Of a stretch of DNA of 64,000 nucleotides, positions 1 to 64,000 are shown piece after piece. A program made the position numbers and the translations under genes. Location of the stretch: positions 9,530 to 73,529 of the forward strand of contig LMZT01000038.1 of NCBI GenBank assembly GCA_001567115.1. Direction: 5' to 3'. The notes beneath the pieces were generated by a model. It saw only the letters and a program-made list of their open reading frames with translations, made no database searches and was not told where the DNA came from. Within the stretch, counting starts at the first letter, position 1. The number at the start of each line of letters is the position of its first letter. Origin of the DNA: Candidatus Hinthialibacteria bacterium OLB16 (GTDB taxonomy: Bacteria; Hinthialibacterota; Hinthialibacteria; OLB16).

Positions 1-2
1 CC

Positions 3-3000
3 AACTGTGATGTCAATGTGAACTCCAGGTGGTTGACCATCGAGAAAAACGCCACCTGCAATGTGCAGGGGAACCATATCACTGCTGACCGCCACCTGAA
101 GGTGGGTGGAACTTTGAATGCAGGCAATGTCCTCTTCGACTTCAATACCCGGAGCACCTGGTATGAGCCGGACCGGTTTAATGGAATCAATTGCCTTGAT
201 GGAAGCATATCCACATTGGATAACTGCACAATCAGAGGCCAGGAAACCCGGTCAACCGGAAATGACAACGACTGGTCGGCCCTGATTTATGCCGCTCCTG
301 ATGCCTCGATTGACCTGACTGCATGCTTCTTCGCGCCTCCGATGAATTCTGCCATGCCAACCCGGTTCGCGATCCGTTCGTGGAGCCAGAAAGCGTTGCG
401 GATTGCACGGTGCAGTTTTCATGAGCAGTACATGGCAGTGCGGCTGGATGCGCTTCCCTTACAGGGATATATCCATAACAGCAACATGGCCGGCAACTAC
501 TTTGCCGTCATGAATGTGATTCCCAGCATGTTCGATGCCCAGGGTAACTGGTGGGGGTCGCCGACCGGACCGGCGCATATACAAAATCCTGGCGGAGTAG
601 GTGATCCGGTTTCGGATAATGTCGATTATGGCCAGAGTTCCCTGGCTCCGAAAGGTTCACAGCTGACAGTCCTCAATCCAACCGGTGGCCAGGAGAGCAA
701 TACGCTGCTGGTTCAGGATCCGGTGCAGAAGGTCGAACTGTATGGTTTTCGAATCAACCCCGGACAGACAACAATCGCCTCGGCCGCTTTCCGTCTCTAC
801 AGCCTGTCGGGGCTGGAAGCCTCCCAGTTCACCAACTTCAAACTGGTTAAAGACGACAATGGAAATCAGACTGCAGGCCCTTTGGAAATAACCCAGGCAG
901 TTGATGCCTCACGTGTCGTCTCAGGCCAGAATGGGATCCATGTATTTTTCGACAGCCCCTTTACGACGCCTGCCGATGTGGCCAAAGGATGCATCCTGAT
1001 CTGTGATCTTGCCGGAGTGCAGGCGAATGATTCGTTGTCCGTCGACATGCCGGAGTACTTGATCGAATCAGCGCCGGGACAAACGATTGTCAGCCAGCTG
1101 GCAGAAACTCGGCACCGGGCAGGTCCTGCAATCTGGATAACCGATCCTGCCACCGGCCCGGTGCCTGATAACCTGACTGGAGCCATCCGCCAGAACAATG
1201 TGGTGCTGTATGCTTTCAATCTGGTGGGAACAACTCAGCAGACACGGGCGCTGAAATTCACCCTTTCGGAAGTCCGCAATCTTCCGCGTTCTGTTATTAC
1301 CTCCGCAGCCCTTTACCGGGATACAAATGCCGATAGGCAATATGATGCCGGTGATGAACGCATTGGTTCTCCCACAGAGATTGTCATCAACAGCGGCAGC
1401 GGACACATGGGATTTGCCGAAACTCTTTCCATGAATCAGGCATACCTGCTGGTTGCCAATTTCCGCGGCCTCAATGATGGAGCTGCTCTCACGGTTCAAC
1501 TCCTCCCCAATAATGTGTTCCTGACTGCTCCTGGAAATGTTCTGGGATATTGTTCCCCCGTTAACCACATGGCGGATCCGCCTTATATCATTGCCCAAAG
1601 TGACGCCTGGAATCCTCCGGCAAACTTTGGCGCCTCGACGAATCAGTCCAACTTCGTGCCTCTGGGCATCCGTATCGCTCCACTGGGGCGCACCATCAAC
1701 TCATTGAAAATCACCCTGGACAGTGTCGTCGGCATTTATCCAGGTGAGTTGAGCAACTGCCGCATGGTGTGGGATAAAAACAATAATGGGGTATTCGACA
1801 CCGGAGAGGAACTGGTTGGCGGTCCTGGAACTGTGCTGATCGATGGCAATGAGGGATCGATCCAGTTCAACACCCCATTTGTCGTCAGAGGGCGTTATCT
1901 GCTCATGGCGGATTTCATTACGCTCGTCAATGGGGATGAAATGACAGTCTCATTGAAGCCGGAAGATGTTTCTGTTCCGGAATCTATCCGTGTGACCGGA
2001 TCGGTCCAGCCGATCCGGTATGTTGTCCAGGCCGGCACTCCGGACAGCCGGTCGCCGAACATGAACTGGACTCTCACCTTCCGCAGCCCCGGAGGTGGAA
2101 CTGTCATTGGCCATTACAACAATGCCGGCAACAAGGTCATTCTGGGCTATGACACCGGGTCTGCCTGGATTTTTCAGGCCACTGCCAATGTTCCGGTCAT
2201 GATGTTCAAAGACCACTACGACAAGGTCGAATATGCAGGCTTTTCCAGTGACGATTCTTCGGCCATCACAGTTACCCGGGATGGTGCCGTTTATATCTGG
2301 GATCTCACCACAGGCGCGCAGCGCTCAGCCATGTTCAGCGATCTGCTTGTCTCTTATGCCGTTCCTTCCCCGGATTTATCAAAACTGATGGTGATTACCG
2401 AAGGGAAGGGCATCCTGCTGGATGTCGATAACCAGGAACGCCTGTGGGAATATGTTCCCGGGAATGCTTCGGTCAATGCGATTGCTTATTCTCCTGATGG
2501 AAGGTACATCCTGATTGGATCCAGCGACAAGCGCGCGTACCTCCTGGATGTGACAAATGGCGTGGAGGTCCGCCGATTTGTCGGCCATTCCCAGGCTGTT
2601 ACTGCTGTCGCCTTCACTGGCGATGGGACCAATCTCATGACCGGGAGCACCGATGCCACGGTGCAGCTCTGGAAAACCGATAATGGCAAACCGGTTGGAG
2701 GCCCGCCGCTTGCGACAATCTCTCTCCAGGGGCAGGAGTCACAAGGTGCGACAGTCTCCCCCAATGGGACACGTGTAGCCATGGTGACCGGGTATGGAGG
2801 CAATGCGCAACTGAGGATGTACAACGATCAGGGGCTGGAACTGTATGCCATTAACCTCACAAATGAATCTCATTCAAACTGGGGCGGCACATTGGAGAAT
2901 ATCACCTTCGACAAAGCCGGCGAACGTGTCATTGTCACTTCCCGCAACAGCGAGTGGGCGCGAAATGCCAGCTTCCGTGTCGAAAATGGCGGATACCTGC

Positions 3001-6000
3001 TCAGCTGGGGTCCTCAAGGGCGCTTTACACCCTGGCTGTCCACCAAACCGAAAATATCCCTGGATGGGGAAAGGATATTCGAAGCAACCGATTGGGGGAT
3101 AAATGTCCTCTTCCGAACCGCAGGAAAACCGATCTACCGCATTTCGGATTCACTGGGAGATAAAGGATACGATATCTCTGCCGATGGGTCTAAAGCGGTC
3201 TGGATGACTCCCCAGAACAGGCTCCGGGTCAGCAGCATCTCCGAAGGAGGATCGACCCTGATCCTCGATCGGGATGCCGGTTTCAACTACAACAGCCTGA
3301 CCATGTCCGATGCCGGTGAGAATGTCATTGCAGGGGACCGCATGTTCAGTGCCATCGGTGGCGGGCTTCTGGCCAACTATGCCGGCCCGGATCGTGAAGC
3401 TCAGAGCGCATTCAGCGCGGATGGAAGCCTGTGGGGATTCATTATTCCCCAGGATCATTCGATGGTCACCTGTCGCACAGGTGATCCGAACGCCGTCCTT
3501 TATAACCTCATGCTGACAGAGCCTTATACACCCTACAAGATGCTCTATCACCCCGACAACAATCGTGTCGGCTGTGTCGACTCGAACAATGGTGTTCAGT
3601 TTTATGACATGAGCACCGATTTGCCTGTCGGCCTTTACCGGTACCAGTACAATAGCGATGCCGCCATCTCCAGGGATGGAACCCTGCTGCTGATAGGCGG
3701 CCGCAATCAGGTCCGCATGTATGAAGTCCGGACAGGCCGAATTCTCCGCTATTTTTATCCTCAGCATTCGGGCCTGGCCGATGTCGATGTGCGGGGGGTG
3801 CAGTTTGCACGCAACGACACGATGATCATGATTGCCTGGAGCCCGAATTACATCGAACTCTACGAACGCAGCATGCCGGTGGGGATAGAAATCAATCCTG
3901 CCAACCGTGTTCTTTCAGCAGGTGACAGCCAGGCCTACCAGGTCTCTGTCATTTATGATGATGGAACTCGCGCGGACGTGACTCCATCGTCAAACAGTCA
4001 AGGTGATCTGGCAGGCCTTGTCTCAGACTCCGCTGGGAAGGCATCTGTCGATGGCAATGTTGTGACCCTTCTTCCGAATGCTTCAGGAGTTATCCGGATC
4101 CAGGCTCGTTTCCGGGATAGCGGCAGATCCTTTACCGCGGAGGCAGCCATCAATGTCGGCCAGACCAGCCTGGTCGGGCTGATCCCACATCCGGATTCAA
4201 TGAGCATGATACCAGGCGTATTCCGGGAAATCGGCTATACCGCACGGTATGCGGATGGTTACGAGGAGGATGTGACGGAAAATGTGGCGCTGACATCAAA
4301 TCGTCCGGATGATGTCGTCATCGCCGGCCAGAGTGTCAAAGTGAATCTGACCTCGATCCCAGGAAACATTGAGGTCACTGGCCATTATACCGATGCGCAT
4401 GGCCAGAGCGCATCAGCCAAAACAATCATCCAGGCTTATGGATTGCGCACACAGTGGGAACGTTACCGCATCACAGCCGGCGGTTATGGCCTTTCAGGGG
4501 CCTGGAGCCCAGACAAGAAAAAACTCGCCTGGGGATCGAGTTCAGGGGGTGTCGCTTTTTACAATACCGGCGTGACTCCCAGCCAGTATAAACTCGATCG
4601 TATTCTGATGGCGCATGAGGGGCAGGTGATCTTCGTCGACTACCTCTCCCCGACGACACTGGTCAGTGTCGGCCGCGAAGGAACCGTCAAGACATGGGAC
4701 ATGATAACCGGTTCGACTGTCCCTGTTTCGGTTTACTCGCATGACGCCCCTCTGCGTGTCGCTGCCAGAAGCGGCGGAAAACTGGCGCTCGGTGATGCTG
4801 TTGGAAAAGTGGCTGTCTTGAACCTGCCAACCTTCGACCTCGACTGGTCGAAGGCCTTCCATGAAGGGCCGGTCAAATCCATCGCCGTCGATAATGCCAT
4901 CGTCATATCCGGCGGCGAGGATTTCCGGATCAAGATCCTGCAGCGCAGCGATGGAACCTTGAATCGAAATCTGCTGACCCACACAGGAGCGATTGTCAGC
5001 GTTGGATTCATGGGAGCGAATGTCTTCTTTTCCCTGAGTGAAGATAAAACCATGACCCTCTGGCGGCGTTCTGACTACGAGGTGCTTCAAAGGTACGAAT
5101 ATCCTGTTGTCCCCACAGGTGCCGAGCTGATCAACAACGAACTGTATGTGGCAACGACGAATCCGAATGCCACATGGATTTATAACATGGATGGACTCCT
5201 GCTGCGCTGGCTGGAACACCCGCCTGCAGAGGGGGGCATCGTGAAGTACCTCATTGACCCGAGCGGAAAATTCGTACTGACTGGCCGTGCGACAATCCTT
5301 AAGGATGAAGTGAATTCCTTCGATGGATCAGTCATCAAAAAGCCAAGCCCCTTTGGATCGTTCCAGTTCTGGGAGGTGGGACGCGGTATCTTCCGCGGCT
5401 CACTGGCTCACAGCCATCCTCTTTCGGCAGCCTTCGCATCACCTGATAAGAAAACTCTCTTCACACAGGATCCCAAGCGGGTGATTCGGTGGAGCTATGG
5501 AGTGAAAGATGCCACTGCCGAATCAGTGAACCTGCTTGAGACCGGCTACTTCCTCGGACAATCCTTTGCCGGATTGGACTTTTCAGGCGATGCCCAGCTG
5601 CTGGCAACCCGGGTTGGTGTGTCGGTCTATCTGTTCGACACTTTCAATGCCCTCCTCTGGAAAACGCTGCATACCCCCGGCCCTGGCCCATTCGCGATAT
5701 CGCCAAACCGGCAATTCTTGGCCAGTGCGGATTGGAAGGTGCGGCTCTGGGATCTCAACAACCTCAGCCAGATCAATGAAGAGGCCCGATCGGTTGCCGC
5801 TGTTGATTTCCGCGGGAACACAAACTTCGTCGGTGCGGTTCAGGCCGATAATTTCATCGGTGTCTGGAACGCACAGGGGAAGCTCCGAATCGGGATGCAG
5901 ACCACTCATGGCCCAATCAAACTCTATGTCAACTCGACCGGAACACGCTGTGCTGCCATCACCCTGCATGTTGAATGCGGCGCTTTCGGGGATTGCGAAT

Positions 6001-6860
6001 ATTATTATTACCTCGAGATATTCGATATTTCCAACCTGGCAATCGAACCCCCACGAGTCGGCCCACCGGTCTTCCTCCTTCAGACCAAAACCGATCTGTT
6101 CGGAGGGGGCGAGGGTGAGGTCAACTCCAGTGTGGCTATTTCGGATGATGCGGGCCTTGCCCTGGTGGGTTCGGAAGGAGATCGCCCGGTCCGGCTGATC
6201 AGCACTGCTGATGGCTCTTCGATCCGTGAGTTTCATCCACCAAGCGGCTCAGGCACCGACAACATCGGTGCCGGCGCAGTGGCTTTTGCCGAACAGGATA
6301 AATCGGTTTTGATTGGCTGGCGGGAAGGATATGCCGAAATGCATCGGCGCCTTGCTCCGGTACGAATCGAAGTCCTTGTTTCTCGATTGGCGGGCGGCAA
6401 GTCAGTCGAAAAAGTCGTCATAAACAATGGGACCTTGTACGTCAAAACGGGTGAGGTCCTTGCCTCGGAAACTCTTGCACAGTACAAGAATGGTTCAGAG
6501 CTGAATGTCACTTCCATTACCTCCCTGCAATCAACGAATCCATCCGTCGCGCAGATTCAGGGCCGCAAGATTGCCATTCCAGCCAATGCTCCCCTGGGTG
6601 GGCAGGCGAATGTTTCTTTCAGCTACAATGACCTGGGGACTGTTCTCGAAACCACTGTCAAACTTGTTGTCGGCGAAAATCAGGTGTCCAGAGGTGATAC
6701 CAATGGCGACTTCACCCTGGACTACCTCGATCTCATTGAGTTCTCGCGCTGGTGGATGCAGAACGAGAACAAGTCCAATGCCGGCTGTGACAAAGTGGAT
6801 GACAGCAAGATAGACGCACGCGACCTTCATTACCTTATCAAGGCCTGGCTTGATAAGTGA
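3..6860 (+). CDS. Giant secreted/surface protein, probably 5'-partial: frame is open to the window edge and the track start at 18 is a GTG. N-terminal beta-helix-like region, multiple WD40 beta-propeller repeats, two or more Big_2 (bacterial Ig-like) domains, and a C-terminal dockerin-like Ca-binding module.
   Basis: 2280-aa ORF. WD40-like repeats (GHSQAVTAVAFTGDGTNLMTGSTDATVQLWK, HEGPVKSIAV...GGEDFRIKIL, HTGAIVSVGF...EDKTMTLWR). Big_2-like segments (NPANRVLSAGDSQAYQVSVIYDDGTRADVTP...). C-terminal GDTNGDFTLDYLDLIEF ... CDKVDDSKIDARDLHYLIKAW resembles a type-I dockerin duplicate. Confidence 0.6.
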   Translation, partial: NCDVNVNSRWLTIEKNATCNVQGNHITADRHLKVGGTLNAGNVLFDFNTRSTWYEPDRFNGINCLDGSISTLDNCTIRGQETRSTGNDNDWSALIYAAPDASIDLTACFFAPPMNSAMPTRFAIRSWSQKALRIARCSFHEQYMAVRLDALPLQGYIHNSNMAGNYFAVMNVIPSMFDAQGNWWGSPTGPAHIQNPGGVGDPVSDNVDYGQSSLAPKGSQLTVLNPTGGQESNTLLVQDPVQKVELYGFRINPGQTTIASAAFRLYSLSGLEASQFTNFKLVKDDNGNQTAGPLEITQAVDASRVVSGQNGIHVFFDSPFTTPADVAKGCILICDLAGVQANDSLSVDMPEYLIESAPGQTIVSQLAETRHRAGPAIWITDPATGPVPDNLTGAIRQNNVVLYAFNLVGTTQQTRALKFTLSEVRNLPRSVITSAALYRDTNADRQYDAGDERIGSPTEIVINSGSGHMGFAETLSMNQAYLLVANFRGLNDGAALTVQLLPNNVFLTAPGNVLGYCSPVNHMADPPYIIAQSDAWNPPANFGASTNQSNFVPLGIRIAPLGRTINSLKITLDSVVGIYPGELSNCRMVWDKNNNGVFDTGEELVGGPGTVLIDGNEGSIQFNTPFVVRGRYLLMADFITLVNGDEMTVSLKPEDVSVPESIRVTGSVQPIRYVVQAGTPDSRSPNMNWTLTFRSPGGGTVIGHYNNAGNKVILGYDTGSAWIFQATANVPVMMFKDHYDKVEYAGFSSDDSSAITVTRDGAVYIWDLTTGAQRSAMFSDLLVSYAVPSPDLSKLMVITEGKGILLDVDNQERLWEYVPGNASVNAIAYSPDGRYILIGSSDKRAYLLDVTNGVEVRRFVGHSQAVTAVAFTGDGTNLMTGSTDATVQLWKTDNGKPVGGPPLATISLQGQESQGATVSPNGTRVAMVTGYGGNAQLRMYNDQGLELYAINLTNESHSNWGGTLENITFDKAGERVIVTSRNSEWARNASFRVENGGYLLSWGPQGRFTPWLSTKPKISLDGERIFEATDWGINVLFRTAGKPIYRISDSLGDKGYDISADGSKAVWMTPQNRLRVSSISEGGSTLILDRDAGFNYNSLTMSDAGENVIAGDRMFSAIGGGLLANYAGPDREAQSAFSADGSLWGFIIPQDHSMVTCRTGDPNAVLYNLMLTEPYTPYKMLYHPDNNRVGCVDSNNGVQFYDMSTDLPVGLYRYQYNSDAAISRDGTLLLIGGRNQVRMYEVRTGRILRYFYPQHSGLADVDVRGVQFARNDTMIMIAWSPNYIELYERSMPVGIEINPANRVLSAGDSQAYQVSVIYDDGTRADVTPSSNSQGDLAGLVSDSAGKASVDGNVVTLLPNASGVIRIQARFRDSGRSFTAEAAINVGQTSLVGLIPHPDSMSMIPGVFREIGYTARYADGYEEDVTENVALTSNRPDDVVIAGQSVKVNLTSIPGNIEVTGHYTDAHGQSASAKTIIQAYGLRTQWERYRITAGGYGLSGAWSPDKKKLAWGSSSGGVAFYNTGVTPSQYKLDRILMAHEGQVIFVDYLSPTTLVSVGREGTVKTWDMITGSTVPVSVYSHDAPLRVAARSGGKLALGDAVGKVAVLNLPTFDLDWSKAFHEGPVKSIAVDNAIVISGGEDFRIKILQRSDGTLNRNLLTHTGAIVSVGFMGANVFFSLSEDKTMTLWRRSDYEVLQRYEYPVVPTGAELINNELYVATTNPNATWIYNMDGLLLRWLEHPPAEGGIVKYLIDPSGKFVLTGRATILKDEVNSFDGSVIKKPSPFGSFQFWEVGRGIFRGSLAHSHPLSAAFASPDKKTLFTQDPKRVIRWSYGVKDATAESVNLLETGYFLGQSFAGLDFSGDAQLLATRVGVSVYLFDTFNALLWKTLHTPGPGPFAISPNRQFLASADWKVRLWDLNNLSQINEEARSVAAVDFRGNTNFVGAVQADNFIGVWNAQGKLRIGMQTTHGPIKLYVNSTGTRCAAITLHVECGAFGDCEYYYYLEIFDISNLAIEPPRVGPPVFLLQTKTDLFGGGEGEVNSSVAISDDAGLALVGSEGDRPVRLISTADGSSIREFHPPSGSGTDNIGAGAVAFAEQDKSVLIGWREGYAEMHRRLAPVRIEVLVSRLAGGKSVEKVVINNGTLYVKTGEVLASETLAQYKNGSELNVTSITSLQSTNPSVAQIQGRKIAIPANAPLGGQANVSFSYNDLGTVLETTVKLVVGENQVSRGDTNGDFTLDYLDLIEFSRWWMQNENKSNAGCDKVDDSKIDARDLHYLIKAWLDK

Positions 6861-6977
6861 ACGTCTGAAAATTCCAGGGCATTGACTCGGGAAACCTCCC
6901 CCGGACAGGGAATGGGGGAGATTTTCTGGTGTCTCATCATTGACTTCTCTCATTTTCACCCGGAAAATCAGAAACGT

Positions 6978-7376
6978 ATGAAATACATCGCCTGCCTGGT
7001 GGCATTGTCGGTTATCAGCCTCTCCCTGCATGTCTCAGTGGATCATGCCCTGGTCGACTTCTGCCATTCCAGTTCGAGCCATAACCACGAGGAATCCTGC
7101 TGCAACCCTCTGCGGAGCCATGGCCTCTGCCACATGACTGCACATGCACATCCGCCTGGCGAGGATGCCCATCAGGGCCATTGCCATGTGGTCCATGGCT
7201 TCTGCCTGCGCGCTTCATCACAGAATCACCCTCTCTCCCTCAGCCTTGCCCATTCCGTACTGGTGGCACAAACCCTGGATCTCTGTGGCGGTCAGGGTTT
7301 TCTGTATGGAGATGTCCTGGTTTCTCCCTGTTTGAGAAAATACCGTTACCTCACTTACCAGACCCTTCTGATCTGA
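6978..7376 (+). CDS. Small secreted His/Cys-rich protein, putative periplasmic metal-binding protein (CzcI-like accessory or metallochaperone), just upstream of the RND efflux genes.
   Basis: Internal ATG gives MKYIACLVALSVISLSLH... (signal-peptide-like). It is followed by a dense His/Cys cluster (DFCHSSSSHNHEESCCNPLRSHGLCHMTAHAHPPGEDAHQGHCHVVHGFC). Same strand and directly 5' of the MFP/RND pair. Confidence 0.45.
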   Translation: MKYIACLVALSVISLSLHVSVDHALVDFCHSSSSHNHEESCCNPLRSHGLCHMTAHAHPPGEDAHQGHCHVVHGFCLRASSQNHPLSLSLAHSVLVAQTLDLCGGQGFLYGDVLVSPCLRKYRYLTYQTLLI

Positions 7377-7502
7377 ACCAGCCCGGTGTTCTCCTCTCCG
7401 CATCGCGGGGAAGCAACAGTCAATTCCATACAATCCAGTGATCCAACGGTGAATCAGCACCGGCTCACTTGATTTCACCCGGCAGCAGGCGGCCGCTCCA
7501 TT

Positions 7503-7517
7503 CAATGCGGTGCATTG
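7503..7517. promoter_or_regulatory. Perfect palindrome CAATGCggtGCATTG about 45 nt upstream of the efflux adaptor start; candidate operator for a metal-responsive regulator.
   Basis: Inverted repeat read directly in the intergenic region 7377-7560. Confidence 0.2.
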
Positions 7518-7560
7518 CTGCTGTCAGGTGGACCAACTCAAATGATTCAGGAAACAAAGG

Positions 7561-9366
7561 ATGACCACCAAATATTATCGGATTCATACTGAGGGATGGG
7601 CAGGCTCCATTTCCCGCCGCCGCTTTTTTCTGGCAGCCCTTTTTGAGGCGTTTCTCGCTCTTGCCGGGCCGCTGGGCGGATGGCTTGATTCACACTTTCT
7701 CTCATGGCAGTTCCCTGCTTCCAGCATTGAAGCGGTGTATGCGCATGAAGGCCATGATCACAGCCACGACGAAGACACCCATGCTCACGATGCAGATGCA
7801 GAGGCCGCGGAAGCCGGCCATGTCCATTCCCCTTCCGAAACTCAACAGCCGGGGACGGATGCTGCACACGACCATGACGTCCATTCCCACGATCACAGCC
7901 ATGCAGGTGAAGAAGCTCATGACCACGGCCATGAGAATGAGGCAGGTCATGACCATGACCATGACCATCCGCCCTCAGGTTCTAAGCCAGAAGAGCACGA
8001 CCATGATCATGAGGAGGGTGTTGTAGAAGTTCCGGCACATCTTGTGTCCGCCCTGGGGATTAAAACTGAATCCGTGCAGAAACAGGATCTCGTGCAGACC
8101 CTGGACCTCTATGGGTGGATTCGCCCCCGTCCGCAGGATCGGACTGACATCCATTCACCCCTGGAAGGGACAGTCGAGGCCATCCATGCCTGGCCGGGGG
8201 ACTTCGTCAAGAGTGGATCACCGGTCCTGGAGCTGAGCATTCCTGGCTGGTTCGACTGGCAGAAAGATGTGCTGCACCTCGCTCATACCCGGGAGCGTGT
8301 CACCGACCTGCGGGGTTATGGTGTCCGTGAAGGCCATGCGGAAATTGTTCAGCTGCTTGGAGAAATCCAGGTGGCCCATGCCGATTCACAGCGGCTTGAA
8401 AAGCAGCATGCATTGCTTTCAGAAGCTGGCTCGCAGGCAGTTTCCCGCAAGGAGCTTGAAACAAACCTGGGCAGCCTCAATCTCGCTCGCATCACCCTCC
8501 ATGCGAAAGAATCCCTGGCTCGCAGTTATGGCATTCCTGAGGCGGTTCTTGAATCCATCAAAGCGGGCGGCTCTATCGAGGATATTTCACCCGAAGTCAT
8601 CCCGCCGAAAACCAGGACTTCCATACGGGAGGCGGACTTCGACCTCGAGGAGGCTTTTCACTACTGCCGCCTGGCCGAAGCCAAGCTGCTTTCGGTCGGC
8701 TTCCCAACGGAAAAACTGGAACTTCTCAGGAAAGGCGATCTGAGAGGGATTGCACAGACACTGGTCGTCAGCAGCCCGGCCGATGGCCTGGTCTCCCGTT
8801 TGAATGTCACTGTCAAGATGGCGGTTTCTCCCGAAAAAGACCTGATCGAGATCATAGACTACCATACGGTCCTGATTGAAACTGAGGTTCCTGAGGTGGA
8901 TATCCAGCGTGTCCTGAATCGATATGGCGATCAGGTTGCAGTCCGGTTCCCCGGCCTTCCGGATGTTTCTTCCGAAGCTCGAGTGCTGTATTTCGATACC
9001 TCGGTTCATCCCGATATCCGCAAAGCGCATCTGGTGCTGGAGCTCGACAACCTCCCCGGCCTGCTGTTGCGCGACCAGATGGCTGCCAGTGTGGGGGTGC
9101 CTTTGGCTGTGCGTGAGAATGCCTTGAGTGTTCCACGAAAAAGCATTCTGACCGATGGATTCGAGAAAATCGTCTTTGTCGAAGAACAACCTCGCCATTT
9201 CCATCGCACTCCCATCACGACCGGAATTGAAAACCTGGACCGGATTGAAGTTCTTTCCGGCCTCAAGGCAGGCAGCCGTGTGGTCACAGATGGGGCCAGA
9301 GTCCTTTTCCTTGATTTGAAAGCACCCAAGGGGATGGGTGACCCCCATGCCGGGCACAGCCATTAA
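7561..9366 (+). CDS. RND efflux periplasmic adaptor (membrane fusion protein, HlyD family), CzcB/CusB-like. It has a Tat-type signal and a ~100-aa His/Asp/Glu-rich metal-binding low-complexity region.
   Basis: N-terminus SRRRFFLAAL (twin-arginine motif). HDHSHDEDTHAHD...HDHDVHSHDHSHAGEEAHDHGHENEAGHDHDHDH tract. MFP-like core (LYGWIRPRPQDRTDIHSPLEGTVEAIHAWPGDFVKSGSPVLEL). C-terminal GDPHAGHSH. Immediately precedes the RND pump. Confidence 0.8.
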   Translation: MTTKYYRIHTEGWAGSISRRRFFLAALFEAFLALAGPLGGWLDSHFLSWQFPASSIEAVYAHEGHDHSHDEDTHAHDADAEAAEAGHVHSPSETQQPGTDAAHDHDVHSHDHSHAGEEAHDHGHENEAGHDHDHDHPPSGSKPEEHDHDHEEGVVEVPAHLVSALGIKTESVQKQDLVQTLDLYGWIRPRPQDRTDIHSPLEGTVEAIHAWPGDFVKSGSPVLELSIPGWFDWQKDVLHLAHTRERVTDLRGYGVREGHAEIVQLLGEIQVAHADSQRLEKQHALLSEAGSQAVSRKELETNLGSLNLARITLHAKESLARSYGIPEAVLESIKAGGSIEDISPEVIPPKTRTSIREADFDLEEAFHYCRLAEAKLLSVGFPTEKLELLRKGDLRGIAQTLVVSSPADGLVSRLNVTVKMAVSPEKDLIEIIDYHTVLIETEVPEVDIQRVLNRYGDQVAVRFPGLPDVSSEARVLYFDTSVHPDIRKAHLVLELDNLPGLLLRDQMAASVGVPLAVRENALSVPRKSILTDGFEKIVFVEEQPRHFHRTPITTGIENLDRIEVLSGLKAGSRVVTDGARVLFLDLKAPKGMGDPHAGHSH

Positions 9367-9378
9367 GGAGCGAATGCA

Positions 9379-12300
9379 ATGTTAAAAAACTGGTCGCAGC
9401 CGCTCTGAATTTTCGCATCTATTTGATTATCGGGGCTTTGATCCTCTCTGGGTATGGCCTCATTACCGCCCACAAACTGCCGATCGATGTCTTCCCTGAT
9501 ATGAACCGCCCCAATGTCACGATCCTCTCCGAGGTCCATGGTTATGCCCCCGAGGAAATCGAAAAGCTGGTGACCTTTCACATCGAATCCGCCATGAATG
9601 GCGCTCCTGGGGTTGTCCGGGTCCGCTCGATTTCATCGGTGGGGCTGTCCATGGTGATGGTTGAATTTGATTGGGGGCTGGATGTTTACAAGTGCCGCCA
9701 GATTGTTCAGGAGAGGCTTCAGATGGCCCAGGAAAAACTTCCTGAAGGCATCACGCCCACCCTGGCTCCGGCTTCCTCTGTTACCGGTGAGATCATTCGC
9801 ATCGCATTAACCTCGGATGGAAAAGTCACTCCGGTCGAACTCCGATCCTTTGCGGATTGGGAGATTCGCCCCAGATTGCTGACTGTCCAGGGGGTTGCGC
9901 AGGTCTTCACCATCGGTGGCGAGGCGCGTGAATACCAGATCCTTGTCGATTCAGCCGCCATGGCCAGGTATTCCGTGTCGATCAATGACCTCGAAGAAAC
10001 CCTCCGTGGAGCCACTTTGAACACTCCCGGCGGATTCATCTTCCGTGAGGGAACCGAATTGCTCATCCGCAACATCGGGCGTCCGGAGCAGATTGCAGAA
10101 ATCAAAGACCTGGTCATCAAGACCGGGGGGCATGGTTCTGTGCGCCTGAATGACATTGCCGATATTGTGGAAGGGAAAAAGATCCCGCGTGGGACTGCCG
10201 GGCTGAACGAGCAGGATGCGGTCATTATCAACGTCCTCAAACAACCCGAGGCCAACACCCTGGTTTTGACTCAAAAACTCGATGAGGAAATTCAGGCGAT
10301 CAAAAAGTCTCTCCCCAAAGGCATGACACTGAATGACCAGGTGTATCGCCAGGCGCGTTTCATCGAGGTGGCTGTCCATAATGTGATTGAAGCGGTCCGG
10401 GATGGATCGATCCTCGTGATCATTATCATTCTGGTCTTCCTGATGAACCTGCGGATGTCATTCATCATTCTGACTTCGATCCCGCTTTCCGTGATCAGCA
10501 CCCTGATTGTCTTCAGCTGGTTCGGATTGAGTGTGAATACCATGACGCTGGGGGGGATTGCTGTTGCGGTCGGCGAGCTGGTGGACAGCGCGATTGTCGG
10601 CGCCGAGAACATCTATCGCCGGCTGAGGGAGAATTCCAGCAGGCCGCCGGAGGAACAGAAACCCCTCTTCAATCTGCTGTCGGATGCGACTGCGGAGGTC
10701 TTCGGCGGCATTGTGCTGGGGACCCTGATCGCCCTGCTGGTGGTTTTTCCTTTGTTTGCGCTGCCAGGCATTGTCGGAAAGATTTTCAGCCCGATCGGGA
10801 TTGCCTATCTGGTTTCCAATTTTACCTCGATGCTTGTTTCCATCACCGTCACTCCGGTTTTGTGCTCCTATTTTCTCAAAGGCCGCCTGCCGGAGTATGG
10901 CCGGGATGGCTTTGTGGTTCGCGGACTGAAGCGCATGATTGAGCCGGTGGTGCTCAGTTCGGTCCGCTTTCCTCTGGTTGTTCTCCTTGTGGGTGGATTG
11001 CTGGCCGGCTGGGCGCTCTGGAAAGCGACACGTGTGGGACTGGATCTTCTGCCTGAATTCAATGAGGGTTCGGTTTTTGTGATCGTGATGTCCCCGCCGG
11101 GAACCGACCTGGCCACCTCTTCACGGCTTGCCAAGGCAACTGCAGTCGCCATGCAGTCGGTTCCGGAAATTGCCGCCAGCGTAACTGGCCATCGATCCGG
11201 GAGGTCTGAAGGGGATGAGCATGCCCATGCGATCAGCCAGTCGGATGTCGAAGCCGAGATCGTCACCCCCGAAGGGAAGAAACCCAGGACACTGGATGAA
11301 ATACAGGATGATGTCCGAGCTGCGATCGGCCGAGTCCCCGGGGCGATTACCGAACTCTCTCAGCCGATCTCCCACCTGATCAGCCACCTGATCGGTGGAG
11401 CGAGATCCGAAGTCATCGTCAAAATCTATGGGCCTGACCTCGATGTTCTGCAGGAGATCGGAAACAGGTTTCATGAAACCATCCGGACTGTGCCCGGAGT
11501 CGTCGATGACTATGTCGAGCAGCAGATGCTTATTCCACAAATCCGGATTGTTCCGAATGACCTCGAACTGTCGAGGTATGGCCTCCACAAAGGGGATGTT
11601 CTCAAAGCCTTGGAAATCGCCCTTCAAGGTGAAGTGCTCTCCCAGGTTCAATCCGGGGAAAGGTATTTCGACCTGACTCTCAGAGGCGGCGACTCGCTGC
11701 GGGAGACGGAGGAAAGCATCAGCAATTACCTTCTCACCACCCCCTCGGGTTCGCAGATTCCACTCAAAGCGGTTGCGGATATTGTCGAGGATGTCGGCCC
11801 GAATGTGATCAACCATGAAAATGCACGGCGCAGGCTGTATGTTCTCTGTAATGTCTCTGGAAGGGATCTCGGCAGCACGGTCGAGGAGATCACCTCGAAG
11901 CTCAGCCAGGAAGAACTCCCCGAAGGGTACAGCTGGGTGATGGGTGGGCAGTATGAACAGCTTCTTGAATCCGGCAGGGTGATGACCCTCCTGTTCCTGA
12001 TCACACTGCTGCTCATGTTCGCTGTTCTGGCGGCAGAGTTCCGCTCGATGCCCCTGGCGGTGATCATCATGCTCAACATCCCTCAGGCGGTGATCGGTGC
12101 GGTCATTGCATTGATAGTGACCGGCACCAGCCTGAATATGGGGGCTGTGGTTGGATTTGTGGCCTTATCCGGGATCGCCGCGCGAAATGGGATCCTCCTG
12201 ATTTCCCACTGGGTCACACTGATCGGTGAAGAAGGCCATCCTTTCAGCGCGGAGACGCTCCTTCTGGGTTGCAAGGAAAGATTGACACCTGTTTTGATGA

Positions 12301-12503
12301 CCGCCCTCACGACCACTCTGGGATTGATTCCGCTTGTTCTCGCCAAAGGACAGACTGGAAAAGAGATCCTGTATCCGGTGGCAGTTGTAATTTTTGGCGG
12401 ACTGATATCATCCACCCTGCTCGATTTTACAGTCACTCCGGCAGCCGCCAGGCTGTATGGGCGCAAAGGTATTTTGCGCCTGGCAGGCAAAGAAGAAGCC
12501 TGA
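9379..12503 (+). CDS. Heavy-metal efflux RND transporter (HME-RND, CzcA/CusA family). The annotated start is disturbed by an apparent 1-nt indel in an A6 run at 9384-9389; the ORF track starts at TTG 9423.
   Basis: 1026-aa ORF with CzcA/CusA-type sequence throughout (LPIDVFPDMNRPNVTILSEVHGYAPEEIEKLVTFHIESAMNGAPGVVRVRS...). ATG at 9379 gives MLKN then a stop. Reading A7 instead of A6 gives MLKKLVAAALNFRIYLIIGALIL, in frame with the rest. Confidence 0.85.
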
Positions 12504-12522
12504 GCCGGGTTGCTCCACAGAA

Positions 12523-12554
12523 GTGCGGGGGAGTTGGATCGAACTCTCCCGCAC
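12523..12554. terminator. GC-rich hairpin between convergent genes (RND pump and the 12626-14260 minus-strand gene); candidate bidirectional terminator.
   Basis: gtgcgggggag-ttggatcgaac-ctctcccgcac inverted repeat 20 nt after the czcA-like stop. No U-tract. Confidence 0.4.
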
Positions 12555-12625
12555 CTGGCAGGGTTCACTCAGAGCCGCTTCCTGGAGAGGAAGCTGATCG
12601 AATGCAGGGGGCTTTTGACAGAACT

Positions 12626-14260
12626 TCAACGGGGCGGCTGCAGATATTCCTTCAGCAGGTGCTGAACAAGGGGAGCGGCCTGCTGGAGCCAGGCCGGCCA
12701 CTGCTCAATGCCGCTCTGTTTCCAGATGGTTCGCGCCAGCGCCAGCGATTCATGGTAATCCCCGAGTTCTTCCAGATCATACAGGTTGACCAGTGTCGCC
12801 ATGGCGCGCGCCAGTTCCAGAAGTGGCACAGTAGGGGAACTCTCCTCGATTTCAGCCACCGCCTGATCCAGGCGGTCGCGCTTTTCCTCGGAATCGATGA
12901 TGTCATGGCAGTGCAATCGATGTGGGGTTTCCGGCTGTTTCTCTGGGAAGTCCCAGCCGGCCATTTCCTCCATCAAAGAGCGAATCGCACCGGCACCCAG
13001 CTCGAACTGCGCCTCCAGCAGCGCACAACACCTCTTCCAGGAGGCTTCGATTGACCCTTCCCAGAGCATGTAGCCAACAGTCGCTGGCGCAAACCCGAAC
13101 CTTTCCAGGTGCGATTGCGCAGGGACACAGCACAGGGATGCAGCGATCCCGTTATAGCCCGCTTCGATCGCATGTGAAATCCGCCGGCACTGGTTGAGGC
13201 ACAGCAGAGGATCGAGCACCCCGGCCATCTGCGAATCCCAGCCCGAATTGAGAAACAGCAGTGATTGGCCCCGAAGCGGGGGCGGCAAAGGCCGGTCGAT
13301 TTCCGAATGGAGCGGAAGCGAATCATCGACCGCTGAAAATAAAACCCGTGGGCAATGTCCAGCGGAGATGGGAACCCCCAGGCGGGTTTCGAGGGTGATG
13401 CTGGTGTCCTGAAGGAGGATTTTTTCGAGGAAACCGGCAAGAACTTTTTCCCCGGGTCCTGCCGGCCAGACAGAAAACCGGACATTGGGGTTGCCAATGT
13501 CGCGCCACACCTGAAGCAGGGCCTCCTGCAGCTTGCGGATCTGAACCGGCGAAAATGAGGTCCAGTCCTCATTGGGTGGCTGCCCGAGCACCTCCTGCAG
13601 CCAGGGGAGGCAATATCCACCGACAATCAGATCGATATCGAGATCGGCCACCAAGGCCAGGCTCTCATCCGGGAACTGGCCTTCCGGATCTGCAAACCGG
13701 GAGGGGTTGCTCGGAAAAAGTGTGTTGTAACGATGATGCGCGAGCCAGCGGATCATCTCCGGAGTGATCTCCACCTGCTCGCAATAAAAAGCGCGAAGTT
13801 GAATTGCGGGGGTGTGCACGAAGCTCCCCACTGGAAAAGTCCAGGAAGTTGCGGCCGGTTCCAGGGTCATCTGTGGAGTTGGCCAGCTCCATCCCATCTG
13901 TTCCATCAGGTTCCAGACTGCATAAAACAGGCCTCGGCGTGTGCCGCTCTGAAGGCCGATCCCATTCAGGGCAGTAGCCTGAACGAACTCATCCCCTTCG
14001 AGTTTCTTGCCGGCGGATAGGGCCTCCTGGCCTGTGGATGTGGCCTGCAGATGGATCTCAAAAGGGCCGAGATCCGGATCGATTCGGACTTCTGAGCCGA
14101 TTCCGACGGATTGGAGACTGGCTCTCAATTCTCCGGCTGGGGACCCCGCGGAGACATGGGAGCGCTCAGAGACTGTGATGAGGAGAGTGTCACCCCTGCC
14201 AAAAACCAATTCCAGCATAGGCCCATTGTAGGAAACCGCGCTTTTTCTGTCGACTGTCAC
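12626..14260 (-). CDS. Hypothetical protein; family not recognised (possibly a glycoside-hydrolase-like TIM-barrel protein).
   Basis: 544-aa ORF with coding-like composition. No motif I can assign with confidence. Confidence 0.4.
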   Translation of the reverse strand: MTVDRKSAVSYNGPMLELVFGRGDTLLITVSERSHVSAGSPAGELRASLQSVGIGSEVRIDPDLGPFEIHLQATSTGQEALSAGKKLEGDEFVQATALNGIGLQSGTRRGLFYAVWNLMEQMGWSWPTPQMTLEPAATSWTFPVGSFVHTPAIQLRAFYCEQVEITPEMIRWLAHHRYNTLFPSNPSRFADPEGQFPDESLALVADLDIDLIVGGYCLPWLQEVLGQPPNEDWTSFSPVQIRKLQEALLQVWRDIGNPNVRFSVWPAGPGEKVLAGFLEKILLQDTSITLETRLGVPISAGHCPRVLFSAVDDSLPLHSEIDRPLPPPLRGQSLLFLNSGWDSQMAGVLDPLLCLNQCRRISHAIEAGYNGIAASLCCVPAQSHLERFGFAPATVGYMLWEGSIEASWKRCCALLEAQFELGAGAIRSLMEEMAGWDFPEKQPETPHRLHCHDIIDSEEKRDRLDQAVAEIEESSPTVPLLELARAMATLVNLYDLEELGDYHESLALARTIWKQSGIEQWPAWLQQAAPLVQHLLKEYLQPPR

Positions 14261-14390
14261 TGTGCCTTCGGCCCCAATTGATTCGCCCCCGGTTCTGAGG
14301 GAAGCTTCTCATTCAATTGCAGTCAACAGACTGCGGAGGGGCTGGAGCCTGTCGGCTCCTTTATTTCATCTGGATTGAGGTTCTAGAACC

Positions 14391-15446
14391 ATGTCGAAAA
14401 CTCTCAAGGTTGGTGTGATCGGTGTAGGAGGCATTGCCCATACCCATTTCCCGGGATGGCAGGAAAGCCCGCATACTGAGATTGTGGCTCTATCCGATGT
14501 CTCGGCGGAAGCGCTCAAATCTGCCGGTGAGAAAACCGGCGCCACAAAACTGTTCGAAAAAGGGGAAGATCTGATCGCCTGCAATGAGATCGATGTGGTC
14601 GATATCTGCACACCGAACATGTACCACACACCATTGACAGTCGCTGCGCTGGAGGCGGGAAAGCATGTCATCTGCGAAAAACCCCTGGCGCCACAGCCCG
14701 ATGACATCCGTAAAATGATCGCGGCGCGGGATAAAAGCGGAAAGATGCTGATGACAGCCCAGCATTTCCGCTTCGAAGGCAGCTCGAAAGCCCTCAAAGC
14801 GGAAGTCGACAAAGGGGTTCTCGGGAATGTCTACCATGCGCGCTGCTGGATGCTCAGGCGTTCCGGCGCACCCACACGGCCCGGCTTTATCCAGAAGAAA
14901 CACAGCGGGGGCGGACCCTGCATCGATATCGGAGTCCACATCCTCGACCTGACCCTGTGGATGATGGGCCAGCCCAAACCGGTGACTGTCACCGGTGTGA
15001 CCCAGGACAAACTGCGCCGGCTCCCGGGCGCATTCAGCAACTGGGGCGGCCCGATTCCGGCGGACTGGGATGTCGAGGAATTCGCTTCGGCGTTTGTACG
15101 GTTCGAGAATGGCGCGACCCTGGTTCTCGAGGTTTCATGGCTGCTCAACCACCCCAAAACCCATGGTGAGGACATGCAGATGTGGCTCTATGGAGACAAG
15201 GGCGGGGCACACTGGCCGCAGAATGTGATTCTGACAACCGATAATGCCACATGCCAGCACTTTGACACGCAGCTGCAGAATGCTGAATCCGGCGAGCCTC
15301 ATGCCAAAGAGTGCATGGCATTCGCCGAAGCGATCATCAAGGGCGAACCTTCTCCGGTTCCTGCTGAACAGTCACTGGATGTGATCGCGATTCTGGATGC
15401 GCTTTACAAAAGCGCGCAGGCCGGCAGGGAAGTCTGCCTCAAATAA
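14391..15446 (+). CDS. Gfo/Idh/MocA family NAD(P)-dependent oxidoreductase.
   Basis: N-terminal Rossmann motif KVGVIGVGGIAHTHFPGW, conserved EKPLA segment, typical length of 351 aa. Confidence 0.85.
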   Translation: MSKTLKVGVIGVGGIAHTHFPGWQESPHTEIVALSDVSAEALKSAGEKTGATKLFEKGEDLIACNEIDVVDICTPNMYHTPLTVAALEAGKHVICEKPLAPQPDDIRKMIAARDKSGKMLMTAQHFRFEGSSKALKAEVDKGVLGNVYHARCWMLRRSGAPTRPGFIQKKHSGGGPCIDIGVHILDLTLWMMGQPKPVTVTGVTQDKLRRLPGAFSNWGGPIPADWDVEEFASAFVRFENGATLVLEVSWLLNHPKTHGEDMQMWLYGDKGGAHWPQNVILTTDNATCQHFDTQLQNAESGEPHAKECMAFAEAIIKGEPSPVPAEQSLDVIAILDALYKSAQAGREVCLK

Positions 15447-15462
15447 GTCCCTCAAAAAATAA

Positions 15463-15496
15463 ATCCCCCCATCGCCGGCCAGGCTGGTGGGGGGAT
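15463..15496. terminator. Hairpin ATCCCCCC...GGGGGGAT between convergent genes (Gfo/Idh/MocA and the GH95-like gene); candidate bidirectional terminator.
   Basis: 8-bp G/C stem with an 18-nt structured loop (itself containing CCGGCC/CCAGG-CTGG) in the 87-nt convergent intergenic gap. Confidence 0.4.
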
Positions 15497-15533
15497 TCGA
15501 TTCCTTCGATCGGCTGAGTGGCTTCTGATTCCT

Positions 15534-17954
15534 CTATTCGTCGGAGGAGGTGCTGCCTTCTTCCTTGCCGCCCTTTTTGGCCGGTTCGGCGATGCGGCCA
15601 AACTCGAGGCGCTGCCCGGCCTTCATTTCGAATTCCAGTGTCCGCCCTTTTTTGTTGGTCAGTGTCCGCGAATCGACTTTGGATTTGAGGCGGATCTTGT
15701 ATGTCAGCCTTTGCTGGTCGAAGGGGGAATACAGGCGAAGAATCCCTGTCCGGGTGGCTTCAATCAGCAGCCCATCGACTTTGCCATCCTCCATGGTGGC
15801 GGCTACCAGGTGCCCTCCAGGTGTGCGCCATCCCCAGAACTGAGCATTCGAATTCTTTCCCAGCCCGGGAAATATGCGCAATACCCCCTGGTTCCATTGC
15901 ATGAACATCTCGCACACCGCTGCGGAAAATCCAAGATTGGCATCCACCTGGAAAATATCACTCGCCTTGTCCGAGTCTTTCGGGTGGTGGCTGTTCAATC
16001 CATTCGGCCGTGTGAAGCGCTGGATGAATTCCTCGAGGCATTGGATGGCACGGGGAAAAACACCCAGGCGGGAATAAATGGCCGACAGCCAGATCCAGGT
16101 GAATCCTCCAAATTTGTCGAAGCCCGCCTCTTCAGTCCCCTTGAGGGTATCGAGAGCGGTCTGCAGGTCAGTCTTGCTGGAACTCAGGGAAACTTCTCCC
16201 AGTGGGTAGATCGCCATCAGCTTTGACAGATACCGGTGGGATTCCTTCCAGTCAATGTTCTTGCCATCCAGCCAGCGGCCATTCTGGCAGGGATAATCCG
16301 GAAGATGATCGAGGATATACTGCCAGCGCTCCAGGCGGCGTGGGTCTTCACGTATCTCCGAGTGTCTCGAGATATCAATCAACTTGCGGAACAAGGCACG
16401 GAACAGGGCGATGTCGATTGTCGGATTCTCCACCCAGGCCTGTGGGGTGCCTTTCCCGAGGTTGGGGCAGAAAGAGGGGTAGACCTCCAGTTTTTCGATG
16501 CCATTCTGAAACAGCCAGTTTTCCAGAAATTCGGCACACTCCAGAGCAAAGTTGTAGCCAATGGTGGTCAGATAGATCGAGTCGCTGGTATGCTCCCAGA
16601 ACCGGAGGAAATCATAAGCGACCCAGGCGGTTCCTCCCGGCCACAGCTTGGCGGGCAGCCAGGTGGAAATTTCCTGCCCGCGCGGCCCCATGCACAACGG
16701 AACCTTAATCCCTCCCCATCCCCAGTGGCGGGCGGTATCTGTCCTCATCTGATCACGAAGCTCCAGAGCGAATAAGCGCACAAATGGCTCCACCATATCC
16801 AGGCGATTTGTGCAGAATGCCCCCCAGCTGTTCATCTGCAGGTGCAGGTCGGTCCGGTACCCCCCATGCCAGGGAGCGAAGGCATGGCCATTCCATAACC
16901 CCTGCAGGCCTGCCGCCTGTTTCCCGACTGCCGAGGAAGCCCCCAGCAGATACTGGCTCAGGTACCAGTGTCTCTCGATTTCCGGCTTTTCAGCCCAGCT
17001 GAAGCCCGAACGGAACCAGTATTTCTCCATCGCCTGCTGGTTGCGGCGGATCGCGCCACGATACCTCTGGGGTTTTTCGACATTCAAAGTGGCTCGAACA
17101 CGGTCTTCCGGCGAGGCGGTTGTCTCCGAACAGGCCACCACCACCCGCAGCTCCAGGGAGGTGTCATCGATATCATCGAAAATGATTGAAGTTTCAGAGG
17201 AATCCTGGCTCGCCAGCCGGGAAGGAATGTCACTTTCCAGCCCGATGACATAAGTCAGGTTATCTGGAAAGGTGCATTGCAGCTGCAGCAAGGTTCCTCG
17301 ATGCCGGAATATCGGATCCGGCAGGTGCTGCACATGATCTTTCAGCAGACGGGCACGCAGGCTTCTCAGGGGGCGTTCCGATTCAATCCGGATGCGCAAT
17401 ACATTCTGATCCGCCGCCAGAAAGGTCTGCACCACATAATGGGTCAATTTCAATGGGCTGCATAAAAAATCGGAATCAAATTCGGTGGTAACCTCGCCTG
17501 TCAGCATTGAAAAAGTCTGCTGGAAATTACGGAAAGTGCATTCTCCGATCGGCTCCAGAGCCAGCCAGGCAGCCGGCTGCAGGGAAGGGTAATGCCGGGG
17601 AAGCAGGTTCCTCCCCCTTTCTTCTACTTTATTGAGTGATTTCCAGTCCTGCTCCTGCACCCATGTGGCAATCTGCCGAAAAGGGACAGGAGGGAGATTG
17701 GAATCGTTTCCCGGTGCGCGATGATCCCAGATATCCCCTTTGTTCAATAACCAGGTCAAACGATTCGGGGTGCCATAAAACATCGCCGCCATATCGCCAT
17801 TCCCGAGCGGGATTCCATCCATCCATGTGAGCCGTGGCTCGTGATTCACCCAGTCATGTCGTGCGATGACTTCGCGTGGATCCTGGATTTTGGAGAGTTT
17901 CTTCCAGTCCAGGCTGCGTGTTGCAGTTCGATAGTCCAGATTCAATGCAGGCAT
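15534..17954 (-). CDS. Glycoside hydrolase, GH95-like (alpha-L-fucosidase family, six-hairpin (alpha/alpha)6 barrel type).
   Basis: 806-aa ORF. N-terminal motif IPLGNGDMAAMFYG...LLNKGDIWD resembles the GH95 N-terminal LPIGNGRLGAM...LNEDTLW signature. Length fits GH95. Confidence 0.5.
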   Translation of the reverse strand: MPALNLDYRTATRSLDWKKLSKIQDPREVIARHDWVNHEPRLTWMDGIPLGNGDMAAMFYGTPNRLTWLLNKGDIWDHRAPGNDSNLPPVPFRQIATWVQEQDWKSLNKVEERGRNLLPRHYPSLQPAAWLALEPIGECTFRNFQQTFSMLTGEVTTEFDSDFLCSPLKLTHYVVQTFLAADQNVLRIRIESERPLRSLRARLLKDHVQHLPDPIFRHRGTLLQLQCTFPDNLTYVIGLESDIPSRLASQDSSETSIIFDDIDDTSLELRVVVACSETTASPEDRVRATLNVEKPQRYRGAIRRNQQAMEKYWFRSGFSWAEKPEIERHWYLSQYLLGASSAVGKQAAGLQGLWNGHAFAPWHGGYRTDLHLQMNSWGAFCTNRLDMVEPFVRLFALELRDQMRTDTARHWGWGGIKVPLCMGPRGQEISTWLPAKLWPGGTAWVAYDFLRFWEHTSDSIYLTTIGYNFALECAEFLENWLFQNGIEKLEVYPSFCPNLGKGTPQAWVENPTIDIALFRALFRKLIDISRHSEIREDPRRLERWQYILDHLPDYPCQNGRWLDGKNIDWKESHRYLSKLMAIYPLGEVSLSSSKTDLQTALDTLKGTEEAGFDKFGGFTWIWLSAIYSRLGVFPRAIQCLEEFIQRFTRPNGLNSHHPKDSDKASDIFQVDANLGFSAAVCEMFMQWNQGVLRIFPGLGKNSNAQFWGWRTPGGHLVAATMEDGKVDGLLIEATRTGILRLYSPFDQQRLTYKIRLKSKVDSRTLTNKKGRTLEFEMKAGQRLEFGRIAEPAKKGGKEEGSTSSDE

Positions 17955-18314
17955 GCCAACTTCCTCATTCCCAGTGGAACACTCGGGAAATTTTCCCGTC
18001 CAGCTTAAACAGACAATAGCCTGATACTATACTACTCTTTGAGTTACGTGTCAAAAATTGAGGAAATACTTTAGAGTTATTGGCGTAACATATTATCACA
18101 GAGGGTGTTGAACAATAATTTTTTTGACCACCTCCCCGCCTCCTGATGGAGAAAACCGTTTTTTTTTCCATTTCAGACGGCTGTTTTTTGAACCAGTTTG
18201 CATATCGGACCCTCTCAATGCAGACCGAAAAGGTTCCTCTTTTTCACTTTCAGGGGAACATGGTTTTCTTGTAATACATGATGAATGAGGCATCCACCCA
18301 TGGGAGAAAAAGCA

Positions 18315-20260
18315 ATGCGGATCACCTTCTTTTCATTCCTTCTGGCAACAGTTTCTTCGGGCGCGGTCGATTTTGCTTCGGTGCAGCAGATCGGCGAATG
18401 GCTCCACCACCCGGTTCTGGGGGATCCCTCCTTTGATTCTTTTCAACGGCTTCCTGGAAATCCGGTATATCGTGGAACTCCCCCTTTCGAATGGCCGGTC
18501 AATGGCTTCCTCTTCGAAGATCCGGTCAGTCAGGATTGGTTTCTCTATATCGCTTATATGCCAAAGGGTATGCCATGGGGCCGGGCCGGGGGATGGATTG
18601 TGTGGTTTACCGGTCGAACGACCGGGGCGGTACCTGGGAGAAGGCTGGCCCGGTCTTCCCGGAAGCTCCTTTCCGTTTTCAGGGAGCCTCCTCGAATGTC
18701 GGATATGCCCCCGATGTTTCTGTAGTTTTCGATGGAGGGCGTTATCACATGATTTATGACTGGGCCAGTGAGGATTCCACCTGGGAAACCATGACAGTGC
18801 CCAAAGGGGGAGCGGATAATGGCATTGGTTATGCCTGGTCGGAAAAACCTGAAGGCCCCTATATTCGAACTCCCATCCCCATCTATTCCAATGCTTCTCA
18901 AGTGCTTCGGCTGGGGAAATATCGACGCGCCTATGCGGCTACACTCATCCGGCGCACCCAGGACTGGATGGTTCTGGCGATGATGGATTCCGGCCCTTCT
19001 TTCAGCTGGGCGCTTTTCGGGATGACTTCCGATAAACCGGAAGGGCCTTATTCTGAGCCGACAGCCCTGCTGTGTGTCGAGAGCACTCGATATCATCCTC
19101 CCCTGCTGGAATTTTTCCCCGCTTTCACACATGAAGGCTGGATCTATGCCCCCGCCACCTCAGTGGCTGCCAATCGGAATTACCAGGCCATTTTTCGCGC
19201 CCCTCTCGACCAGGCGCATCACTCTGAAGCCTGGGAAATCCACCAGGCGGGTTCGGTCTGGCACTCCGAGCCAGTCGAAAATGAATATTCCGGAATCTGG
19301 GGGCAGACCTTTTCCGGCTCAGTGGGAAATGACGGGCAGTTCACAGTTATGTTTCCCAGCCGGGATCCGCAGGGCATGGGCACCATCAACCTGGCTAAGC
19401 GTCCATGGGCCCAGCCCCTGCGTGGCCAGGGGTTTATCCTGAGCGGGCACAAAGGGCCGAGCCTCTCTCTCCTGCGGCAGGCGCATTCCTCCTTTGCCCT
19501 CGAAGTGGAAATGACCCTGCATGGAAAAGCGACCCTGGTCTGGGATTATCAGGGATTTCTCGGGCCTGATGCCGCGGCCGCGGATTCGGTTCCTCATCCG
19601 CTGTCTCTGTGTGCTTTCAGTGGCCTGGTGCTCTCATCGACCGGCTGGAAATTGATCGAAGTCCCGGATCCCCTCCACACGAAGGTGATAGCAGAGGGTC
19701 CATCCGGGAAAAATCCACTGTTGAAGTTCCGCCTGGAAATCGATGCCAGTGGGAATCTTGCCTTTTCCGGTGAGAATGGAGCCGGCTGGAAAGGTCCTGT
19801 CACAGTTCCCGCGGGCCGCATCGGATGGCTGGTCGACAAAAACAGCCACCTCGAAGTCCACCATTTCAATCTTTCAGGAGCCACCTGCTCCAGGCCGATA
19901 CGCTATCTTCCCCTCGAGGGAGTTCTGGGTGCCGGTGCGGCCAATAAGGAGTGGCAGGAATCCCCGGATGCATCCTTTGCCAGTGGAGCGGGCATGATTT
20001 CACTCACTCCACAGTCCAAAGCCAAATGGAATGTGTCTGGCAAGGCATTCACCCTGATGGCTCCACGCGGTCCTGAATATGGAACCGCCGAGGTTTTTCT
20101 GGATGGAACACCTCAGGGAGAGGTTGCTTTCCATGCCAATGAAAAATCCTCATCGGGTCCAGTCCTTCACCTGGAAGCCAGCCTTCCTGGACCTCATGCT
20201 GTCCTGATTCGTGTGAAGGAAGGCAGGATCCCGTTGGACTGCCTCGAAGTGGACTGGTGA
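18315..20260 (+). CDS. Secreted glycoside-hydrolase-like protein (five-bladed beta-propeller GH43/GH117-like with BNR/Asp-box), interrupted by an apparent frameshift near 18555-18575 in an aaaggg / ggggccgggccggggg run.
   Basis: Frame A (18315-18725) encodes signal peptide MRITFFSFLLATVSSGAVDFA plus FEDPVSQDWFLYIAY. Frame B (from ~18560 to 20260) continues with YAMGPGRGMDCVVYRSNDRGGTWE (Asp-box) and 560 further aa. RBS GGGAG 8 nt before the ATG at 18315. Confidence 0.5.
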
Positions 20261-20282
20261 CCTGGGCTTGATCCCAGGTGGA

Positions 20283-23154
20283 TCAGTACAGCCTCCAGTC
20301 TGTGACCGAAACATTCTGCCTTCGGACTCTGATCGCCAGGTCTCTCTGAAAGCCGGGAAGGGCGATTCTCAACCCCTGTCCCGCGCTGGCGCTGGCGGAC
20401 TGGCTCCCCTGGAAATTTCCGGTCCATGGATCGAAAAAGTCGATTTCGTATTGATCATCCAGAAGGGAAGGCAGTGTCACCTCGACCCCGCTGAGGGTCC
20501 GCTCTGGGGAAAGGTTTCCGGGGCCGGCACCGGAACCGAATGTATTCAATTTGTCACGCACCCATAACCTTGCCGCCTGGCTGGAGGCAGCCCCGAAAGC
20601 GATGATTGTGGATGGAACCGAAAGGCTCAAAGGCAGAAACTCCGGATCCTCGATGGCCTCCCCCTCGAAGAATGTTTTGATGGGAGGGTAATGAATGCCA
20701 TGGAGCGGGAAATTGGGCGCATTCCGGTTGCGGCTGGCATCCGGCTCGAGGTAACAGCCCCACCACCAGATGGCCGCCATGGAGTTTGTCATGGCTGTGG
20801 CCCACAGGGAGTTATGCAGATGAGTTCCCTGCAGCATGTGGTCTCTTTCCGCGGTGGTTCCAGAAAAAGCGCCTGGATTGAAATTGCATTCCTCCGCCCC
20901 GGCTGCGCCGATTCCGAATTCAGCGGCGTAAGCAGGTTTTCCAAATGAAGTTTGGAGGCTGCGAATCCGGGCATTGAGATGAATATCCCGTTCTGAAGCA
21001 GGCGCGGAATAATCATGAATCTGAGTCAGATCGATATCCGGGAGCTCCCAGATCCCCTGGAATCCGCTCTCATCGCTGCTGGTGGTGACCAGATGCTGAA
21101 AGGGATCGAGGGTTTTGATCCAGGAAGCCATCACCTGATGCCAGCTGGCAATGGCGCTGCGCATCGATTGGCTGTTGAACCAGTTCATTCCATTGCGGCC
21201 GGTGAACTGGACCTCATTGAACAGCTCCCAGGCTGAAAGGTTGGTGTAAGCCCCATAGCGCGCCACAATATACCGGAGCCGCCGCTGGTGCATTTCGATT
21301 GCAGAGGCACTGGTGAAGAATTGCTCGGGATTGCCCGAGGGAACCATGCCGCCATTCGTGGAGTTATACGGGTTTTCATTCCAGCGTGCATTCACCCAGC
21401 TGCTGAACTGCCCATGATCGTTGATCACCAGCTGAACTGTGATTCCCAGGCTCTCGGCGATCTCGATGATCTTCTCGATCCGGCAGGCGGCCTTGAGCGA
21501 ATACACCCCCACTCCTCCATAAAAACCCGACCAGTGTGAGGCGGACCATTCAATGGCGCTTCGCTCGAAGTCGGTCATCCAGATCCGGGTCCAGTTTCCG
21601 CCAGCTGCCTGAAGCGACTGAAGCAGGGGTGTGTAATAGGCGGTCCCATTCAGGTTGGGCGGGTTTCCATCACCAAAGGCGATGTTGTGCCCGATCGGGA
21701 AAAAGGTTCCCCCCTGTTCATATTCCAGAAGATATGGGTGGGAGGTGTGGAGGCGGATGAAGCCCTTCCTTTCCGAGGGAGTGACTGTAAAAGAGGCTGT
21801 CGCACTCCAGACATCCCCGGACTGGTCTCGTGCATGGAGCCGCCAGGTGTGCAGGCCGGTTTCGGATGGAGCGAACCGGACTTTCCAGTAAGGCGAACCC
21901 ACCGGGGTGTAGTTCTCGAAGGAGGGGTTGGTGATTGTAAAATCCTGTGTGTAGAACCCCGGCACATGCGCAGTCTTTCCGGAGGGGGTCTGAATCTCCG
22001 CGCTGATGTCGATGATATCCGGGTTGAATGGGCTGGCCCCTTCAAAGAAACGGTTCACTCCGAATGAGACCTCAAATCGTTCGTAACGTTCGATGGTTTC
22101 TCCTGATGGCTGGATGTTTTCAATCTGGAGTGGGGGGAGATCCTCTTTCTCCTGCAATGAATCGATCTGGACCTTGGCAGTGGAATTGGCCTGGTTGGAA
22201 AGCTGAATTCCGATGGCGCGCACCCGGCTTGATTGGGGTTCATCGGGCATGGTGAAGATCACCTCCTTCAGACTGTTATCCTCTGGAATGGCCTGAGTGT
22301 CTCCCCAGGAGCGCTGCAGATTTTCAGTGGTTTCGATGAATGGGCGCACCAGGAGCCTACGGTTCGAAGCCAGATGGAAAGCCAGCTGGGTGATGCCTTC
22401 CAGCGAAAAATCCTCCCGGCTGATGTCGGTGGATATCACACTCGTGGTTCCCGCGGGAAGATTCACCACCAGCACCCCATCGCCATCTCCCAGCGAAGAG
22501 GCTTGCCTCTCGAGTCCATTGCCGGGCGGAGGAGCTTCCAGGGGCAGGCTGTTCCCGGCCAGCGAGCCGCTTCGGAGGATCCAGTATTCAGTCCCAAACG
22601 GGTGGGGCAGGGAGAACCGGCTCGGAAGGGGAGCTCCGATCACACCCGCACGATGGACTCGAACATCTGTGTTCTGCCCGGAATTGTATACTCGAATTCC
22701 AAAGGCCTGGATGGCTGATTTGTCGGTGTTGCTGATCTCCAGCGATGCCACAACCCGGGTGGGCTGACCGGCCGGGACAGCGACAGCCGATCCCTGGTTG
22801 AAATTGTAGGAAGGCCCGCTCTGGTGGAAAACCTGCACTGTCACTGCATGAGAGGCGGTGAGCTCGATAAATACTGTGTTCCAGCGTGAGAGGTTTCTCG
22901 AACTGAATCCGGTCGAAACCGCTGTGTCCCGGGAGGATTTCAATGTGAATGCGAGGTCGCCATTCGAAGCGGAAAGCCCGGTGCCATTCTGTCCGCCGGT
23001 GTGGCCTTCGATGGCATCCCCATTGAAATTGGCAATCCAGCCTTCGGTGCTGCTCAGAAATTCATGAATATCAGCAGTGGCATCGCCATGGCACCCCGCC
23101 AGCGGAACACACAGCAGCATCCCGATCAGAAAAAAATGCCGGATGGTTATCATA
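20283..23154 (-). CDS. Lipoprotein glycoside hydrolase, GH5-like TIM-barrel catalytic domain, with an N-terminal CBM4/9-like carbohydrate-binding domain.
   Basis: Lipobox MITIRHFFLIGMLLCVPLAGC at the internal ATG (the ORF-track TTG start at 23264 is an over-extension). N-terminal EGWIANFNGDAIEGHTGGQNG (CBM4/9-like). Catalytic-region motif WELFNEVQF (NE acid/base motif of clan GH-A). Confidence 0.6.
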
Positions 23155-23248
23155 ATCGCAGAAAGTTTATCAAAAATCCGGAGAGAAGGGGCGGCGGCAA
23201 GGCCCACTCCCCCCTTTCCTGAGAAAAGGGGGAGTGGGAGGGTTTGAA

Positions 23249-24403
23249 TTAATAAAGCGACCAATTCTGAACATCGGTGGGTTGGTCGTTATGTCCGCGT
23301 ATGTGGTCCACCTGGATGGTCAAGTCAGTGGGATGGCCGTAAAAGTTGATTCCAATTCTTTCCACATTATCCACAAAATTCAAGCCAGTCAGTTCTCCGG
23401 TGAGCTTGTGCCACTGCCCATCGGCCGGGAGGTTGACCGGCTGCCCGCCCAGGTTCTGATAATTGTATCCACCCGATTGAATGAACAGGGCTGCCCCGAT
23501 CGATTCTCCCTCGGGGCCGGTGGCACGGCACATCCAGTCGATAAACTGGTAATTGCTGATGTCGGTTGGACGGCTGTAGTAGTCATTCGGGACTTCGCTG
23601 AATTTTCCCGCTCCATTGCCAATCGAAAGAGCACCGCCGATTCCGTTTCCTCCGGAGGTGATGCCTCCCAGAGACACAAATTCGAGCGCTCCATCCACAC
23701 CTGCAGCGGGATTGATGCTCAAACCGGCCTGAGACTGGACATTCCCGTTCCCCTGAATCGCATCACCATTGAAATTGACAAACACGGATTGAAAACCATT
23801 ATCCGGGCTTTCGGGGGTGAAACGGGCAATGTAGCGTTCGGTCAGCGATGGCCCGAGGGACCGGACTTCCTCCAGGGACCACTGGGCCTGTGCGGTGTGG
23901 GCGCGAATATTGATCCCCCAGGATGTCACCCAGGCGATTTCGGTTGGAAGCAGCACCGATAACGGGACTGTAATGCTCTGCGGCACACCTGAAACGAACT
24001 GCACATCATGCCCGATCAGCGCGGAGGATCCTTTATAGGTGTATCCGACACCGCACTGCATGAAAAATTCGACATTGATGGTCGGGTCATCGCCGGTGTA
24101 CATCACATTGACAAACTCCACTGCTGACAGCCCGGTCAGGTCCACGCCTCCCGCTTGGGGCTGAAAGATGGCGTTGAGGTTGTTGAAATTATCGCGAATG
24201 GCTCCACCGCTTCCATCTGTTTCCCAGGTCAGGCGGCCATTTTCATCGTAATTGATATTCTGGATGGTGCCGAATCCCTGTTCCCAGCCTTCATCTGTCC
24301 CATCGAAGGTGTTGAGAACATGGGGGGACTGGGCCAGAGCACTTCCCACCCACAGCACCAGTGCCAGGCTTAAAAAATGATTCAACCGCAGCATCATTTG
24401 CAT
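23249..24403 (-). CDS. Secreted protein made of two tandem CBM4/9-like domains (putative glycan-binding protein with no catalytic domain).
   Basis: Signal peptide MQMMLRLNHFLSLALVLWVGSALAQS. Domain 1 NTFDGTDEGWEQGFGT..., domain 2 VNFNGDAIQGNGN.... The second shares the NFNGDAI(E/Q)G motif with the N-terminus of the adjacent GH5-like enzyme. Confidence 0.55.
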   Translation of the reverse strand: MQMMLRLNHFLSLALVLWVGSALAQSPHVLNTFDGTDEGWEQGFGTIQNINYDENGRLTWETDGSGGAIRDNFNNLNAIFQPQAGGVDLTGLSAVEFVNVMYTGDDPTINVEFFMQCGVGYTYKGSSALIGHDVQFVSGVPQSITVPLSVLLPTEIAWVTSWGINIRAHTAQAQWSLEEVRSLGPSLTERYIARFTPESPDNGFQSVFVNFNGDAIQGNGNVQSQAGLSINPAAGVDGALEFVSLGGITSGGNGIGGALSIGNGAGKFSEVPNDYYSRPTDISNYQFIDWMCRATGPEGESIGAALFIQSGGYNYQNLGGQPVNLPADGQWHKLTGELTGLNFVDNVERIGINFYGHPTDLTIQVDHIRGHNDQPTDVQNWSLY

Positions 24404-24731
24404 TCCTCCTGTTTGTGCATCTTCCGGGCCGGAATCGCCGCACTCCGCAGGCTTTCCGATACGCAATTTACTAGACTCTCCAGGACCTGTCAACGAAAAA
24501 GAAATCATAATATTATGCTTTGATCTGGGGCTGGCTGCTCTCCGAATCGTTCGGAATTCGATCCTGTGAGTTCAGTTTTCTCTCGATAATGCCTTGCAGA
24601 GACTGTATTCCCGGGATTCCGGTTTCAGTTCATTTCAAGATTGATCTCCACAAAGGCTGGTGAATATACTATCCTGCCGAGTGTGGCAGCAGTATTTTGG
24701 CAACCAGCACAACAACCCTGGAAGGTGATAC

Positions 24732-25883
24732 ATGGCGGTGGACAGGATGATGATCGATTATTCTGAGCAGTTCAATCAACCTGTTTCGAAAGACAGCCCG
24801 GTGCCTCTCTATGCACAGGTGCAGGAAATCCTGAGCAATTTCATCCTTGAAAAAGCCCTGCCGGAAGGAACGGAATTTCCCACCGAAGCGCAATTATGCG
24901 ATATCTTCCAGGTCAGCCGCATCACCACCAAACGTGCGCTGGATGAGCTGGTCCGCGAAGGAATGATCCGCCGTGTTAAAGGAGTGGGCAATTTTGTCGC
25001 TTCACCCACTGAAGAAGTCGAGGTCGAATCCCGCAACTATGGCCTGGTGGCCGACAGCTCTTTTGATCTGTTCTCGAACAACTTCTACTCCAAGGTTTTT
25101 CAGGGCATCTATGAAAGCGTGACGGATGAAGGCGGCAGCCTGGTATTCGCACTTTCGGACCGGAATGTCACCGACCGGAACCATTTCTCGGGGGTGATCC
25201 GTTCACGATCCATCTCGGCCTTGATCGCACTTGGCTCCCTCCATGAGGACACCCTGGCCCTGCTCCGGGACCAGAAAATACCGACTGTCCTGGTGGATGA
25301 TGACTGCCCCGGCTTTAACCGTGTGGTGACTGACAATGTCAATGGAGCCGAAGCCGCAGTCGGATACCTGGTCCGCCATGGCCATGAAAAAATCGGCCTG
25401 ATGACCAGCGATAGAACCACCAGCTTCCGCCAGCGGACTCAGGGTTTTATCCGTGCCATGAAAAAAGCGGGCCTTTCCTGTGAACCCGAATGGATCAAAT
25501 CGGTGGATGGGTTTGCCCTGGAGGCCGGTTTCCAGGAATTCCTGGAGGTCCTGTCCCTCCCTGAGGCTCTGCGCCCCACCGCTCTCTTTGCGGTCAATGA
25601 CCACTATGCCATGAATGGAGTTCGTGCCGCCCAGCATCTCGGGCTTCAGGTTCCCCAGGATGTCTCCATCATGGGCTTTGATGATACCCCCTATGCCACC
25701 ATGTCGAATCCCAACCTGACCACAGTCCGGGTCCAGATGCACCGTATGGGCGAACTGGCTGTCGCCACCCTGCGCCGGATGATGGAATCGCGCCGCTCCG
25801 AAGTGGAGTGCCTGATCCTGTCGACTGAGGTCATCCAGAGGGATTCGGTCGCTTCATGTGTTCCGGTTGAAACTCTGGTCTGA
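24732..25883 (+). CDS. Transcriptional regulator with GntR-type winged-helix HTH fused to a LacI/PBP1-type sugar-binding domain (AraR-like architecture).
   Basis: N-terminus PLYAQVQEILSNFILEKALPEGTEFPTEAQLCDIFQVSRITTKRALDELVREGMIRRVKGVGNFV (GntR HTH). C-terminal periplasmic-binding-protein-like fold (VLVDDDCPGFNRVVTDNVNGAEAAVGYLVRHGHEKIGLM...). Confidence 0.7.
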   Translation: MAVDRMMIDYSEQFNQPVSKDSPVPLYAQVQEILSNFILEKALPEGTEFPTEAQLCDIFQVSRITTKRALDELVREGMIRRVKGVGNFVASPTEEVEVESRNYGLVADSSFDLFSNNFYSKVFQGIYESVTDEGGSLVFALSDRNVTDRNHFSGVIRSRSISALIALGSLHEDTLALLRDQKIPTVLVDDDCPGFNRVVTDNVNGAEAAVGYLVRHGHEKIGLMTSDRTTSFRQRTQGFIRAMKKAGLSCEPEWIKSVDGFALEAGFQEFLEVLSLPEALRPTALFAVNDHYAMNGVRAAQHLGLQVPQDVSIMGFDDTPYATMSNPNLTTVRVQMHRMGELAVATLRRMMESRRSEVECLILSTEVIQRDSVASCVPVETLV

Positions 25884-25950
25884 CTCAAACCACGGATTGT
25901 CCGGTCCGGGTGATTGACAATCCTCCCCTCGAGAAGGAAATCTACTCTCC

Positions 25951-27045
25951 ATGAAATTTGCCAAACCAAAGAAGTTATCCGAAATAGCCCAGAAGACCGG
26001 CGCGCAGCTCAATTCTCCCGAGGCGGGAGAGGTTCTGGTTTCAGGAATCAACACCGCCGATACAGCCGAAAGTGGCGATCTGGTCTGGGCGGAATCCAAA
26101 GAAGCGGTTGAAGGCCTGACAGGCAGCCCGGCCGCCGCAGCGATACTCCCTCCGGCTTCGAAAGGAATCGCATTTCCAGCCCTGGTTCACCCGCTGCCAA
26201 AATTGATCTTCGGAATGCTGATCGAAGAATTCATCCCGGTGGGTTTGGGAGATCCCTCGACAAGCCGCATCCATCCGGCCGCTGAAATCGATCCTCGCGC
26301 TGTGATCGGTGGAAATGTGACGATCGGGGCGCACACGAGGGTTCAGGCCGGTGCGGTGATCGGAAATGGATGTGAGATCGGAGAGAACTGCATGGTGGCA
26401 TACAATGCGGTTCTGAACTGGGGCACACGCCTCGGAAATCGTGCCATCATCCATGCGAATGCGGTTCTCGGCACCGATGGCTTTGGTTATGTCCAGAAGC
26501 CGGTGGATGGGGATCCCACCACCTGGGAGAGCCTCAAGGTCCCTCATGCCGGCTGTGTGATTGTCGAGGATGATGTGGAAATCGGGGCCTGTGTGTGCAT
26601 CGACCGGGGACTGCTCCAGCCGACAGTCATCGGGAAGGGAACCAAGATCGACAACCTGGTCCAGATCGGCCATAACTGCCGGATCGGACCTCACAACATC
26701 ATTGTGGGGCAGGTCGGTTTTTCAGGCAGCATTACCACCGGCAAGAATGTGATTGCCGCCGGGCAGGCAGGTGTCGCAGACCATTCAGACATCGGGGATC
26801 GAGCCATACTCATGGCCGGAGTCAAACTGGCTGGAAAAATACCTGCTGACAGCAAGCTGATCGGGTACCCTCCGATGGAAAGAAGCCTGTTTTTCCGCTG
26901 GGCAACCACCCTTCAGGATATTGTCCTGGTCCCCAAAATTCTTCGTGCCGCCATTGAATCTGATAATTTCGATGCCTTCCGGCAGCGCCTTGCAGAGACC
27001 AAAATGCCGGAACGCTGGTTTCGGCTGCTGGGTGGCATGAAATAG
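25951..27045 (+). CDS. lpxD: UDP-3-O-(3-hydroxyacyl)glucosamine N-acyltransferase LpxD (lipid A biosynthesis).
   Basis: Left-handed beta-helix hexapeptide repeats and LpxD motifs ([28 protein letters not shown]). 364 aa. Confidence 0.8.
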
Positions 27046-27091
27046 CCTGCTGGCTGGCTGCTGCTGCAGCGCTCGAGGTTCCCAGATCCGC

Positions 27092-27117
27092 GTCATTCCC
27101 ATGAAAATGGGAATCCA
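27092..27117. repeat. REP-like palindromic element (GTCATTCCCAtgaaaaTGGGAATCCA).
   Basis: Inverted repeat TTCCCA/TGGGAA in the lpxD-downstream intergenic region, related to the 27191 and 43516 copies. Confidence 0.45.
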
Positions 27118-27190
27118 CAGGAGGGGCGGAAAGCCCTCAGAATTTCGTGAAGATCCATCGGTGAGAGGTGAAACGGCTCTCGCCAACTTG

Positions 27191-27216
27191 GATTCCCGCT
27201 TCCGCGGGAAAGACGG
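27191..27216. repeat. REP-like palindromic element GATTCCCGCttcCGCGGGAAagacgg.
   Basis: Perfect TTCCCGC/GCGGGAA inverted repeat. Near-identical copy at 43516-43540. Generates the spurious LDSRFRGKDG ORF at 27101-27601. Confidence 0.55.
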
Positions 27217-27260
27217 TAGTGGGTTGTCTGCCGGTTGTTTGAGTCGCCAGCAGGTTAAAT

Positions 27261-29279
27261 TCAACGGAGATCTCCTTCCGGGAAAATGGTTAGCGCAGGT
27301 GGACCTGCTGGCTGTCTTTTCGTTGGTTTCGGAGATTGGGTTCCGGCACGATCCTGGAGCCTCCGATACGCATCGCGGTATTCCCCATTCCGGGGAGCAG
27401 CAGCCTGTGCCTGCTCGAACTGCTCGAGGGCCTCACGAAGATTGCCTGCCAGTTCCAGATCCTTGCCATACAGAAAATGTGTTTGTGCCCTTTCGGGCTG
27501 GATGCGGGCTGATTCTGTCGGAGCCAGAACCAGGGATTCCTCGAAGTGCTGCAAGGCCCCTGCATAATCCCCTGTTTGGCGTAAGGATATGGCCAGATTA
27601 AAGTGCAGAGGTGCATAGGGTGCTGCTTTCTGAATGCCCTCCCGAAACACCTCCAGAGACTCTGCCCACCTCCCCGCTTCCTGAAGCGCTGATCCATAAT
27701 CATTGTAGAGGTCGGCCTGCCCGGGCTTCTGCTCCAGGCAATCCTTGAACTGGGCGATGGCCTCCTCGATCTTCCCATCAGCCGCCAGCGCGATCGCCAG
27801 ATTGCGGTGCGCATTGGTGAATCCGGGATCGATCAGCACCGCTGTGCGCAGATGCTCAAGGGCTTTTGCACGATTCCCCATCTGTGCATGGGCATTTGCC
27901 AGCCCGAAATGAAAGCGTGCCTCCCCGGGCAGGATGCGGAGCCCCTCCTGGTAAGTCCCGACCGCCTCATCAAAACGCCGGGCCTGAAGCAGCGCCTGTC
28001 CGAGATGATCCCGTGGATAATAGGCATCGGGATTCAATAAAACATTGTGTGACCAGAAAGTGACATTGTCCTTGTAGATGCGGCACTGGTTCCAGGTCAA
28101 TCCCAGCAGAATCACACACAGGAGTGTGATGCCGGCCTGCCCAGCCTTCTGGATCCGCAGCGGCGCATTTTTGAGATGCCCCGCACCCAGCACAGCCGCT
28201 CCTGTGAGCGGCAGCGCAGAGGCCAGGTATTGAAAGTGGTCCGCGACAAATGAAAAGCGCTGGAATGAAAAAGGGATGAATCCCAGCGAGGGCAGCAGAA
28301 TCACGATGAATCCAAAAATGACAAACCGCAGGCCACGAACCAGGGGGCTATGGAACCAGCAGAGTGCACCCAGACAGCCGGCAAGGCCGGCCAAAGGGAG
28401 CCAGTCCAGCAGGTTGGAAGGGGCGATCGTCCAATGGGGATAAATCGGCATCAGCTGAAATGGCCAAACCAGTTTGAAGAGATAGAACCAAACCGCATGG
28501 GCCGCGATCAATGTCCGCTGCAGCAGGGTCTCGCTGTATTCTTCTCCAACCGGTAAAGCCACTGTCTGTTCCACATGCCAGTAAATCCCGCCGACCAAAA
28601 CAGCTGCCAGAAGGAATGGGATTGTCTGCACAAAGGCCTTGAGTCTTTCATTTCCTTTCCAGGCTTCGAGCAGAAACAGAAAAAAGGGCACCATGCAGAC
28701 CGAGCTTTTTGCCAGCATGGCCAGAGTAAAAGCGCCCAGGGAAATGGCATAGAAAAACCCACGGCGCGGTTCCTCGCCTGGCCGCTGATATTTGTCCCAG
28801 GCAGAAACGCACACCAGGGAAAACAATCCCGAAAGCACATCCTTTCGCTCGGTGATCCAGGCCACCGACTCCACATGAACTGGATGCAGTGCGAACAGAA
28901 AGGCCGCTGTTGCGGCTCCTGCCAGCCCCAGCCGTCCGGCTATTCCGAGAACCAGAATGGCATTAGCGAGATGCAGAAGGACATTGACCAGGTGATATCC
29001 GAAGGGATGCAGCCCCCACAGCTGGTACTCGGCCCAGAAAGTCGTCATTACCAGAGGGTGATAGGCATAAGCGGTCGGTTCGGTCCACACCCTCCACCAC
29101 CCATCCGGTGATGTGAGTTTCTCGTTCTCAACCACATACAGCCAGTCATCGAAGACATACCCCCCGAGTAATGCCGGTACATAAGCGCACAGAGTTGCCA
29201 GAACCAGGGGGATCAGGATCCCCGAGCCTTTTCCACGGGAGTCCGTCGGGTTCGAAAGGGAGGAAGGAGGGAGAATCAT
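27261..29279 (-). CDS. Polytopic membrane protein with C-terminal TPR repeats (TMTC/PMT_2-like, DUF1736-type putative GT-C glycosyltransferase).
   Basis: N-terminal half with many hydrophobic helices (YVFDDWLYVVENEKL...HPLVMTTFWAEYQLWGLHPFGYHLVNVLLH). C-terminal half with repeated TPR-like units (EAIAQFKDCLEQKPGQADLYNDYGSALQEAGRWAESLEVF...). Start chosen at MILPP, preceded by a GGGAGTGG RBS. Confidence 0.55.
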   Translation of the reverse strand: MILPPSSLSNPTDSRGKGSGILIPLVLATLCAYVPALLGGYVFDDWLYVVENEKLTSPDGWWRVWTEPTAYAYHPLVMTTFWAEYQLWGLHPFGYHLVNVLLHLANAILVLGIAGRLGLAGAATAAFLFALHPVHVESVAWITERKDVLSGLFSLVCVSAWDKYQRPGEEPRRGFFYAISLGAFTLAMLAKSSVCMVPFFLFLLEAWKGNERLKAFVQTIPFLLAAVLVGGIYWHVEQTVALPVGEEYSETLLQRTLIAAHAVWFYLFKLVWPFQLMPIYPHWTIAPSNLLDWLPLAGLAGCLGALCWFHSPLVRGLRFVIFGFIVILLPSLGFIPFSFQRFSFVADHFQYLASALPLTGAAVLGAGHLKNAPLRIQKAGQAGITLLCVILLGLTWNQCRIYKDNVTFWSHNVLLNPDAYYPRDHLGQALLQARRFDEAVGTYQEGLRILPGEARFHFGLANAHAQMGNRAKALEHLRTAVLIDPGFTNAHRNLAIALAADGKIEEAIAQFKDCLEQKPGQADLYNDYGSALQEAGRWAESLEVFREGIQKAAPYAPLHFNLAISLRQTGDYAGALQHFEESLVLAPTESARIQPERAQTHFLYGKDLELAGNLREALEQFEQAQAAAPRNGEYRDAYRRLQDRAGTQSPKPTKRQPAGPPALTIFPEGDLR

Positions 29280-29365
29280 TTTTTGGCCACTCCCCAAAAT
29301 AGATCTGGACAGGAAAACCTGGCATGTATATAGTGCACATATAGTCACTATTACGGGGGTCCAGA

Positions 29366-30919
29366 ATGTTCACTCGAATTTTCTCTTCAGCGGTCCAGGG
29401 AGTCGATGCCATCACAGTTCTGGTCGAGGTGGATGTGGCACGTGGTTTTCCCGGTTTCACCATGGTGGGACTCCCCGACCAGGCAGTCAAGGAAAGCCGT
29501 GACCGTGTCAAATCGGCCCTCAAGAATAATGGTTTCGCATTTCCGCAAAAGCAGATCACGATCAATCTTGCCCCAGCGGATATTCCCAAGGAAGGAGCCG
29601 CATTCGATCTCCCGATGGCTCTCGGGCTGCTGGCGGGCAGCGAACAGATCCCCATCGACCATGTCCAGGATTATCTGATGATCGGGGAATTGGCCCTGGA
29701 TGGAGCCATCCGTCCTGTCAGAGGGACCCTTTCGATGGCCGCTCTGGTTAAATCCTCAAAGCACCTCAAAGGAATTATAGTGCCGGCTGAGAATGCCGGT
29801 GAAGCGGCAGTGGTCGGTGGCCTGCCGGTCTATCCGGCCAGGAATATGATGGAGGTCATCCAGTTCCTGACCGATGGCTCAGGCCTGATTCCATTCGATC
29901 TGGAGGTTTCCCGCCTGTTTAAGGAAGCGACCCGTTACTCCCTCGATTTCCTGGATGTCAAAGGCCAGGCCCATGCCAAACGGGCGGTCGAGGTGGCCGC
30001 CGCCGGTGGCCACAACATTCTGCTGGTGGGGCCTCCTGGATCGGGAAAAACCATGCTGGCCCGCCGGTTGCCGACTATCCTGCCGGATCTGTCTCTTGAA
30101 GAATCGATCGAGACCACCAAAGTGCATTCGATTACCGGGAACTTGCGGAAGGGCCAATCGCTGGTGCGTGAACGCCCCTTTCGGGCGCCTCACCACACAA
30201 TTTCAGATGCGGGACTGGTGGGTGGAGGGCGCATCCCCCGCCCGGGTGAAGTCAGCCTGGCGCATAATGGAGTTCTCTTTCTCGATGAACTGCCGGAATT
30301 CAACCGGAATGTTCTGGAAGTTCTGCGGGAACCTCTCGAATCGGGGCATGTCACCATCTCGCGGGTCCATTCCACCCTGATGTTTCCCGCGCGCTTCATG
30401 CTGGCAGCGGCCTGCAACCCATGCCCCTGCGGCTATTTCGGGGATCCAACCCATAAATGTGTGTGTGGCATCCGCGATGTTCAGAGATATATCGGCAGGC
30501 TCTCCGGACCGTTGCTGGACCGCATCGATCTGCATGTCGAAGTCCCCTCGGTGCCTTATGACGAGATGGTCTCGGAAAGGTCCGGGGAAACTTCAGCTCA
30601 AATACGTGCAAGAGTCACCGAATGCCGCCGCATCCAGCGTGAGAGGTATGCCGGATCCCAGGTGTTCTGCAATGCCCACATGGTTTCCGCGGATATGGAC
30701 AAACATGCCCGAATGAGCGATTCCACACGCCGTCTGCTGCGGTCGGCGATCGATCAGCTCGGCCTTTCGGCACGTGCTTATGATCGTGTTCTCAAGGTCT
30801 CACGCACCATCGCTGATCTGGCACAGTCAGAATATATCGCTGAGGAACACCTCTGCGAGGCGATCCAATATCGAACTCTCGACCGGAAACTCTTCGGCCA
30901 GGTGCGGGAGGCAGCCTGA
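29366..30919 (+). CDS. comM: YifB/ComM family Mg-chelatase-like AAA+ ATPase.
   Basis: N-terminal Lon-like domain (VDVARGFPGFTMVGLPDQAVKESRDRV). Walker A GPPGSGKT. VLFLDELPEF, zinc-ribbon CNPCPCGYFGDPTHKCVCG and C-terminal ComM tail all present. Confidence 0.85.
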   Translation: MFTRIFSSAVQGVDAITVLVEVDVARGFPGFTMVGLPDQAVKESRDRVKSALKNNGFAFPQKQITINLAPADIPKEGAAFDLPMALGLLAGSEQIPIDHVQDYLMIGELALDGAIRPVRGTLSMAALVKSSKHLKGIIVPAENAGEAAVVGGLPVYPARNMMEVIQFLTDGSGLIPFDLEVSRLFKEATRYSLDFLDVKGQAHAKRAVEVAAAGGHNILLVGPPGSGKTMLARRLPTILPDLSLEESIETTKVHSITGNLRKGQSLVRERPFRAPHHTISDAGLVGGGRIPRPGEVSLAHNGVLFLDELPEFNRNVLEVLREPLESGHVTISRVHSTLMFPARFMLAAACNPCPCGYFGDPTHKCVCGIRDVQRYIGRLSGPLLDRIDLHVEVPSVPYDEMVSERSGETSAQIRARVTECRRIQRERYAGSQVFCNAHMVSADMDKHARMSDSTRRLLRSAIDQLGLSARAYDRVLKVSRTIADLAQSEYIAEEHLCEAIQYRTLDRKLFGQVREAA

Positions 30920-30928
30920 ACCGCTCTC

Positions 30929-31663
30929 CTATCTGCGGCTGGCGGCCCACTCGATCGACTGAACCAGAATCTTCCGGAACTCGGGAGGCTCCAGCGATTT
31001 CGGATCATGCCCGAGGGCGAAATAGACACAACGGGCATTGTGGAAATAGTGGGTGCAGAGCAATGGTTCAGTCACTGTGTGCCCGAAGCGTTCCTGATCA
31101 GCGGTCAGGATGACATGGATATCCGGGCGCATCAGCAGGTTGAAATAAAGCTCATCATCGGTCACGAAGGGTTTGACCCCCTCGATGATCGGGTGGCCCT
31201 CATCGGCCACATCCACCCGGAAAGTATGGTAGGGATCATGGGTGGATTTTCCACTCACCCACATGGCCCCGAAGATGTCGATTGAGTCGCGCCAGTTCTG
31301 GGTGTTGGCTACCGCATAGTGATTGGCCACCAGCCCGCCGCCACCTTTGAGAAATTCAGTGATCCCTTCTTTGACCGCATCGGGCGGATTGCCATCCGGT
31401 GCTGCCATCTGCACCAGCAGCAGGACATCGTAATTCTTCAAATTCTCAAGCTTCATCGCATCCAGGTTCTCTTTTGGTACCGCTGTGATGGCGACTGAGG
31501 GTTCCTGAGCTTGTATCGTTGCCAGCAGAGAGTTCCACACCCCGGCCTCGTTGTGGGGTTCAAGACCTACCATCAAACATTTCACCGGAGGGGTCTCTGC
31601 CATTGCCTGTGCAGAAGCCAGTATCACAACCAGCAGAAATCGACAGATATGAGTGGATCGCAT
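30929..31663 (-). CDS. Secreted ThuA-like protein (class-I glutamine-amidotransferase-like fold, trehalose-utilisation ThuA family).
   Basis: Signal peptide MRSTHICRFLLVVILASAQAMA. ThuA-like pattern (YDVLLLV...GGGLVANHYA...HPIIEGVKPFVTDDELY). Confidence 0.55.
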   Translation of the reverse strand: MRSTHICRFLLVVILASAQAMAETPPVKCLMVGLEPHNEAGVWNSLLATIQAQEPSVAITAVPKENLDAMKLENLKNYDVLLLVQMAAPDGNPPDAVKEGITEFLKGGGGLVANHYAVANTQNWRDSIDIFGAMWVSGKSTHDPYHTFRVDVADEGHPIIEGVKPFVTDDELYFNLLMRPDIHVILTADQERFGHTVTEPLLCTHYFHNARCVYFALGHDPKSLEPPEFRKILVQSIEWAASRR

Positions 31664-31840
31664 TTTTTCTCCTTTACTGGATGGGTGAGAATCGGCCCAT
31701 TATAACCACTCCCGGGAAAAGGAGAATCACAAATCCACCCATTCGAACCATCATGAGCAGTCTTCCTGGAGTTTGATGAGCTGTAGCACCAGCTGAGGGG
31801 CATTATCAATCTCCCGGGGATCCCTTACCTTGGAGACGGC

Positions 31841-32959
31841 ATGAAAATCACAGGTGTTCATCTCATCCCACTGGTTTACCCGACCCGGGGTCGGTTCAAA
31901 TTTTTTGAAAGCCCCACCGGGAGAACCGGGCGTGCTGCTGTTCTGGTCAAGGTTGCCACGGATGAGGGTCTGGCTGGATGGGGGCAGAGTGTTCCAGTCC
32001 CGCGCTGGAGCTCGGAGACCCTGGAAAGTGCGCTCACCACACTGGAGCGTTACCTCGCCCCTCTCCTGACCGGACAGGATCCCCGCGATATCGAGGCGAT
32101 CCACCACCTGATGAACCGTGAGATTGCTGGCTCTTTTTCCGCCGGTGCTCCTATTACCAAGGCCGGCATCGATCTGGCTCTGCATGATCTGTGGGGGAAG
32201 GCAGAGGGTAGAAACATTCGCGACTGCTGGGGCAGAAAAGGAAAACAAAGCCTCACTGTAAGCTGGACCCTGAATCCCGCATCGCTCGAGGATGTGGAGG
32301 GTATGATTGAGGAAGGGCTTTCGAAAGGTTACCGCCACTTCAATGTGAAAGTGGCTCCGGATCTCAAATTCGACCTGGAATTATGCCGGATCGTTAAAAA
32401 GCGGGTCCCGGATGGCTTTTTATGGTGTGATGCCAATGGGGGGTATGACCTCCCGACCGCGCTGGAGGCGGCTCCATCCCTGGCCGATCTGGGAGTGCCG
32501 GTCCTCGAACAGCCATTGCCAGCCCACCGCCTCAGCGGATACCGCGAGTTATGCCGGCAGGGGGCTTTGCCAATCCTGATGGATGAAGGAGTCGTTTCTC
32601 CGGAGGATCTGCTCGAATTCATCCGGCTTGGCTGTTGCAATGGAGTGGCGATGAAACCGGCCAGGTGCGGGGGGCTTCTTTCAGCACGCCGGCAGGTGGA
32701 AATCCTGCTCAATGAGGGCCTGTTGTTCCTGGGGTCTGGGCTGACCGATCCGGATATCTCTCTGGCAGCGGCCCTCAACCTCTATGCCGCTTATGATCTT
32801 GCATATCCAGCGGCTTTAAATGGCCCGCAGTTCCTCGATGGCAGCCTGCTCAAAAATCCATTCTTGCCCGGGGGGGAGATCCAGGTTCCCCAGGGGCCTG
32901 GGCTTGGGATCGAGGTGGATGAAACAAGGATCGAAGGCCTGCGCGTCAATCTCTTTTAA
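31841..32959 (+). CDS. Enolase-superfamily enzyme, mandelate racemase / muconate lactonizing enzyme (MR/MLE) family.
   Basis: Capping domain (AAVLVKVATDEGLAGWG) and barrel metal ligands (HFNVKVAP...WCDANGGY...LEQPL...MDEG) typical of MR/MLE. Confidence 0.8.
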   Translation: MKITGVHLIPLVYPTRGRFKFFESPTGRTGRAAVLVKVATDEGLAGWGQSVPVPRWSSETLESALTTLERYLAPLLTGQDPRDIEAIHHLMNREIAGSFSAGAPITKAGIDLALHDLWGKAEGRNIRDCWGRKGKQSLTVSWTLNPASLEDVEGMIEEGLSKGYRHFNVKVAPDLKFDLELCRIVKKRVPDGFLWCDANGGYDLPTALEAAPSLADLGVPVLEQPLPAHRLSGYRELCRQGALPILMDEGVVSPEDLLEFIRLGCCNGVAMKPARCGGLLSARRQVEILLNEGLLFLGSGLTDPDISLAAALNLYAAYDLAYPAALNGPQFLDGSLLKNPFLPGGEIQVPQGPGLGIEVDETRIEGLRVNLF

Positions 32960-34209
32960 CCTGCCGAGACACTGCCCCTCGGCTTGAAAATGCGCTTGGT
33001 TTTGTCGTACGCCAGCTGCGCTCCAAGGTGCTGGGATTCGGATGCCAGTGTGGCAACCACCGATTGGGCATACCCGGCTTCGATGGGGGCATTGGTGGCC
33101 GCACGGTTGCGCATGCAGTCGAGGAAGTTTCCCATGTGATTGTCGGATGGCATGTCCTTGATCGGAATGGCTTCGGCCAGTTTGTCTTTCCCGCCTCCAT
33201 CCGGAACCGCTTTCCAGCTGGCGGTGTCAAAGGATCCTTTTGATCCATAGACTATGACCTCGGGGGTGGGGCGCATATTGCCCAGCCGGTTGGAGTACCG
33301 CAGCAAAAACCCTTTTGGAAATTCATACAGGCATTCGATCGTGTCGCAGTGCTCGCGCCCATCCTTCCAAATGTAAATTCCGCCCAGAGCGGTTCCATAG
33401 AGCGGATATGGATCATTCATGAACCAGAGCGCAATATCCATCACATGGCTGCCCAGAAGCCCGGGAAGCCCGCAGGTGTAGTCCCGGAAGAGGTGCCAGC
33501 AACGGTACCTGCGTGGATCGAAAGGCCGATTCGATTGCCCCATCAGATACTGCTCCCAATCGACATCCTCCTGGCGGACATCTGAAAAATCACGCGCCCA
33601 GCGGGGATTGGCATCATGCCAGGCGGTATCGATTTCGGTGATCGTTCCCAGGATTCCGGATTGAATCAGGTCTGCTCCAGCCTTGAATTGCCCTTCGCTG
33701 CGCCGTTGAGTCCCGATCTGCACCACAATGTTGTTATCCTTGACTGTGTCATAAGCCAGCACTGCTTCCTCGAGTGTTCTCGACATCGGCTTTTCACAGT
33801 AGGCGTCTTTTTTGGCCTGGGCCGCAGCGGTCAGTATCGGACAATGGGCATGGTCGGGTGTCGCGATGATCACGCCATCGACATCCGGCCTTGCCAGCAG
33901 CTCCCCATATTTTGAGGTGCTGAATGGAGCCTTCCCGGTCTTTTCCCGTATCCGGGCGGCTGCCTTCTCGAGGTTTGGGCGCCAGACATCACAGACAGCG
34001 GTAATTTCTACCGAGTGGGAATCCGCCAGCTTCTCGATTTCTTCGATATGGTAGGTGCCGCGCCCTCCACACCCGATGATCCCCAGCCGGATCCGCTCGT
34101 TGGCTCCATTGGCGCGAGTCTGCGAAAGCGCCCATCCAGCGAGAGCCGCTCCCGCTGTGCTGGTGAGAAATCCACGGCGTGTTGTCGTTTCACCATTTCC
34201 CTGTGGCAT
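32956..34209 (-). CDS. Tat-exported Gfo/Idh/MocA family oxidoreductase (periplasmic glucose-fructose-oxidoreductase-like).
   Basis: Twin-arginine signal TTRRGFLTSTAGAALAGWALS. Rossmann motif IRLGIIGCGGRG, then EKP motif (AYCEKPMS). Start set at the second ATG, preceded by AAGGGAGGA. The stop codon overlaps the convergent MR/MLE stop by 4 nt. Confidence 0.8.
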   Translation of the reverse strand: MPQGNGETTTRRGFLTSTAGAALAGWALSQTRANGANERIRLGIIGCGGRGTYHIEEIEKLADSHSVEITAVCDVWRPNLEKAAARIREKTGKAPFSTSKYGELLARPDVDGVIIATPDHAHCPILTAAAQAKKDAYCEKPMSRTLEEAVLAYDTVKDNNIVVQIGTQRRSEGQFKAGADLIQSGILGTITEIDTAWHDANPRWARDFSDVRQEDVDWEQYLMGQSNRPFDPRRYRCWHLFRDYTCGLPGLLGSHVMDIALWFMNDPYPLYGTALGGIYIWKDGREHCDTIECLYEFPKGFLLRYSNRLGNMRPTPEVIVYGSKGSFDTASWKAVPDGGGKDKLAEAIPIKDMPSDNHMGNFLDCMRNRAATNAPIEAGYAQSVVATLASESQHLGAQLAYDKTKRIFKPRGSVSAG

Positions 34210-34248
34210 GAGCCTGTCCTCCCTTTTCATGAGATCCCTTTCGGTTGG

Positions 34249-35166
34249 TCACTGATCCGAAAACAGTTTGATTTCGGATTTCTTCCATTTCTGATAAAAG
34301 GCTTCGATGGCTGGCTTGTCCGCACCCGGTGAATGCACCAGGACCAGAAAACGCAGGGTGACATGGTCTCCCTGCCGGTACTGGACTCCCTGAGGTGGCA
34401 GCCAGTACATCGGAGTGGGAGACATGAATCCATAATCTCGTGTGAAAAAGGGCCAGGGATACCCGCACAGGCTGGGGTGCTGGTACAGCGTCAATCCCTC
34501 ATCATGTCCATTGATATTTCCGCTGTAATCGCACCATTCTGCACGGCTCCCGAAGGTTTCGGCTTCTCGTTCGCCTCCGAGGGAATCAGTCAGCATCCCG
34601 CCTCCACGCACTGAAATCTCGGGAATCACCTCTGCAGAAAAAAGGGCATGGTTGGAGGGGAGAATCGTGGTATCCACCTTGAATTCGATATCAAAGATGC
34701 ACTCGATCCATCTGGCGCATTTCTCCGGGGCGGAAATGATGATTGTGCGCGTATCCCGGATCGGTGATGGGCGGCCGGAACACACCCAGTCGCAACGGTC
34801 CTGGATCACAACACGAGCCCCCTGCTCGAGAACCTGCGGCCCGAGTGAAACCTGGCGTCCACGGTCGATGCCTTCCTGCCAGAAATTGCATCCGTTGACC
34901 TGGTCACAGGCCAGGTAAAGCGAGCGATGATGGGGATGGCCGATTCCCTCCTCGATAGTCAGGCTCTCCCCGGATGCGGGCCCGATGATCGGCCAGAGGT
35001 AGGGAAATTTCCAGTTCGATGGAAAACGGTAAGAGGTAAACAGCACACCATCGACAAACACATCGATGCGTTCATCTTCGAGTGTCGTGGTCAGATTGCA
35101 GGCTTCGATTGGCACAGCCAGTAAGAAGCACCCGGCCAGGGAGAGCGTGACCAGGCATCGTTTCAT
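34249..35166 (-). CDS. Secreted lipoprotein of the DUF6807 / PmoA-like family (function unknown; commonly partnered with Gfo/Idh/MocA oxidoreductases).
   Basis: Lipobox MKRCLVTLSLAGC. ~300-aa body. The ATG overlaps the upstream AKR stop (ATGA). 18 nt upstream of the Tat-Gfo/Idh/MocA gene on the same strand. Confidence 0.5.
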   Translation of the reverse strand: MKRCLVTLSLAGCFLLAVPIEACNLTTTLEDERIDVFVDGVLFTSYRFPSNWKFPYLWPIIGPASGESLTIEEGIGHPHHRSLYLACDQVNGCNFWQEGIDRGRQVSLGPQVLEQGARVVIQDRCDWVCSGRPSPIRDTRTIIISAPEKCARWIECIFDIEFKVDTTILPSNHALFSAEVIPEISVRGGGMLTDSLGGEREAETFGSRAEWCDYSGNINGHDEGLTLYQHPSLCGYPWPFFTRDYGFMSPTPMYWLPPQGVQYRQGDHVTLRFLVLVHSPGADKPAIEAFYQKWKKSEIKLFSDQ

Positions 35167-36167
35167 TTCTTTTTGTCCGCCTGCAGAATGGAGTCGATCC
35201 GGGCCAGTTCTTCCTGGGTGAAGGCCAGGTTCTTGAGCGCTGCGACATTCTCTTCGATCTGCTGGACTGTGCTGGCTCCGATCAGAGCCGAAGTCATCCG
35301 CGTGTCTCTCAGCACCCATGCCAGAGCCATCTGAGCCAGGCTCTGCCCTCTGCCCTGGGCAATCTCCTGGAACTGGCGTGCCATTTCGATGCGCTCATCA
35401 GTGACCTGTTCCGGGCGCAGAAAACCATGGGGTTTCCCCGCACGCGAATCCCCCGGAATCCCGCCCAGATAACGGCTGGTGAGCAGCCCCTGGGCAAGCG
35501 GGCAGAAGGCGATGCAGCCGATCCCTTCCTGTCCGAGCACATCCAGCAGGCCTCCTTCGATCCAGCGGTCGAACATGGAATAGGAGGGCTGGTGAATCAG
35601 GCAGGGGGTCCCCAGCCTTTTCAGGATCGACGCAGCCTCAGAAGTCTTCTCGGCTGAGTAGGAGGAAATTCCAGCATAGAGGGCCTTGCCCTGGCGGACC
35701 GCCGCATCCAGTGCGCCCATGGTTTCATCCAGCGGGGTGGTGGGATCGAAACGGTGGGAGTAAAACAGGTCCACATAATCAACTCCCAGACGCCTGAGGC
35801 TCTGGTCCAGGCTGGCCAGCAGGTATTTCCGTGAGCCCCACTCCCCATAAGGGCCGGGCCACATGAAGTAGCCAGCCTTGGTTGAAATGAACAGTTCATC
35901 CCGGTAGGGACCCAGATCCTTTTTCAGAATCCGGCCGAAAGTCTCCTCGGCAGACCCGGCGGGTGGGCCATAGTTATTGGCCAGGTCGAAATGATTGATG
36001 CCCAGGTCGAATGCCCGCAGGCACATCGCACGGCTGTTCTCAAATCGATCGACTTCGCCGAAGTTGTGCCACAGCCCCAGTGAGATCGCCGGCAGCTTGA
36101 CCCCGCTGCGGCCGGAGCGGTTATATTTCATGGAATCGTAACGGTTTGCCGATGGGGTGCAGGCCAT
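35163..36167 (-). CDS. Aldo/keto reductase (Tas/YghZ-like, AKR superfamily).
   Basis: MKYNRSGRSGVKLPAISLGLWHNFG...GINHFDLANNYGPP...LFISTKAG...YVDLFYSHRFD... canonical AKR motifs. Start chosen at the ATG (MACTPS...) preceded by GGGAGGT RBS. The ORF-track N-terminal extension is unlikely. Confidence 0.8.
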   Translation of the reverse strand: MACTPSANRYDSMKYNRSGRSGVKLPAISLGLWHNFGEVDRFENSRAMCLRAFDLGINHFDLANNYGPPAGSAEETFGRILKKDLGPYRDELFISTKAGYFMWPGPYGEWGSRKYLLASLDQSLRRLGVDYVDLFYSHRFDPTTPLDETMGALDAAVRQGKALYAGISSYSAEKTSEAASILKRLGTPCLIHQPSYSMFDRWIEGGLLDVLGQEGIGCIAFCPLAQGLLTSRYLGGIPGDSRAGKPHGFLRPEQVTDERIEMARQFQEIAQGRGQSLAQMALAWVLRDTRMTSALIGASTVQQIEENVAALKNLAFTQEELARIDSILQADKKK

Positions 36168-36361
36168 TTGTTTACCTCCCGCAAGTGAGAGACCAACAAT
36201 AGCACAGACAGCAGCCGCGATCCTATCCGCTCTTTTTCTTCGAAGATAAAGGATCGACAGCTGTGTGAAGTTATATTGAACCCGCTCCCACCCGCCCGGA
36301 AAAGGCAGGCGGGCCAGCGGGTTCATTCAACCTTTAGAGAATTCCGATGCCGCCGCTCTTC

Positions 36362-39300
36362 TTACGAGCAACCGGTCGTTCCACCGCAGGAGGTACATTT
36401 CAGGCAGGTCCCATTCCTTACCATTGTGAACTGCCCGCAGATCGCGCAGGGGTCGCCCTCAAATCCCTTGAGGCGTGCTTCGGCGACACGGCGGTGCCAG
36501 TTGAGCACATCCTCTTTTTCGCTGGCCGCCACACTGGCAGACAAGGCTGTGGCGGATCCATGCGCTGCCTCGACTGAATGGCCATGGCCATTTTTCCCAT
36601 TCCCATTGCCATAAATCAGGCTGCTGCCATTGGCTGGTTCAGCGGCGGTCCCTGGCTGGAAATGGCTGGAGTGGCGGTGCTGGGGGCCGGGGTAAAAAGG
36701 GGAATCGGAGGGAACCATGCGTTCTTCGACAATCTCTTCATCATCGAAAGCCGGCTCGTCATCCGGGCGCCCGAGCGTGTCTCCGCGCAAATCTTCCGGT
36801 TTCACCTGCGCCAGATCGAAACGATCCAGATAAGAAATCGCCAGCTCGCGGAAAATGTAGTCGATCACCGAAGTGCTCATCTTGATATAGGAGTGGCCAT
36901 CCACCCCGCCATTCGGCTCGAAACGGGTGAACACAAAGGCATCGACAAACTCATCGAGCGGAACTCCATACTGAAGCCCCAGCGAAACGGCAATCGCAAA
37001 ACAGTTCATCAGGCTGCGGAAAGCGGCCCCTTCTTTGTGCATGTCAACGAAGATCTCCCCGAGGTTCCCATCGGTGAATTCTCCGGTGCGGAGGTAAACC
37101 TTGTGCCCTCCGACACGCGCTTTCTGGGTGTACCCGGTGCGGCGGTGGGGAAGCCTGCGCCGTTTGGCGAGATACCGGAACACAACACGTTCCGCAATCT
37201 CCTGGGCAGGAGTCTCTGCTTTTGACTCGGTCCATTCGTCATCTTCGAGCAGCTCAGCGGATTGGGCGCTCAATGGCTGGCTGAGCTTGGAACCATCACG
37301 GTACAGTGCGATCGCTTTGATCATCAGTGTCCAGCTCTTGTCATAGGCAGCGCGGACATCCTCCACACTGGCCTGGCTGGGCATGTTGATAGTTTTCGAG
37401 ATCGCTCCGGAAATAAAATGGCTGTGCGGCGGCCATCATGCGCAGGTGGCCTTCCGGAGCGATATAGCGCCGCCCTTTCCGTCCGCAGGGGCTGGCACAA
37501 TCAAACACCGGCAGATGCTCCGGCAGGAGGTGTGGCGCTCCTTCGAGTGTCATCCTTCCGCAGATGGCTTCGTTGGCCTCCTGGATTTCCGTTTCAGTGA
37601 ACCCAAGTTCTTCGAGCAGGTCGAAAGACTGCCCTAACAGGCGCTCCTCGGGAATTCCCAGATGATTCCGGCAGAAATCCTCACCGACTGTGTAGCGGGT
37701 AAACACATAGCGAATATCGAAGGCCGACCTCACCTCCGCTTCGAGGCGTTCCAGGACTTCCTCTGTAAAACCTTTCTCGACCAGTGTATTACGGTTAATC
37801 GGCGTGGGATTGTTGAGAGAGGCTGTCCCGACCAGGTATTCCACCATTTCATCGATCTGCGCATCCGCATACCCAAGGCGATGCAATGCGAGGGGCACGG
37901 ACTGGTTTGCGATCCGGAAATACCCTCCGCCGGCCAGTTTTTTGAATTTCACCAGCGCATAATCCGGCTCGATTCCTGTTGTGTCGCAATCCATCACCAG
38001 GCTGATGGTTCCTGTCGGAGCCAGCACAGTCACCTGGGCGTTGTGGTACCCATATCTCTCGCCGAGATCCAATGCCTGATCCCAGGTTTCACGCGCTGCG
38101 CGCAGAAAATCCTCCGGGCAGATTTCCGGATTGATCGCACAGGGGAAAACAGACAGGCCCTCATATTCATCCTTGGGCGCATTGTATGCCGCACGGCGGT
38201 GGTTCCGGATGACCCGCAGCATGTGCTCCCGGTTCCTGTGGTATCCCGGGAAGGGGCCGAGTTTGTGGGCCATCGCAGCGGAGGTGGCATAGGCTTCTCC
38301 GGTCATCACCGAAGTCACCGCGCCTGTGAGGGCGGCTGCTTCCGGGGAATCGTATGGAATCCCCATCACCATCAGCAGGGTGCCAAGGTTGGCATACCCC
38401 AGCCCGAGTGTTCTGAACTCATAGCTCAACCGGGCGATGGATTGTGATGGAAACTGCGCCATCAGCACCGAAATCTCCAGCGTCATGGTCCACAGGCGGC
38501 AGGCATGACGGAACCCCTCGATATCGAACTTCCCGCTATCGGTATCGTAAAAGGTCATCAGGTTCAATGAGGCGAGATTGCAGGCGGTATCATCGAGGAA
38601 CATGTACTCCGAGCAGGGATTGGAGGCATTGATGCGGCCGTCGGCCGGGCAGGTGTGCCACTCGTTGATGGTCGAATCAAATTGAATGCCGGGATCGGCG
38701 CAGGCCCAGGCGGCATAAGCCACCTGGTTCCAGAGGTCACGCGCGCGGATCGATTTGCTGATCTTCCCATCGGTGCGGCGGGTGAGATTCCACATTCCAT
38801 CCTCTTGAACCGCATGCATGAAATCATTCGTGATGCGCACCGAATTATTGGAATTCTGTCCGGAAACTGTGGCGTAGCCTTCCGATTCCCAATCCGTGGT
38901 GATGTTGGCGAATTCGATCCCGGTGTACCCCTGGGAGGCCAGCTGGATGGCGCGTTGAATATAATTGCCTGGCACCTCATGGAGCCGTGCGGACCGGATC
39001 GAAAGGGCCAGCTCCCGGTTCTTTTTGGCTGGAAACGGTCTTCGCCCTTGAGATTGATATTGGCGAAGCAGGCCTGCATGATGGCGTTCATGTGGTGGCT
39101 GCAGATGCGGCTGCCGGTCACCATGGAGGCCACTTTCTGTTCCTCGCGCACCTTCCAGTTGATGAAGTCCTCGATGTCCGGGTGGTCGATATTGACGACC
39201 ACCATTTTGGCGGCCCGGCGTGTGGTGCCACCGGATTTGATCGCTCCGGCGGAACGGTCGCCGATGCGCAGGAAGCTCATCAATCCCGAGCTTCTCCCGC

Positions 39301-40042
39301 CGCCGGACAGCGATTCGCCGACCCCGCGGATGTCCGAAAAATTCGAGCCTGTTCCTGAACCATATTTGAACAGCCGGGCTTCACGCACCCACAGATCCAT
39401 GATCCCGCCTTCACCCACCAGGTCATCGGCGACCGACTGAATGAAGCAGGCATGTGGCTGTGGCCGCTCGTAAGCGTTGGTCGAACGCATCACCTGGCTG
39501 GTGCGCGATTCGACATAGTAATGCCCCTGGGGCGGCCCTTCGATGCCATAAGCCCAGTGCAGTCCGGTATTGAACCACTGCGGAGAGTTGGGAGCTGCCA
39601 TCTGGGCTGCGAGCGAATAACGCATTTCATCGAAATAGGCGCGCGCATCTTCCTCGCTGCAGAAATATCCGTGTTTCCAGCCCCAATAGGTCCAGCAGCC
39701 AGCCAGGCGGTCAAATACATCCCGGCCATCACGCTCTCCGCCGTAACGTTCCTCCGGGGGGAGTTTTTCGAGGGCTTCTTCATCCGCCACCCGCCGCTGC
39801 AGCCACTGCGGGACCCCTGTCTCCTGAATGTGGCGCAGCCGGGTGGGAACTCCGGCTTTGCGGCAGTATTTCTGGGCCAGGATATCTGTCGCCACCTGGG
39901 ACCATTTCTTCGGCACCTGGATGTCCGGCGCTTCGAAAACCACCGTTCCATCTGTGTTCGTGATTCGCGATACGCGTGGCCCGAACTCGAGCGTATCGTA
40001 TGGATTCGTTCCCGCTTGTGTGAATCTTCTTTCGATTTTCAT
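36362..40042 (-). CDS. nrdJ: Adenosylcobalamin-dependent (class II) ribonucleotide reductase NrdJ. It is split into three ORF-track fragments by two apparent homopolymer frameshifts (~39020-39032 and ~37412-37422).
   Basis: N fragment [59 protein letters not shown] (classic NrdJ start, GGGAGG RBS). Middle fragment [20 protein letters not shown]...[29 protein letters not shown] fragment [20 protein letters not shown]...ALYRDGSK plus a terminal CxxC...CxxC zinc ribbon. The junctions read continuously after single-base correction in a T5 and a T4 run. Confidence 0.85.
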
Positions 40043-40158
40043 CTTTCCGCTCCCTCCCCGCGTCATCCCCGTTGTGACGAGCGCTCCTTGACTGAATATA
40101 GGCGGGCTTCGGCGTTTGATTTCATGAGCACACGATTTCATTCAAGTGTTACAGACTT

Positions 40159-40181
40159 TTACACTGTCTGTTCACCCAGCA
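40159..40181. promoter_or_regulatory. Inverted repeat ACAGACttttacactGTCTGT about 120 nt upstream of the nrdJ start; candidate operator.
   Basis: Read directly in the 540-nt divergent intergenic region between nrdJ and the SAT-like gene. It does not match the canonical NrdR box well. Confidence 0.2.
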
Positions 40182-40580
40182 TTCTGACAAGAAGGCAGAA
40201 ATTTTCGGGATTCTCCCCCCGAACCTTCCCTGATAAGCCCTGTGTGTCCCTAAGAATTTTACGCCAAAGCAGGACCAGATATCAACGACATCTAGTAGTA
40301 AGATCGGCACTGTAGCCCAATATCTTGATGTTTTCAAGTAAAATCTCGCTGAATCCTGGAAGTATTTTTTCCCCCTCACCCAAGTTCAGAGTTCAGAGGG
40401 GCTTAGCCTGCAGGCCTGTTTCCTCTCCCACTTTTCATCCACAAAGAGGCAACAGCCATGTAACAGGTTGAGCACAGGTCTTTCGCGGAAAACGCATCAT
40501 TCCCTCCAGGGTTGGGTCTCTTGACCCATGAACGAAACCTCCGATACTGCTGCTATACTGAAGGGAGGATTTGTTCATCG

Positions 40581-41858
40581 ATGGCAAGCGTTCCGCTCCA
40601 CTCAAGCCGGGTTGTCTCCAGGGGAAACGATAAGTTTCTTCAGCGGATCGTCTGTCAACTCGATGAAACCTACTCCCCCGAAGACCGTTCACGGTACACC
40701 CCCCCGGGCTTTGACCCCTCGTGGCATGGCCTGCGTGTCGGGACCGGTTCCGCCTCCTGGCAGGCAGTCGCCGGAATTGTCGAGGCCATTCAGGAAGCGG
40801 TCATGCCCGGCCTGTTTGTGGCTTCCTCAATACAACCACCGGATCGGATCGACCTCCACAACGAGCTCGAACGCCTGATTCCTCCCCTCCAATCCATTCT
40901 GCAGAGTTTTTTTCAGGTCGAGCTCGAGGATGCCACCAGCCGGGAATATGCCCATCTGGCTGCGCTGAACCTGATCGCCCATCTTCCTGCATTCCGCAGG
41001 CGTGCGCTCTGGAATGTGTTTGCCTCTCTCAAGGATCCGGCTCTGTGGGATGCTTTTCTGCTGCGGAATGAAGCACGCCGTGAGGACCTCGGAAATCTGG
41101 ATCTGCTGGCCGCCATCGACCAGGCGATCTATTCACGAAGGCAGGAGGATTACCTCGGCTTCCTCAGGGAGCATGGGTTTGAATACGCATTCTCTTACCA
41201 GCGCCGCCTGGTCAAACGCTCTTATCCCGGCTGGAAAGCCCTGCTGCTGCATGATATCGCCCATACGCTTGCCCTCGGGGGTTTCATCGAGGACCTGGAT
41301 CAGCAGGCCCCGCCGACTCCTTTTCTCCCGAGAGTCATCGCCGAATACGCCGCCAGCCTCTACCAGACTGACATGCACCCGGAAACAGTCATCGGGGATG
41401 CCACCTTCCTCGAGCACCCGCATCGCGGCATTACCACCGGCCAGACCGGACGGATCGGGGTGGGTTGTGTGATTTACCCCTGCACTCTGGGCGGGATTAC
41501 CGACAAGGTGAAACCACGCCATCCCCTGATCGGTGATTTCGTTCTGATCGGAACAGATGTGGGCATCTTCGGGCCGGTCGTGGTTTCAAATGGGTCCGTG
41601 ATCGGGGCGAACACCGAAATCAATGGCCTGATCGAAATTCACGAACGGGTGCGGATCCGTGCGGCTGTCGTGGCGCGGACTGTCATTTCCGAAAGCGGCA
41701 AACCGGGACGAATTGTCTTCGGTGAAGGTGTTACCGTCGGCGAAGAGTGCCTGGTCATCAATGATCAACCGGCTGACCTGGTCATTCCACCCGGGGCGAA
41801 CCTGCCGGCTGGCTCCCATGTGGTCAATGATGGAAATGGCGGGATGAGAATCCTCTGA
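40581..41858 (+). CDS. Hexapeptide-repeat acyltransferase of the serine O-acetyltransferase (CysE) type with an unusually long (~290 aa) N-terminal helical extension.
   Basis: C-terminal region ETVIGDATFLEHPHRGITTGQTGRIGVGCVIYPCTLGGITDKVKPRHPLIGDFVLIGTDVGIFGPVVVSNGSVIGANTEI parallels the SAT catalytic beta-helix (IHPGA..IDHG.GVVIGETA...GVTLGG...RHPT). Start chosen at ATG 40581, 11 nt after GGGAGG. Confidence 0.5.
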   Translation: MASVPLHSSRVVSRGNDKFLQRIVCQLDETYSPEDRSRYTPPGFDPSWHGLRVGTGSASWQAVAGIVEAIQEAVMPGLFVASSIQPPDRIDLHNELERLIPPLQSILQSFFQVELEDATSREYAHLAALNLIAHLPAFRRRALWNVFASLKDPALWDAFLLRNEARREDLGNLDLLAAIDQAIYSRRQEDYLGFLREHGFEYAFSYQRRLVKRSYPGWKALLLHDIAHTLALGGFIEDLDQQAPPTPFLPRVIAEYAASLYQTDMHPETVIGDATFLEHPHRGITTGQTGRIGVGCVIYPCTLGGITDKVKPRHPLIGDFVLIGTDVGIFGPVVVSNGSVIGANTEINGLIEIHERVRIRAAVVARTVISESGKPGRIVFGEGVTVGEECLVINDQPADLVIPPGANLPAGSHVVNDGNGGMRIL

Positions 41859-41885
41859 CTCCCATCCCCTCCCTGTTATCATCTC

Positions 41886-43305
41886 TCAACGTTTCTTTTT
41901 CTTCGCCGGCTTGCGTGTGAGGTTTGGCTGGGTCATGGCGATCGGGTCGAGCACCTCTTTGAGCTGCTCCCGGGAAAGGTATCCCTGTTCGAGAATCACC
42001 TCCGGGATCGGTTTGCGTGTCTTCAGGCTTTCCTTGACCACTGCTGCAGCCTTGTCATAGCCAATATAAGGATTCAGGGCGGTGGCGATGCTGGGGCTGT
42101 TTTCGACATACCAGCGGCACCTCTCCACATTGGCGGTGATGCCATCCACACATTTGCGTGCCAGATGGAGCGCCGCCTGAGTCAGGATATCCAGCGATTC
42201 GAGCAGGTTCGATCCCAGCACCGGCATGTGCGTATTCAGCTCCAGCTGTCCGGCGGCCGCAGCCGCAGAAACTGCCGCATCATTGCCGATCACCTGGATG
42301 CACACCATGTTGACCGCTTCGCAGATGGATGGATTGATCTTCCCAGGCATGATCGAAGAACCCGGCTCGACCGCAGGCAGGGAAATTTCATTCAGTCCGG
42401 TGTTCGGGCCTGAAACCATCAGCCGCAGGTCATTGCACAGCTTTCCGATGTCGATGGCGGTGAGGCGCAGCACGGCGGAGAGATGCGCCATGTCCGTCAG
42501 GTACTGCGTGGTCTCCATCGGATCGGCAGGCACCTCATACTTCCGCCCGGTTATTTTCGAAAGGTGCTTCATGATCAATGGCCGAAATTCGGCATAAGTG
42601 TTCAATCCGGTTCCGATGGCGTTCCCTCCCACTCCCAGGCAGCGCAGGAATTTGTCGGTGTCCCGGATGCGCTCGAGGTCCTTTTTCAGGGCCGATGCAT
42701 GGGCCTGAAAGGCCTGGCCGAGTGTGACTGGAACCGCATCCTGCAGGTGGGTGCGGCCGCTTTTCACAATGCGCTTGAACTGGCGGGCCTTTTTTCTCCA
42801 GCGATCCGACCAGGGCCTTGAGCGCATCCAGCAGGCCTTTGGAAAGATCCAGTCCCGCCACACGTATCGAGGAGGGGAATACATTGTTCGTGGACTGCCC
42901 CTTGTTGACATCATCGTTGGGATGGACCAGTCCTCGATCTCCGCGTTTGCCACCCATCCTTTCAGCGGCACGGTACGCTATGACTTCATTGATGTTCATG
43001 TTGCTTGAAGTTCCGGATCCCGCCTGGAAAATATCCAGCGGCAGGGCTTCATGATGCTTTCCTTCCGCGATCTCTTTGCAGGCTGCGATGATCGCTTCCC
43101 CTTTCTTCTTATCGAGGATTCCGAGCTCCATGTTGGCCAGCGCGCAGGCCTGCTTGATCTGTGCGAGAGCGCGAATCTGGGCAGTGTGAAGCCGGCGGCT
43201 GCTGATCTCAAAGTTGTGGATCGAGCGCTGTGTGTGAACTCCGTAAAGGGCATTAGCGGGAACCTGAAGCTCTCCGAGTGAATCCTTTTCGATTCGTGTG
43301 GCCAT
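41886..43305 (-). CDS. fumC: Class II fumarate hydratase (FumC), split into two ORF-track fragments by an apparent extra base in an A6 run (+ strand T6 at 42790-42795).
   Basis: MATRIEKDSLGELQVPANALYGVHTQRS...VHPNDDVNKGQSTNNVFPSS in fragment 1. KSGRTHLQDAVPVTLGQ...GSSIMPGKINPSICEAVNMVCIQVIGND...LNPYIGYDKAA in fragment 2. The junction LVGSLEKK|ARQFKRIV is restored by reading A5. Confidence 0.85.
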
Positions 43306-43515
43306 GAAGAATCCTCCGAGTGTGTTTGGGGCCTGTTGCGGCAGACCGATGAGGTCATCTCCAGGGAATTCAATTCACCCGATGGCTCTCAATCCCCTGA
43401 AGGTGAACCCACATTAACGGGGGAGTGTATTTCTGTCCAGAAGTAGGGGCGCCACGGGTGGCGCCCAAAATTCTTTTCGTGCCCGAAACCCCGATCACAA
43501 TTCGGAGTGCCACTG

Positions 43516-43540
43516 GATTCCCGCTTTCGCGGGAATGACG
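43516..43540. repeat. REP-like palindromic element GGATTCCCGCtttcGCGGGAATGACG, followed by three imperfect tandem GGGAATGACGATGR units.
   Basis: Near-identical to the 27191-27216 copy. Generates the spurious ORF MPLDSRFRGNDD (43507-43689). Confidence 0.55.
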
Positions 43541-43585
43541 ATGAAGGGAATGACGATGGAGGGACCGCGAATGACGGAGAAGGCC

Positions 43586-43620
43586 GTCATCCCCGGCTCG
43601 ACCGGGGATCCAGACTGGAT
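43586..43620. repeat. Second palindromic unit GTCATCCCCGGctcgaCCGGGGATCCAGACTGGAT in the same intergenic repeat cluster.
   Basis: TCCCCGG/CCGGGGA inverted repeat. Shares GTCAT and CTGGATTC flanks with the other copies. Confidence 0.4.
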
Positions 43621-43803
43621 TCATGTTCTCCCGGCAATATGAGCAGCGAACCTCAATTCGAAGTTGACACCTGCCTGAACCATTCGTAGCATCGAACCCG
43701 TTACAGACTTCCCCATGGGGCCTGTTCCGGTTATTTTCCCGCTTCATGACTCAGCCGAGTTTTGCTGAGTAAAAACAAACAATTCAACCGGGAGGAAGCG
43801 ACA

Positions 43804-45297
43804 GTGAATCTGTTCACCGAATTTGAGAAATCCGCCCAGGCACATGCCGATCTGGTCTGCATCACTTATGAAGACCAGGACTATTCATTCGCCCGGATTC
43901 TGTCCTCATCCAAAAGGCTGGCGGCCAGGCTGCTCGAGATTGCTCCAGGCAACTCCAGTGAGGCGGAAAACCACATCGCTCTCCTCGCTCCAAATCTGCC
44001 TGGTTTTGTGATCGGGTTTTATGGAACCCTGGCAGCCAGCAAAACCACAGTCCCTCTCAATTTTCTGCTCAACCCGAATGAGATCATGACTATCGGAGCA
44101 CATGCCGGCATCCGCACCATCATCGCCGCGGGACCTTTTTATGAAAAAGCCACCGAGATGGCTCAGACACTGCCGATTACAGTCATTCGGGCTGAGGATT
44201 ACCTCGATGATGGCCCTGCTCCGGATCTGCCGGCTGTGACACGGGGGGATGATGACACCGCGGTTCTCATGTACACCTCCGGCACCACAGGAACTCCAAA
44301 GGGAGTCGAACTGACCCATGCCAACATCTATGACAATTACAACAGTGTGAAGGATGCCTGGCCTTTCCATACCGGCAATTCATTCATCTGTGTGCTGCCT
44401 CTTTTCCATTCCTTCGGGATGCTGGCCAAATTGATTCTGCCGAACTTCCTGGGGGCGCGTGTGGTCCTGGTGCCGCAATTCGCCCCTCAGAAACTGGCCG
44501 AGTATTTCAATACTTATCCGGAGTGCATCTTTTTCGCAGTCGCTCCGATGTTCAATGTCCTGGCCCTCCTGGCCCGCACCAAGGGATTGAAATATCCCAA
44601 TCTGCGCCTGTGCGTCACCGGCGCGGCAGCCTTGCCGATGAATATCAAAAACCACTGGGAGAGTGTGACTGGAATCGATCTCTACCAGGGGTATGGATTG
44701 ACCGAGGCCAGCCCTGCGGTGAGTTTCAATCTGCCCGAGGCCCATGTTCCAGGAACCATCGGGCGTTCGATAAAAAATGTTGAAGTTCAAATATGGGATG
44801 ATGACAACCACCTTCTCCCCAATGGTGAGATCGGTGAGCTGATGGTACGTGGGAAGAATGTCATGAAGGACTATTACAAAAATCCGGAAGAAACCGCTCG
44901 AACCATCACCCCTGATGGCTGGCTGCACACCGGTGACCTGGCAAAGATGGATGACCAGGGATACATCACCATCGCCGGACGCAAGAAGGAGCTGATCATC
45001 TCCGCCGGGGAAAACATATACCCGCTGGAAATCGAGGATGTGCTCCTGTCCCATCCGGCGGTGAATGAAGCGGCGGTGATCGGGGTGCCTCATCCCAGCA
45101 AAGGAGAAGAACCGAAGGCCTATGTGGCCCCGGTCCCGGGGATGAGTGTGGATGTGGCCGAACTGCGCGCGCTCTGCCGGGAGAAACTGGCATCATTCAA
45201 GGTTCCGGGAGACTTCGAGATCCGTGAATCCCTTCCAAAAGGGCCGACCGGGAAGCTTCTCAAACGAGTCCTGGAGGCCGAAATCGGCAAAGGCTGA
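43804..45297 (+). CDS. AMP-dependent synthetase/ligase (long-chain fatty-acid-CoA ligase-like, ANL superfamily).
   Basis: AMP-binding signature LMYTSGTTGTPKGVELTH. Downstream A8 motif (ITIAGRKKELIISAGENIYP) and A10 lysine (PKGPTGKLLKR). GTG start 8 nt after GGGAGG. The ORF-track ATG at 43762 is a possible alternative. Confidence 0.8.
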   Translation: MNLFTEFEKSAQAHADLVCITYEDQDYSFARILSSSKRLAARLLEIAPGNSSEAENHIALLAPNLPGFVIGFYGTLAASKTTVPLNFLLNPNEIMTIGAHAGIRTIIAAGPFYEKATEMAQTLPITVIRAEDYLDDGPAPDLPAVTRGDDDTAVLMYTSGTTGTPKGVELTHANIYDNYNSVKDAWPFHTGNSFICVLPLFHSFGMLAKLILPNFLGARVVLVPQFAPQKLAEYFNTYPECIFFAVAPMFNVLALLARTKGLKYPNLRLCVTGAAALPMNIKNHWESVTGIDLYQGYGLTEASPAVSFNLPEAHVPGTIGRSIKNVEVQIWDDDNHLLPNGEIGELMVRGKNVMKDYYKNPEETARTITPDGWLHTGDLAKMDDQGYITIAGRKKELIISAGENIYPLEIEDVLLSHPAVNEAAVIGVPHPSKGEEPKAYVAPVPGMSVDVAELRALCREKLASFKVPGDFEIRESLPKGPTGKLLKRVLEAEIGKG

Positions 45298-45386
45298 TCC
45301 GTGATTTTTTCAGCTCCCTGGAAGGATTGACAAACAGGGGAGATCTTTTTAGTTTCGCTTTTTTGTGGTATTTGTATTCACAAAGT

Positions 45387-45463
45387 GGGCGCTTAGCTCA
45401 GCTGGCTAGAGTACTTCCTTGACATGGAAGGGGTCACTGGTTCAAGTCCAGTAGCGCCCACCA
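45387..45463 (+). tRNA. tRNA-Val (anticodon GAC), CCA encoded.
   Basis: Cloverleaf read by eye. Acceptor GGGCGCT/AGCGCCC, D arm GCTC-AGCTGGCTA-GAGT, anticodon arm CTTCC-TTGACAT-GGAAG, T arm ACTGG-TTCAAGT-CCAGT, discriminator A plus CCA. Confidence 0.85.
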
Positions 45464-45597
45464 CGAATCCCCGGAGCATCCAACACCCATTTCCTGCCTC
45501 CGTGGGCCGGGAACGGGTTCTTTGTTTTCCTCCCGGCTTTCAGGATGATGGATCCAATGAGTTTCCGGGCGAATTTCGTGCCAGGAAACTGTTAATT

Positions 45598-47580
45598 ATG
45601 GCAAGTGAACCAACAGTCCAGAACATGATCTCACTCACACTGCCGGATGGTTCGATCCGTGAAGTGGCCGAGGGGACGACCGGTCTGCAGTTTGCCCAGT
45701 CGATTGGCAAACGGCTGGCGGGGGATGCCCTTGCGATTTCGCTGAATGGGCGAACCACCGACCTGAATATCCCATTGACCGCCTCTTCCGAAATCAGAAT
45801 CCTGACTTTCAAGGATCCGGAGGGGCGTGCGGTATTGCGCCATAGCTGCGGTCATGTCATGGCGCAGGCGGTGATGGATCTCTTCCCGGGCGCCGCGCCT
45901 GCCGCCGGTGATTGGGCTGATGAACGCTACTTTTATGATTTCCAGGTTTCACGCCCGTTTACTGCAGAGGATCTCCAGAAGATCGAGCAACGGATGACGG
46001 AAATCTGCCAGGCGGATGTTCCATTCAAACGAATGGAGCTCCCCGCCGATCAGGCCCTTCAGGCACTGGGTTCCACACGCAACCTTTTCAAGGAAGAGAT
46101 TATCGGTGACCTGGCTGGCCAGGGCCAGGTGATCTCCTGCTACAGCCAGGGAGACTGGGTGGATCTGTGCCTGGGAGCGCATGTCCCTTCCACTGGAAAA
46201 ATCGCCGCCTTCAAGCTGCTCATGACCGCCGGAGCCTACTGGCATGGCGATGAATCCAATCCGCAGCTCCAGCGGATCTACCTGACTGCTTTCCCTTCCC
46301 GGAAAGAGCTGGATGAATACCTCTCTCAGATCGAGGAAGCGAAAAAGAGGGATCACCGCAAACTCGGGCAGGAACTCGACCTGTTCACCATCTCCAGCGA
46401 TGTCGGCAGCGGCCTGGTGCTCTGGATGCCGAAAGGGGCGGCACTCAGGTTTGAACTCGAAACCTTTCTTCGCGGAAAACTGGTCGAATATGGTTATCAG
46501 ACAGTCTATACCCCCCATATCGGGAAGCTGGACCTGTACCGGACCAGCGGCCATTTCCCTTATTACAAAGATTCTCAGTTCCCTCCCATTCACATGAATG
46601 AACATGGGGCCGAGGCAGAAGACTCCGAGGAGGGGTATCTGCTCAAACCGATGAACTGCCCGCATCATATCAAAATCTACGAAGCCACCCCGAAAAGCTA
46701 CCGGGATCTCCCCTATCGCCTGGCGGAGTTCGGCACTGTCTACCGTTACGAGCAGTCGGGAGAACTTTCCGGCATGACTCGAGTGCGTGGATTCACCCAG
46801 GACGATGCGCATCTTTTTGTCACGCCCGACCAGCTCGAAGAGGAGCTGCAACGGACAGTCGATCTGGTTTTGTTTATCCTGCGCAGCCTGGATTTCAAGG
46901 ATTACCGGATTCGCTTCGGCAAACGGGATCCCCAGAGTGAGAAGTTTGGCGGTTCAGCCGGCCTCTGGGACCGTGCGGAATCCAATATCCGCAATGTGCT
47001 GCGCGGAATGAATATGGATTTCTCTGAAGAAGCGGGTGAAGCCGCTTTTTATGGGCCGAAAATTGACTTCGTGGTGCGCGACTGCCTGAACCGTGAATGG
47101 CAGCTCGGCACAGTCCAGGTGGACTATGTGCTGCCGGAACGTTTTGATCTGAAGTATATCGGTTCGGATGGAAGCCCGCATCGCCCGATCATGATCCATC
47201 GTGCCCCATTCGGTTCGCTCGAGCGGTTTGTCGGCATCCTGATCGAACATTTCGCCGGGGCTTTTCCAGCCTGGCTGGCGCCGGTCCAGGTCCGGATCCT
47301 GCCGGTTGTCGATGAGGTTTTACCCTATGCTGAAAAAGTGTATGCTGCCTGCCGCGCACATGGATTCCGGACCGAACTGGATTCACGCGCTGAAAAAATC
47401 GGTTATAAGATCCGTGCCGCTGAAACTGAAAAGGTTCCTTTCATGCTGGTTGTTGGCCGAAGGGAAGCCGAAAGCGGTTCGGTTTCACTCAGGAAAAGGA
47501 CCCAGGGAGATCTGGGAACCCTTCCTTTGGAAGAAACTATAGGTAAACTTCGCGGGGAGCTGGCCAGGCCAGCCGAATGA
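45598..47580 (+). CDS. thrS: Threonyl-tRNA synthetase.
   Basis: N-terminal TGS domain (MISLTLPDGSIREVAEGTTGLQFAQSIG). Class II aaRS core (HIGKLDLYRTSGHFPYY, RVRGFTQDDAHLF). C-terminal anticodon-binding domain. The ORF-track start at 45424 runs through the tRNA and is rejected. Confidence 0.85.
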   Translation: MASEPTVQNMISLTLPDGSIREVAEGTTGLQFAQSIGKRLAGDALAISLNGRTTDLNIPLTASSEIRILTFKDPEGRAVLRHSCGHVMAQAVMDLFPGAAPAAGDWADERYFYDFQVSRPFTAEDLQKIEQRMTEICQADVPFKRMELPADQALQALGSTRNLFKEEIIGDLAGQGQVISCYSQGDWVDLCLGAHVPSTGKIAAFKLLMTAGAYWHGDESNPQLQRIYLTAFPSRKELDEYLSQIEEAKKRDHRKLGQELDLFTISSDVGSGLVLWMPKGAALRFELETFLRGKLVEYGYQTVYTPHIGKLDLYRTSGHFPYYKDSQFPPIHMNEHGAEAEDSEEGYLLKPMNCPHHIKIYEATPKSYRDLPYRLAEFGTVYRYEQSGELSGMTRVRGFTQDDAHLFVTPDQLEEELQRTVDLVLFILRSLDFKDYRIRFGKRDPQSEKFGGSAGLWDRAESNIRNVLRGMNMDFSEEAGEAAFYGPKIDFVVRDCLNREWQLGTVQVDYVLPERFDLKYIGSDGSPHRPIMIHRAPFGSLERFVGILIEHFAGAFPAWLAPVQVRILPVVDEVLPYAEKVYAACRAHGFRTELDSRAEKIGYKIRAAETEKVPFMLVVGRREAESGSVSLRKRTQGDLGTLPLEETIGKLRGELARPAE

Positions 47581-47628
47581 GATTTTAGGTCGAGGAGGAA
47601 AACAGCGATCCTTAGGCGTCCACGTTTT

Positions 47629-48250
47629 GTGCAGGGGAAAATTCCCAAACCCAAAGACCGGATCAACTATGACATCCGCGAGTCCGAGGTTCGTCTGGTC
47701 GATGAAAATGGCCAGCATGTCGGGGTGATCAACACCCAGGAAGCCATCCGGCGGGCCGAAGCGGCGGGTCTGGATCTGGTGGAAGTATCTTCTGCTTCAA
47801 GACCGTATGTCTGCCGCATCATGGACTACGGCAACTATAAGTATGAACAGGCCAAGAAGCAGAAAGATGCGCGCCGGAAACAGCATGTCATTGATGTCAA
47901 AGAGGTGAAATTGCGGCCACGAATCGACGAGCACGATTATGAGGTTAAAATGAGGAATGCCCGCAAATTCATCCTGCAGAACGACAAAGTGAAATTCGTG
48001 GTCATGTTCCGGGGTCGTGAACGGAACCATTCGGAATTCGGAACGAAACTCCTCTCCCGGGTGATCGAAGAACTTCAGTCGATCGCCATTGTGGAATCCC
48101 GCCCCCAGTCGGAAGGGCGAAACCTGATCATGGTGCTCGCTCCGGATCCCGCGGGAGTGAAAGCCGAAAAGGCCAGGCTGGAGAAACTTAAAAAACTGGA
48201 GGAAAAGGAGGCCGCATCAAGCGCTGCTTCCCCCCAAAAGGAGTTCATAA
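47629..48250 (+). CDS. infC: Translation initiation factor IF-3. In the assembly it reads through, in frame, into rpmI (see findings). True start codon uncertain; non-canonical starts are usual for infC.
   Basis: KDRINYDIRESEVRLVDENGQHVGVINTQEAIRRAEAAGLDLVEVSSASRPYVCRIMDYGNYKYE...FRGRERNHSEFGTKLLSRVIEEL...IMVLAP. Confidence 0.8.
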
Positions 48251-48444
48251 TGAACAAGATGAAGACTCAACGGAGCGCAGCGAAGCGGTTTTCGCTGACA
48301 AAGAAGGGTAAGATCAAACGATCCAAGGCCTATCACAGCCACCTTCTGACTTCGAAAAACACCAAACGGAAACGCGGCCTGCGCAAGGCTACGTATATCT
48401 CCCCTTCGGATGAGGGGCGGGTCCGCCGCATGTTGGGATTGTAA
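48250..48444 (+). CDS. rpmI: 50S ribosomal protein L35.
   Basis: MNKMKTQRSAAKRFSLTKKGKIKRSKAYHSHLLTSKNTKRKRGLRKATYISPSDEGRVRRMLGL. Own RBS AAGGAG 7 nt upstream of the ATG. Confidence 0.8.
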   Translation: MNKMKTQRSAAKRFSLTKKGKIKRSKAYHSHLLTSKNTKRKRGLRKATYISPSDEGRVRRMLGL

Positions 48445-48509
48445 CACCGTCTGCCAGGAATCCATGATTCATGCAGGCTTTCATCACACGAACAGGAGCA
48501 TAAAAACGA

Positions 48510-48869
48510 ATGCCGCGCGCAACCAATAATCCGGCTTCGCGTCGTCGACGCAAGAAGATCATGACCCGGGCGAAAGGCTTCTTCTCCGGACGGAGAAAGC
48601 TTTATCGTTCCGCTCATGCCGCAGTCTGGAAGGCACTGGTGTATTCCTACCGGGATCGCCGTGTGCGGAAACGCGATTTCCGCGCCCTCTGGATTACACG
48701 CATCGGAGCGGCTGCCAGACTTGAAGGGATCAACTACAGCCAGCTGATGAATGGCTTGAGGAAAGCCGGCATCGAAATCGACCGGAAGACTCTGGCCTCT
48801 CTGGCGATTGAAGATTCCGCCGGTTTCCAGGCGGTGGTCGACAAAGCCAAAGCGGCGCTGGCTGCCTGA
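48510..48869 (+). CDS. rplT: 50S ribosomal protein L20.
   Basis: [65 protein letters not shown]... canonical L20. Confidence 0.9.
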
Positions 48870-48908
48870 TTCCAGTCTTCACCCCCCGGGATGACATTCT
48901 GACCCCCG

Positions 48909-49955
48909 ATGGCAATTCTCTCCGGCGAACTTCAGAACCAGCTCGAATCCATCCGCCAGGAGGCCCTGGCGGAGCTTTCGGCTGCATCTGACCTGCGGGC
49001 GCTTGAAGAAGTTCGAATTCACTTTCTCGGGCGCAAGGGGAAAATCAAGGACCTTCTCAAAAGCCTCGGCTCACTGCCTCCCGATGAGCGTCCTCTGGTG
49101 GGTGCCCAGGTCAACCGGCTTCACGATGAAGTCGAACTTGAACTGAACAACACCAGGATAAACCTTGAAGAAAAAGCCCTCGAAGCACGTCTCGCCGGTG
49201 AAAAAATCGATATCTCCCTCCCGGGCCGTGATGCGGATATCGGCGCCTTTCACCCGGTCAGCCTGATTATCGACGAAATCGCCTCCCTGTTCCTGCGGAT
49301 GGGATATGATGTCTATGATGACCGTGAAATCGAAACCGATTACTACAACTTCGAAGCCCTGAACTTCCCGGCGGATCATCCCGCTCGCGATATGCAGGAC
49401 ACCTTCTTTCTGGATGGGGGCCTGCTGCTGCGGTCCCATACTTCCAATGGGCAGATCCACTACATGGAGAATCACAAGCCGCCCCTCAAAGTGATTGTTC
49501 CCGGGCGGGTTTACCGGCGTGACAGCGACCCAACCCATCTGCCCATGTTTCACCAGGTTGAAGGCCTGGTGGTAGGCAAAGGTGTTTCCATGGCCAACCT
49601 CAAATGGACCCTCGAGACCATGATGAAAGCGCTCTTCGGACCTGATTCAACCCTGCGTCTGCGTCCCAGCTTTTTCCCTTTCACCGAACCAAGCGCCGAA
49701 GTCGATATGTGGTTCGACACCGGAAACGGGCAGGGGCGCTGGCTTGAAATGGGCGGGGCGGGCCTGGTCCATCCCAATGTCCTGCTGGCCTGCCAGATCG
49801 ATCCGGAAGAGTGGAGCGGCTTCGCTTTTGGAATGGGAGTCGAACGGCTTGCCATGATCCGATACCGGGTTCCGGACATTCGCATGTTCTACGAAAACGA
49901 TGTGCGTGTGCTCGAGCAGTTCCGTGGTGCACGCCGTTATTCGGCTTTCTCCTGA
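48909..49955 (+). CDS. pheS: Phenylalanyl-tRNA synthetase alpha subunit.
   Basis: FNFEALNFPADHPARDMQDTFF, GRVYRRDSDPTHLPMFHQVEGLVVG, FPFTEPSAEVD class II motifs. pheT does not follow in this window. Confidence 0.9.
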   Translation: MAILSGELQNQLESIRQEALAELSAASDLRALEEVRIHFLGRKGKIKDLLKSLGSLPPDERPLVGAQVNRLHDEVELELNNTRINLEEKALEARLAGEKIDISLPGRDADIGAFHPVSLIIDEIASLFLRMGYDVYDDREIETDYYNFEALNFPADHPARDMQDTFFLDGGLLLRSHTSNGQIHYMENHKPPLKVIVPGRVYRRDSDPTHLPMFHQVEGLVVGKGVSMANLKWTLETMMKALFGPDSTLRLRPSFFPFTEPSAEVDMWFDTGNGQGRWLEMGGAGLVHPNVLLACQIDPEEWSGFAFGMGVERLAMIRYRVPDIRMFYENDVRVLEQFRGARRYSAFS

Positions 49956-50096
49956 TCCTTCCTGACAAATCATGCCTGGTGAGAGGTCAGCTGACCCCGG
50001 GATGACCGGGTATCCGGAAGTGTGTTCATGGGTTAATATGAAAGTGCTGAATACAGAAGTTCAGAAATACGCTCCACAATCCTTCCGGCTTGCTTC

Positions 50097-50864
50097 TTGA
50101 TAGAATCTTGCCGGTTTTTTGTCGATGTCATGACAGGTTCAATCTCACGCAAAATATCTCTCCAGGGCACGGGTACATTCTCGTCTGGTACCGATAACGA
50201 AATACGGCGGATTCGCCTGATCCACGAAGCCCACTCTCCCTCTCAGGCCGATATCTGGCTGGTGGAATGGCAGGGCAGGGAATGTGTGCTGCGGGATTAC
50301 TCGAAACCCCGGCATTTCTATTGGCGTTTCATCTGCCGCTGGGCGGTTCGGCGGGAAATCAAAGCCCACCAGCTGCTCGATGGAATCGATGGCATCCCCC
50401 GCCTCCTTAAGGTCATAAACCGGGACAGCTACCTCATCGAGTACATCCAGGGTTCTTCCCTCCATTTTAGAAAGCACCAGCCTGCCGCCGAGTTCTTCGA
50501 TAAGCTGGGATGGATTGTTGGCCAGATGCACTCCCATCAGGTGGCTCATGGAGATTTCCGCAACAAGAACATCCTGGTCGGGCCGGATGATTCCCCTTAT
50601 GTGATCGATTTCACAACAGCCTGGTGGGGAACCACCTGGTGGCGAAAACCGCTCTTTCGGTTTTTCTGCCGGCTCGATGACCGTCGCCTGGCTGTTTCCC
50701 GGGCGCATTTCCTTCCCGAGCAGTTTACAGAGGAAGAGCTGGATCGGATTGCCACTGGCCCATTTTACATCCGTATCGGCAAGTTCTACCGGAAGAAAAT
50801 TTACCCGCTGTTTGCTCCTTCAGCGAGCAAAAAAGCCCAGAAAAGAGCCAACCGTAATCGGTAG
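50097..50864 (+). CDS. Small atypical protein-kinase-like protein (lipopolysaccharide kinase Kdo/WaaP family or RIO-like).
   Basis: 255 aa. Catalytic-loop-like HGDFRNKNILV and DFG-like VIDFTTAWW. No other domains. Confidence 0.45.
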   Translation: MIESCRFFVDVMTGSISRKISLQGTGTFSSGTDNEIRRIRLIHEAHSPSQADIWLVEWQGRECVLRDYSKPRHFYWRFICRWAVRREIKAHQLLDGIDGIPRLLKVINRDSYLIEYIQGSSLHFRKHQPAAEFFDKLGWIVGQMHSHQVAHGDFRNKNILVGPDDSPYVIDFTTAWWGTTWWRKPLFRFFCRLDDRRLAVSRAHFLPEQFTEEELDRIATGPFYIRIGKFYRKKIYPLFAPSASKKAQKRANRNR

Positions 50865-50957
50865 TTTTTTTCGGGCGAAGCAAATTCACTCCAATGTTTC
50901 CATTTCCGGGATGTCCGTGGTAAATTAAGGACATCCTGGCAAGGAAATTTCTGCCCA

Positions 50958-52376
50958 ATGACGAACAGTCTCGCTGATCCATCCCTCGAAACCTCCAGCT
51001 CCTGGCTGGGGGGGCTCAAGAATCGTTTCTGGAATGAGCTGGAAGAGCCATCCGGATTTCTGAGGATGCTGCGGCTGTCACGTCCTGTTGCTAATCAGAG
51101 CTGGCTCTGGAGTGACCGCCGCCTGTCGCACCGGCTGGCCTCCCTTGAAAAGCTGGCCTTCTGGAAATCTGAAGAATGGCGCCTCAACCCCGAAATCGAA
51201 TCCACCCGCAGGGAGTTTCTGACCGGCCTGCGTGAATCGATCGGCCCACGGCTGAAAAAGATCGAGAACCTGAATGAACGGCGCCGGATCAACCGGTTCC
51301 TGACACGGGTCGAAGCCAGGCTGGGTGTGGTGGATCCCTATTGCCGCCCCACTCGTGCGCGGGTTGAACTGACCGATGCCTGCAACCTGCGCTGCCCGAT
51401 GTGCCCTCAGTCTTTCTGGGAATGGGACCGCCGACATGCCGATGAATGGATCCTGGAACGGGCCAGAAGCCTGTACCCCTGGCTGACCCAGCTCGATTTC
51501 ACCAGTTTCGGCGAAACCCTGCTCTCTCCATTGTTTCGCAAGGCCCTGCGTGACTCGCCTTCCCATGCTCACACACTGCTGATCACCAATGGGCTGCTGG
51601 TCAATGACGATATGGCCGAGTTCATAGTCAGCAACAATCTCAGCGAACTGCATGTTTCGATCGATTCCGCATCCCCTGAAGCGTATCTTGCCATGCGTGG
51701 CGTGGATGGGTTCAAACGGGTCATCGAAAACTGCCGCAGGCTGGTCCGAGCCAAACTCAAAGCCGGCAAACAGGAACCTGTTCTGGTGTTCAACTTCACA
51801 CTCAACCGAAAAAACTTCGAGGAACTCGAACCCCTGATCCAGCTCGCGGCTGAAATTGGTTTTCAACGGGTTCATGCCAATTATCTGCTGGTCTGGCGGC
51901 CGGATTTGCGCGGGGATTCGATCTTCTGGATCCGTGAACAGACCTGCGAGCTGCTGGACCGTTGCGATGGCCTGGCGGCACGCTCCGGGATCGAATTCTT
52001 CCATCCTCCCAAACCCCTGGCGGAGCATGAAGGGCGAGAGCGTTTCGAACGGTTCTGTCCCGAAGCCTGGGAGTTCATCCATATCCGCGCGGTCGGGCGG
52101 ATCGCGGTGTGCTGCATGTCTGCAGATGAGTTCGAAGCACCCCCTGAAATGTCCTGGGAAGAGATCTGGGACTGTCCCGCCTACCAGAACTTCCGCCGAA
52201 TGGTCAATCTCCCGGGCGATGAAGCGCCCCCGTTGTGCCGGAACTGCCACTTCGGCCGTGACATCCAGCCCGGTGACCCGCGCTTCCACTTTTTCGAAGC
52301 GACCCTCGATGAACACCTCACCGGCCAGGCCAAAGATCCTTACCTTCGCAGCCAGGGCGAATGCCTGACCCTCTGA
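50958..52376 (+). CDS. Radical SAM enzyme with C-terminal SPASM/twitch-type Cys-rich domain and a ~130-aa N-terminal extension (peptide/protein-modifying maturase candidate).
   Basis: CNLRCPMC (CxxxCxxC) radical-SAM cluster motif after the N-terminal extension. C-terminal cysteines FCPEAW...AVCCMSADEF...WDCPAYQNF...PLCRNCHF. 3' end overlaps the next gene by 16 nt. Confidence 0.7.
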   Translation: MTNSLADPSLETSSSWLGGLKNRFWNELEEPSGFLRMLRLSRPVANQSWLWSDRRLSHRLASLEKLAFWKSEEWRLNPEIESTRREFLTGLRESIGPRLKKIENLNERRRINRFLTRVEARLGVVDPYCRPTRARVELTDACNLRCPMCPQSFWEWDRRHADEWILERARSLYPWLTQLDFTSFGETLLSPLFRKALRDSPSHAHTLLITNGLLVNDDMAEFIVSNNLSELHVSIDSASPEAYLAMRGVDGFKRVIENCRRLVRAKLKAGKQEPVLVFNFTLNRKNFEELEPLIQLAAEIGFQRVHANYLLVWRPDLRGDSIFWIREQTCELLDRCDGLAARSGIEFFHPPKPLAEHEGRERFERFCPEAWEFIHIRAVGRIAVCCMSADEFEAPPEMSWEEIWDCPAYQNFRRMVNLPGDEAPPLCRNCHFGRDIQPGDPRFHFFEATLDEHLTGQAKDPYLRSQGECLTL

Positions 52377-53421
52377 ATCTTCCTCTGATGAAAGGACACC
52401 AATCTGTGGCCCGTTATTTCCTTACCCTCATGGCGGTTTTCCTCCTGTTTCTTCAGGGGTGTACGACTGAACCTTCCAGCCCACCGCCGCCAGCCGGCCA
52501 GGAGCCGAAAACAGGTGGTTCGTCTTTATCGGATACCGCTTCCCAGGCGCCCAAGCCAGCACCTCCAGTCAAAAACCTTTACGATGAAAAAGCGGATGCC
52601 TCCAGACAGGTCGCCGATGCCCTTCACGAAGCCCGCCAGGACCATAAGCATGTCCTCATCCAGTGGGGTGGCAACTGGTGCCCCTGGTGCTTCAAACTCC
52701 ATGCAGTGCTCGAGTCGGATCGCAGCCTGCGGGGCCTTCTCCGCGCTGAATATGTCTATGTGCCCATCGAGAGCAAGAATGTGGATTTGGCGGCCTCCTA
52801 TAAGGCCCCGGTCAACAGTGTCCCCTTCCTGACTGTGCTCGATGCCGATAATAAAGTGCTGGCCAACCAGCCCACCGATCCTCTCGAGGATGGCGACCAT
52901 TATGATGCGGCCAAAGTCAAAGCCTTCCTCGAGCAGTGGAAGCCAGCCCCTCTCGATGCGGAGCAGCTGCTGGCGGCTGCACTCGGACAGGCACGCAAAG
53001 ACCAGCGCTCGATCCTGATTCACTTCGGCGCGCCTGGTGCATCTGGTGCAAGCGCTTCGATCGCTTTCTCAGCCGGGAGGATATCCAGCCGCTGATCTCT
53101 CCGGATTTCATCAACCTCAAAATCGATATCGAACGCATGGCTGGTGGAGAAAAGGTCTACCGGCAGGTTCGCAAACAGGGGCAGGGAATCCCCTGGTTTG
53201 CCATCCTCGATGCCAATGGTGAGGCTGTTTCCACCTCGGATGCTCCCGCTGGGAATATCGGATTCCCCATCAGCCCGGGTGGCATCGATCACTTCCTGGG
53301 AATGTTAGGTTCTTCGGCTCACCATCTCTCCAACGAGGGAAAAGGGAAAATCCAGGCGGCGCTTCAGGCGGAGGCAGATCAGGTTCTCACCTCCATGCGC
53401 ACCTCCGGAAGACCCAACTGA
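52361..53421 (+). CDS. Lipoprotein with two thioredoxin-like domains (WCPWC and WCIWC CxxC motifs; TlpA/DUF255-like thiol:disulfide oxidoreductase), interrupted by an apparent C2/C3 homopolymer indel near 53031-53036.
   Basis: Lipobox LFLQGC. Domain 1 HVLIQWGGNWCPWCFKLH. After the frame switch, domain 2 ILIHFGAP|WCIWCKRFDRF repeats the same pattern. The two ORF-track pieces 52361-53095 and 52936-53421 join once one C is added. Confidence 0.65.
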
Positions 53422-53477
53422 GCGACCCTGGCCCGAGGGGGAGCTCGACCCCGGTCTGTCTTCCCTGTTACGGCTGA

Positions 53478-54113
53478 TCAGGCTGGAACCAGCTCCTGCC
53501 TGGCCCGCTGGATGAACAAGCGCATCAGATCGGCATCCTTGATGCCCGGCCTGGTTTCCACCCCGCTGGCCACATCCACTCCGCTGGGCGAAAGCCGTAT
53601 GATCGCATCGGCCACTGTCTCCGGGTTAAGCCCCCCCGACAAAATCCAGGGGGCTGGCGGAGTCCAATCCTCCAGGATCGACCAGTCAAAAGGCTTTCCG
53701 GTTCCGCCACGCTGGCGCGGGTCGAAAGCATCCAGCACCAGGGCATCACATGGATAATCTCCACAATCTTTGAGCGACTGCGCGCCTGAAACACGGATCG
53801 CCTTCCACACACGCAGCCCTTCATTGCGAAGATCCCCAGCAAATTCAGGCGGCTCCTGGCCATGCAGCTGAATCGTATCCAGCCGCAAGGCTTTGGTGAT
53901 CTCCATCACACCCTCAAAAGTTGGATCGACAAAAACTCCCACACGCAGTCCGAAAGGGGGAAGGTGATCGATCAGCTCCCGTGCTTTCTGCAGATCGATG
54001 TAACGGGGCGAACGGTCATAAAAGTTGAATCCCAGAGCATCAGCGCCGAGATTGAGCGCGGCGAGAGCATCCTCCCGGCGGGTGATTCCACAGATTTTGA
54101 CTCGCATGGACAT
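53478..54113 (-). CDS. trpF: Phosphoribosylanthranilate isomerase.
   Basis: MSMRVKICGITRREDALAALNLGADALGFNFYDRSPRYIDLQKAREL...GVFVD... typical TrpF TIM barrel. 211 aa. Confidence 0.85.
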   Translation of the reverse strand: MSMRVKICGITRREDALAALNLGADALGFNFYDRSPRYIDLQKARELIDHLPPFGLRVGVFVDPTFEGVMEITKALRLDTIQLHGQEPPEFAGDLRNEGLRVWKAIRVSGAQSLKDCGDYPCDALVLDAFDPRQRGGTGKPFDWSILEDWTPPAPWILSGGLNPETVADAIIRLSPSGVDVASGVETRPGIKDADLMRLFIQRARQELVPA

Positions 54114-54567
54114 CGCTTGATTCCTCCTGGTACCGCATCCACTTTCAGGTTAAAGCTGACATTCCATTTCTCAACCCTCTCGATGCACCCCACCGGGTTG
54201 AGAATTCATCCGGTCAAAAGTGTGAGCAGGGCATCCCCCCCTGTCAAGTGTTATAAAAGGTATGTCTTAGCAGTAAATGTGCCATCTATTGGGTTATGGC
54301 GCTAAAAAGGTTGATACCATCCCGGAAATTGACTGTAGAGGAAGCGGAAGTCAGTGTATTGTGGCTATTTATGACTGTAAGCCAATGAAATATACCCCTC
54401 GGTGAGAAAAGTCAGAAAAGTCGCTTTAGTCCAAGGCAGACTTGGCCGATAATTTATGGTTGAAATACTTTTTCAGTGTGAATTGGATGGGGAATTCTCG
54501 CGAATAAATGCAGTTAAATCAGGCTTTTTCTCAGCAAAAAAGATTTCAAAAAAGGGCGTCAAAGCTG

Positions 54568-54597
54568 TTGACAGACCTCTTTCGTCTAGGTTATATT
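54568..54597 (+). promoter_or_regulatory. Sigma70-like promoter (TTGACA, 18-nt spacer, TATATT) about 210 nt upstream of the giant adhesin start.
   Basis: Read directly in the AT-richer 590-nt intergenic region 54114-54804. Confidence 0.35.
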
Positions 54598-54804
54598 CTC
54601 AGTCAGCGTGCCCAATCTCTATCTGTGTTGAGCCCAACTTAGGGGGTATTCTCTCGACGGGGTCGAGGGATCTGATTTTGACGGTTTGCAAGGAGAGGTG
54701 CTGTGTCTGAAAGTTCATCCGCCGATTTATCAATCCCTGGACTATCACCAAAGTGTTTTAATGGTTTTTGCAGAATAGAAAATTTGAGTCAGAGGAGGAG
54801 TAAG

Positions 54805-57800
54805 ATGCAATCCATGCGATCTGCACTAATCGCCGGGATCCTGTTGCTTGCGATGGTCGTCGCTTTTGTCCCGGCCTCTCAGGCGGCAACCTACACCAGT
54901 CAGTTGTTCCTGACATCGGAGCCGGGTGGAAATGTGAGGATTCAATTCACTGCCACTGGTGTCGCACCGATGACAGCCAATATTTACCGGATCAACTCCG
55001 GCATTATGCCGCTTTTGGCTCAATTCAATGCGGGAACCCTGGTCGCCCCAAACATTCCAGTGACTTCCGGGGTGCCCAAGAACATCATCAACAGCCCCAA
55101 TGAGGCAACCAACCAGGGGAATGGTTTTCTTCCAGGAACAACCACTGTCAGCGGTGGCCAGTACTGGTACCTGATCCGGGTCTACGAGCCTGGGCCGGTG
55201 ACAACCAATTCGATTATCCGGGGTGCGGTGGCGGATGAGAATCCGACTGCCACCATCATTCCGGGTGGGCTGGTTGTGACCCCCTGCGGTCCGGGGCTGA
55301 ATGCCACATCCGTGGTCGAGTTCAGTTTCCCGAACCCGTTCGACGAGGTGGTCGATGCCGGCGCAAACATGGGGTTGAACCCGGGAGCGGTGAAGCAGTT
55401 CGCTTTTCCGAGCTCGGCCTACCATTTCCATTATCGCCTTTACCGGGTGGCCAAAGCGGTTCCCTTTAATGTGATCACTGACCCGGTCTGCGCCAATGAT
55501 ATCACCCCGGCCAGCCCGGCGAATGAAATTTACCCGTATAACCGCGGCGCCATCACAGTCCTTACCGACACCTCCGCCGCTCCTGGCACCGCTTATGCCT
55601 ATGGCCTTCGACTGATCGATACAGTCGGCAACCAGAATGGCGGTTTCCCACTCACTGCCAATCAAACCTTCCAGGCAATCAGCGCTCCGATCGATGCCAC
55701 TGTCACCGAAAAGCTGACACCCTGCAATGCCTATAACGAATTGACTTTCACTGTCGATGCATCCTCGATGCCCGGTGGTGTCTATCATGTATATGTCTCG
55801 ACAACAGGGCCAGTCAATTCGGGCAACCCCGGAACCGCCTTGACTCCTCCCGGCGGCCTTCCTGTTACCCAGGACTCGATTACTTACATCCATGATTCCA
55901 ATTCGGTCGTTCCCCGTGCGCTTGGGGTCACCTACTGGTATGCAGTCAGGCTGCAAATCCCCGGCCCGGTCGTTTCCTGTTATTCGAATTCTCCGAGTGT
56001 CTTCACCACTCTCTTCAATCCGGTTCCTGTGGTCACCATCGATCCGCCGACCTGCACAGTTGTCCATGGCCAGGTGACAGTCTCTGGAACCGCAACCGAT
56101 GCCACCTCGGAAATCATGGGTGTGACTGTCTGTGTCAACACCTCCACTGTTCCCGCCTGTGTGGTCGCTTCCGGAACCGGGACCTGGACCGCGGTTGTTC
56201 CTGTCGATCCAGCCCTTGCAGACAGTTCAGTTCTCTCTGTCACCGTTTCCGCCTTCAATGATTGCGGTCAGATCGGAACCGCTACCACCACTTTTTGTGT
56301 CGACAATGAGTGTGTCGGCCTGGTAACACCGATGGCCTTCTCGCCTTCCGGTGGAATCATTGGCCCGGGCGGTTTGAGCTTCAGTGGGCAGATTGCCGAT
56401 GATGATTTCTCGACACTCTGCGATGCCGGAATCAATGAAGTTGTCATTACCGCCACTGCTACAGGTGTTTCTTATTCTTATTCGCCGGTTGTCGCTCCTC
56501 AGACCGGAGTTTTTGTGTTTAGTGATAACCAGCTGTTCGGCCTGGCTGATGGCCAGACAACCGGCCTGGTTCTGAGCGCCACTGATGGCGCCTGCGAAAT
56601 TAACAATACCTGCAGTTTCCCGATTGGTTCCGTCACTGCCGACTTCTCCGCTCCGGTGTGCGCCATTATCGCCCCGGTTTCGGGCTCCCTCGGCACCGCC
56701 CATCTGATCAGTGTGACCGCCGAAGATATCGGCGCGGCAGGCATTGCCGATCTGTGTGTCATTATTTCTGGACCGGTTTCCTCGGTCACCTGTGTCGGAT
56801 CGGCAACCTCTTACACCTCGCTGTTCGCACCGGGCGTGGATGGAACCTATACCATCATCACCCAGGTGACAGATACTGTGGGCAACACCTCGACCTGCGG
56901 TCCGGTGGTGGTCACCATCGATGTGGCTCCACCAATCGTTGCAGTCACCAGCCCGCTTCCACCAAATATTGGCGTAAATGGCAGCTTCCTCCTCCAGGGA
57001 ACCGGACAGGACCTCGGTTCTGGAGTCTGTGAGGTCACTGTCGAATACACCACCTCATCCGGCACATCGTTTGTCGTGGCAACAGTGATTCCTCCCTGTG
57101 CGCTCAATGTCAACTGGTTCGTGACGATTCCGGTGGATCCCCTTCTCAATGATGACGATATCTTCGATGTGACTGTCACAGCGGAAGATGGATCCGGCAA
57201 TGTCGGTTCCACTACGGAATCTTATTTCGTTGATGACACCGCTTCCTGCCCAGTTCTGAATACACCGATTGCAGGCTCAACTGTTATTGTTGGACCTGGC
57301 GGGCTCCCGGTCGATTGGATGGGAAGCGATGATGATTTCCCCGGACCATTCGATACCGGGGTGAGCCAGGTATACGCTTCGGCAACAACTCCATCAGCTG
57401 TCCTGTTCTCTTCCGCACCACCCCAACTCGGTATGGCAAGTGGGACCAACACCTTCATGCCGGGGAGTGGGCCGGGAGCGCCGGGCCAGTTCTTCCTCGA
57501 TCTGGATGATGGTGAAACCGATGTCATCAATGTCTGCCTGGTCGATGGAGCGACAGCCACTCAGAATGTCTGCTGTGTCACCTTCGAGGTGATCATCGAC
57601 CTGACTGCGCCGGTTTGCCTCCTGACATCACCAGCCAATGGCACCTGCTTCAATTTCGCCAATACAATCCTCGGAGCCACAGATTTCGTGGTGACCGCGA
57701 CAGACACAGTGGCCGGCCTTGCTGAAATCGGCATTAATGTCAGTGATGCCAGTGGTGTCATTGCAACAGTGACCGCAACCGCTTCAGGCATCGTGGACAC

Positions 57801-60800
57801 AGCCATCCTCAACTACGGCATCGCGCTCCTGCCGGATGGAACCTACACAATCACCTCATCCGCCACCGATACCGTTGGCAATGTCGCGCAGTGCGGGTCG
57901 ATCGTCGTGACTGTGGATAATAACAGCCCGGTTGCCGCCATCCTCAACCCGCCACAGGCTGTGGTGAATGGCACCGTGGAGGTGAGTGGCTCTTCATCGA
58001 ATGCCACCTCACTTATGTTGTCCTATCCGGGTATTGGCGGTGGTCTGCTTTCCCCGCTGGATGCAACGACCACGGCTATGGTCCCTCCGACCGTAGTCTT
58101 CGACACCTCACTGCATGATATGAATTCCGAGGTGCTGGTTCCGTTCTCACTCGGATTCACTTTCCCGTTCTATGGCAATTGCTACGATTCCGCGTATATC
58201 TCTGCACGCGGTCTCCTCGAGTTCCAGAATCCCACATCACCAGGTGCAACACCGACTGTTCCCCTCGTCAACAGCATCACTCCCAAGGTGATGGGTCTGT
58301 GGTCGGCGATCGACGCTCCGGTGATCAGGGTGGTTCAGTCACCTACCGCCAGTATGATGACCGCTTCATCGTCGATTTCACCAATGTCCCTGATGAAACA
58401 GGTTCCGGCACCAACACGTTCTCGATCACACTTTACGAAACAGGTGCTGTGAGCTTCATTTATGCCGCGACTCCCGATGTGACTTATGATTACCCCAGCG
58501 CAGTCGGTATTTCCGGCGGCGTCAATGACCAGGATGTCACCGGTTTTGTTCCTGAAGCACTGGTCAGCAATGGTGTCGACCGTCCATCCATCAATCTGTC
58601 AGGGTTGACCGGCTTCCCGCTTCTTGCTGTTTCTGAATCGATGGCGGTGTACGAGATCTTTGAAGTCTCTTCGTTTGATCTCGGTACCGGTTACAGCGCC
58701 CAGGGAACCACCACCAGCATTCCGGTTCCAGTTGGACTTGGTGGTGCCTGGAGTGCGACAATTCCTGTGACAAGCCTGTTCCCGGTGGATGGAAGCGCTC
58801 AGGATGGAGATCCTTATAATATCTTCATTACACCCTTCGGCGGCTGCAATGGAAATTCTGTCGGTGATTGCTTCAACATGATCTATGTCATCGACCAGAC
58901 TGTCCCGCAGGTCGATTTCGTCAGCGCATCGGTTCCTGCCTATTCCTGTGTTTCGAACATCTTCGATGTGACCTACGAGGCCAATGATGCCCTCTTCCCA
59001 GGATGGCGGATTAACTCTGGGATCAATGCGGTCACCGCTGAGGTTTACCAGCTTGGTGCCTTTGTGGCCAATATTCCTGTGGTTGCAGTTCCGCCTTTGC
59101 CAACAGTGCCAAACAGTGGACCAGTTTCTCTCCTGATCAATGTGGATCCGAACAACATCCCAGGCCTCCAGCCAGGTTATTTCGGAATCGATGTGGTTGC
59201 GGAGGATACTGCCATTGATCTGCCCAACATTAATTCCTGGGCGGGCGGAGCTCCACCAGAAGTGTATTTCTATGACCCGTTGGGGCCTGTTTCTCAGCCG
59301 GTGTGCTCCAGGCTCTTCATTGCTGCTGTCACTGAAATCGCGGGTGCTTCCCAGACTTCGATCTATGAACTCGATCCGGATACCGGTGATTTGAGGCAGG
59401 AAATTGCCCTCCCGGCGATTATGTCTTCAACTCTCGGTTGTGCTTTAGGCTTCAATGGACAGAATCTGTACTATGCACCGACACGGGCTGCCAGCTCCGG
59501 TTCGGTTCTCTATTCCTTCGCAGCTGTTACAGGACCAGCCCCGGCAGTCGCTTCGGTGGTCCTGCCGGTCAGCCAGATTACCGGTATCGGTGCAGAAGAC
59601 GATCTTGTCTTTGTCAATGGACCTGTCGGCCAGAATTTCGTTTATGTTCTTGATGCGTCAACATTGATCCTCCAGGGGACCCAGACTGCATATAACGTAG
59701 CCCCTTGGACCGAAATTGCTGGTGCTGAGGTTGGATCCGGTATCTTCAACAGGACCTATGTTGCCAGATTGGCCGATCCTCCCGGGCCTGCAACGATGCT
59801 CGATATGTTCTACGAGACCTTCCCCGGTGGTCAGCTGTTCATGACCTTTGGAACACCAAACTTCCGAACCACAGGTCTTGGATTCAGTGGAACACGCCTC
59901 TTCCAGGGACGCCTGCCGGATAATGTCATCCGTGAGGTTGTCACCACCACACCCCATGCGGTCTACAATAGTGGTTTCCTGCTGAATTCATTCGGGGTTC
60001 CCAATGGAGCCACAGTGTGCGCAGTTGCTGCGGGTCCGATGATTGGCGAATGCACTCTCTGCCTGAATGATCTTCCAGCCAATCTTGCAACAGCGGTCAC
60101 CGATACCGCCGCCTGCGGAATCTCACAGGTCGACATTTATGCAATGCCATACGGCGCAACAGTGCCGTACCTGATCAATTCTGCAACCACATTGCCTGAT
60201 CTGGCGGTTCGTCCTTATGTACCGACTTCACCGTCAGCGGCTGTAGCCTATGGCCAGTTGACAGCGGCCTCGGCAGCCCAGTTCTTCCCGGCTGGCGAGG
60301 GTGAAATTCTCGTCTACTCCCAGGCCACGGATATTGCTGGGAATGTCGAATCACTCGGAGGCGCCCTCTCTCGCGGCATCACCTATCGTGTTGACTTCCG
60401 TGAGCCAAGAGTGGTCTATCTGGATACAGACCCCCATGCCACACGGGGCGATTATCCGAACAATGTCAATGTCACTCTGGCCATCGAGGATGTGGCTCTT
60501 GTGACATCCACTGTCTCCTTGACCGCCCAGTTCAGCACATTGGTTGGCAATGTCGATGTTGCCCTGCCGCTCGTTGTCAGTGGCACTGCGGTGAGTGGTC
60601 CGAACATTGTCACCACAACCTTCACGACCAGCTTCAATCCGGCTGGACTGGTGCTTTCGACAACTCAGTCGGCCTACATCGACTTCCTCATTGCTGCGAC
60701 TGACGAATGCCAGAATACAACCAGCACGGTTCTTATCGACCGCTTCATCGTCGACAATGCCACTCCTGAGGCCCAGCTGCCGGCTCCATCCTATCCGGCA

Positions 60801-63800
60801 TGCGATGTAATCAGCACTCTGCCGTCCTTCGCAGGAACCATTTACTGGTCAATGACCAATCCGTTGGTCTGGTCGGAAAATGAAATGGCTGGCATGAACC
60901 TGTGGGATGCCACCTATGTTGCGCAGCCTACTTCAGGCATCAATGCCGCCCTGCCGCATTACCTGGCTGGTTCCAATAATGCGCCGTTCTTCGTCGAACC
61001 GAGGACTCGTGCAAGCGACCTTCTTGGCCCGATTGCTGAACCGGATATCGCATCCTCACCGTCGGGTATTGCGACAGTTGAAGTCTACTATGCGACTGGA
61101 CCGGCCAGCTGCACCACGGTTGCCGGCTTGAGCTTCATCCACCTGGTCTCCCCGATTGGTGTTCGCACCAACGTCGTCGAGGTTCAGGGTGGCGGCTATG
61201 TTCCTCTGTCACTGCCCAGCGCAGCTGTTGAGGCCACACCGGAATTCGCATGGAATACCGCGATTCTGCCGCCGACCATTCTGAATGCGTCGCCGATTAA
61301 CAACTATTACTACCTCAAGACAATCATCAGTGACGGTGCGGGCAATGCACTTGATCCGATCTTCGGACCGTTCATCGTCCTGGATACTCTGTCTCCGGAA
61401 AAACCAATCATCACATGCAAACCTCTCATCGGGACACGTGACGTTTATATCGACTGGGAGCGTCCACCTTATGACAATGTCGGTGTGGTGGGTTATGAAA
61501 TCTGGAGAACAAGGCACCCGGTTGATGATGTGCTCGATGCCAACCTCTCGATATCGTCCTTCGACCTGATCGATGATATCCCGGCGTATGATGCCAATGG
61601 CCTCAGATACACCGAGTATCTGGATCAATCTCGCCCGGCTGAGGGTGTCTATGCGTACTTCATCGCAGCCTACGACGCGGCTGGCAACGGCAAGACTGGT
61701 GGAGCGGGACTCCCGCCGAACAGGTCGAATATCGTCACCGCTGCTCCGTATGACTTGATCGATCCGTATCCAGTCACTGACCTTCGTGTCCGTGCGGGTG
61801 AACCGGGAGATGGAATCCGCCTGTCCTGGAGCGTGCCTAACAAGCCAGGGCCGGATCAGCTGCCTGGACCGTTCCGTCCATTGGGTGATGACGTAGCCAT
61901 TACCGAATGGGAGATCTTCCGTGCAGCACGCCAGACACCGATCACACAGGTGGATATCCTGGATCAGGACCTCGATCCGACCACAAACCCGATCGATGAG
62001 AAGGTCCATATGATCGCACGCTGCCATAACATGCTGGTCTTCGACAACTACGCTCAGAGCTCTCGAGTCCGCCTGCAACTGACAGAGGTGCTGGATGAGC
62101 ACGCAACTATTCTTCCCGCAACTGTCACCAGTTCGGCGTCATCGGCGACCTCCTACCTCCTAGTCTTTATGGAGCCGCTCGATGTAACCAAGGTGACTCT
62201 TGCCAGCCCGCAGATTCCTGCTCACCCGGATGGGCCGGTAACCCGTATTCAGAACATGACCACTGGACAGACCTACAAGTTTGTCCGCAAGGTCAAGCGC
62301 GAAGGCCTCAGCTGGGTTATCGAGATCGAAGCACCGGATGCAGCTTCTCTGCCCAAGATGAACGAAGAAGTCCATGTGGATTACCTCACCGAGGAACGGA
62401 CCTTCGTCGATACGACCGCTGTTCCGGGTTACACCTTTACCTATGCTGTTTTGGCACGGGATGCTGCGGGTAACCGCTCCATCCTCAGCCTGCAGCCTGG
62501 CCCGAACTCCGGTATCGAGCGCACCACCGTGTGCCTGGATACATCCGCTCCAGAGGCAATCGACAGTCTCCTTGCCGATGCTGATTGCGGTGGTGTCACA
62601 GTCTCGTGGCAGGTGCCGCCAGTGGATAATACCGGTGTGGCGGGATATGACGTTTATCGTCGTGAAGGCCTGCTGCCGATCGATGTCCTTTCGCCAACGG
62701 ATCTGATTGCCCAGTTCCAGTTTGCGCATCAGCACATCACGCCGGCAACATCACCAATTAATGTGACTCTTCCGGCCGCCTTCTCGCCGTACCTGCTCAA
62801 GGTGTACGACACCACAACCCAGAAACTGCTGGTGCAGGGTGTCGATTACACTCTTGCAGGTAATTTGATGACATTGACCGTTCAGCAGACCGGCGACTTC
62901 TACCACGGCATTGATGTGGTCAGTTTCGATCCGGCCTACTCGCTCTGGAATGGCTATGGCTTTGATGGACAGTTGAAGTATGTCGATTCATCCATCACTG
63001 AAGGCGCCAAGTACAACTATGTGGTGGTGCCCGTGGATGCCTGGGGCAACGCCGCCTGCATGTCCAACAATGCCTTTGCCGTTGCAGCGGACTGCACACC
63101 GCCGGCAACTCCGGTTGTCTCGGTGAATTCGCTCTGCCCAGGCACGCAGGATGAAGTGCTCGTAACAACACTTGATCCGGATGTCGCACGTGTCTGTGTC
63201 TACGATGCCGCACCGCCACTGGGCGATGTCATCTCCTGCCAGGAAGACCTGGAACGGGATGGAAGCTTCCGCATCCCTGTCGGTGACAACCTCTTCTCTG
63301 GTCTCTGGGTTGTTGCAATCGACTTCCAGGGCAACACAAGCCCGGTCTCAATGGCGTTCAACGATGTGACTCCTCCAGCCGCCGCGATGGCTGCCAATGT
63401 CAACGTGTTCATGAACCCGCCTGGAACAGACGATGCCCTGTCTGTCACCACCGGCGATCCGGATGCTGTCCGCGTGAATGTCTATCGTGATGACAGCCTT
63501 GAAAATCTCGTGGATTCCGCCGCGGATGGCGATGATGGCTTTGTGGATGGTGTCTGGAACCTGAATCTGGGTGACAACCTGTCCAGCACCTTCTTCGTCA
63601 CGATCCTCGATGCGGCCTGCAACGAAAGCGATGACTACGCGATCACCAACGATGTCACTGGACCTTGGGCCTGCACCAAAGTCGAGGTTCAGAACAACAC
63701 AACAGGCTCTGGCTGCATGAGGGTCCCGGTTGAAGATACCCTGACCCTGTGTGTCGGACCGGATGTGGTCATGGTCGATGTCTTTGCGGATGCCTCGCTC

Positions 63801-64000
63801 CTGACACCGGTAACCAGCGCCGCAGTGGCGGTTGGCCCAGCCGGTGGATGCGTCGGCCCGATCCCGATCGGAAACAATGCCAGCTTCATTCCTGGATCAC
63901 TGAATGGCGTCTATGTCGTTGTTGAAGACAGTGCCGGCAACATGAGCCAGGCCGTCTTTGCAGCGATCGACATCTCTGCGCCATTGATCTCCGAACTCTC
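54805..64000 (+). CDS. Giant secreted adhesin-like protein (more than 3060 aa, 3'-partial) built from more than 20 tandem Ig-like repeat units. It has one apparent homopolymer frameshift at ~58317-58323, after which the ORF continues stop-free to the window end.
   Basis: RBS GAGGAGGAG before ATG 54805. Signal peptide MQSMRSALIAGILLLAMVVAFVPASQAAT. Recurring [AT]xDx[AV]GNxS...VxVDxxxP unit ends (TDTVGNTSTCGPVVVTIDVAPP, ATDTVGNVAQCGSIVVTVDNNSP, AEDGSGNVGSTTESYFVDDTASCP, ARDAAGNRSILSL, VPVDAWGNAAC...). Frame 1 ends with garbage at 58452. Frame 0 from ~58320 (DQGGSVTYRQYDDRFIVDFTNVPDETGSGTNTFSITLYE...) has no stop to 64000 by manual translation. Confidence 0.75.

Follow-up and report, generated by a model that had tools for sequence, protein, structure and literature searches.

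Does the long stop-free stretch at the right-hand end of this DNA belong to the large open reading frame that precedes it, and if so, why does one gene read as two pieces? The window, by which we mean the whole 64,000-nucleotide stretch that was analysed, is part of a contig of the uncultured Candidatus Hinthialibacteria bacterium OLB16. Its translations are identical to deposited proteins, PheS (KXK38567.1) among them. The best explanation of our data is that a single gene, which encodes a Sec-exported, all-beta modular protein, begins at 54805 and that its first 3,065 codons run to the window end at 64000.

One gene across two reading frames

A stop scan of the forward frame whose codons start at positions divisible by three (pos%3==0) finds its last stop at 58116. 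The frame is then open from 58119 to 64000, a run of 1,960 codons that has a chance of about e^-78 at roughly 0.04 stops per random codon. Over the same interval, the remaining two forward frames contain dozens of stops each. A first-pass annotation of this DNA had described a stop-free frame of more than 1890 codons from 58320 to the window end, and our recount from that position gives 1,893 codons and no in-frame stop. It had also attributed the absence of this frame from the list of open reading frames to the want of a stop within the window. The description of the listing program agrees: the frame is missing because the program drops open reading frames that run off the source. The short frames that are listed in its place, between 58591 and 63889, had been taken for shadows of the long one, and this holds as well. 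Each of the 18 frames with 60 aa or more falls within the long frame, and the two largest antisense ones (297 and 191 aa) carry stops in distant orthologs, where the sense frame is open.

The upstream open reading frame (54703/54805..58452) occupies the frame pos%3==1. Compared with this frame the second is shifted by -1, and the two overlap by 334 nt. Joined, they encode 3,065 aa inside the window, and this fused translation aligns at 100% coverage with a 4,388-aa protein (P0001), to which it is 98% identical. The gene for P0001 is uninterrupted on its own contig, which is syntenic and 100 kb long. Upstream of the break, the translation of 54805..58314 is collinear and gap-free with the intact 4,385-4,388-aa proteins of other metagenome-assembled genomes (MAGs), and the 90%-identity cluster of this protein has 25 members, at least six of them intact at that length. 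The earlier estimate of one incomplete gene of at least 3060 aa is thus borne out: on downstream extension the frame does not close at once, and the gene spans 13.2 kb, encodes 4,388 aa when intact and ends at about window coordinate 67970, some 3.97 kb beyond the window end.

Alignment by blastn with a 98% identical contig (L001) locates the break. Where the window reads ATCGAC-GCTCC, L001 reads ATCGACGGCTCC, so that a G is missing at 58315 (GAC-GC versus GACGGC), within a conserved NIDO-like domain. A one-base indel in a G run had been proposed and does split the frames, but it had been placed in the CCGG at 58318-58321, and the missing base lies 5 nt upstream of that run. Restoring it changes the junction from ...AID-A-P-G... 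to ...AID-G-S-G-DQGG..., within the peptide …SAIDGSGDQGGSVTYR. Every conspecific protein that covers the site (9 of 9) reads LWSAIDGSGDQGG straight through. The distant orthologs L002 (55% identity) and P0035 (44%) show no break there either; at the junction, distant orthologs have LWTSLDASGAQGG and LWSALDASGVQGG, uninterrupted. The ratio pN/pS against L001 is 0.13-0.21 for the 3' part and similar for the upstream part, at about 0.13 on both sides of 58315. The features of the locus are collected in Table 1.

Table 1. Features of the split gene, with the single-base deletions found elsewhere in the window
Feature	Position	Strand	Basis or remark
Gene, 5' part, codons 1-1170	54805..58314	+	Frame pos%3==1; matches first 1,170 aa of KXK38573.1 identically
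Sec-type signal peptide MQSMRSALIAGILLLAMVVAFVPASQA	54805-54885	+	Read from the sequence, without a predictor
Duplicated Ig-like super-module (aa 420-736 ~ aa 724-1066)	56062..58014	+	Self-BLAST, E down to 9e-15
NIDO-like domain, aa ~1095-1265	58087..58598	+	Straddles the frameshift; kept in orthologs
Frameshift, one G versus GG in relatives; codon GGC (Gly1171) truncated	58315	+	blastn versus L001
Out-of-frame tail (…APVIRVVQSPT…KQVL) and stop of the 1,215-aa CDS	58315..58452	+	In no relative
Gene, 3' part in the window, codons 1172 to ~3066	58317..64000	+	Frame pos%3==0; cut by window end
GTG annotated as start of KXK38574.1	58449..58451	+	Inside the NIDO-like domain
Beta-propeller-like stretch, aa ~1505-1760 (low confidence)	59316..60083	+	AF2 model, Foldseek; no Pfam match
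Irregular beta modules, aa ~1830-2765	60291..63098	+	Five D-x-x-G-N motifs, FN3-like sequence signatures
Three complete ~95-aa bacterial Ig-like repeats, aa 2767-3062	63102..63989	+	Local HMM iteration
Window deletions in base runs	GG 18551, T7 29278, C7 48229, CCC 53032, GG 58315		Versus four assemblies

Origin of the missing base

According to the paper that describes the source assembly, OLB16 was sequenced only on the Ion Torrent PGM; the reads belong to BioProject PRJNA274364. Its authors write of "persistent frameshifts, common in IonTorrent data", and their indel-correction script and manual curation left 58315 unchanged. When we compared the window with four independent assemblies, all five uncompensated single-base differences were deletions in the window. 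They fall in runs of two to seven identical bases and are absent from the other assemblies, which among themselves show no uncompensated indel over 21 kb. Four of the five deletions break or fuse genes. Genes for a class II ribonucleotide reductase (36362-40141), fumarase (41886-43305), a GH43 and a thioredoxin-like protein are split in the window, and those for IF3 and L35 (infC/rpmI) are fused into one open reading frame. Differences that are private to one assembly, run in one direction, lie in base runs and break conserved genes form the pattern of Ion Torrent indel artefacts. Such errors are rarer in two-base runs than in long homopolymers, and the change from GG to G is in a two-base run. 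Because the data are Ion Torrent only and further base-run deletions are private to the window, the missing G at 58315 is, judging from these sequence comparisons, most likely a base-run under-call that stayed uncorrected in the deposited assembly. We are highly confident that the locus is a single gene and that its frameshift is artefactual.

Alternatively, the Olburgen population of OLB16 could carry a genuine mutation, which would leave a recent pseudogene or a truncated product of 1,215 aa. The frameshift did survive both the authors' indel correction and their curation. In a second MAG, COP1, the gene is also split, at another place (into 1,086 and 3,297 aa), so real disruptions are possible. 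Long surface-protein genes are, in general, frequent targets of inactivation. Yet all nine conspecific sequences are intact at 58315, pN/pS downstream of the site equals that upstream, and the OLB16 data come from Ion Torrent alone. Moreover, one-base deletions of this kind affect housekeeping genes in the window, among them the ribonucleotide reductase, fumarase and infC/rpmI, and it is not credible that all of these are pseudogenes. We therefore consider a genuine mutation improbable. Programmed -1 ribosomal frameshifting or transcriptional slippage could also yield a full-length protein from the unaltered sequence, and the overlap of a first frame with a second one at -1 would suit such an event. 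However, 58315 has no slippery X XXY YYZ heptamer, and the only in-frame heptamer, TTTCCCG, lies at 58161, 150 nt upstream. The site itself, GACGCTCC, is no long homopolymer. Every relative is single-frame at the junction, which means that there is no conserved recoding signal, and we reject recoding as very improbable.

GenBank presents the locus as two adjacent genes, and both halves are thus already deposited as hypothetical proteins, KXK38573.1 (1,215 aa) and KXK38574.1 (3,173 aa). The window translation equals KXK38573.1 exactly, frameshifted tail included. Read from 58449, the window frame reproduces the initial 1,850 aa of KXK38574.1 without a difference; the remaining 1,323 aa of that protein are encoded past the window end. 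That annotation is the point in favour of two separate genes. Against it, the GTG at which the second coding sequence begins lies within a conserved domain, and its product lacks a signal peptide; the first coding sequence ends in an out-of-frame tail that is absent from all relatives; and the orthologs, which are 44-98% identical, are each encoded by one gene. A pair of real genes is accordingly a very slim prospect. On the evidence of the alignments, the tail is a frameshift product and not real protein, and the annotated GTG is not a real start. With the single-gene reading preferred, the locus illustrates that a long open reading frame "missing" at the edge of a window, together with a change of frame, can arise purely as an artefact of how a program lists frames and of the chemistry of sequencing. 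Other split genes or fusions seen in this window, such as IF3-L35, should be distrusted, because several Ion Torrent deletions are present.

Modular architecture of the encoded protein

The first-pass annotation had envisaged an adhesin-type Ig-like architecture throughout, with about 20 more units of this kind after the break. Part of the protein is indeed a tandem Ig-like array, but the remainder in the window is heterogeneous. After the frameshift we count only seven D-x-x-G-N motifs in the window and only three complete ~95-aa repeats, which does not support a series of about 20 uniform units; six more copies of this repeat lie past the window end. A profile search for Ig-like families and sorting domains had also been suggested. 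Pfam Big_13 and Big_3_3 do reach their cutoffs, only in the N-terminal part, where the duplicated super-module is the only region with database domain matches. An NCBIfam OmpL47-type barrel model stays below its cutoff, as does Pfam Big_6 (E=0.001-0.005, in 3 of 28 units), and sorting domains are absent. Pfam searches with slices of 478 aa, run at E values up to 10, give weak Ig-like matches only and nothing for FN3, propellers or NIDO, and phmmer with the whole protein finds no match among PDB sequences. Most of the protein is without a family match.

The domain that straddles the break is kept in orthologs with the conserved motif layout F-x-F-P-F-Y-G … G-G-x-x-x-Y, and the ortholog P0035 carries three extra copies. 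Its profile matches the gliding adhesin RemA in the PDB (8gl6_D, residues 47-148, E=1e-5). Pfam NIDO (PF06119) gives weak matches in five of eight copies, the best of which scores 13.6 bits (E 0.067), where the gathering cutoff is 25. Downstream, the propeller-like stretch was recognised in an AF2 model that is all beta, with a mean pLDDT of 46 that rises to about 70 in this stretch. The Foldseek matches of the stretch, taken from this low-pLDDT model, include YncE, BT1954, NHL and WD40 propellers. Both AF2 models that we built rest on 4-5 sequences and are poor (pLDDT 46 and 54), and their fold matches are used only for the descriptions "chains of beta-sandwiches" and "propeller-like". The irregular modules that follow, in which Pfam finds no family at threshold, are collinear with a distant homolog (P0002).

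Several giant surface proteins resemble parts of this one. The profile of the ~95-aa repeat matches Bap (7dm0, E=4e-5) and SiiE (2yn3, E=4e-4), which are likewise multi-thousand-residue proteins with tandem ~95-aa beta-sandwich repeats and a D-x-x-G-N-x-S strand motif. Both are also among the Foldseek matches to tandem Ig arrays of giant adhesins, again from a low-pLDDT model. Unlike Bap and SiiE, the OLB16 protein has only 9-11 modules of the repeat type among about 40, in copies that are 20-40% identical, and it includes NIDO-like and propeller-like domains. It has an N-terminal Sec signal, and it carries neither the T1SS/RTX signal that SiiE has at its C-terminus nor an LPXTG anchor like that of Bap. 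RemA, from Flavobacterium johnsoniae, is another large surface protein with Ig-like modules. It belongs to the T9SS cargo proteins and has at its C-terminus a sorting domain that is absent from the OLB16 protein, and the two are related in one domain only. The best Foldseek match to residues 3400-4388 is GhpA, the Aureispira grappling hook (9fly, 9flw, 9flp; E to 6e-10), which similarly chains Ig-like domains over more than 5,000 residues. With TM-scores of 0.11-0.18, 12% identity and a model pLDDT of 54, this match indicates only a chain of beta-sandwiches and gives no sign of a hook or of predation.

The C-terminal repeat and a possible place at the cell surface

Beyond the window, the last ~300 residues consist of six copies of a ~45-aa repeat with the pattern G-x-Y-x-L-D-G-x-G-G-x-H … P-Y-F-G-F-D-I-A-R-D-L-E, and the protein ends …FDVARDLELLRNAPQD. 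The expectation of a T9SS, PEP-CTERM or autotransporter signal at this end was not confirmed, as nothing in Pfam, NCBIfam or PDB sequences, models for these signals included, matches the final 300 aa in five members of the family. Specifically, neither the complete protein nor these five C-terminal segments give a por_Secre_tail-type T9SS sorting domain in Pfam or NCBIfam. No NCBIfam model for a PEP-CTERM/exosortase signal matches, and the C-terminal sequence has no hydrophobic helix. The C-terminus is occupied by the six repeats, and no autotransporter (T5SS) barrel model in Pfam or NCBIfam matches; the same scans return no RTX, T1SS or LPXTG match. We thus rejected T9SS, PEP-CTERM, autotransporter and LPXTG signals.

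The 45-aa repeat has no model or match in Pfam, NCBIfam or PDB sequences, and a literature search with C-terminal motif strings found nothing relevant. Metagenomic relatives of the repeat number 87. It stands at the very C-terminus in 42 of 51 other metagenomic proteins, and the N-terminal domains of the proteins that carry it vary and share no relationship (Amidase_2, TIG, FG-GAP, GH5-like, HYDIN-type Ig). SLH, CWB2 and choline-binding repeats are non-covalent C-terminal arrays that bind the cell wall. The OLB16 repeat is analogous to them as a short unit, in 3-7 copies, at the C-terminus of secreted proteins with varied N-terminal domains; it has no sequence match to these families, and any binding role is putative. 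Tentatively, it could be an undescribed, widespread module for cell-envelope anchoring or sorting. If so, this lineage-restricted family of 4-5.6-kaa proteins would be its largest cargo. The repeat is the gene's only feature of wider interest.

Whether the product is a surface-anchored adhesin-like fibre is, in our judgement, an even call. In such a fibre, the N-terminal signal peptide would take the protein over the inner membrane, and the chain of Ig-like and FN3-like beta-sandwiches would form an extended stalk. The RemA-like, NIDO-like domain and two beta-propeller-like domains may serve as binding heads. The six-fold repeat (GxYxLDGxGG…YFGFDIARDLE) would keep the protein on the cell envelope, a role suggested by its place at the end of many unrelated secreted proteins, a peptidoglycan amidase included. 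The organism appears to be diderm, because the window encodes LpxD and the adjoining gene just past its end encodes a SurA-like protein; we identified no outer-membrane export route for the protein. Its conserved neighbours are trpF, the SurA-like PPIase and a PMT_2-like membrane protein. We set them aside as a functional clue, as synteny extends over the whole region and P0002, the distant homolog, lies in a different context.

The family is very narrow, since an exhaustive search with the central 1,200 aa against 1.84 billion representatives found five clear relatives only. Ca. Hinthialibacteriota has been named among the phyla that often carry very large genes (West-Roberts et al., 2023, bioRxiv 10.1101/2023.11.21.568195). 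The very large genes of Omnitrophota/PVC also encode mostly unannotated, beta-rich proteins, of at least 10,000 aa there as against 4,388 aa here. The OLB16 protein would be a further example of a giant surface protein, rich in beta structure and mostly unannotated, from a candidate phylum related to PVC.

One giant gene in two reading frames

The last stop of the pos%3==0 frame lies at 58116, and the frame is open from there to the window end (1,960 codons, or 1,893 from 58320), as the first-pass annotation had described for the stretch from about 58320. The other two forward frames each contain dozens of stops across the same stretch, and an open run of 1,960 codons is impossible by chance at ~0.04 random stops per codon. 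The ORF upstream of it (54703/54805..58452) uses frame pos%3==1. The long frame is absent from the track of complete ORFs because the lister, by its own description, leaves out ORFs that run off the source. Its absence is thus mechanical, as had been proposed from the missing in-window stop, and the open frame is real. Exactly 18 track ORFs of at least 60 aa lie between 58591 and 63889, every one within the long frame. The two largest antisense ORFs are interrupted by stops in distant orthologs, where the sense frame is open; the view that these short ORFs are shadows of the giant gene is borne out.

Joined into a 3,065-aa query, the two frames match a 4,388-aa protein (P0001) at 98% identity and 100% coverage, consistent with an earlier estimate of at least 3060 aa for a protein incomplete in the window. 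An ENA contig of 100 kb (L001) carries the P0001 gene unbroken, in the order thrS, infC, rpmI, rplT, pheS, radical-SAM, thioredoxin-like, trpF, giant gene, SurA-like; the window agrees with this order for the genes preceding the giant gene. P0001 belongs to a 25-member cluster at 90% identity; at least six of these proteins are intact at 4,385-4,388 aa, and the junction reads LWSAIDGSGDQGGSVTYRQYDD in all nine cluster sequences that cover it. It is also uninterrupted in two distant orthologs, one from a binchicken MAG (L002, 55% identity) and one of 5,642 aa (P0035, 44% identity) that shares the synteny trpF / giant / SurA-like / PMT_2. The junction falls within the conserved NIDO-like domain. 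Measured against the ENA contig, pN/pS is 0.12-0.15 upstream of the shift and 0.13-0.21 downstream, and both halves are therefore under similar purifying selection.

Translated, 54805-58449 gives exactly KXK38573.1 (1,215 aa), out-of-frame tail included; reading from the GTG at 58449 reproduces residues 1-1,850 of KXK38574.1 (3,173 aa) without a mismatch, and that second protein ends at about window coordinate 67970. The window PheS is identical to KXK38567.1, and all three records come from 'Candidatus Hinthialibacteria bacterium OLB16'. Judged by these identities, the giant gene is already public, its two halves annotated as separate hypothetical CDSs (hypothetical proteins); sister MAGs contain it intact. 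OLB16 corresponds to the 'OP3' bin (LMZT00000000; Speth et al., 2016, PMC4821891), and the phylum Ca. Hinthialibacterota later took its name from OLB16 (PMC9324843).

An exhaustive HMMER profile search of 1.84 billion representatives (query window 58320-61919) returned 15 proteins at E<=1e-3, five of them at E<=1e-30. The family, made up of P0001, P0035, P0002, P0039 and L002, is very narrow. P0035 (locus L007, 6001-22929) has the NIDO-like domain in additional copies that fall into two sequence types, and the family thus grows by duplication of internal modules. The giant gene is flanked by trpF on one side and by a SurA-like PPIase and a 536-aa PMT_2-like membrane protein on the other, a neighbourhood kept in three lineages at 44-98% identity (L001 23298-25900; L002 10328-12927; L007 23016-25638). 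The distant homolog P0002 (L006) has a different gene context.

Origin of the frameshift

A blastn alignment of the window with L001 spans 19.2 kb at 97.9% identity and contains seven gap positions. The window has ATCGAC-GCTCC at 58315, versus ATCGACGGCTCC in L001; one G of GG is absent from the window, and putting it back gives D-G-S-G, which is invariant across all relatives. The one-base G indel of the first-pass annotation therefore stands, but the L001 alignment places it at 58315, five bases upstream of the CCGG (58318-58321) to which it had been assigned. The shift site lacks a slippery heptamer.

Compared with four independent assemblies (ENA L001, JGI L003, ENA L004 and NCBI L005), the window shows five uncompensated single-base differences; each is a deletion on the window side and each falls in a base run (Table). 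L003, L004 and L005, compared together over 21 kb, have no uncompensated indel. The 271-aa ORF at 47629-48444 contains IF3_N, IF3_C and a complete ribosomal protein L35, products of separate, overlapping infC and rpmI genes in the relative; the thioredoxin-like gene (52361-53421) is read as ORFs of 244 and 161 aa in the window versus a single 338 aa in L001. Pfam matches also show a class II ribonucleotide reductase (36362-40141, minus strand) spread over two or three overlapping ORFs, a 1,226-aa single gene in relatives, and a fumarase (Lyase_1 and FumaraseC_C; 41886-43305, minus strand) cut in two. Ion Torrent PGM was the sole sequencing platform for OLB16, with CLC assembly (Speth et al., 2016; PMC4821891), and the five deletions have the usual form of Ion Torrent under-calls.

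A sequencing artefact is the most likely cause of the two-frame structure, and a residual Ion Torrent error at 58315 is highly probable. A real disruption of the gene is much less likely, with two caveats: the run at 58315 is only two bases long, and the same gene is split elsewhere, into 1,086 and 3,297 aa, in a second MAG, Ca. Omnitrophica bacterium COP1 (MCE7908842.1 / MCE7908843.1). The COP1 split may itself be a further assembly error or a real disruption. Given the Ion Torrent-type deletions, frame-dependent features anywhere in the window are to be distrusted.

Mismatch density between the window and L001 peaks at 57807-58807 (105 per kb, versus 0-55 per kb elsewhere), centred on the NIDO-like domain. 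The majority consensus drawn from seven intact cluster proteins matches the window allele here, so it is P0001 that has the divergent allele. Recombination, or diversifying selection acting on the domain, may account for this divergence.

Modules of the giant protein and single-base deletions in the window
Feature	Residues	Window position	Effect or detail
Duplicated Ig-like super-module	420-1066
NIDO-like domain	~1095-1265
Propeller-like stretch	~1505-1760
Irregular beta modules	~1830-2765		FN3-like signatures
~95-aa repeat	2767-3062		three copies
Second propeller-like stretch	~3170-3400
~95-aa repeat	3461-4091		six further copies
~45-aa repeat	4089-4381 (P0001)		six copies
GG run		18551	GH43 gene truncated by deletion
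T7 run		29278	deletion close upstream of start codon
C7 run		48229	C6 in window versus C7 in relative; IF3-L35 fusion in one 271-aa ORF
CCC run to CC		53032	thioredoxin-like gene split
GG run		58315	giant-gene frameshift

Protein layout and the C-terminal repeat

The layout was obtained by self-comparison and local HMM iteration, and a Sec-type signal peptide can be read at the N-terminus. Databases annotate almost none of the protein: Pfam matches are confined to residues 630-1060 (Big_13, Big_3_3 and a sub-threshold Big_3_2), NCBIfam gave a sub-threshold match to an OmpL47-type barrel, and neither found anything past the frameshift; phmmer against PDB sequences returned no match. Seven D-x-x-G-N motifs follow the frameshift in the window, and the roughly 20 more Ig-like units once proposed were an over-count. 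For the ~95-aa repeat, a profile built from 28 copies matches Bap, a biofilm-associated protein (7dm0, E=4e-5), and SiiE, a giant adhesin of Salmonella (2yn3, E=4e-4); Pfam Big_6 is sub-threshold on this repeat. A profile of eight NIDO-like copies matches RemA, a gliding adhesin of Flavobacterium (8gl6_D residues 47-148, E=1e-5), and Pfam NIDO matches the domain weakly. Two AF2 models from 4-5 sequences are all beta and poor (pLDDT 46 and 54). In qualitative use, Foldseek related the first to beta-propellers (YncE, BT1954, NHL, WD40) and the second to Ig/FN3 domain chains (GhpA, a large adhesion protein, Bap and SiiE).

A C-terminal sorting signal (T9SS, PEP-CTERM or autotransporter) had been expected past the window. 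No such Pfam or NCBIfam model matched the full protein or the C-terminal 300 aa of five family members, and neither query matched any PDB sequence. The C-terminus is instead an array of six ~45-aa copies, GxYxLDGxGG…(P)YFGFD(I/V)ARDLE, kept to the last residues in five of five family members. Scanning JGI metagenome contigs with this domain yielded 87 relatives at 30-60% identity; among the other loci (L010-L086) the stop codon is visible in 51, and in 42 of these no more than 37 residues separate the end of the match from the stop. Carriers range from 295 to >1,400 aa, and their N-terminal domains are mutually unrelated (Amidase_2, HYDIN/ASH-type Ig arrays, TIG, FG-GAP, GH5-like and a zinc-peptidase-like motif). 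No Pfam or NCBIfam model and no PDB sequence matches the repeat, and a literature search with its motif strings found no relevant paper. Because it ends many different secreted proteins, one a peptidoglycan amidase, we infer that it is a putative cell-envelope-binding module.

Giant Ig-like-repeat surface proteins are a known class, to which this protein adds a new member restricted to its lineage. The protein would be exported via Sec and form an extended stalk of chained beta-sandwich modules bearing NIDO-like and propeller-like binding heads, and the C-terminal repeat would retain it on the envelope; as one mechanism, we consider this scheme evenly poised between right and wrong. The organism appears to be diderm, since the window encodes LpxD and a SurA-like gene adjoins the giant gene just past the window end. 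The sole lead worth pursuing is the unmodelled C-terminal repeat, outside the window. A second very large ORF (18-6860, plus strand; 2,280 aa), possibly cut by the window start, has many WD40/beta-propeller Pfam matches.
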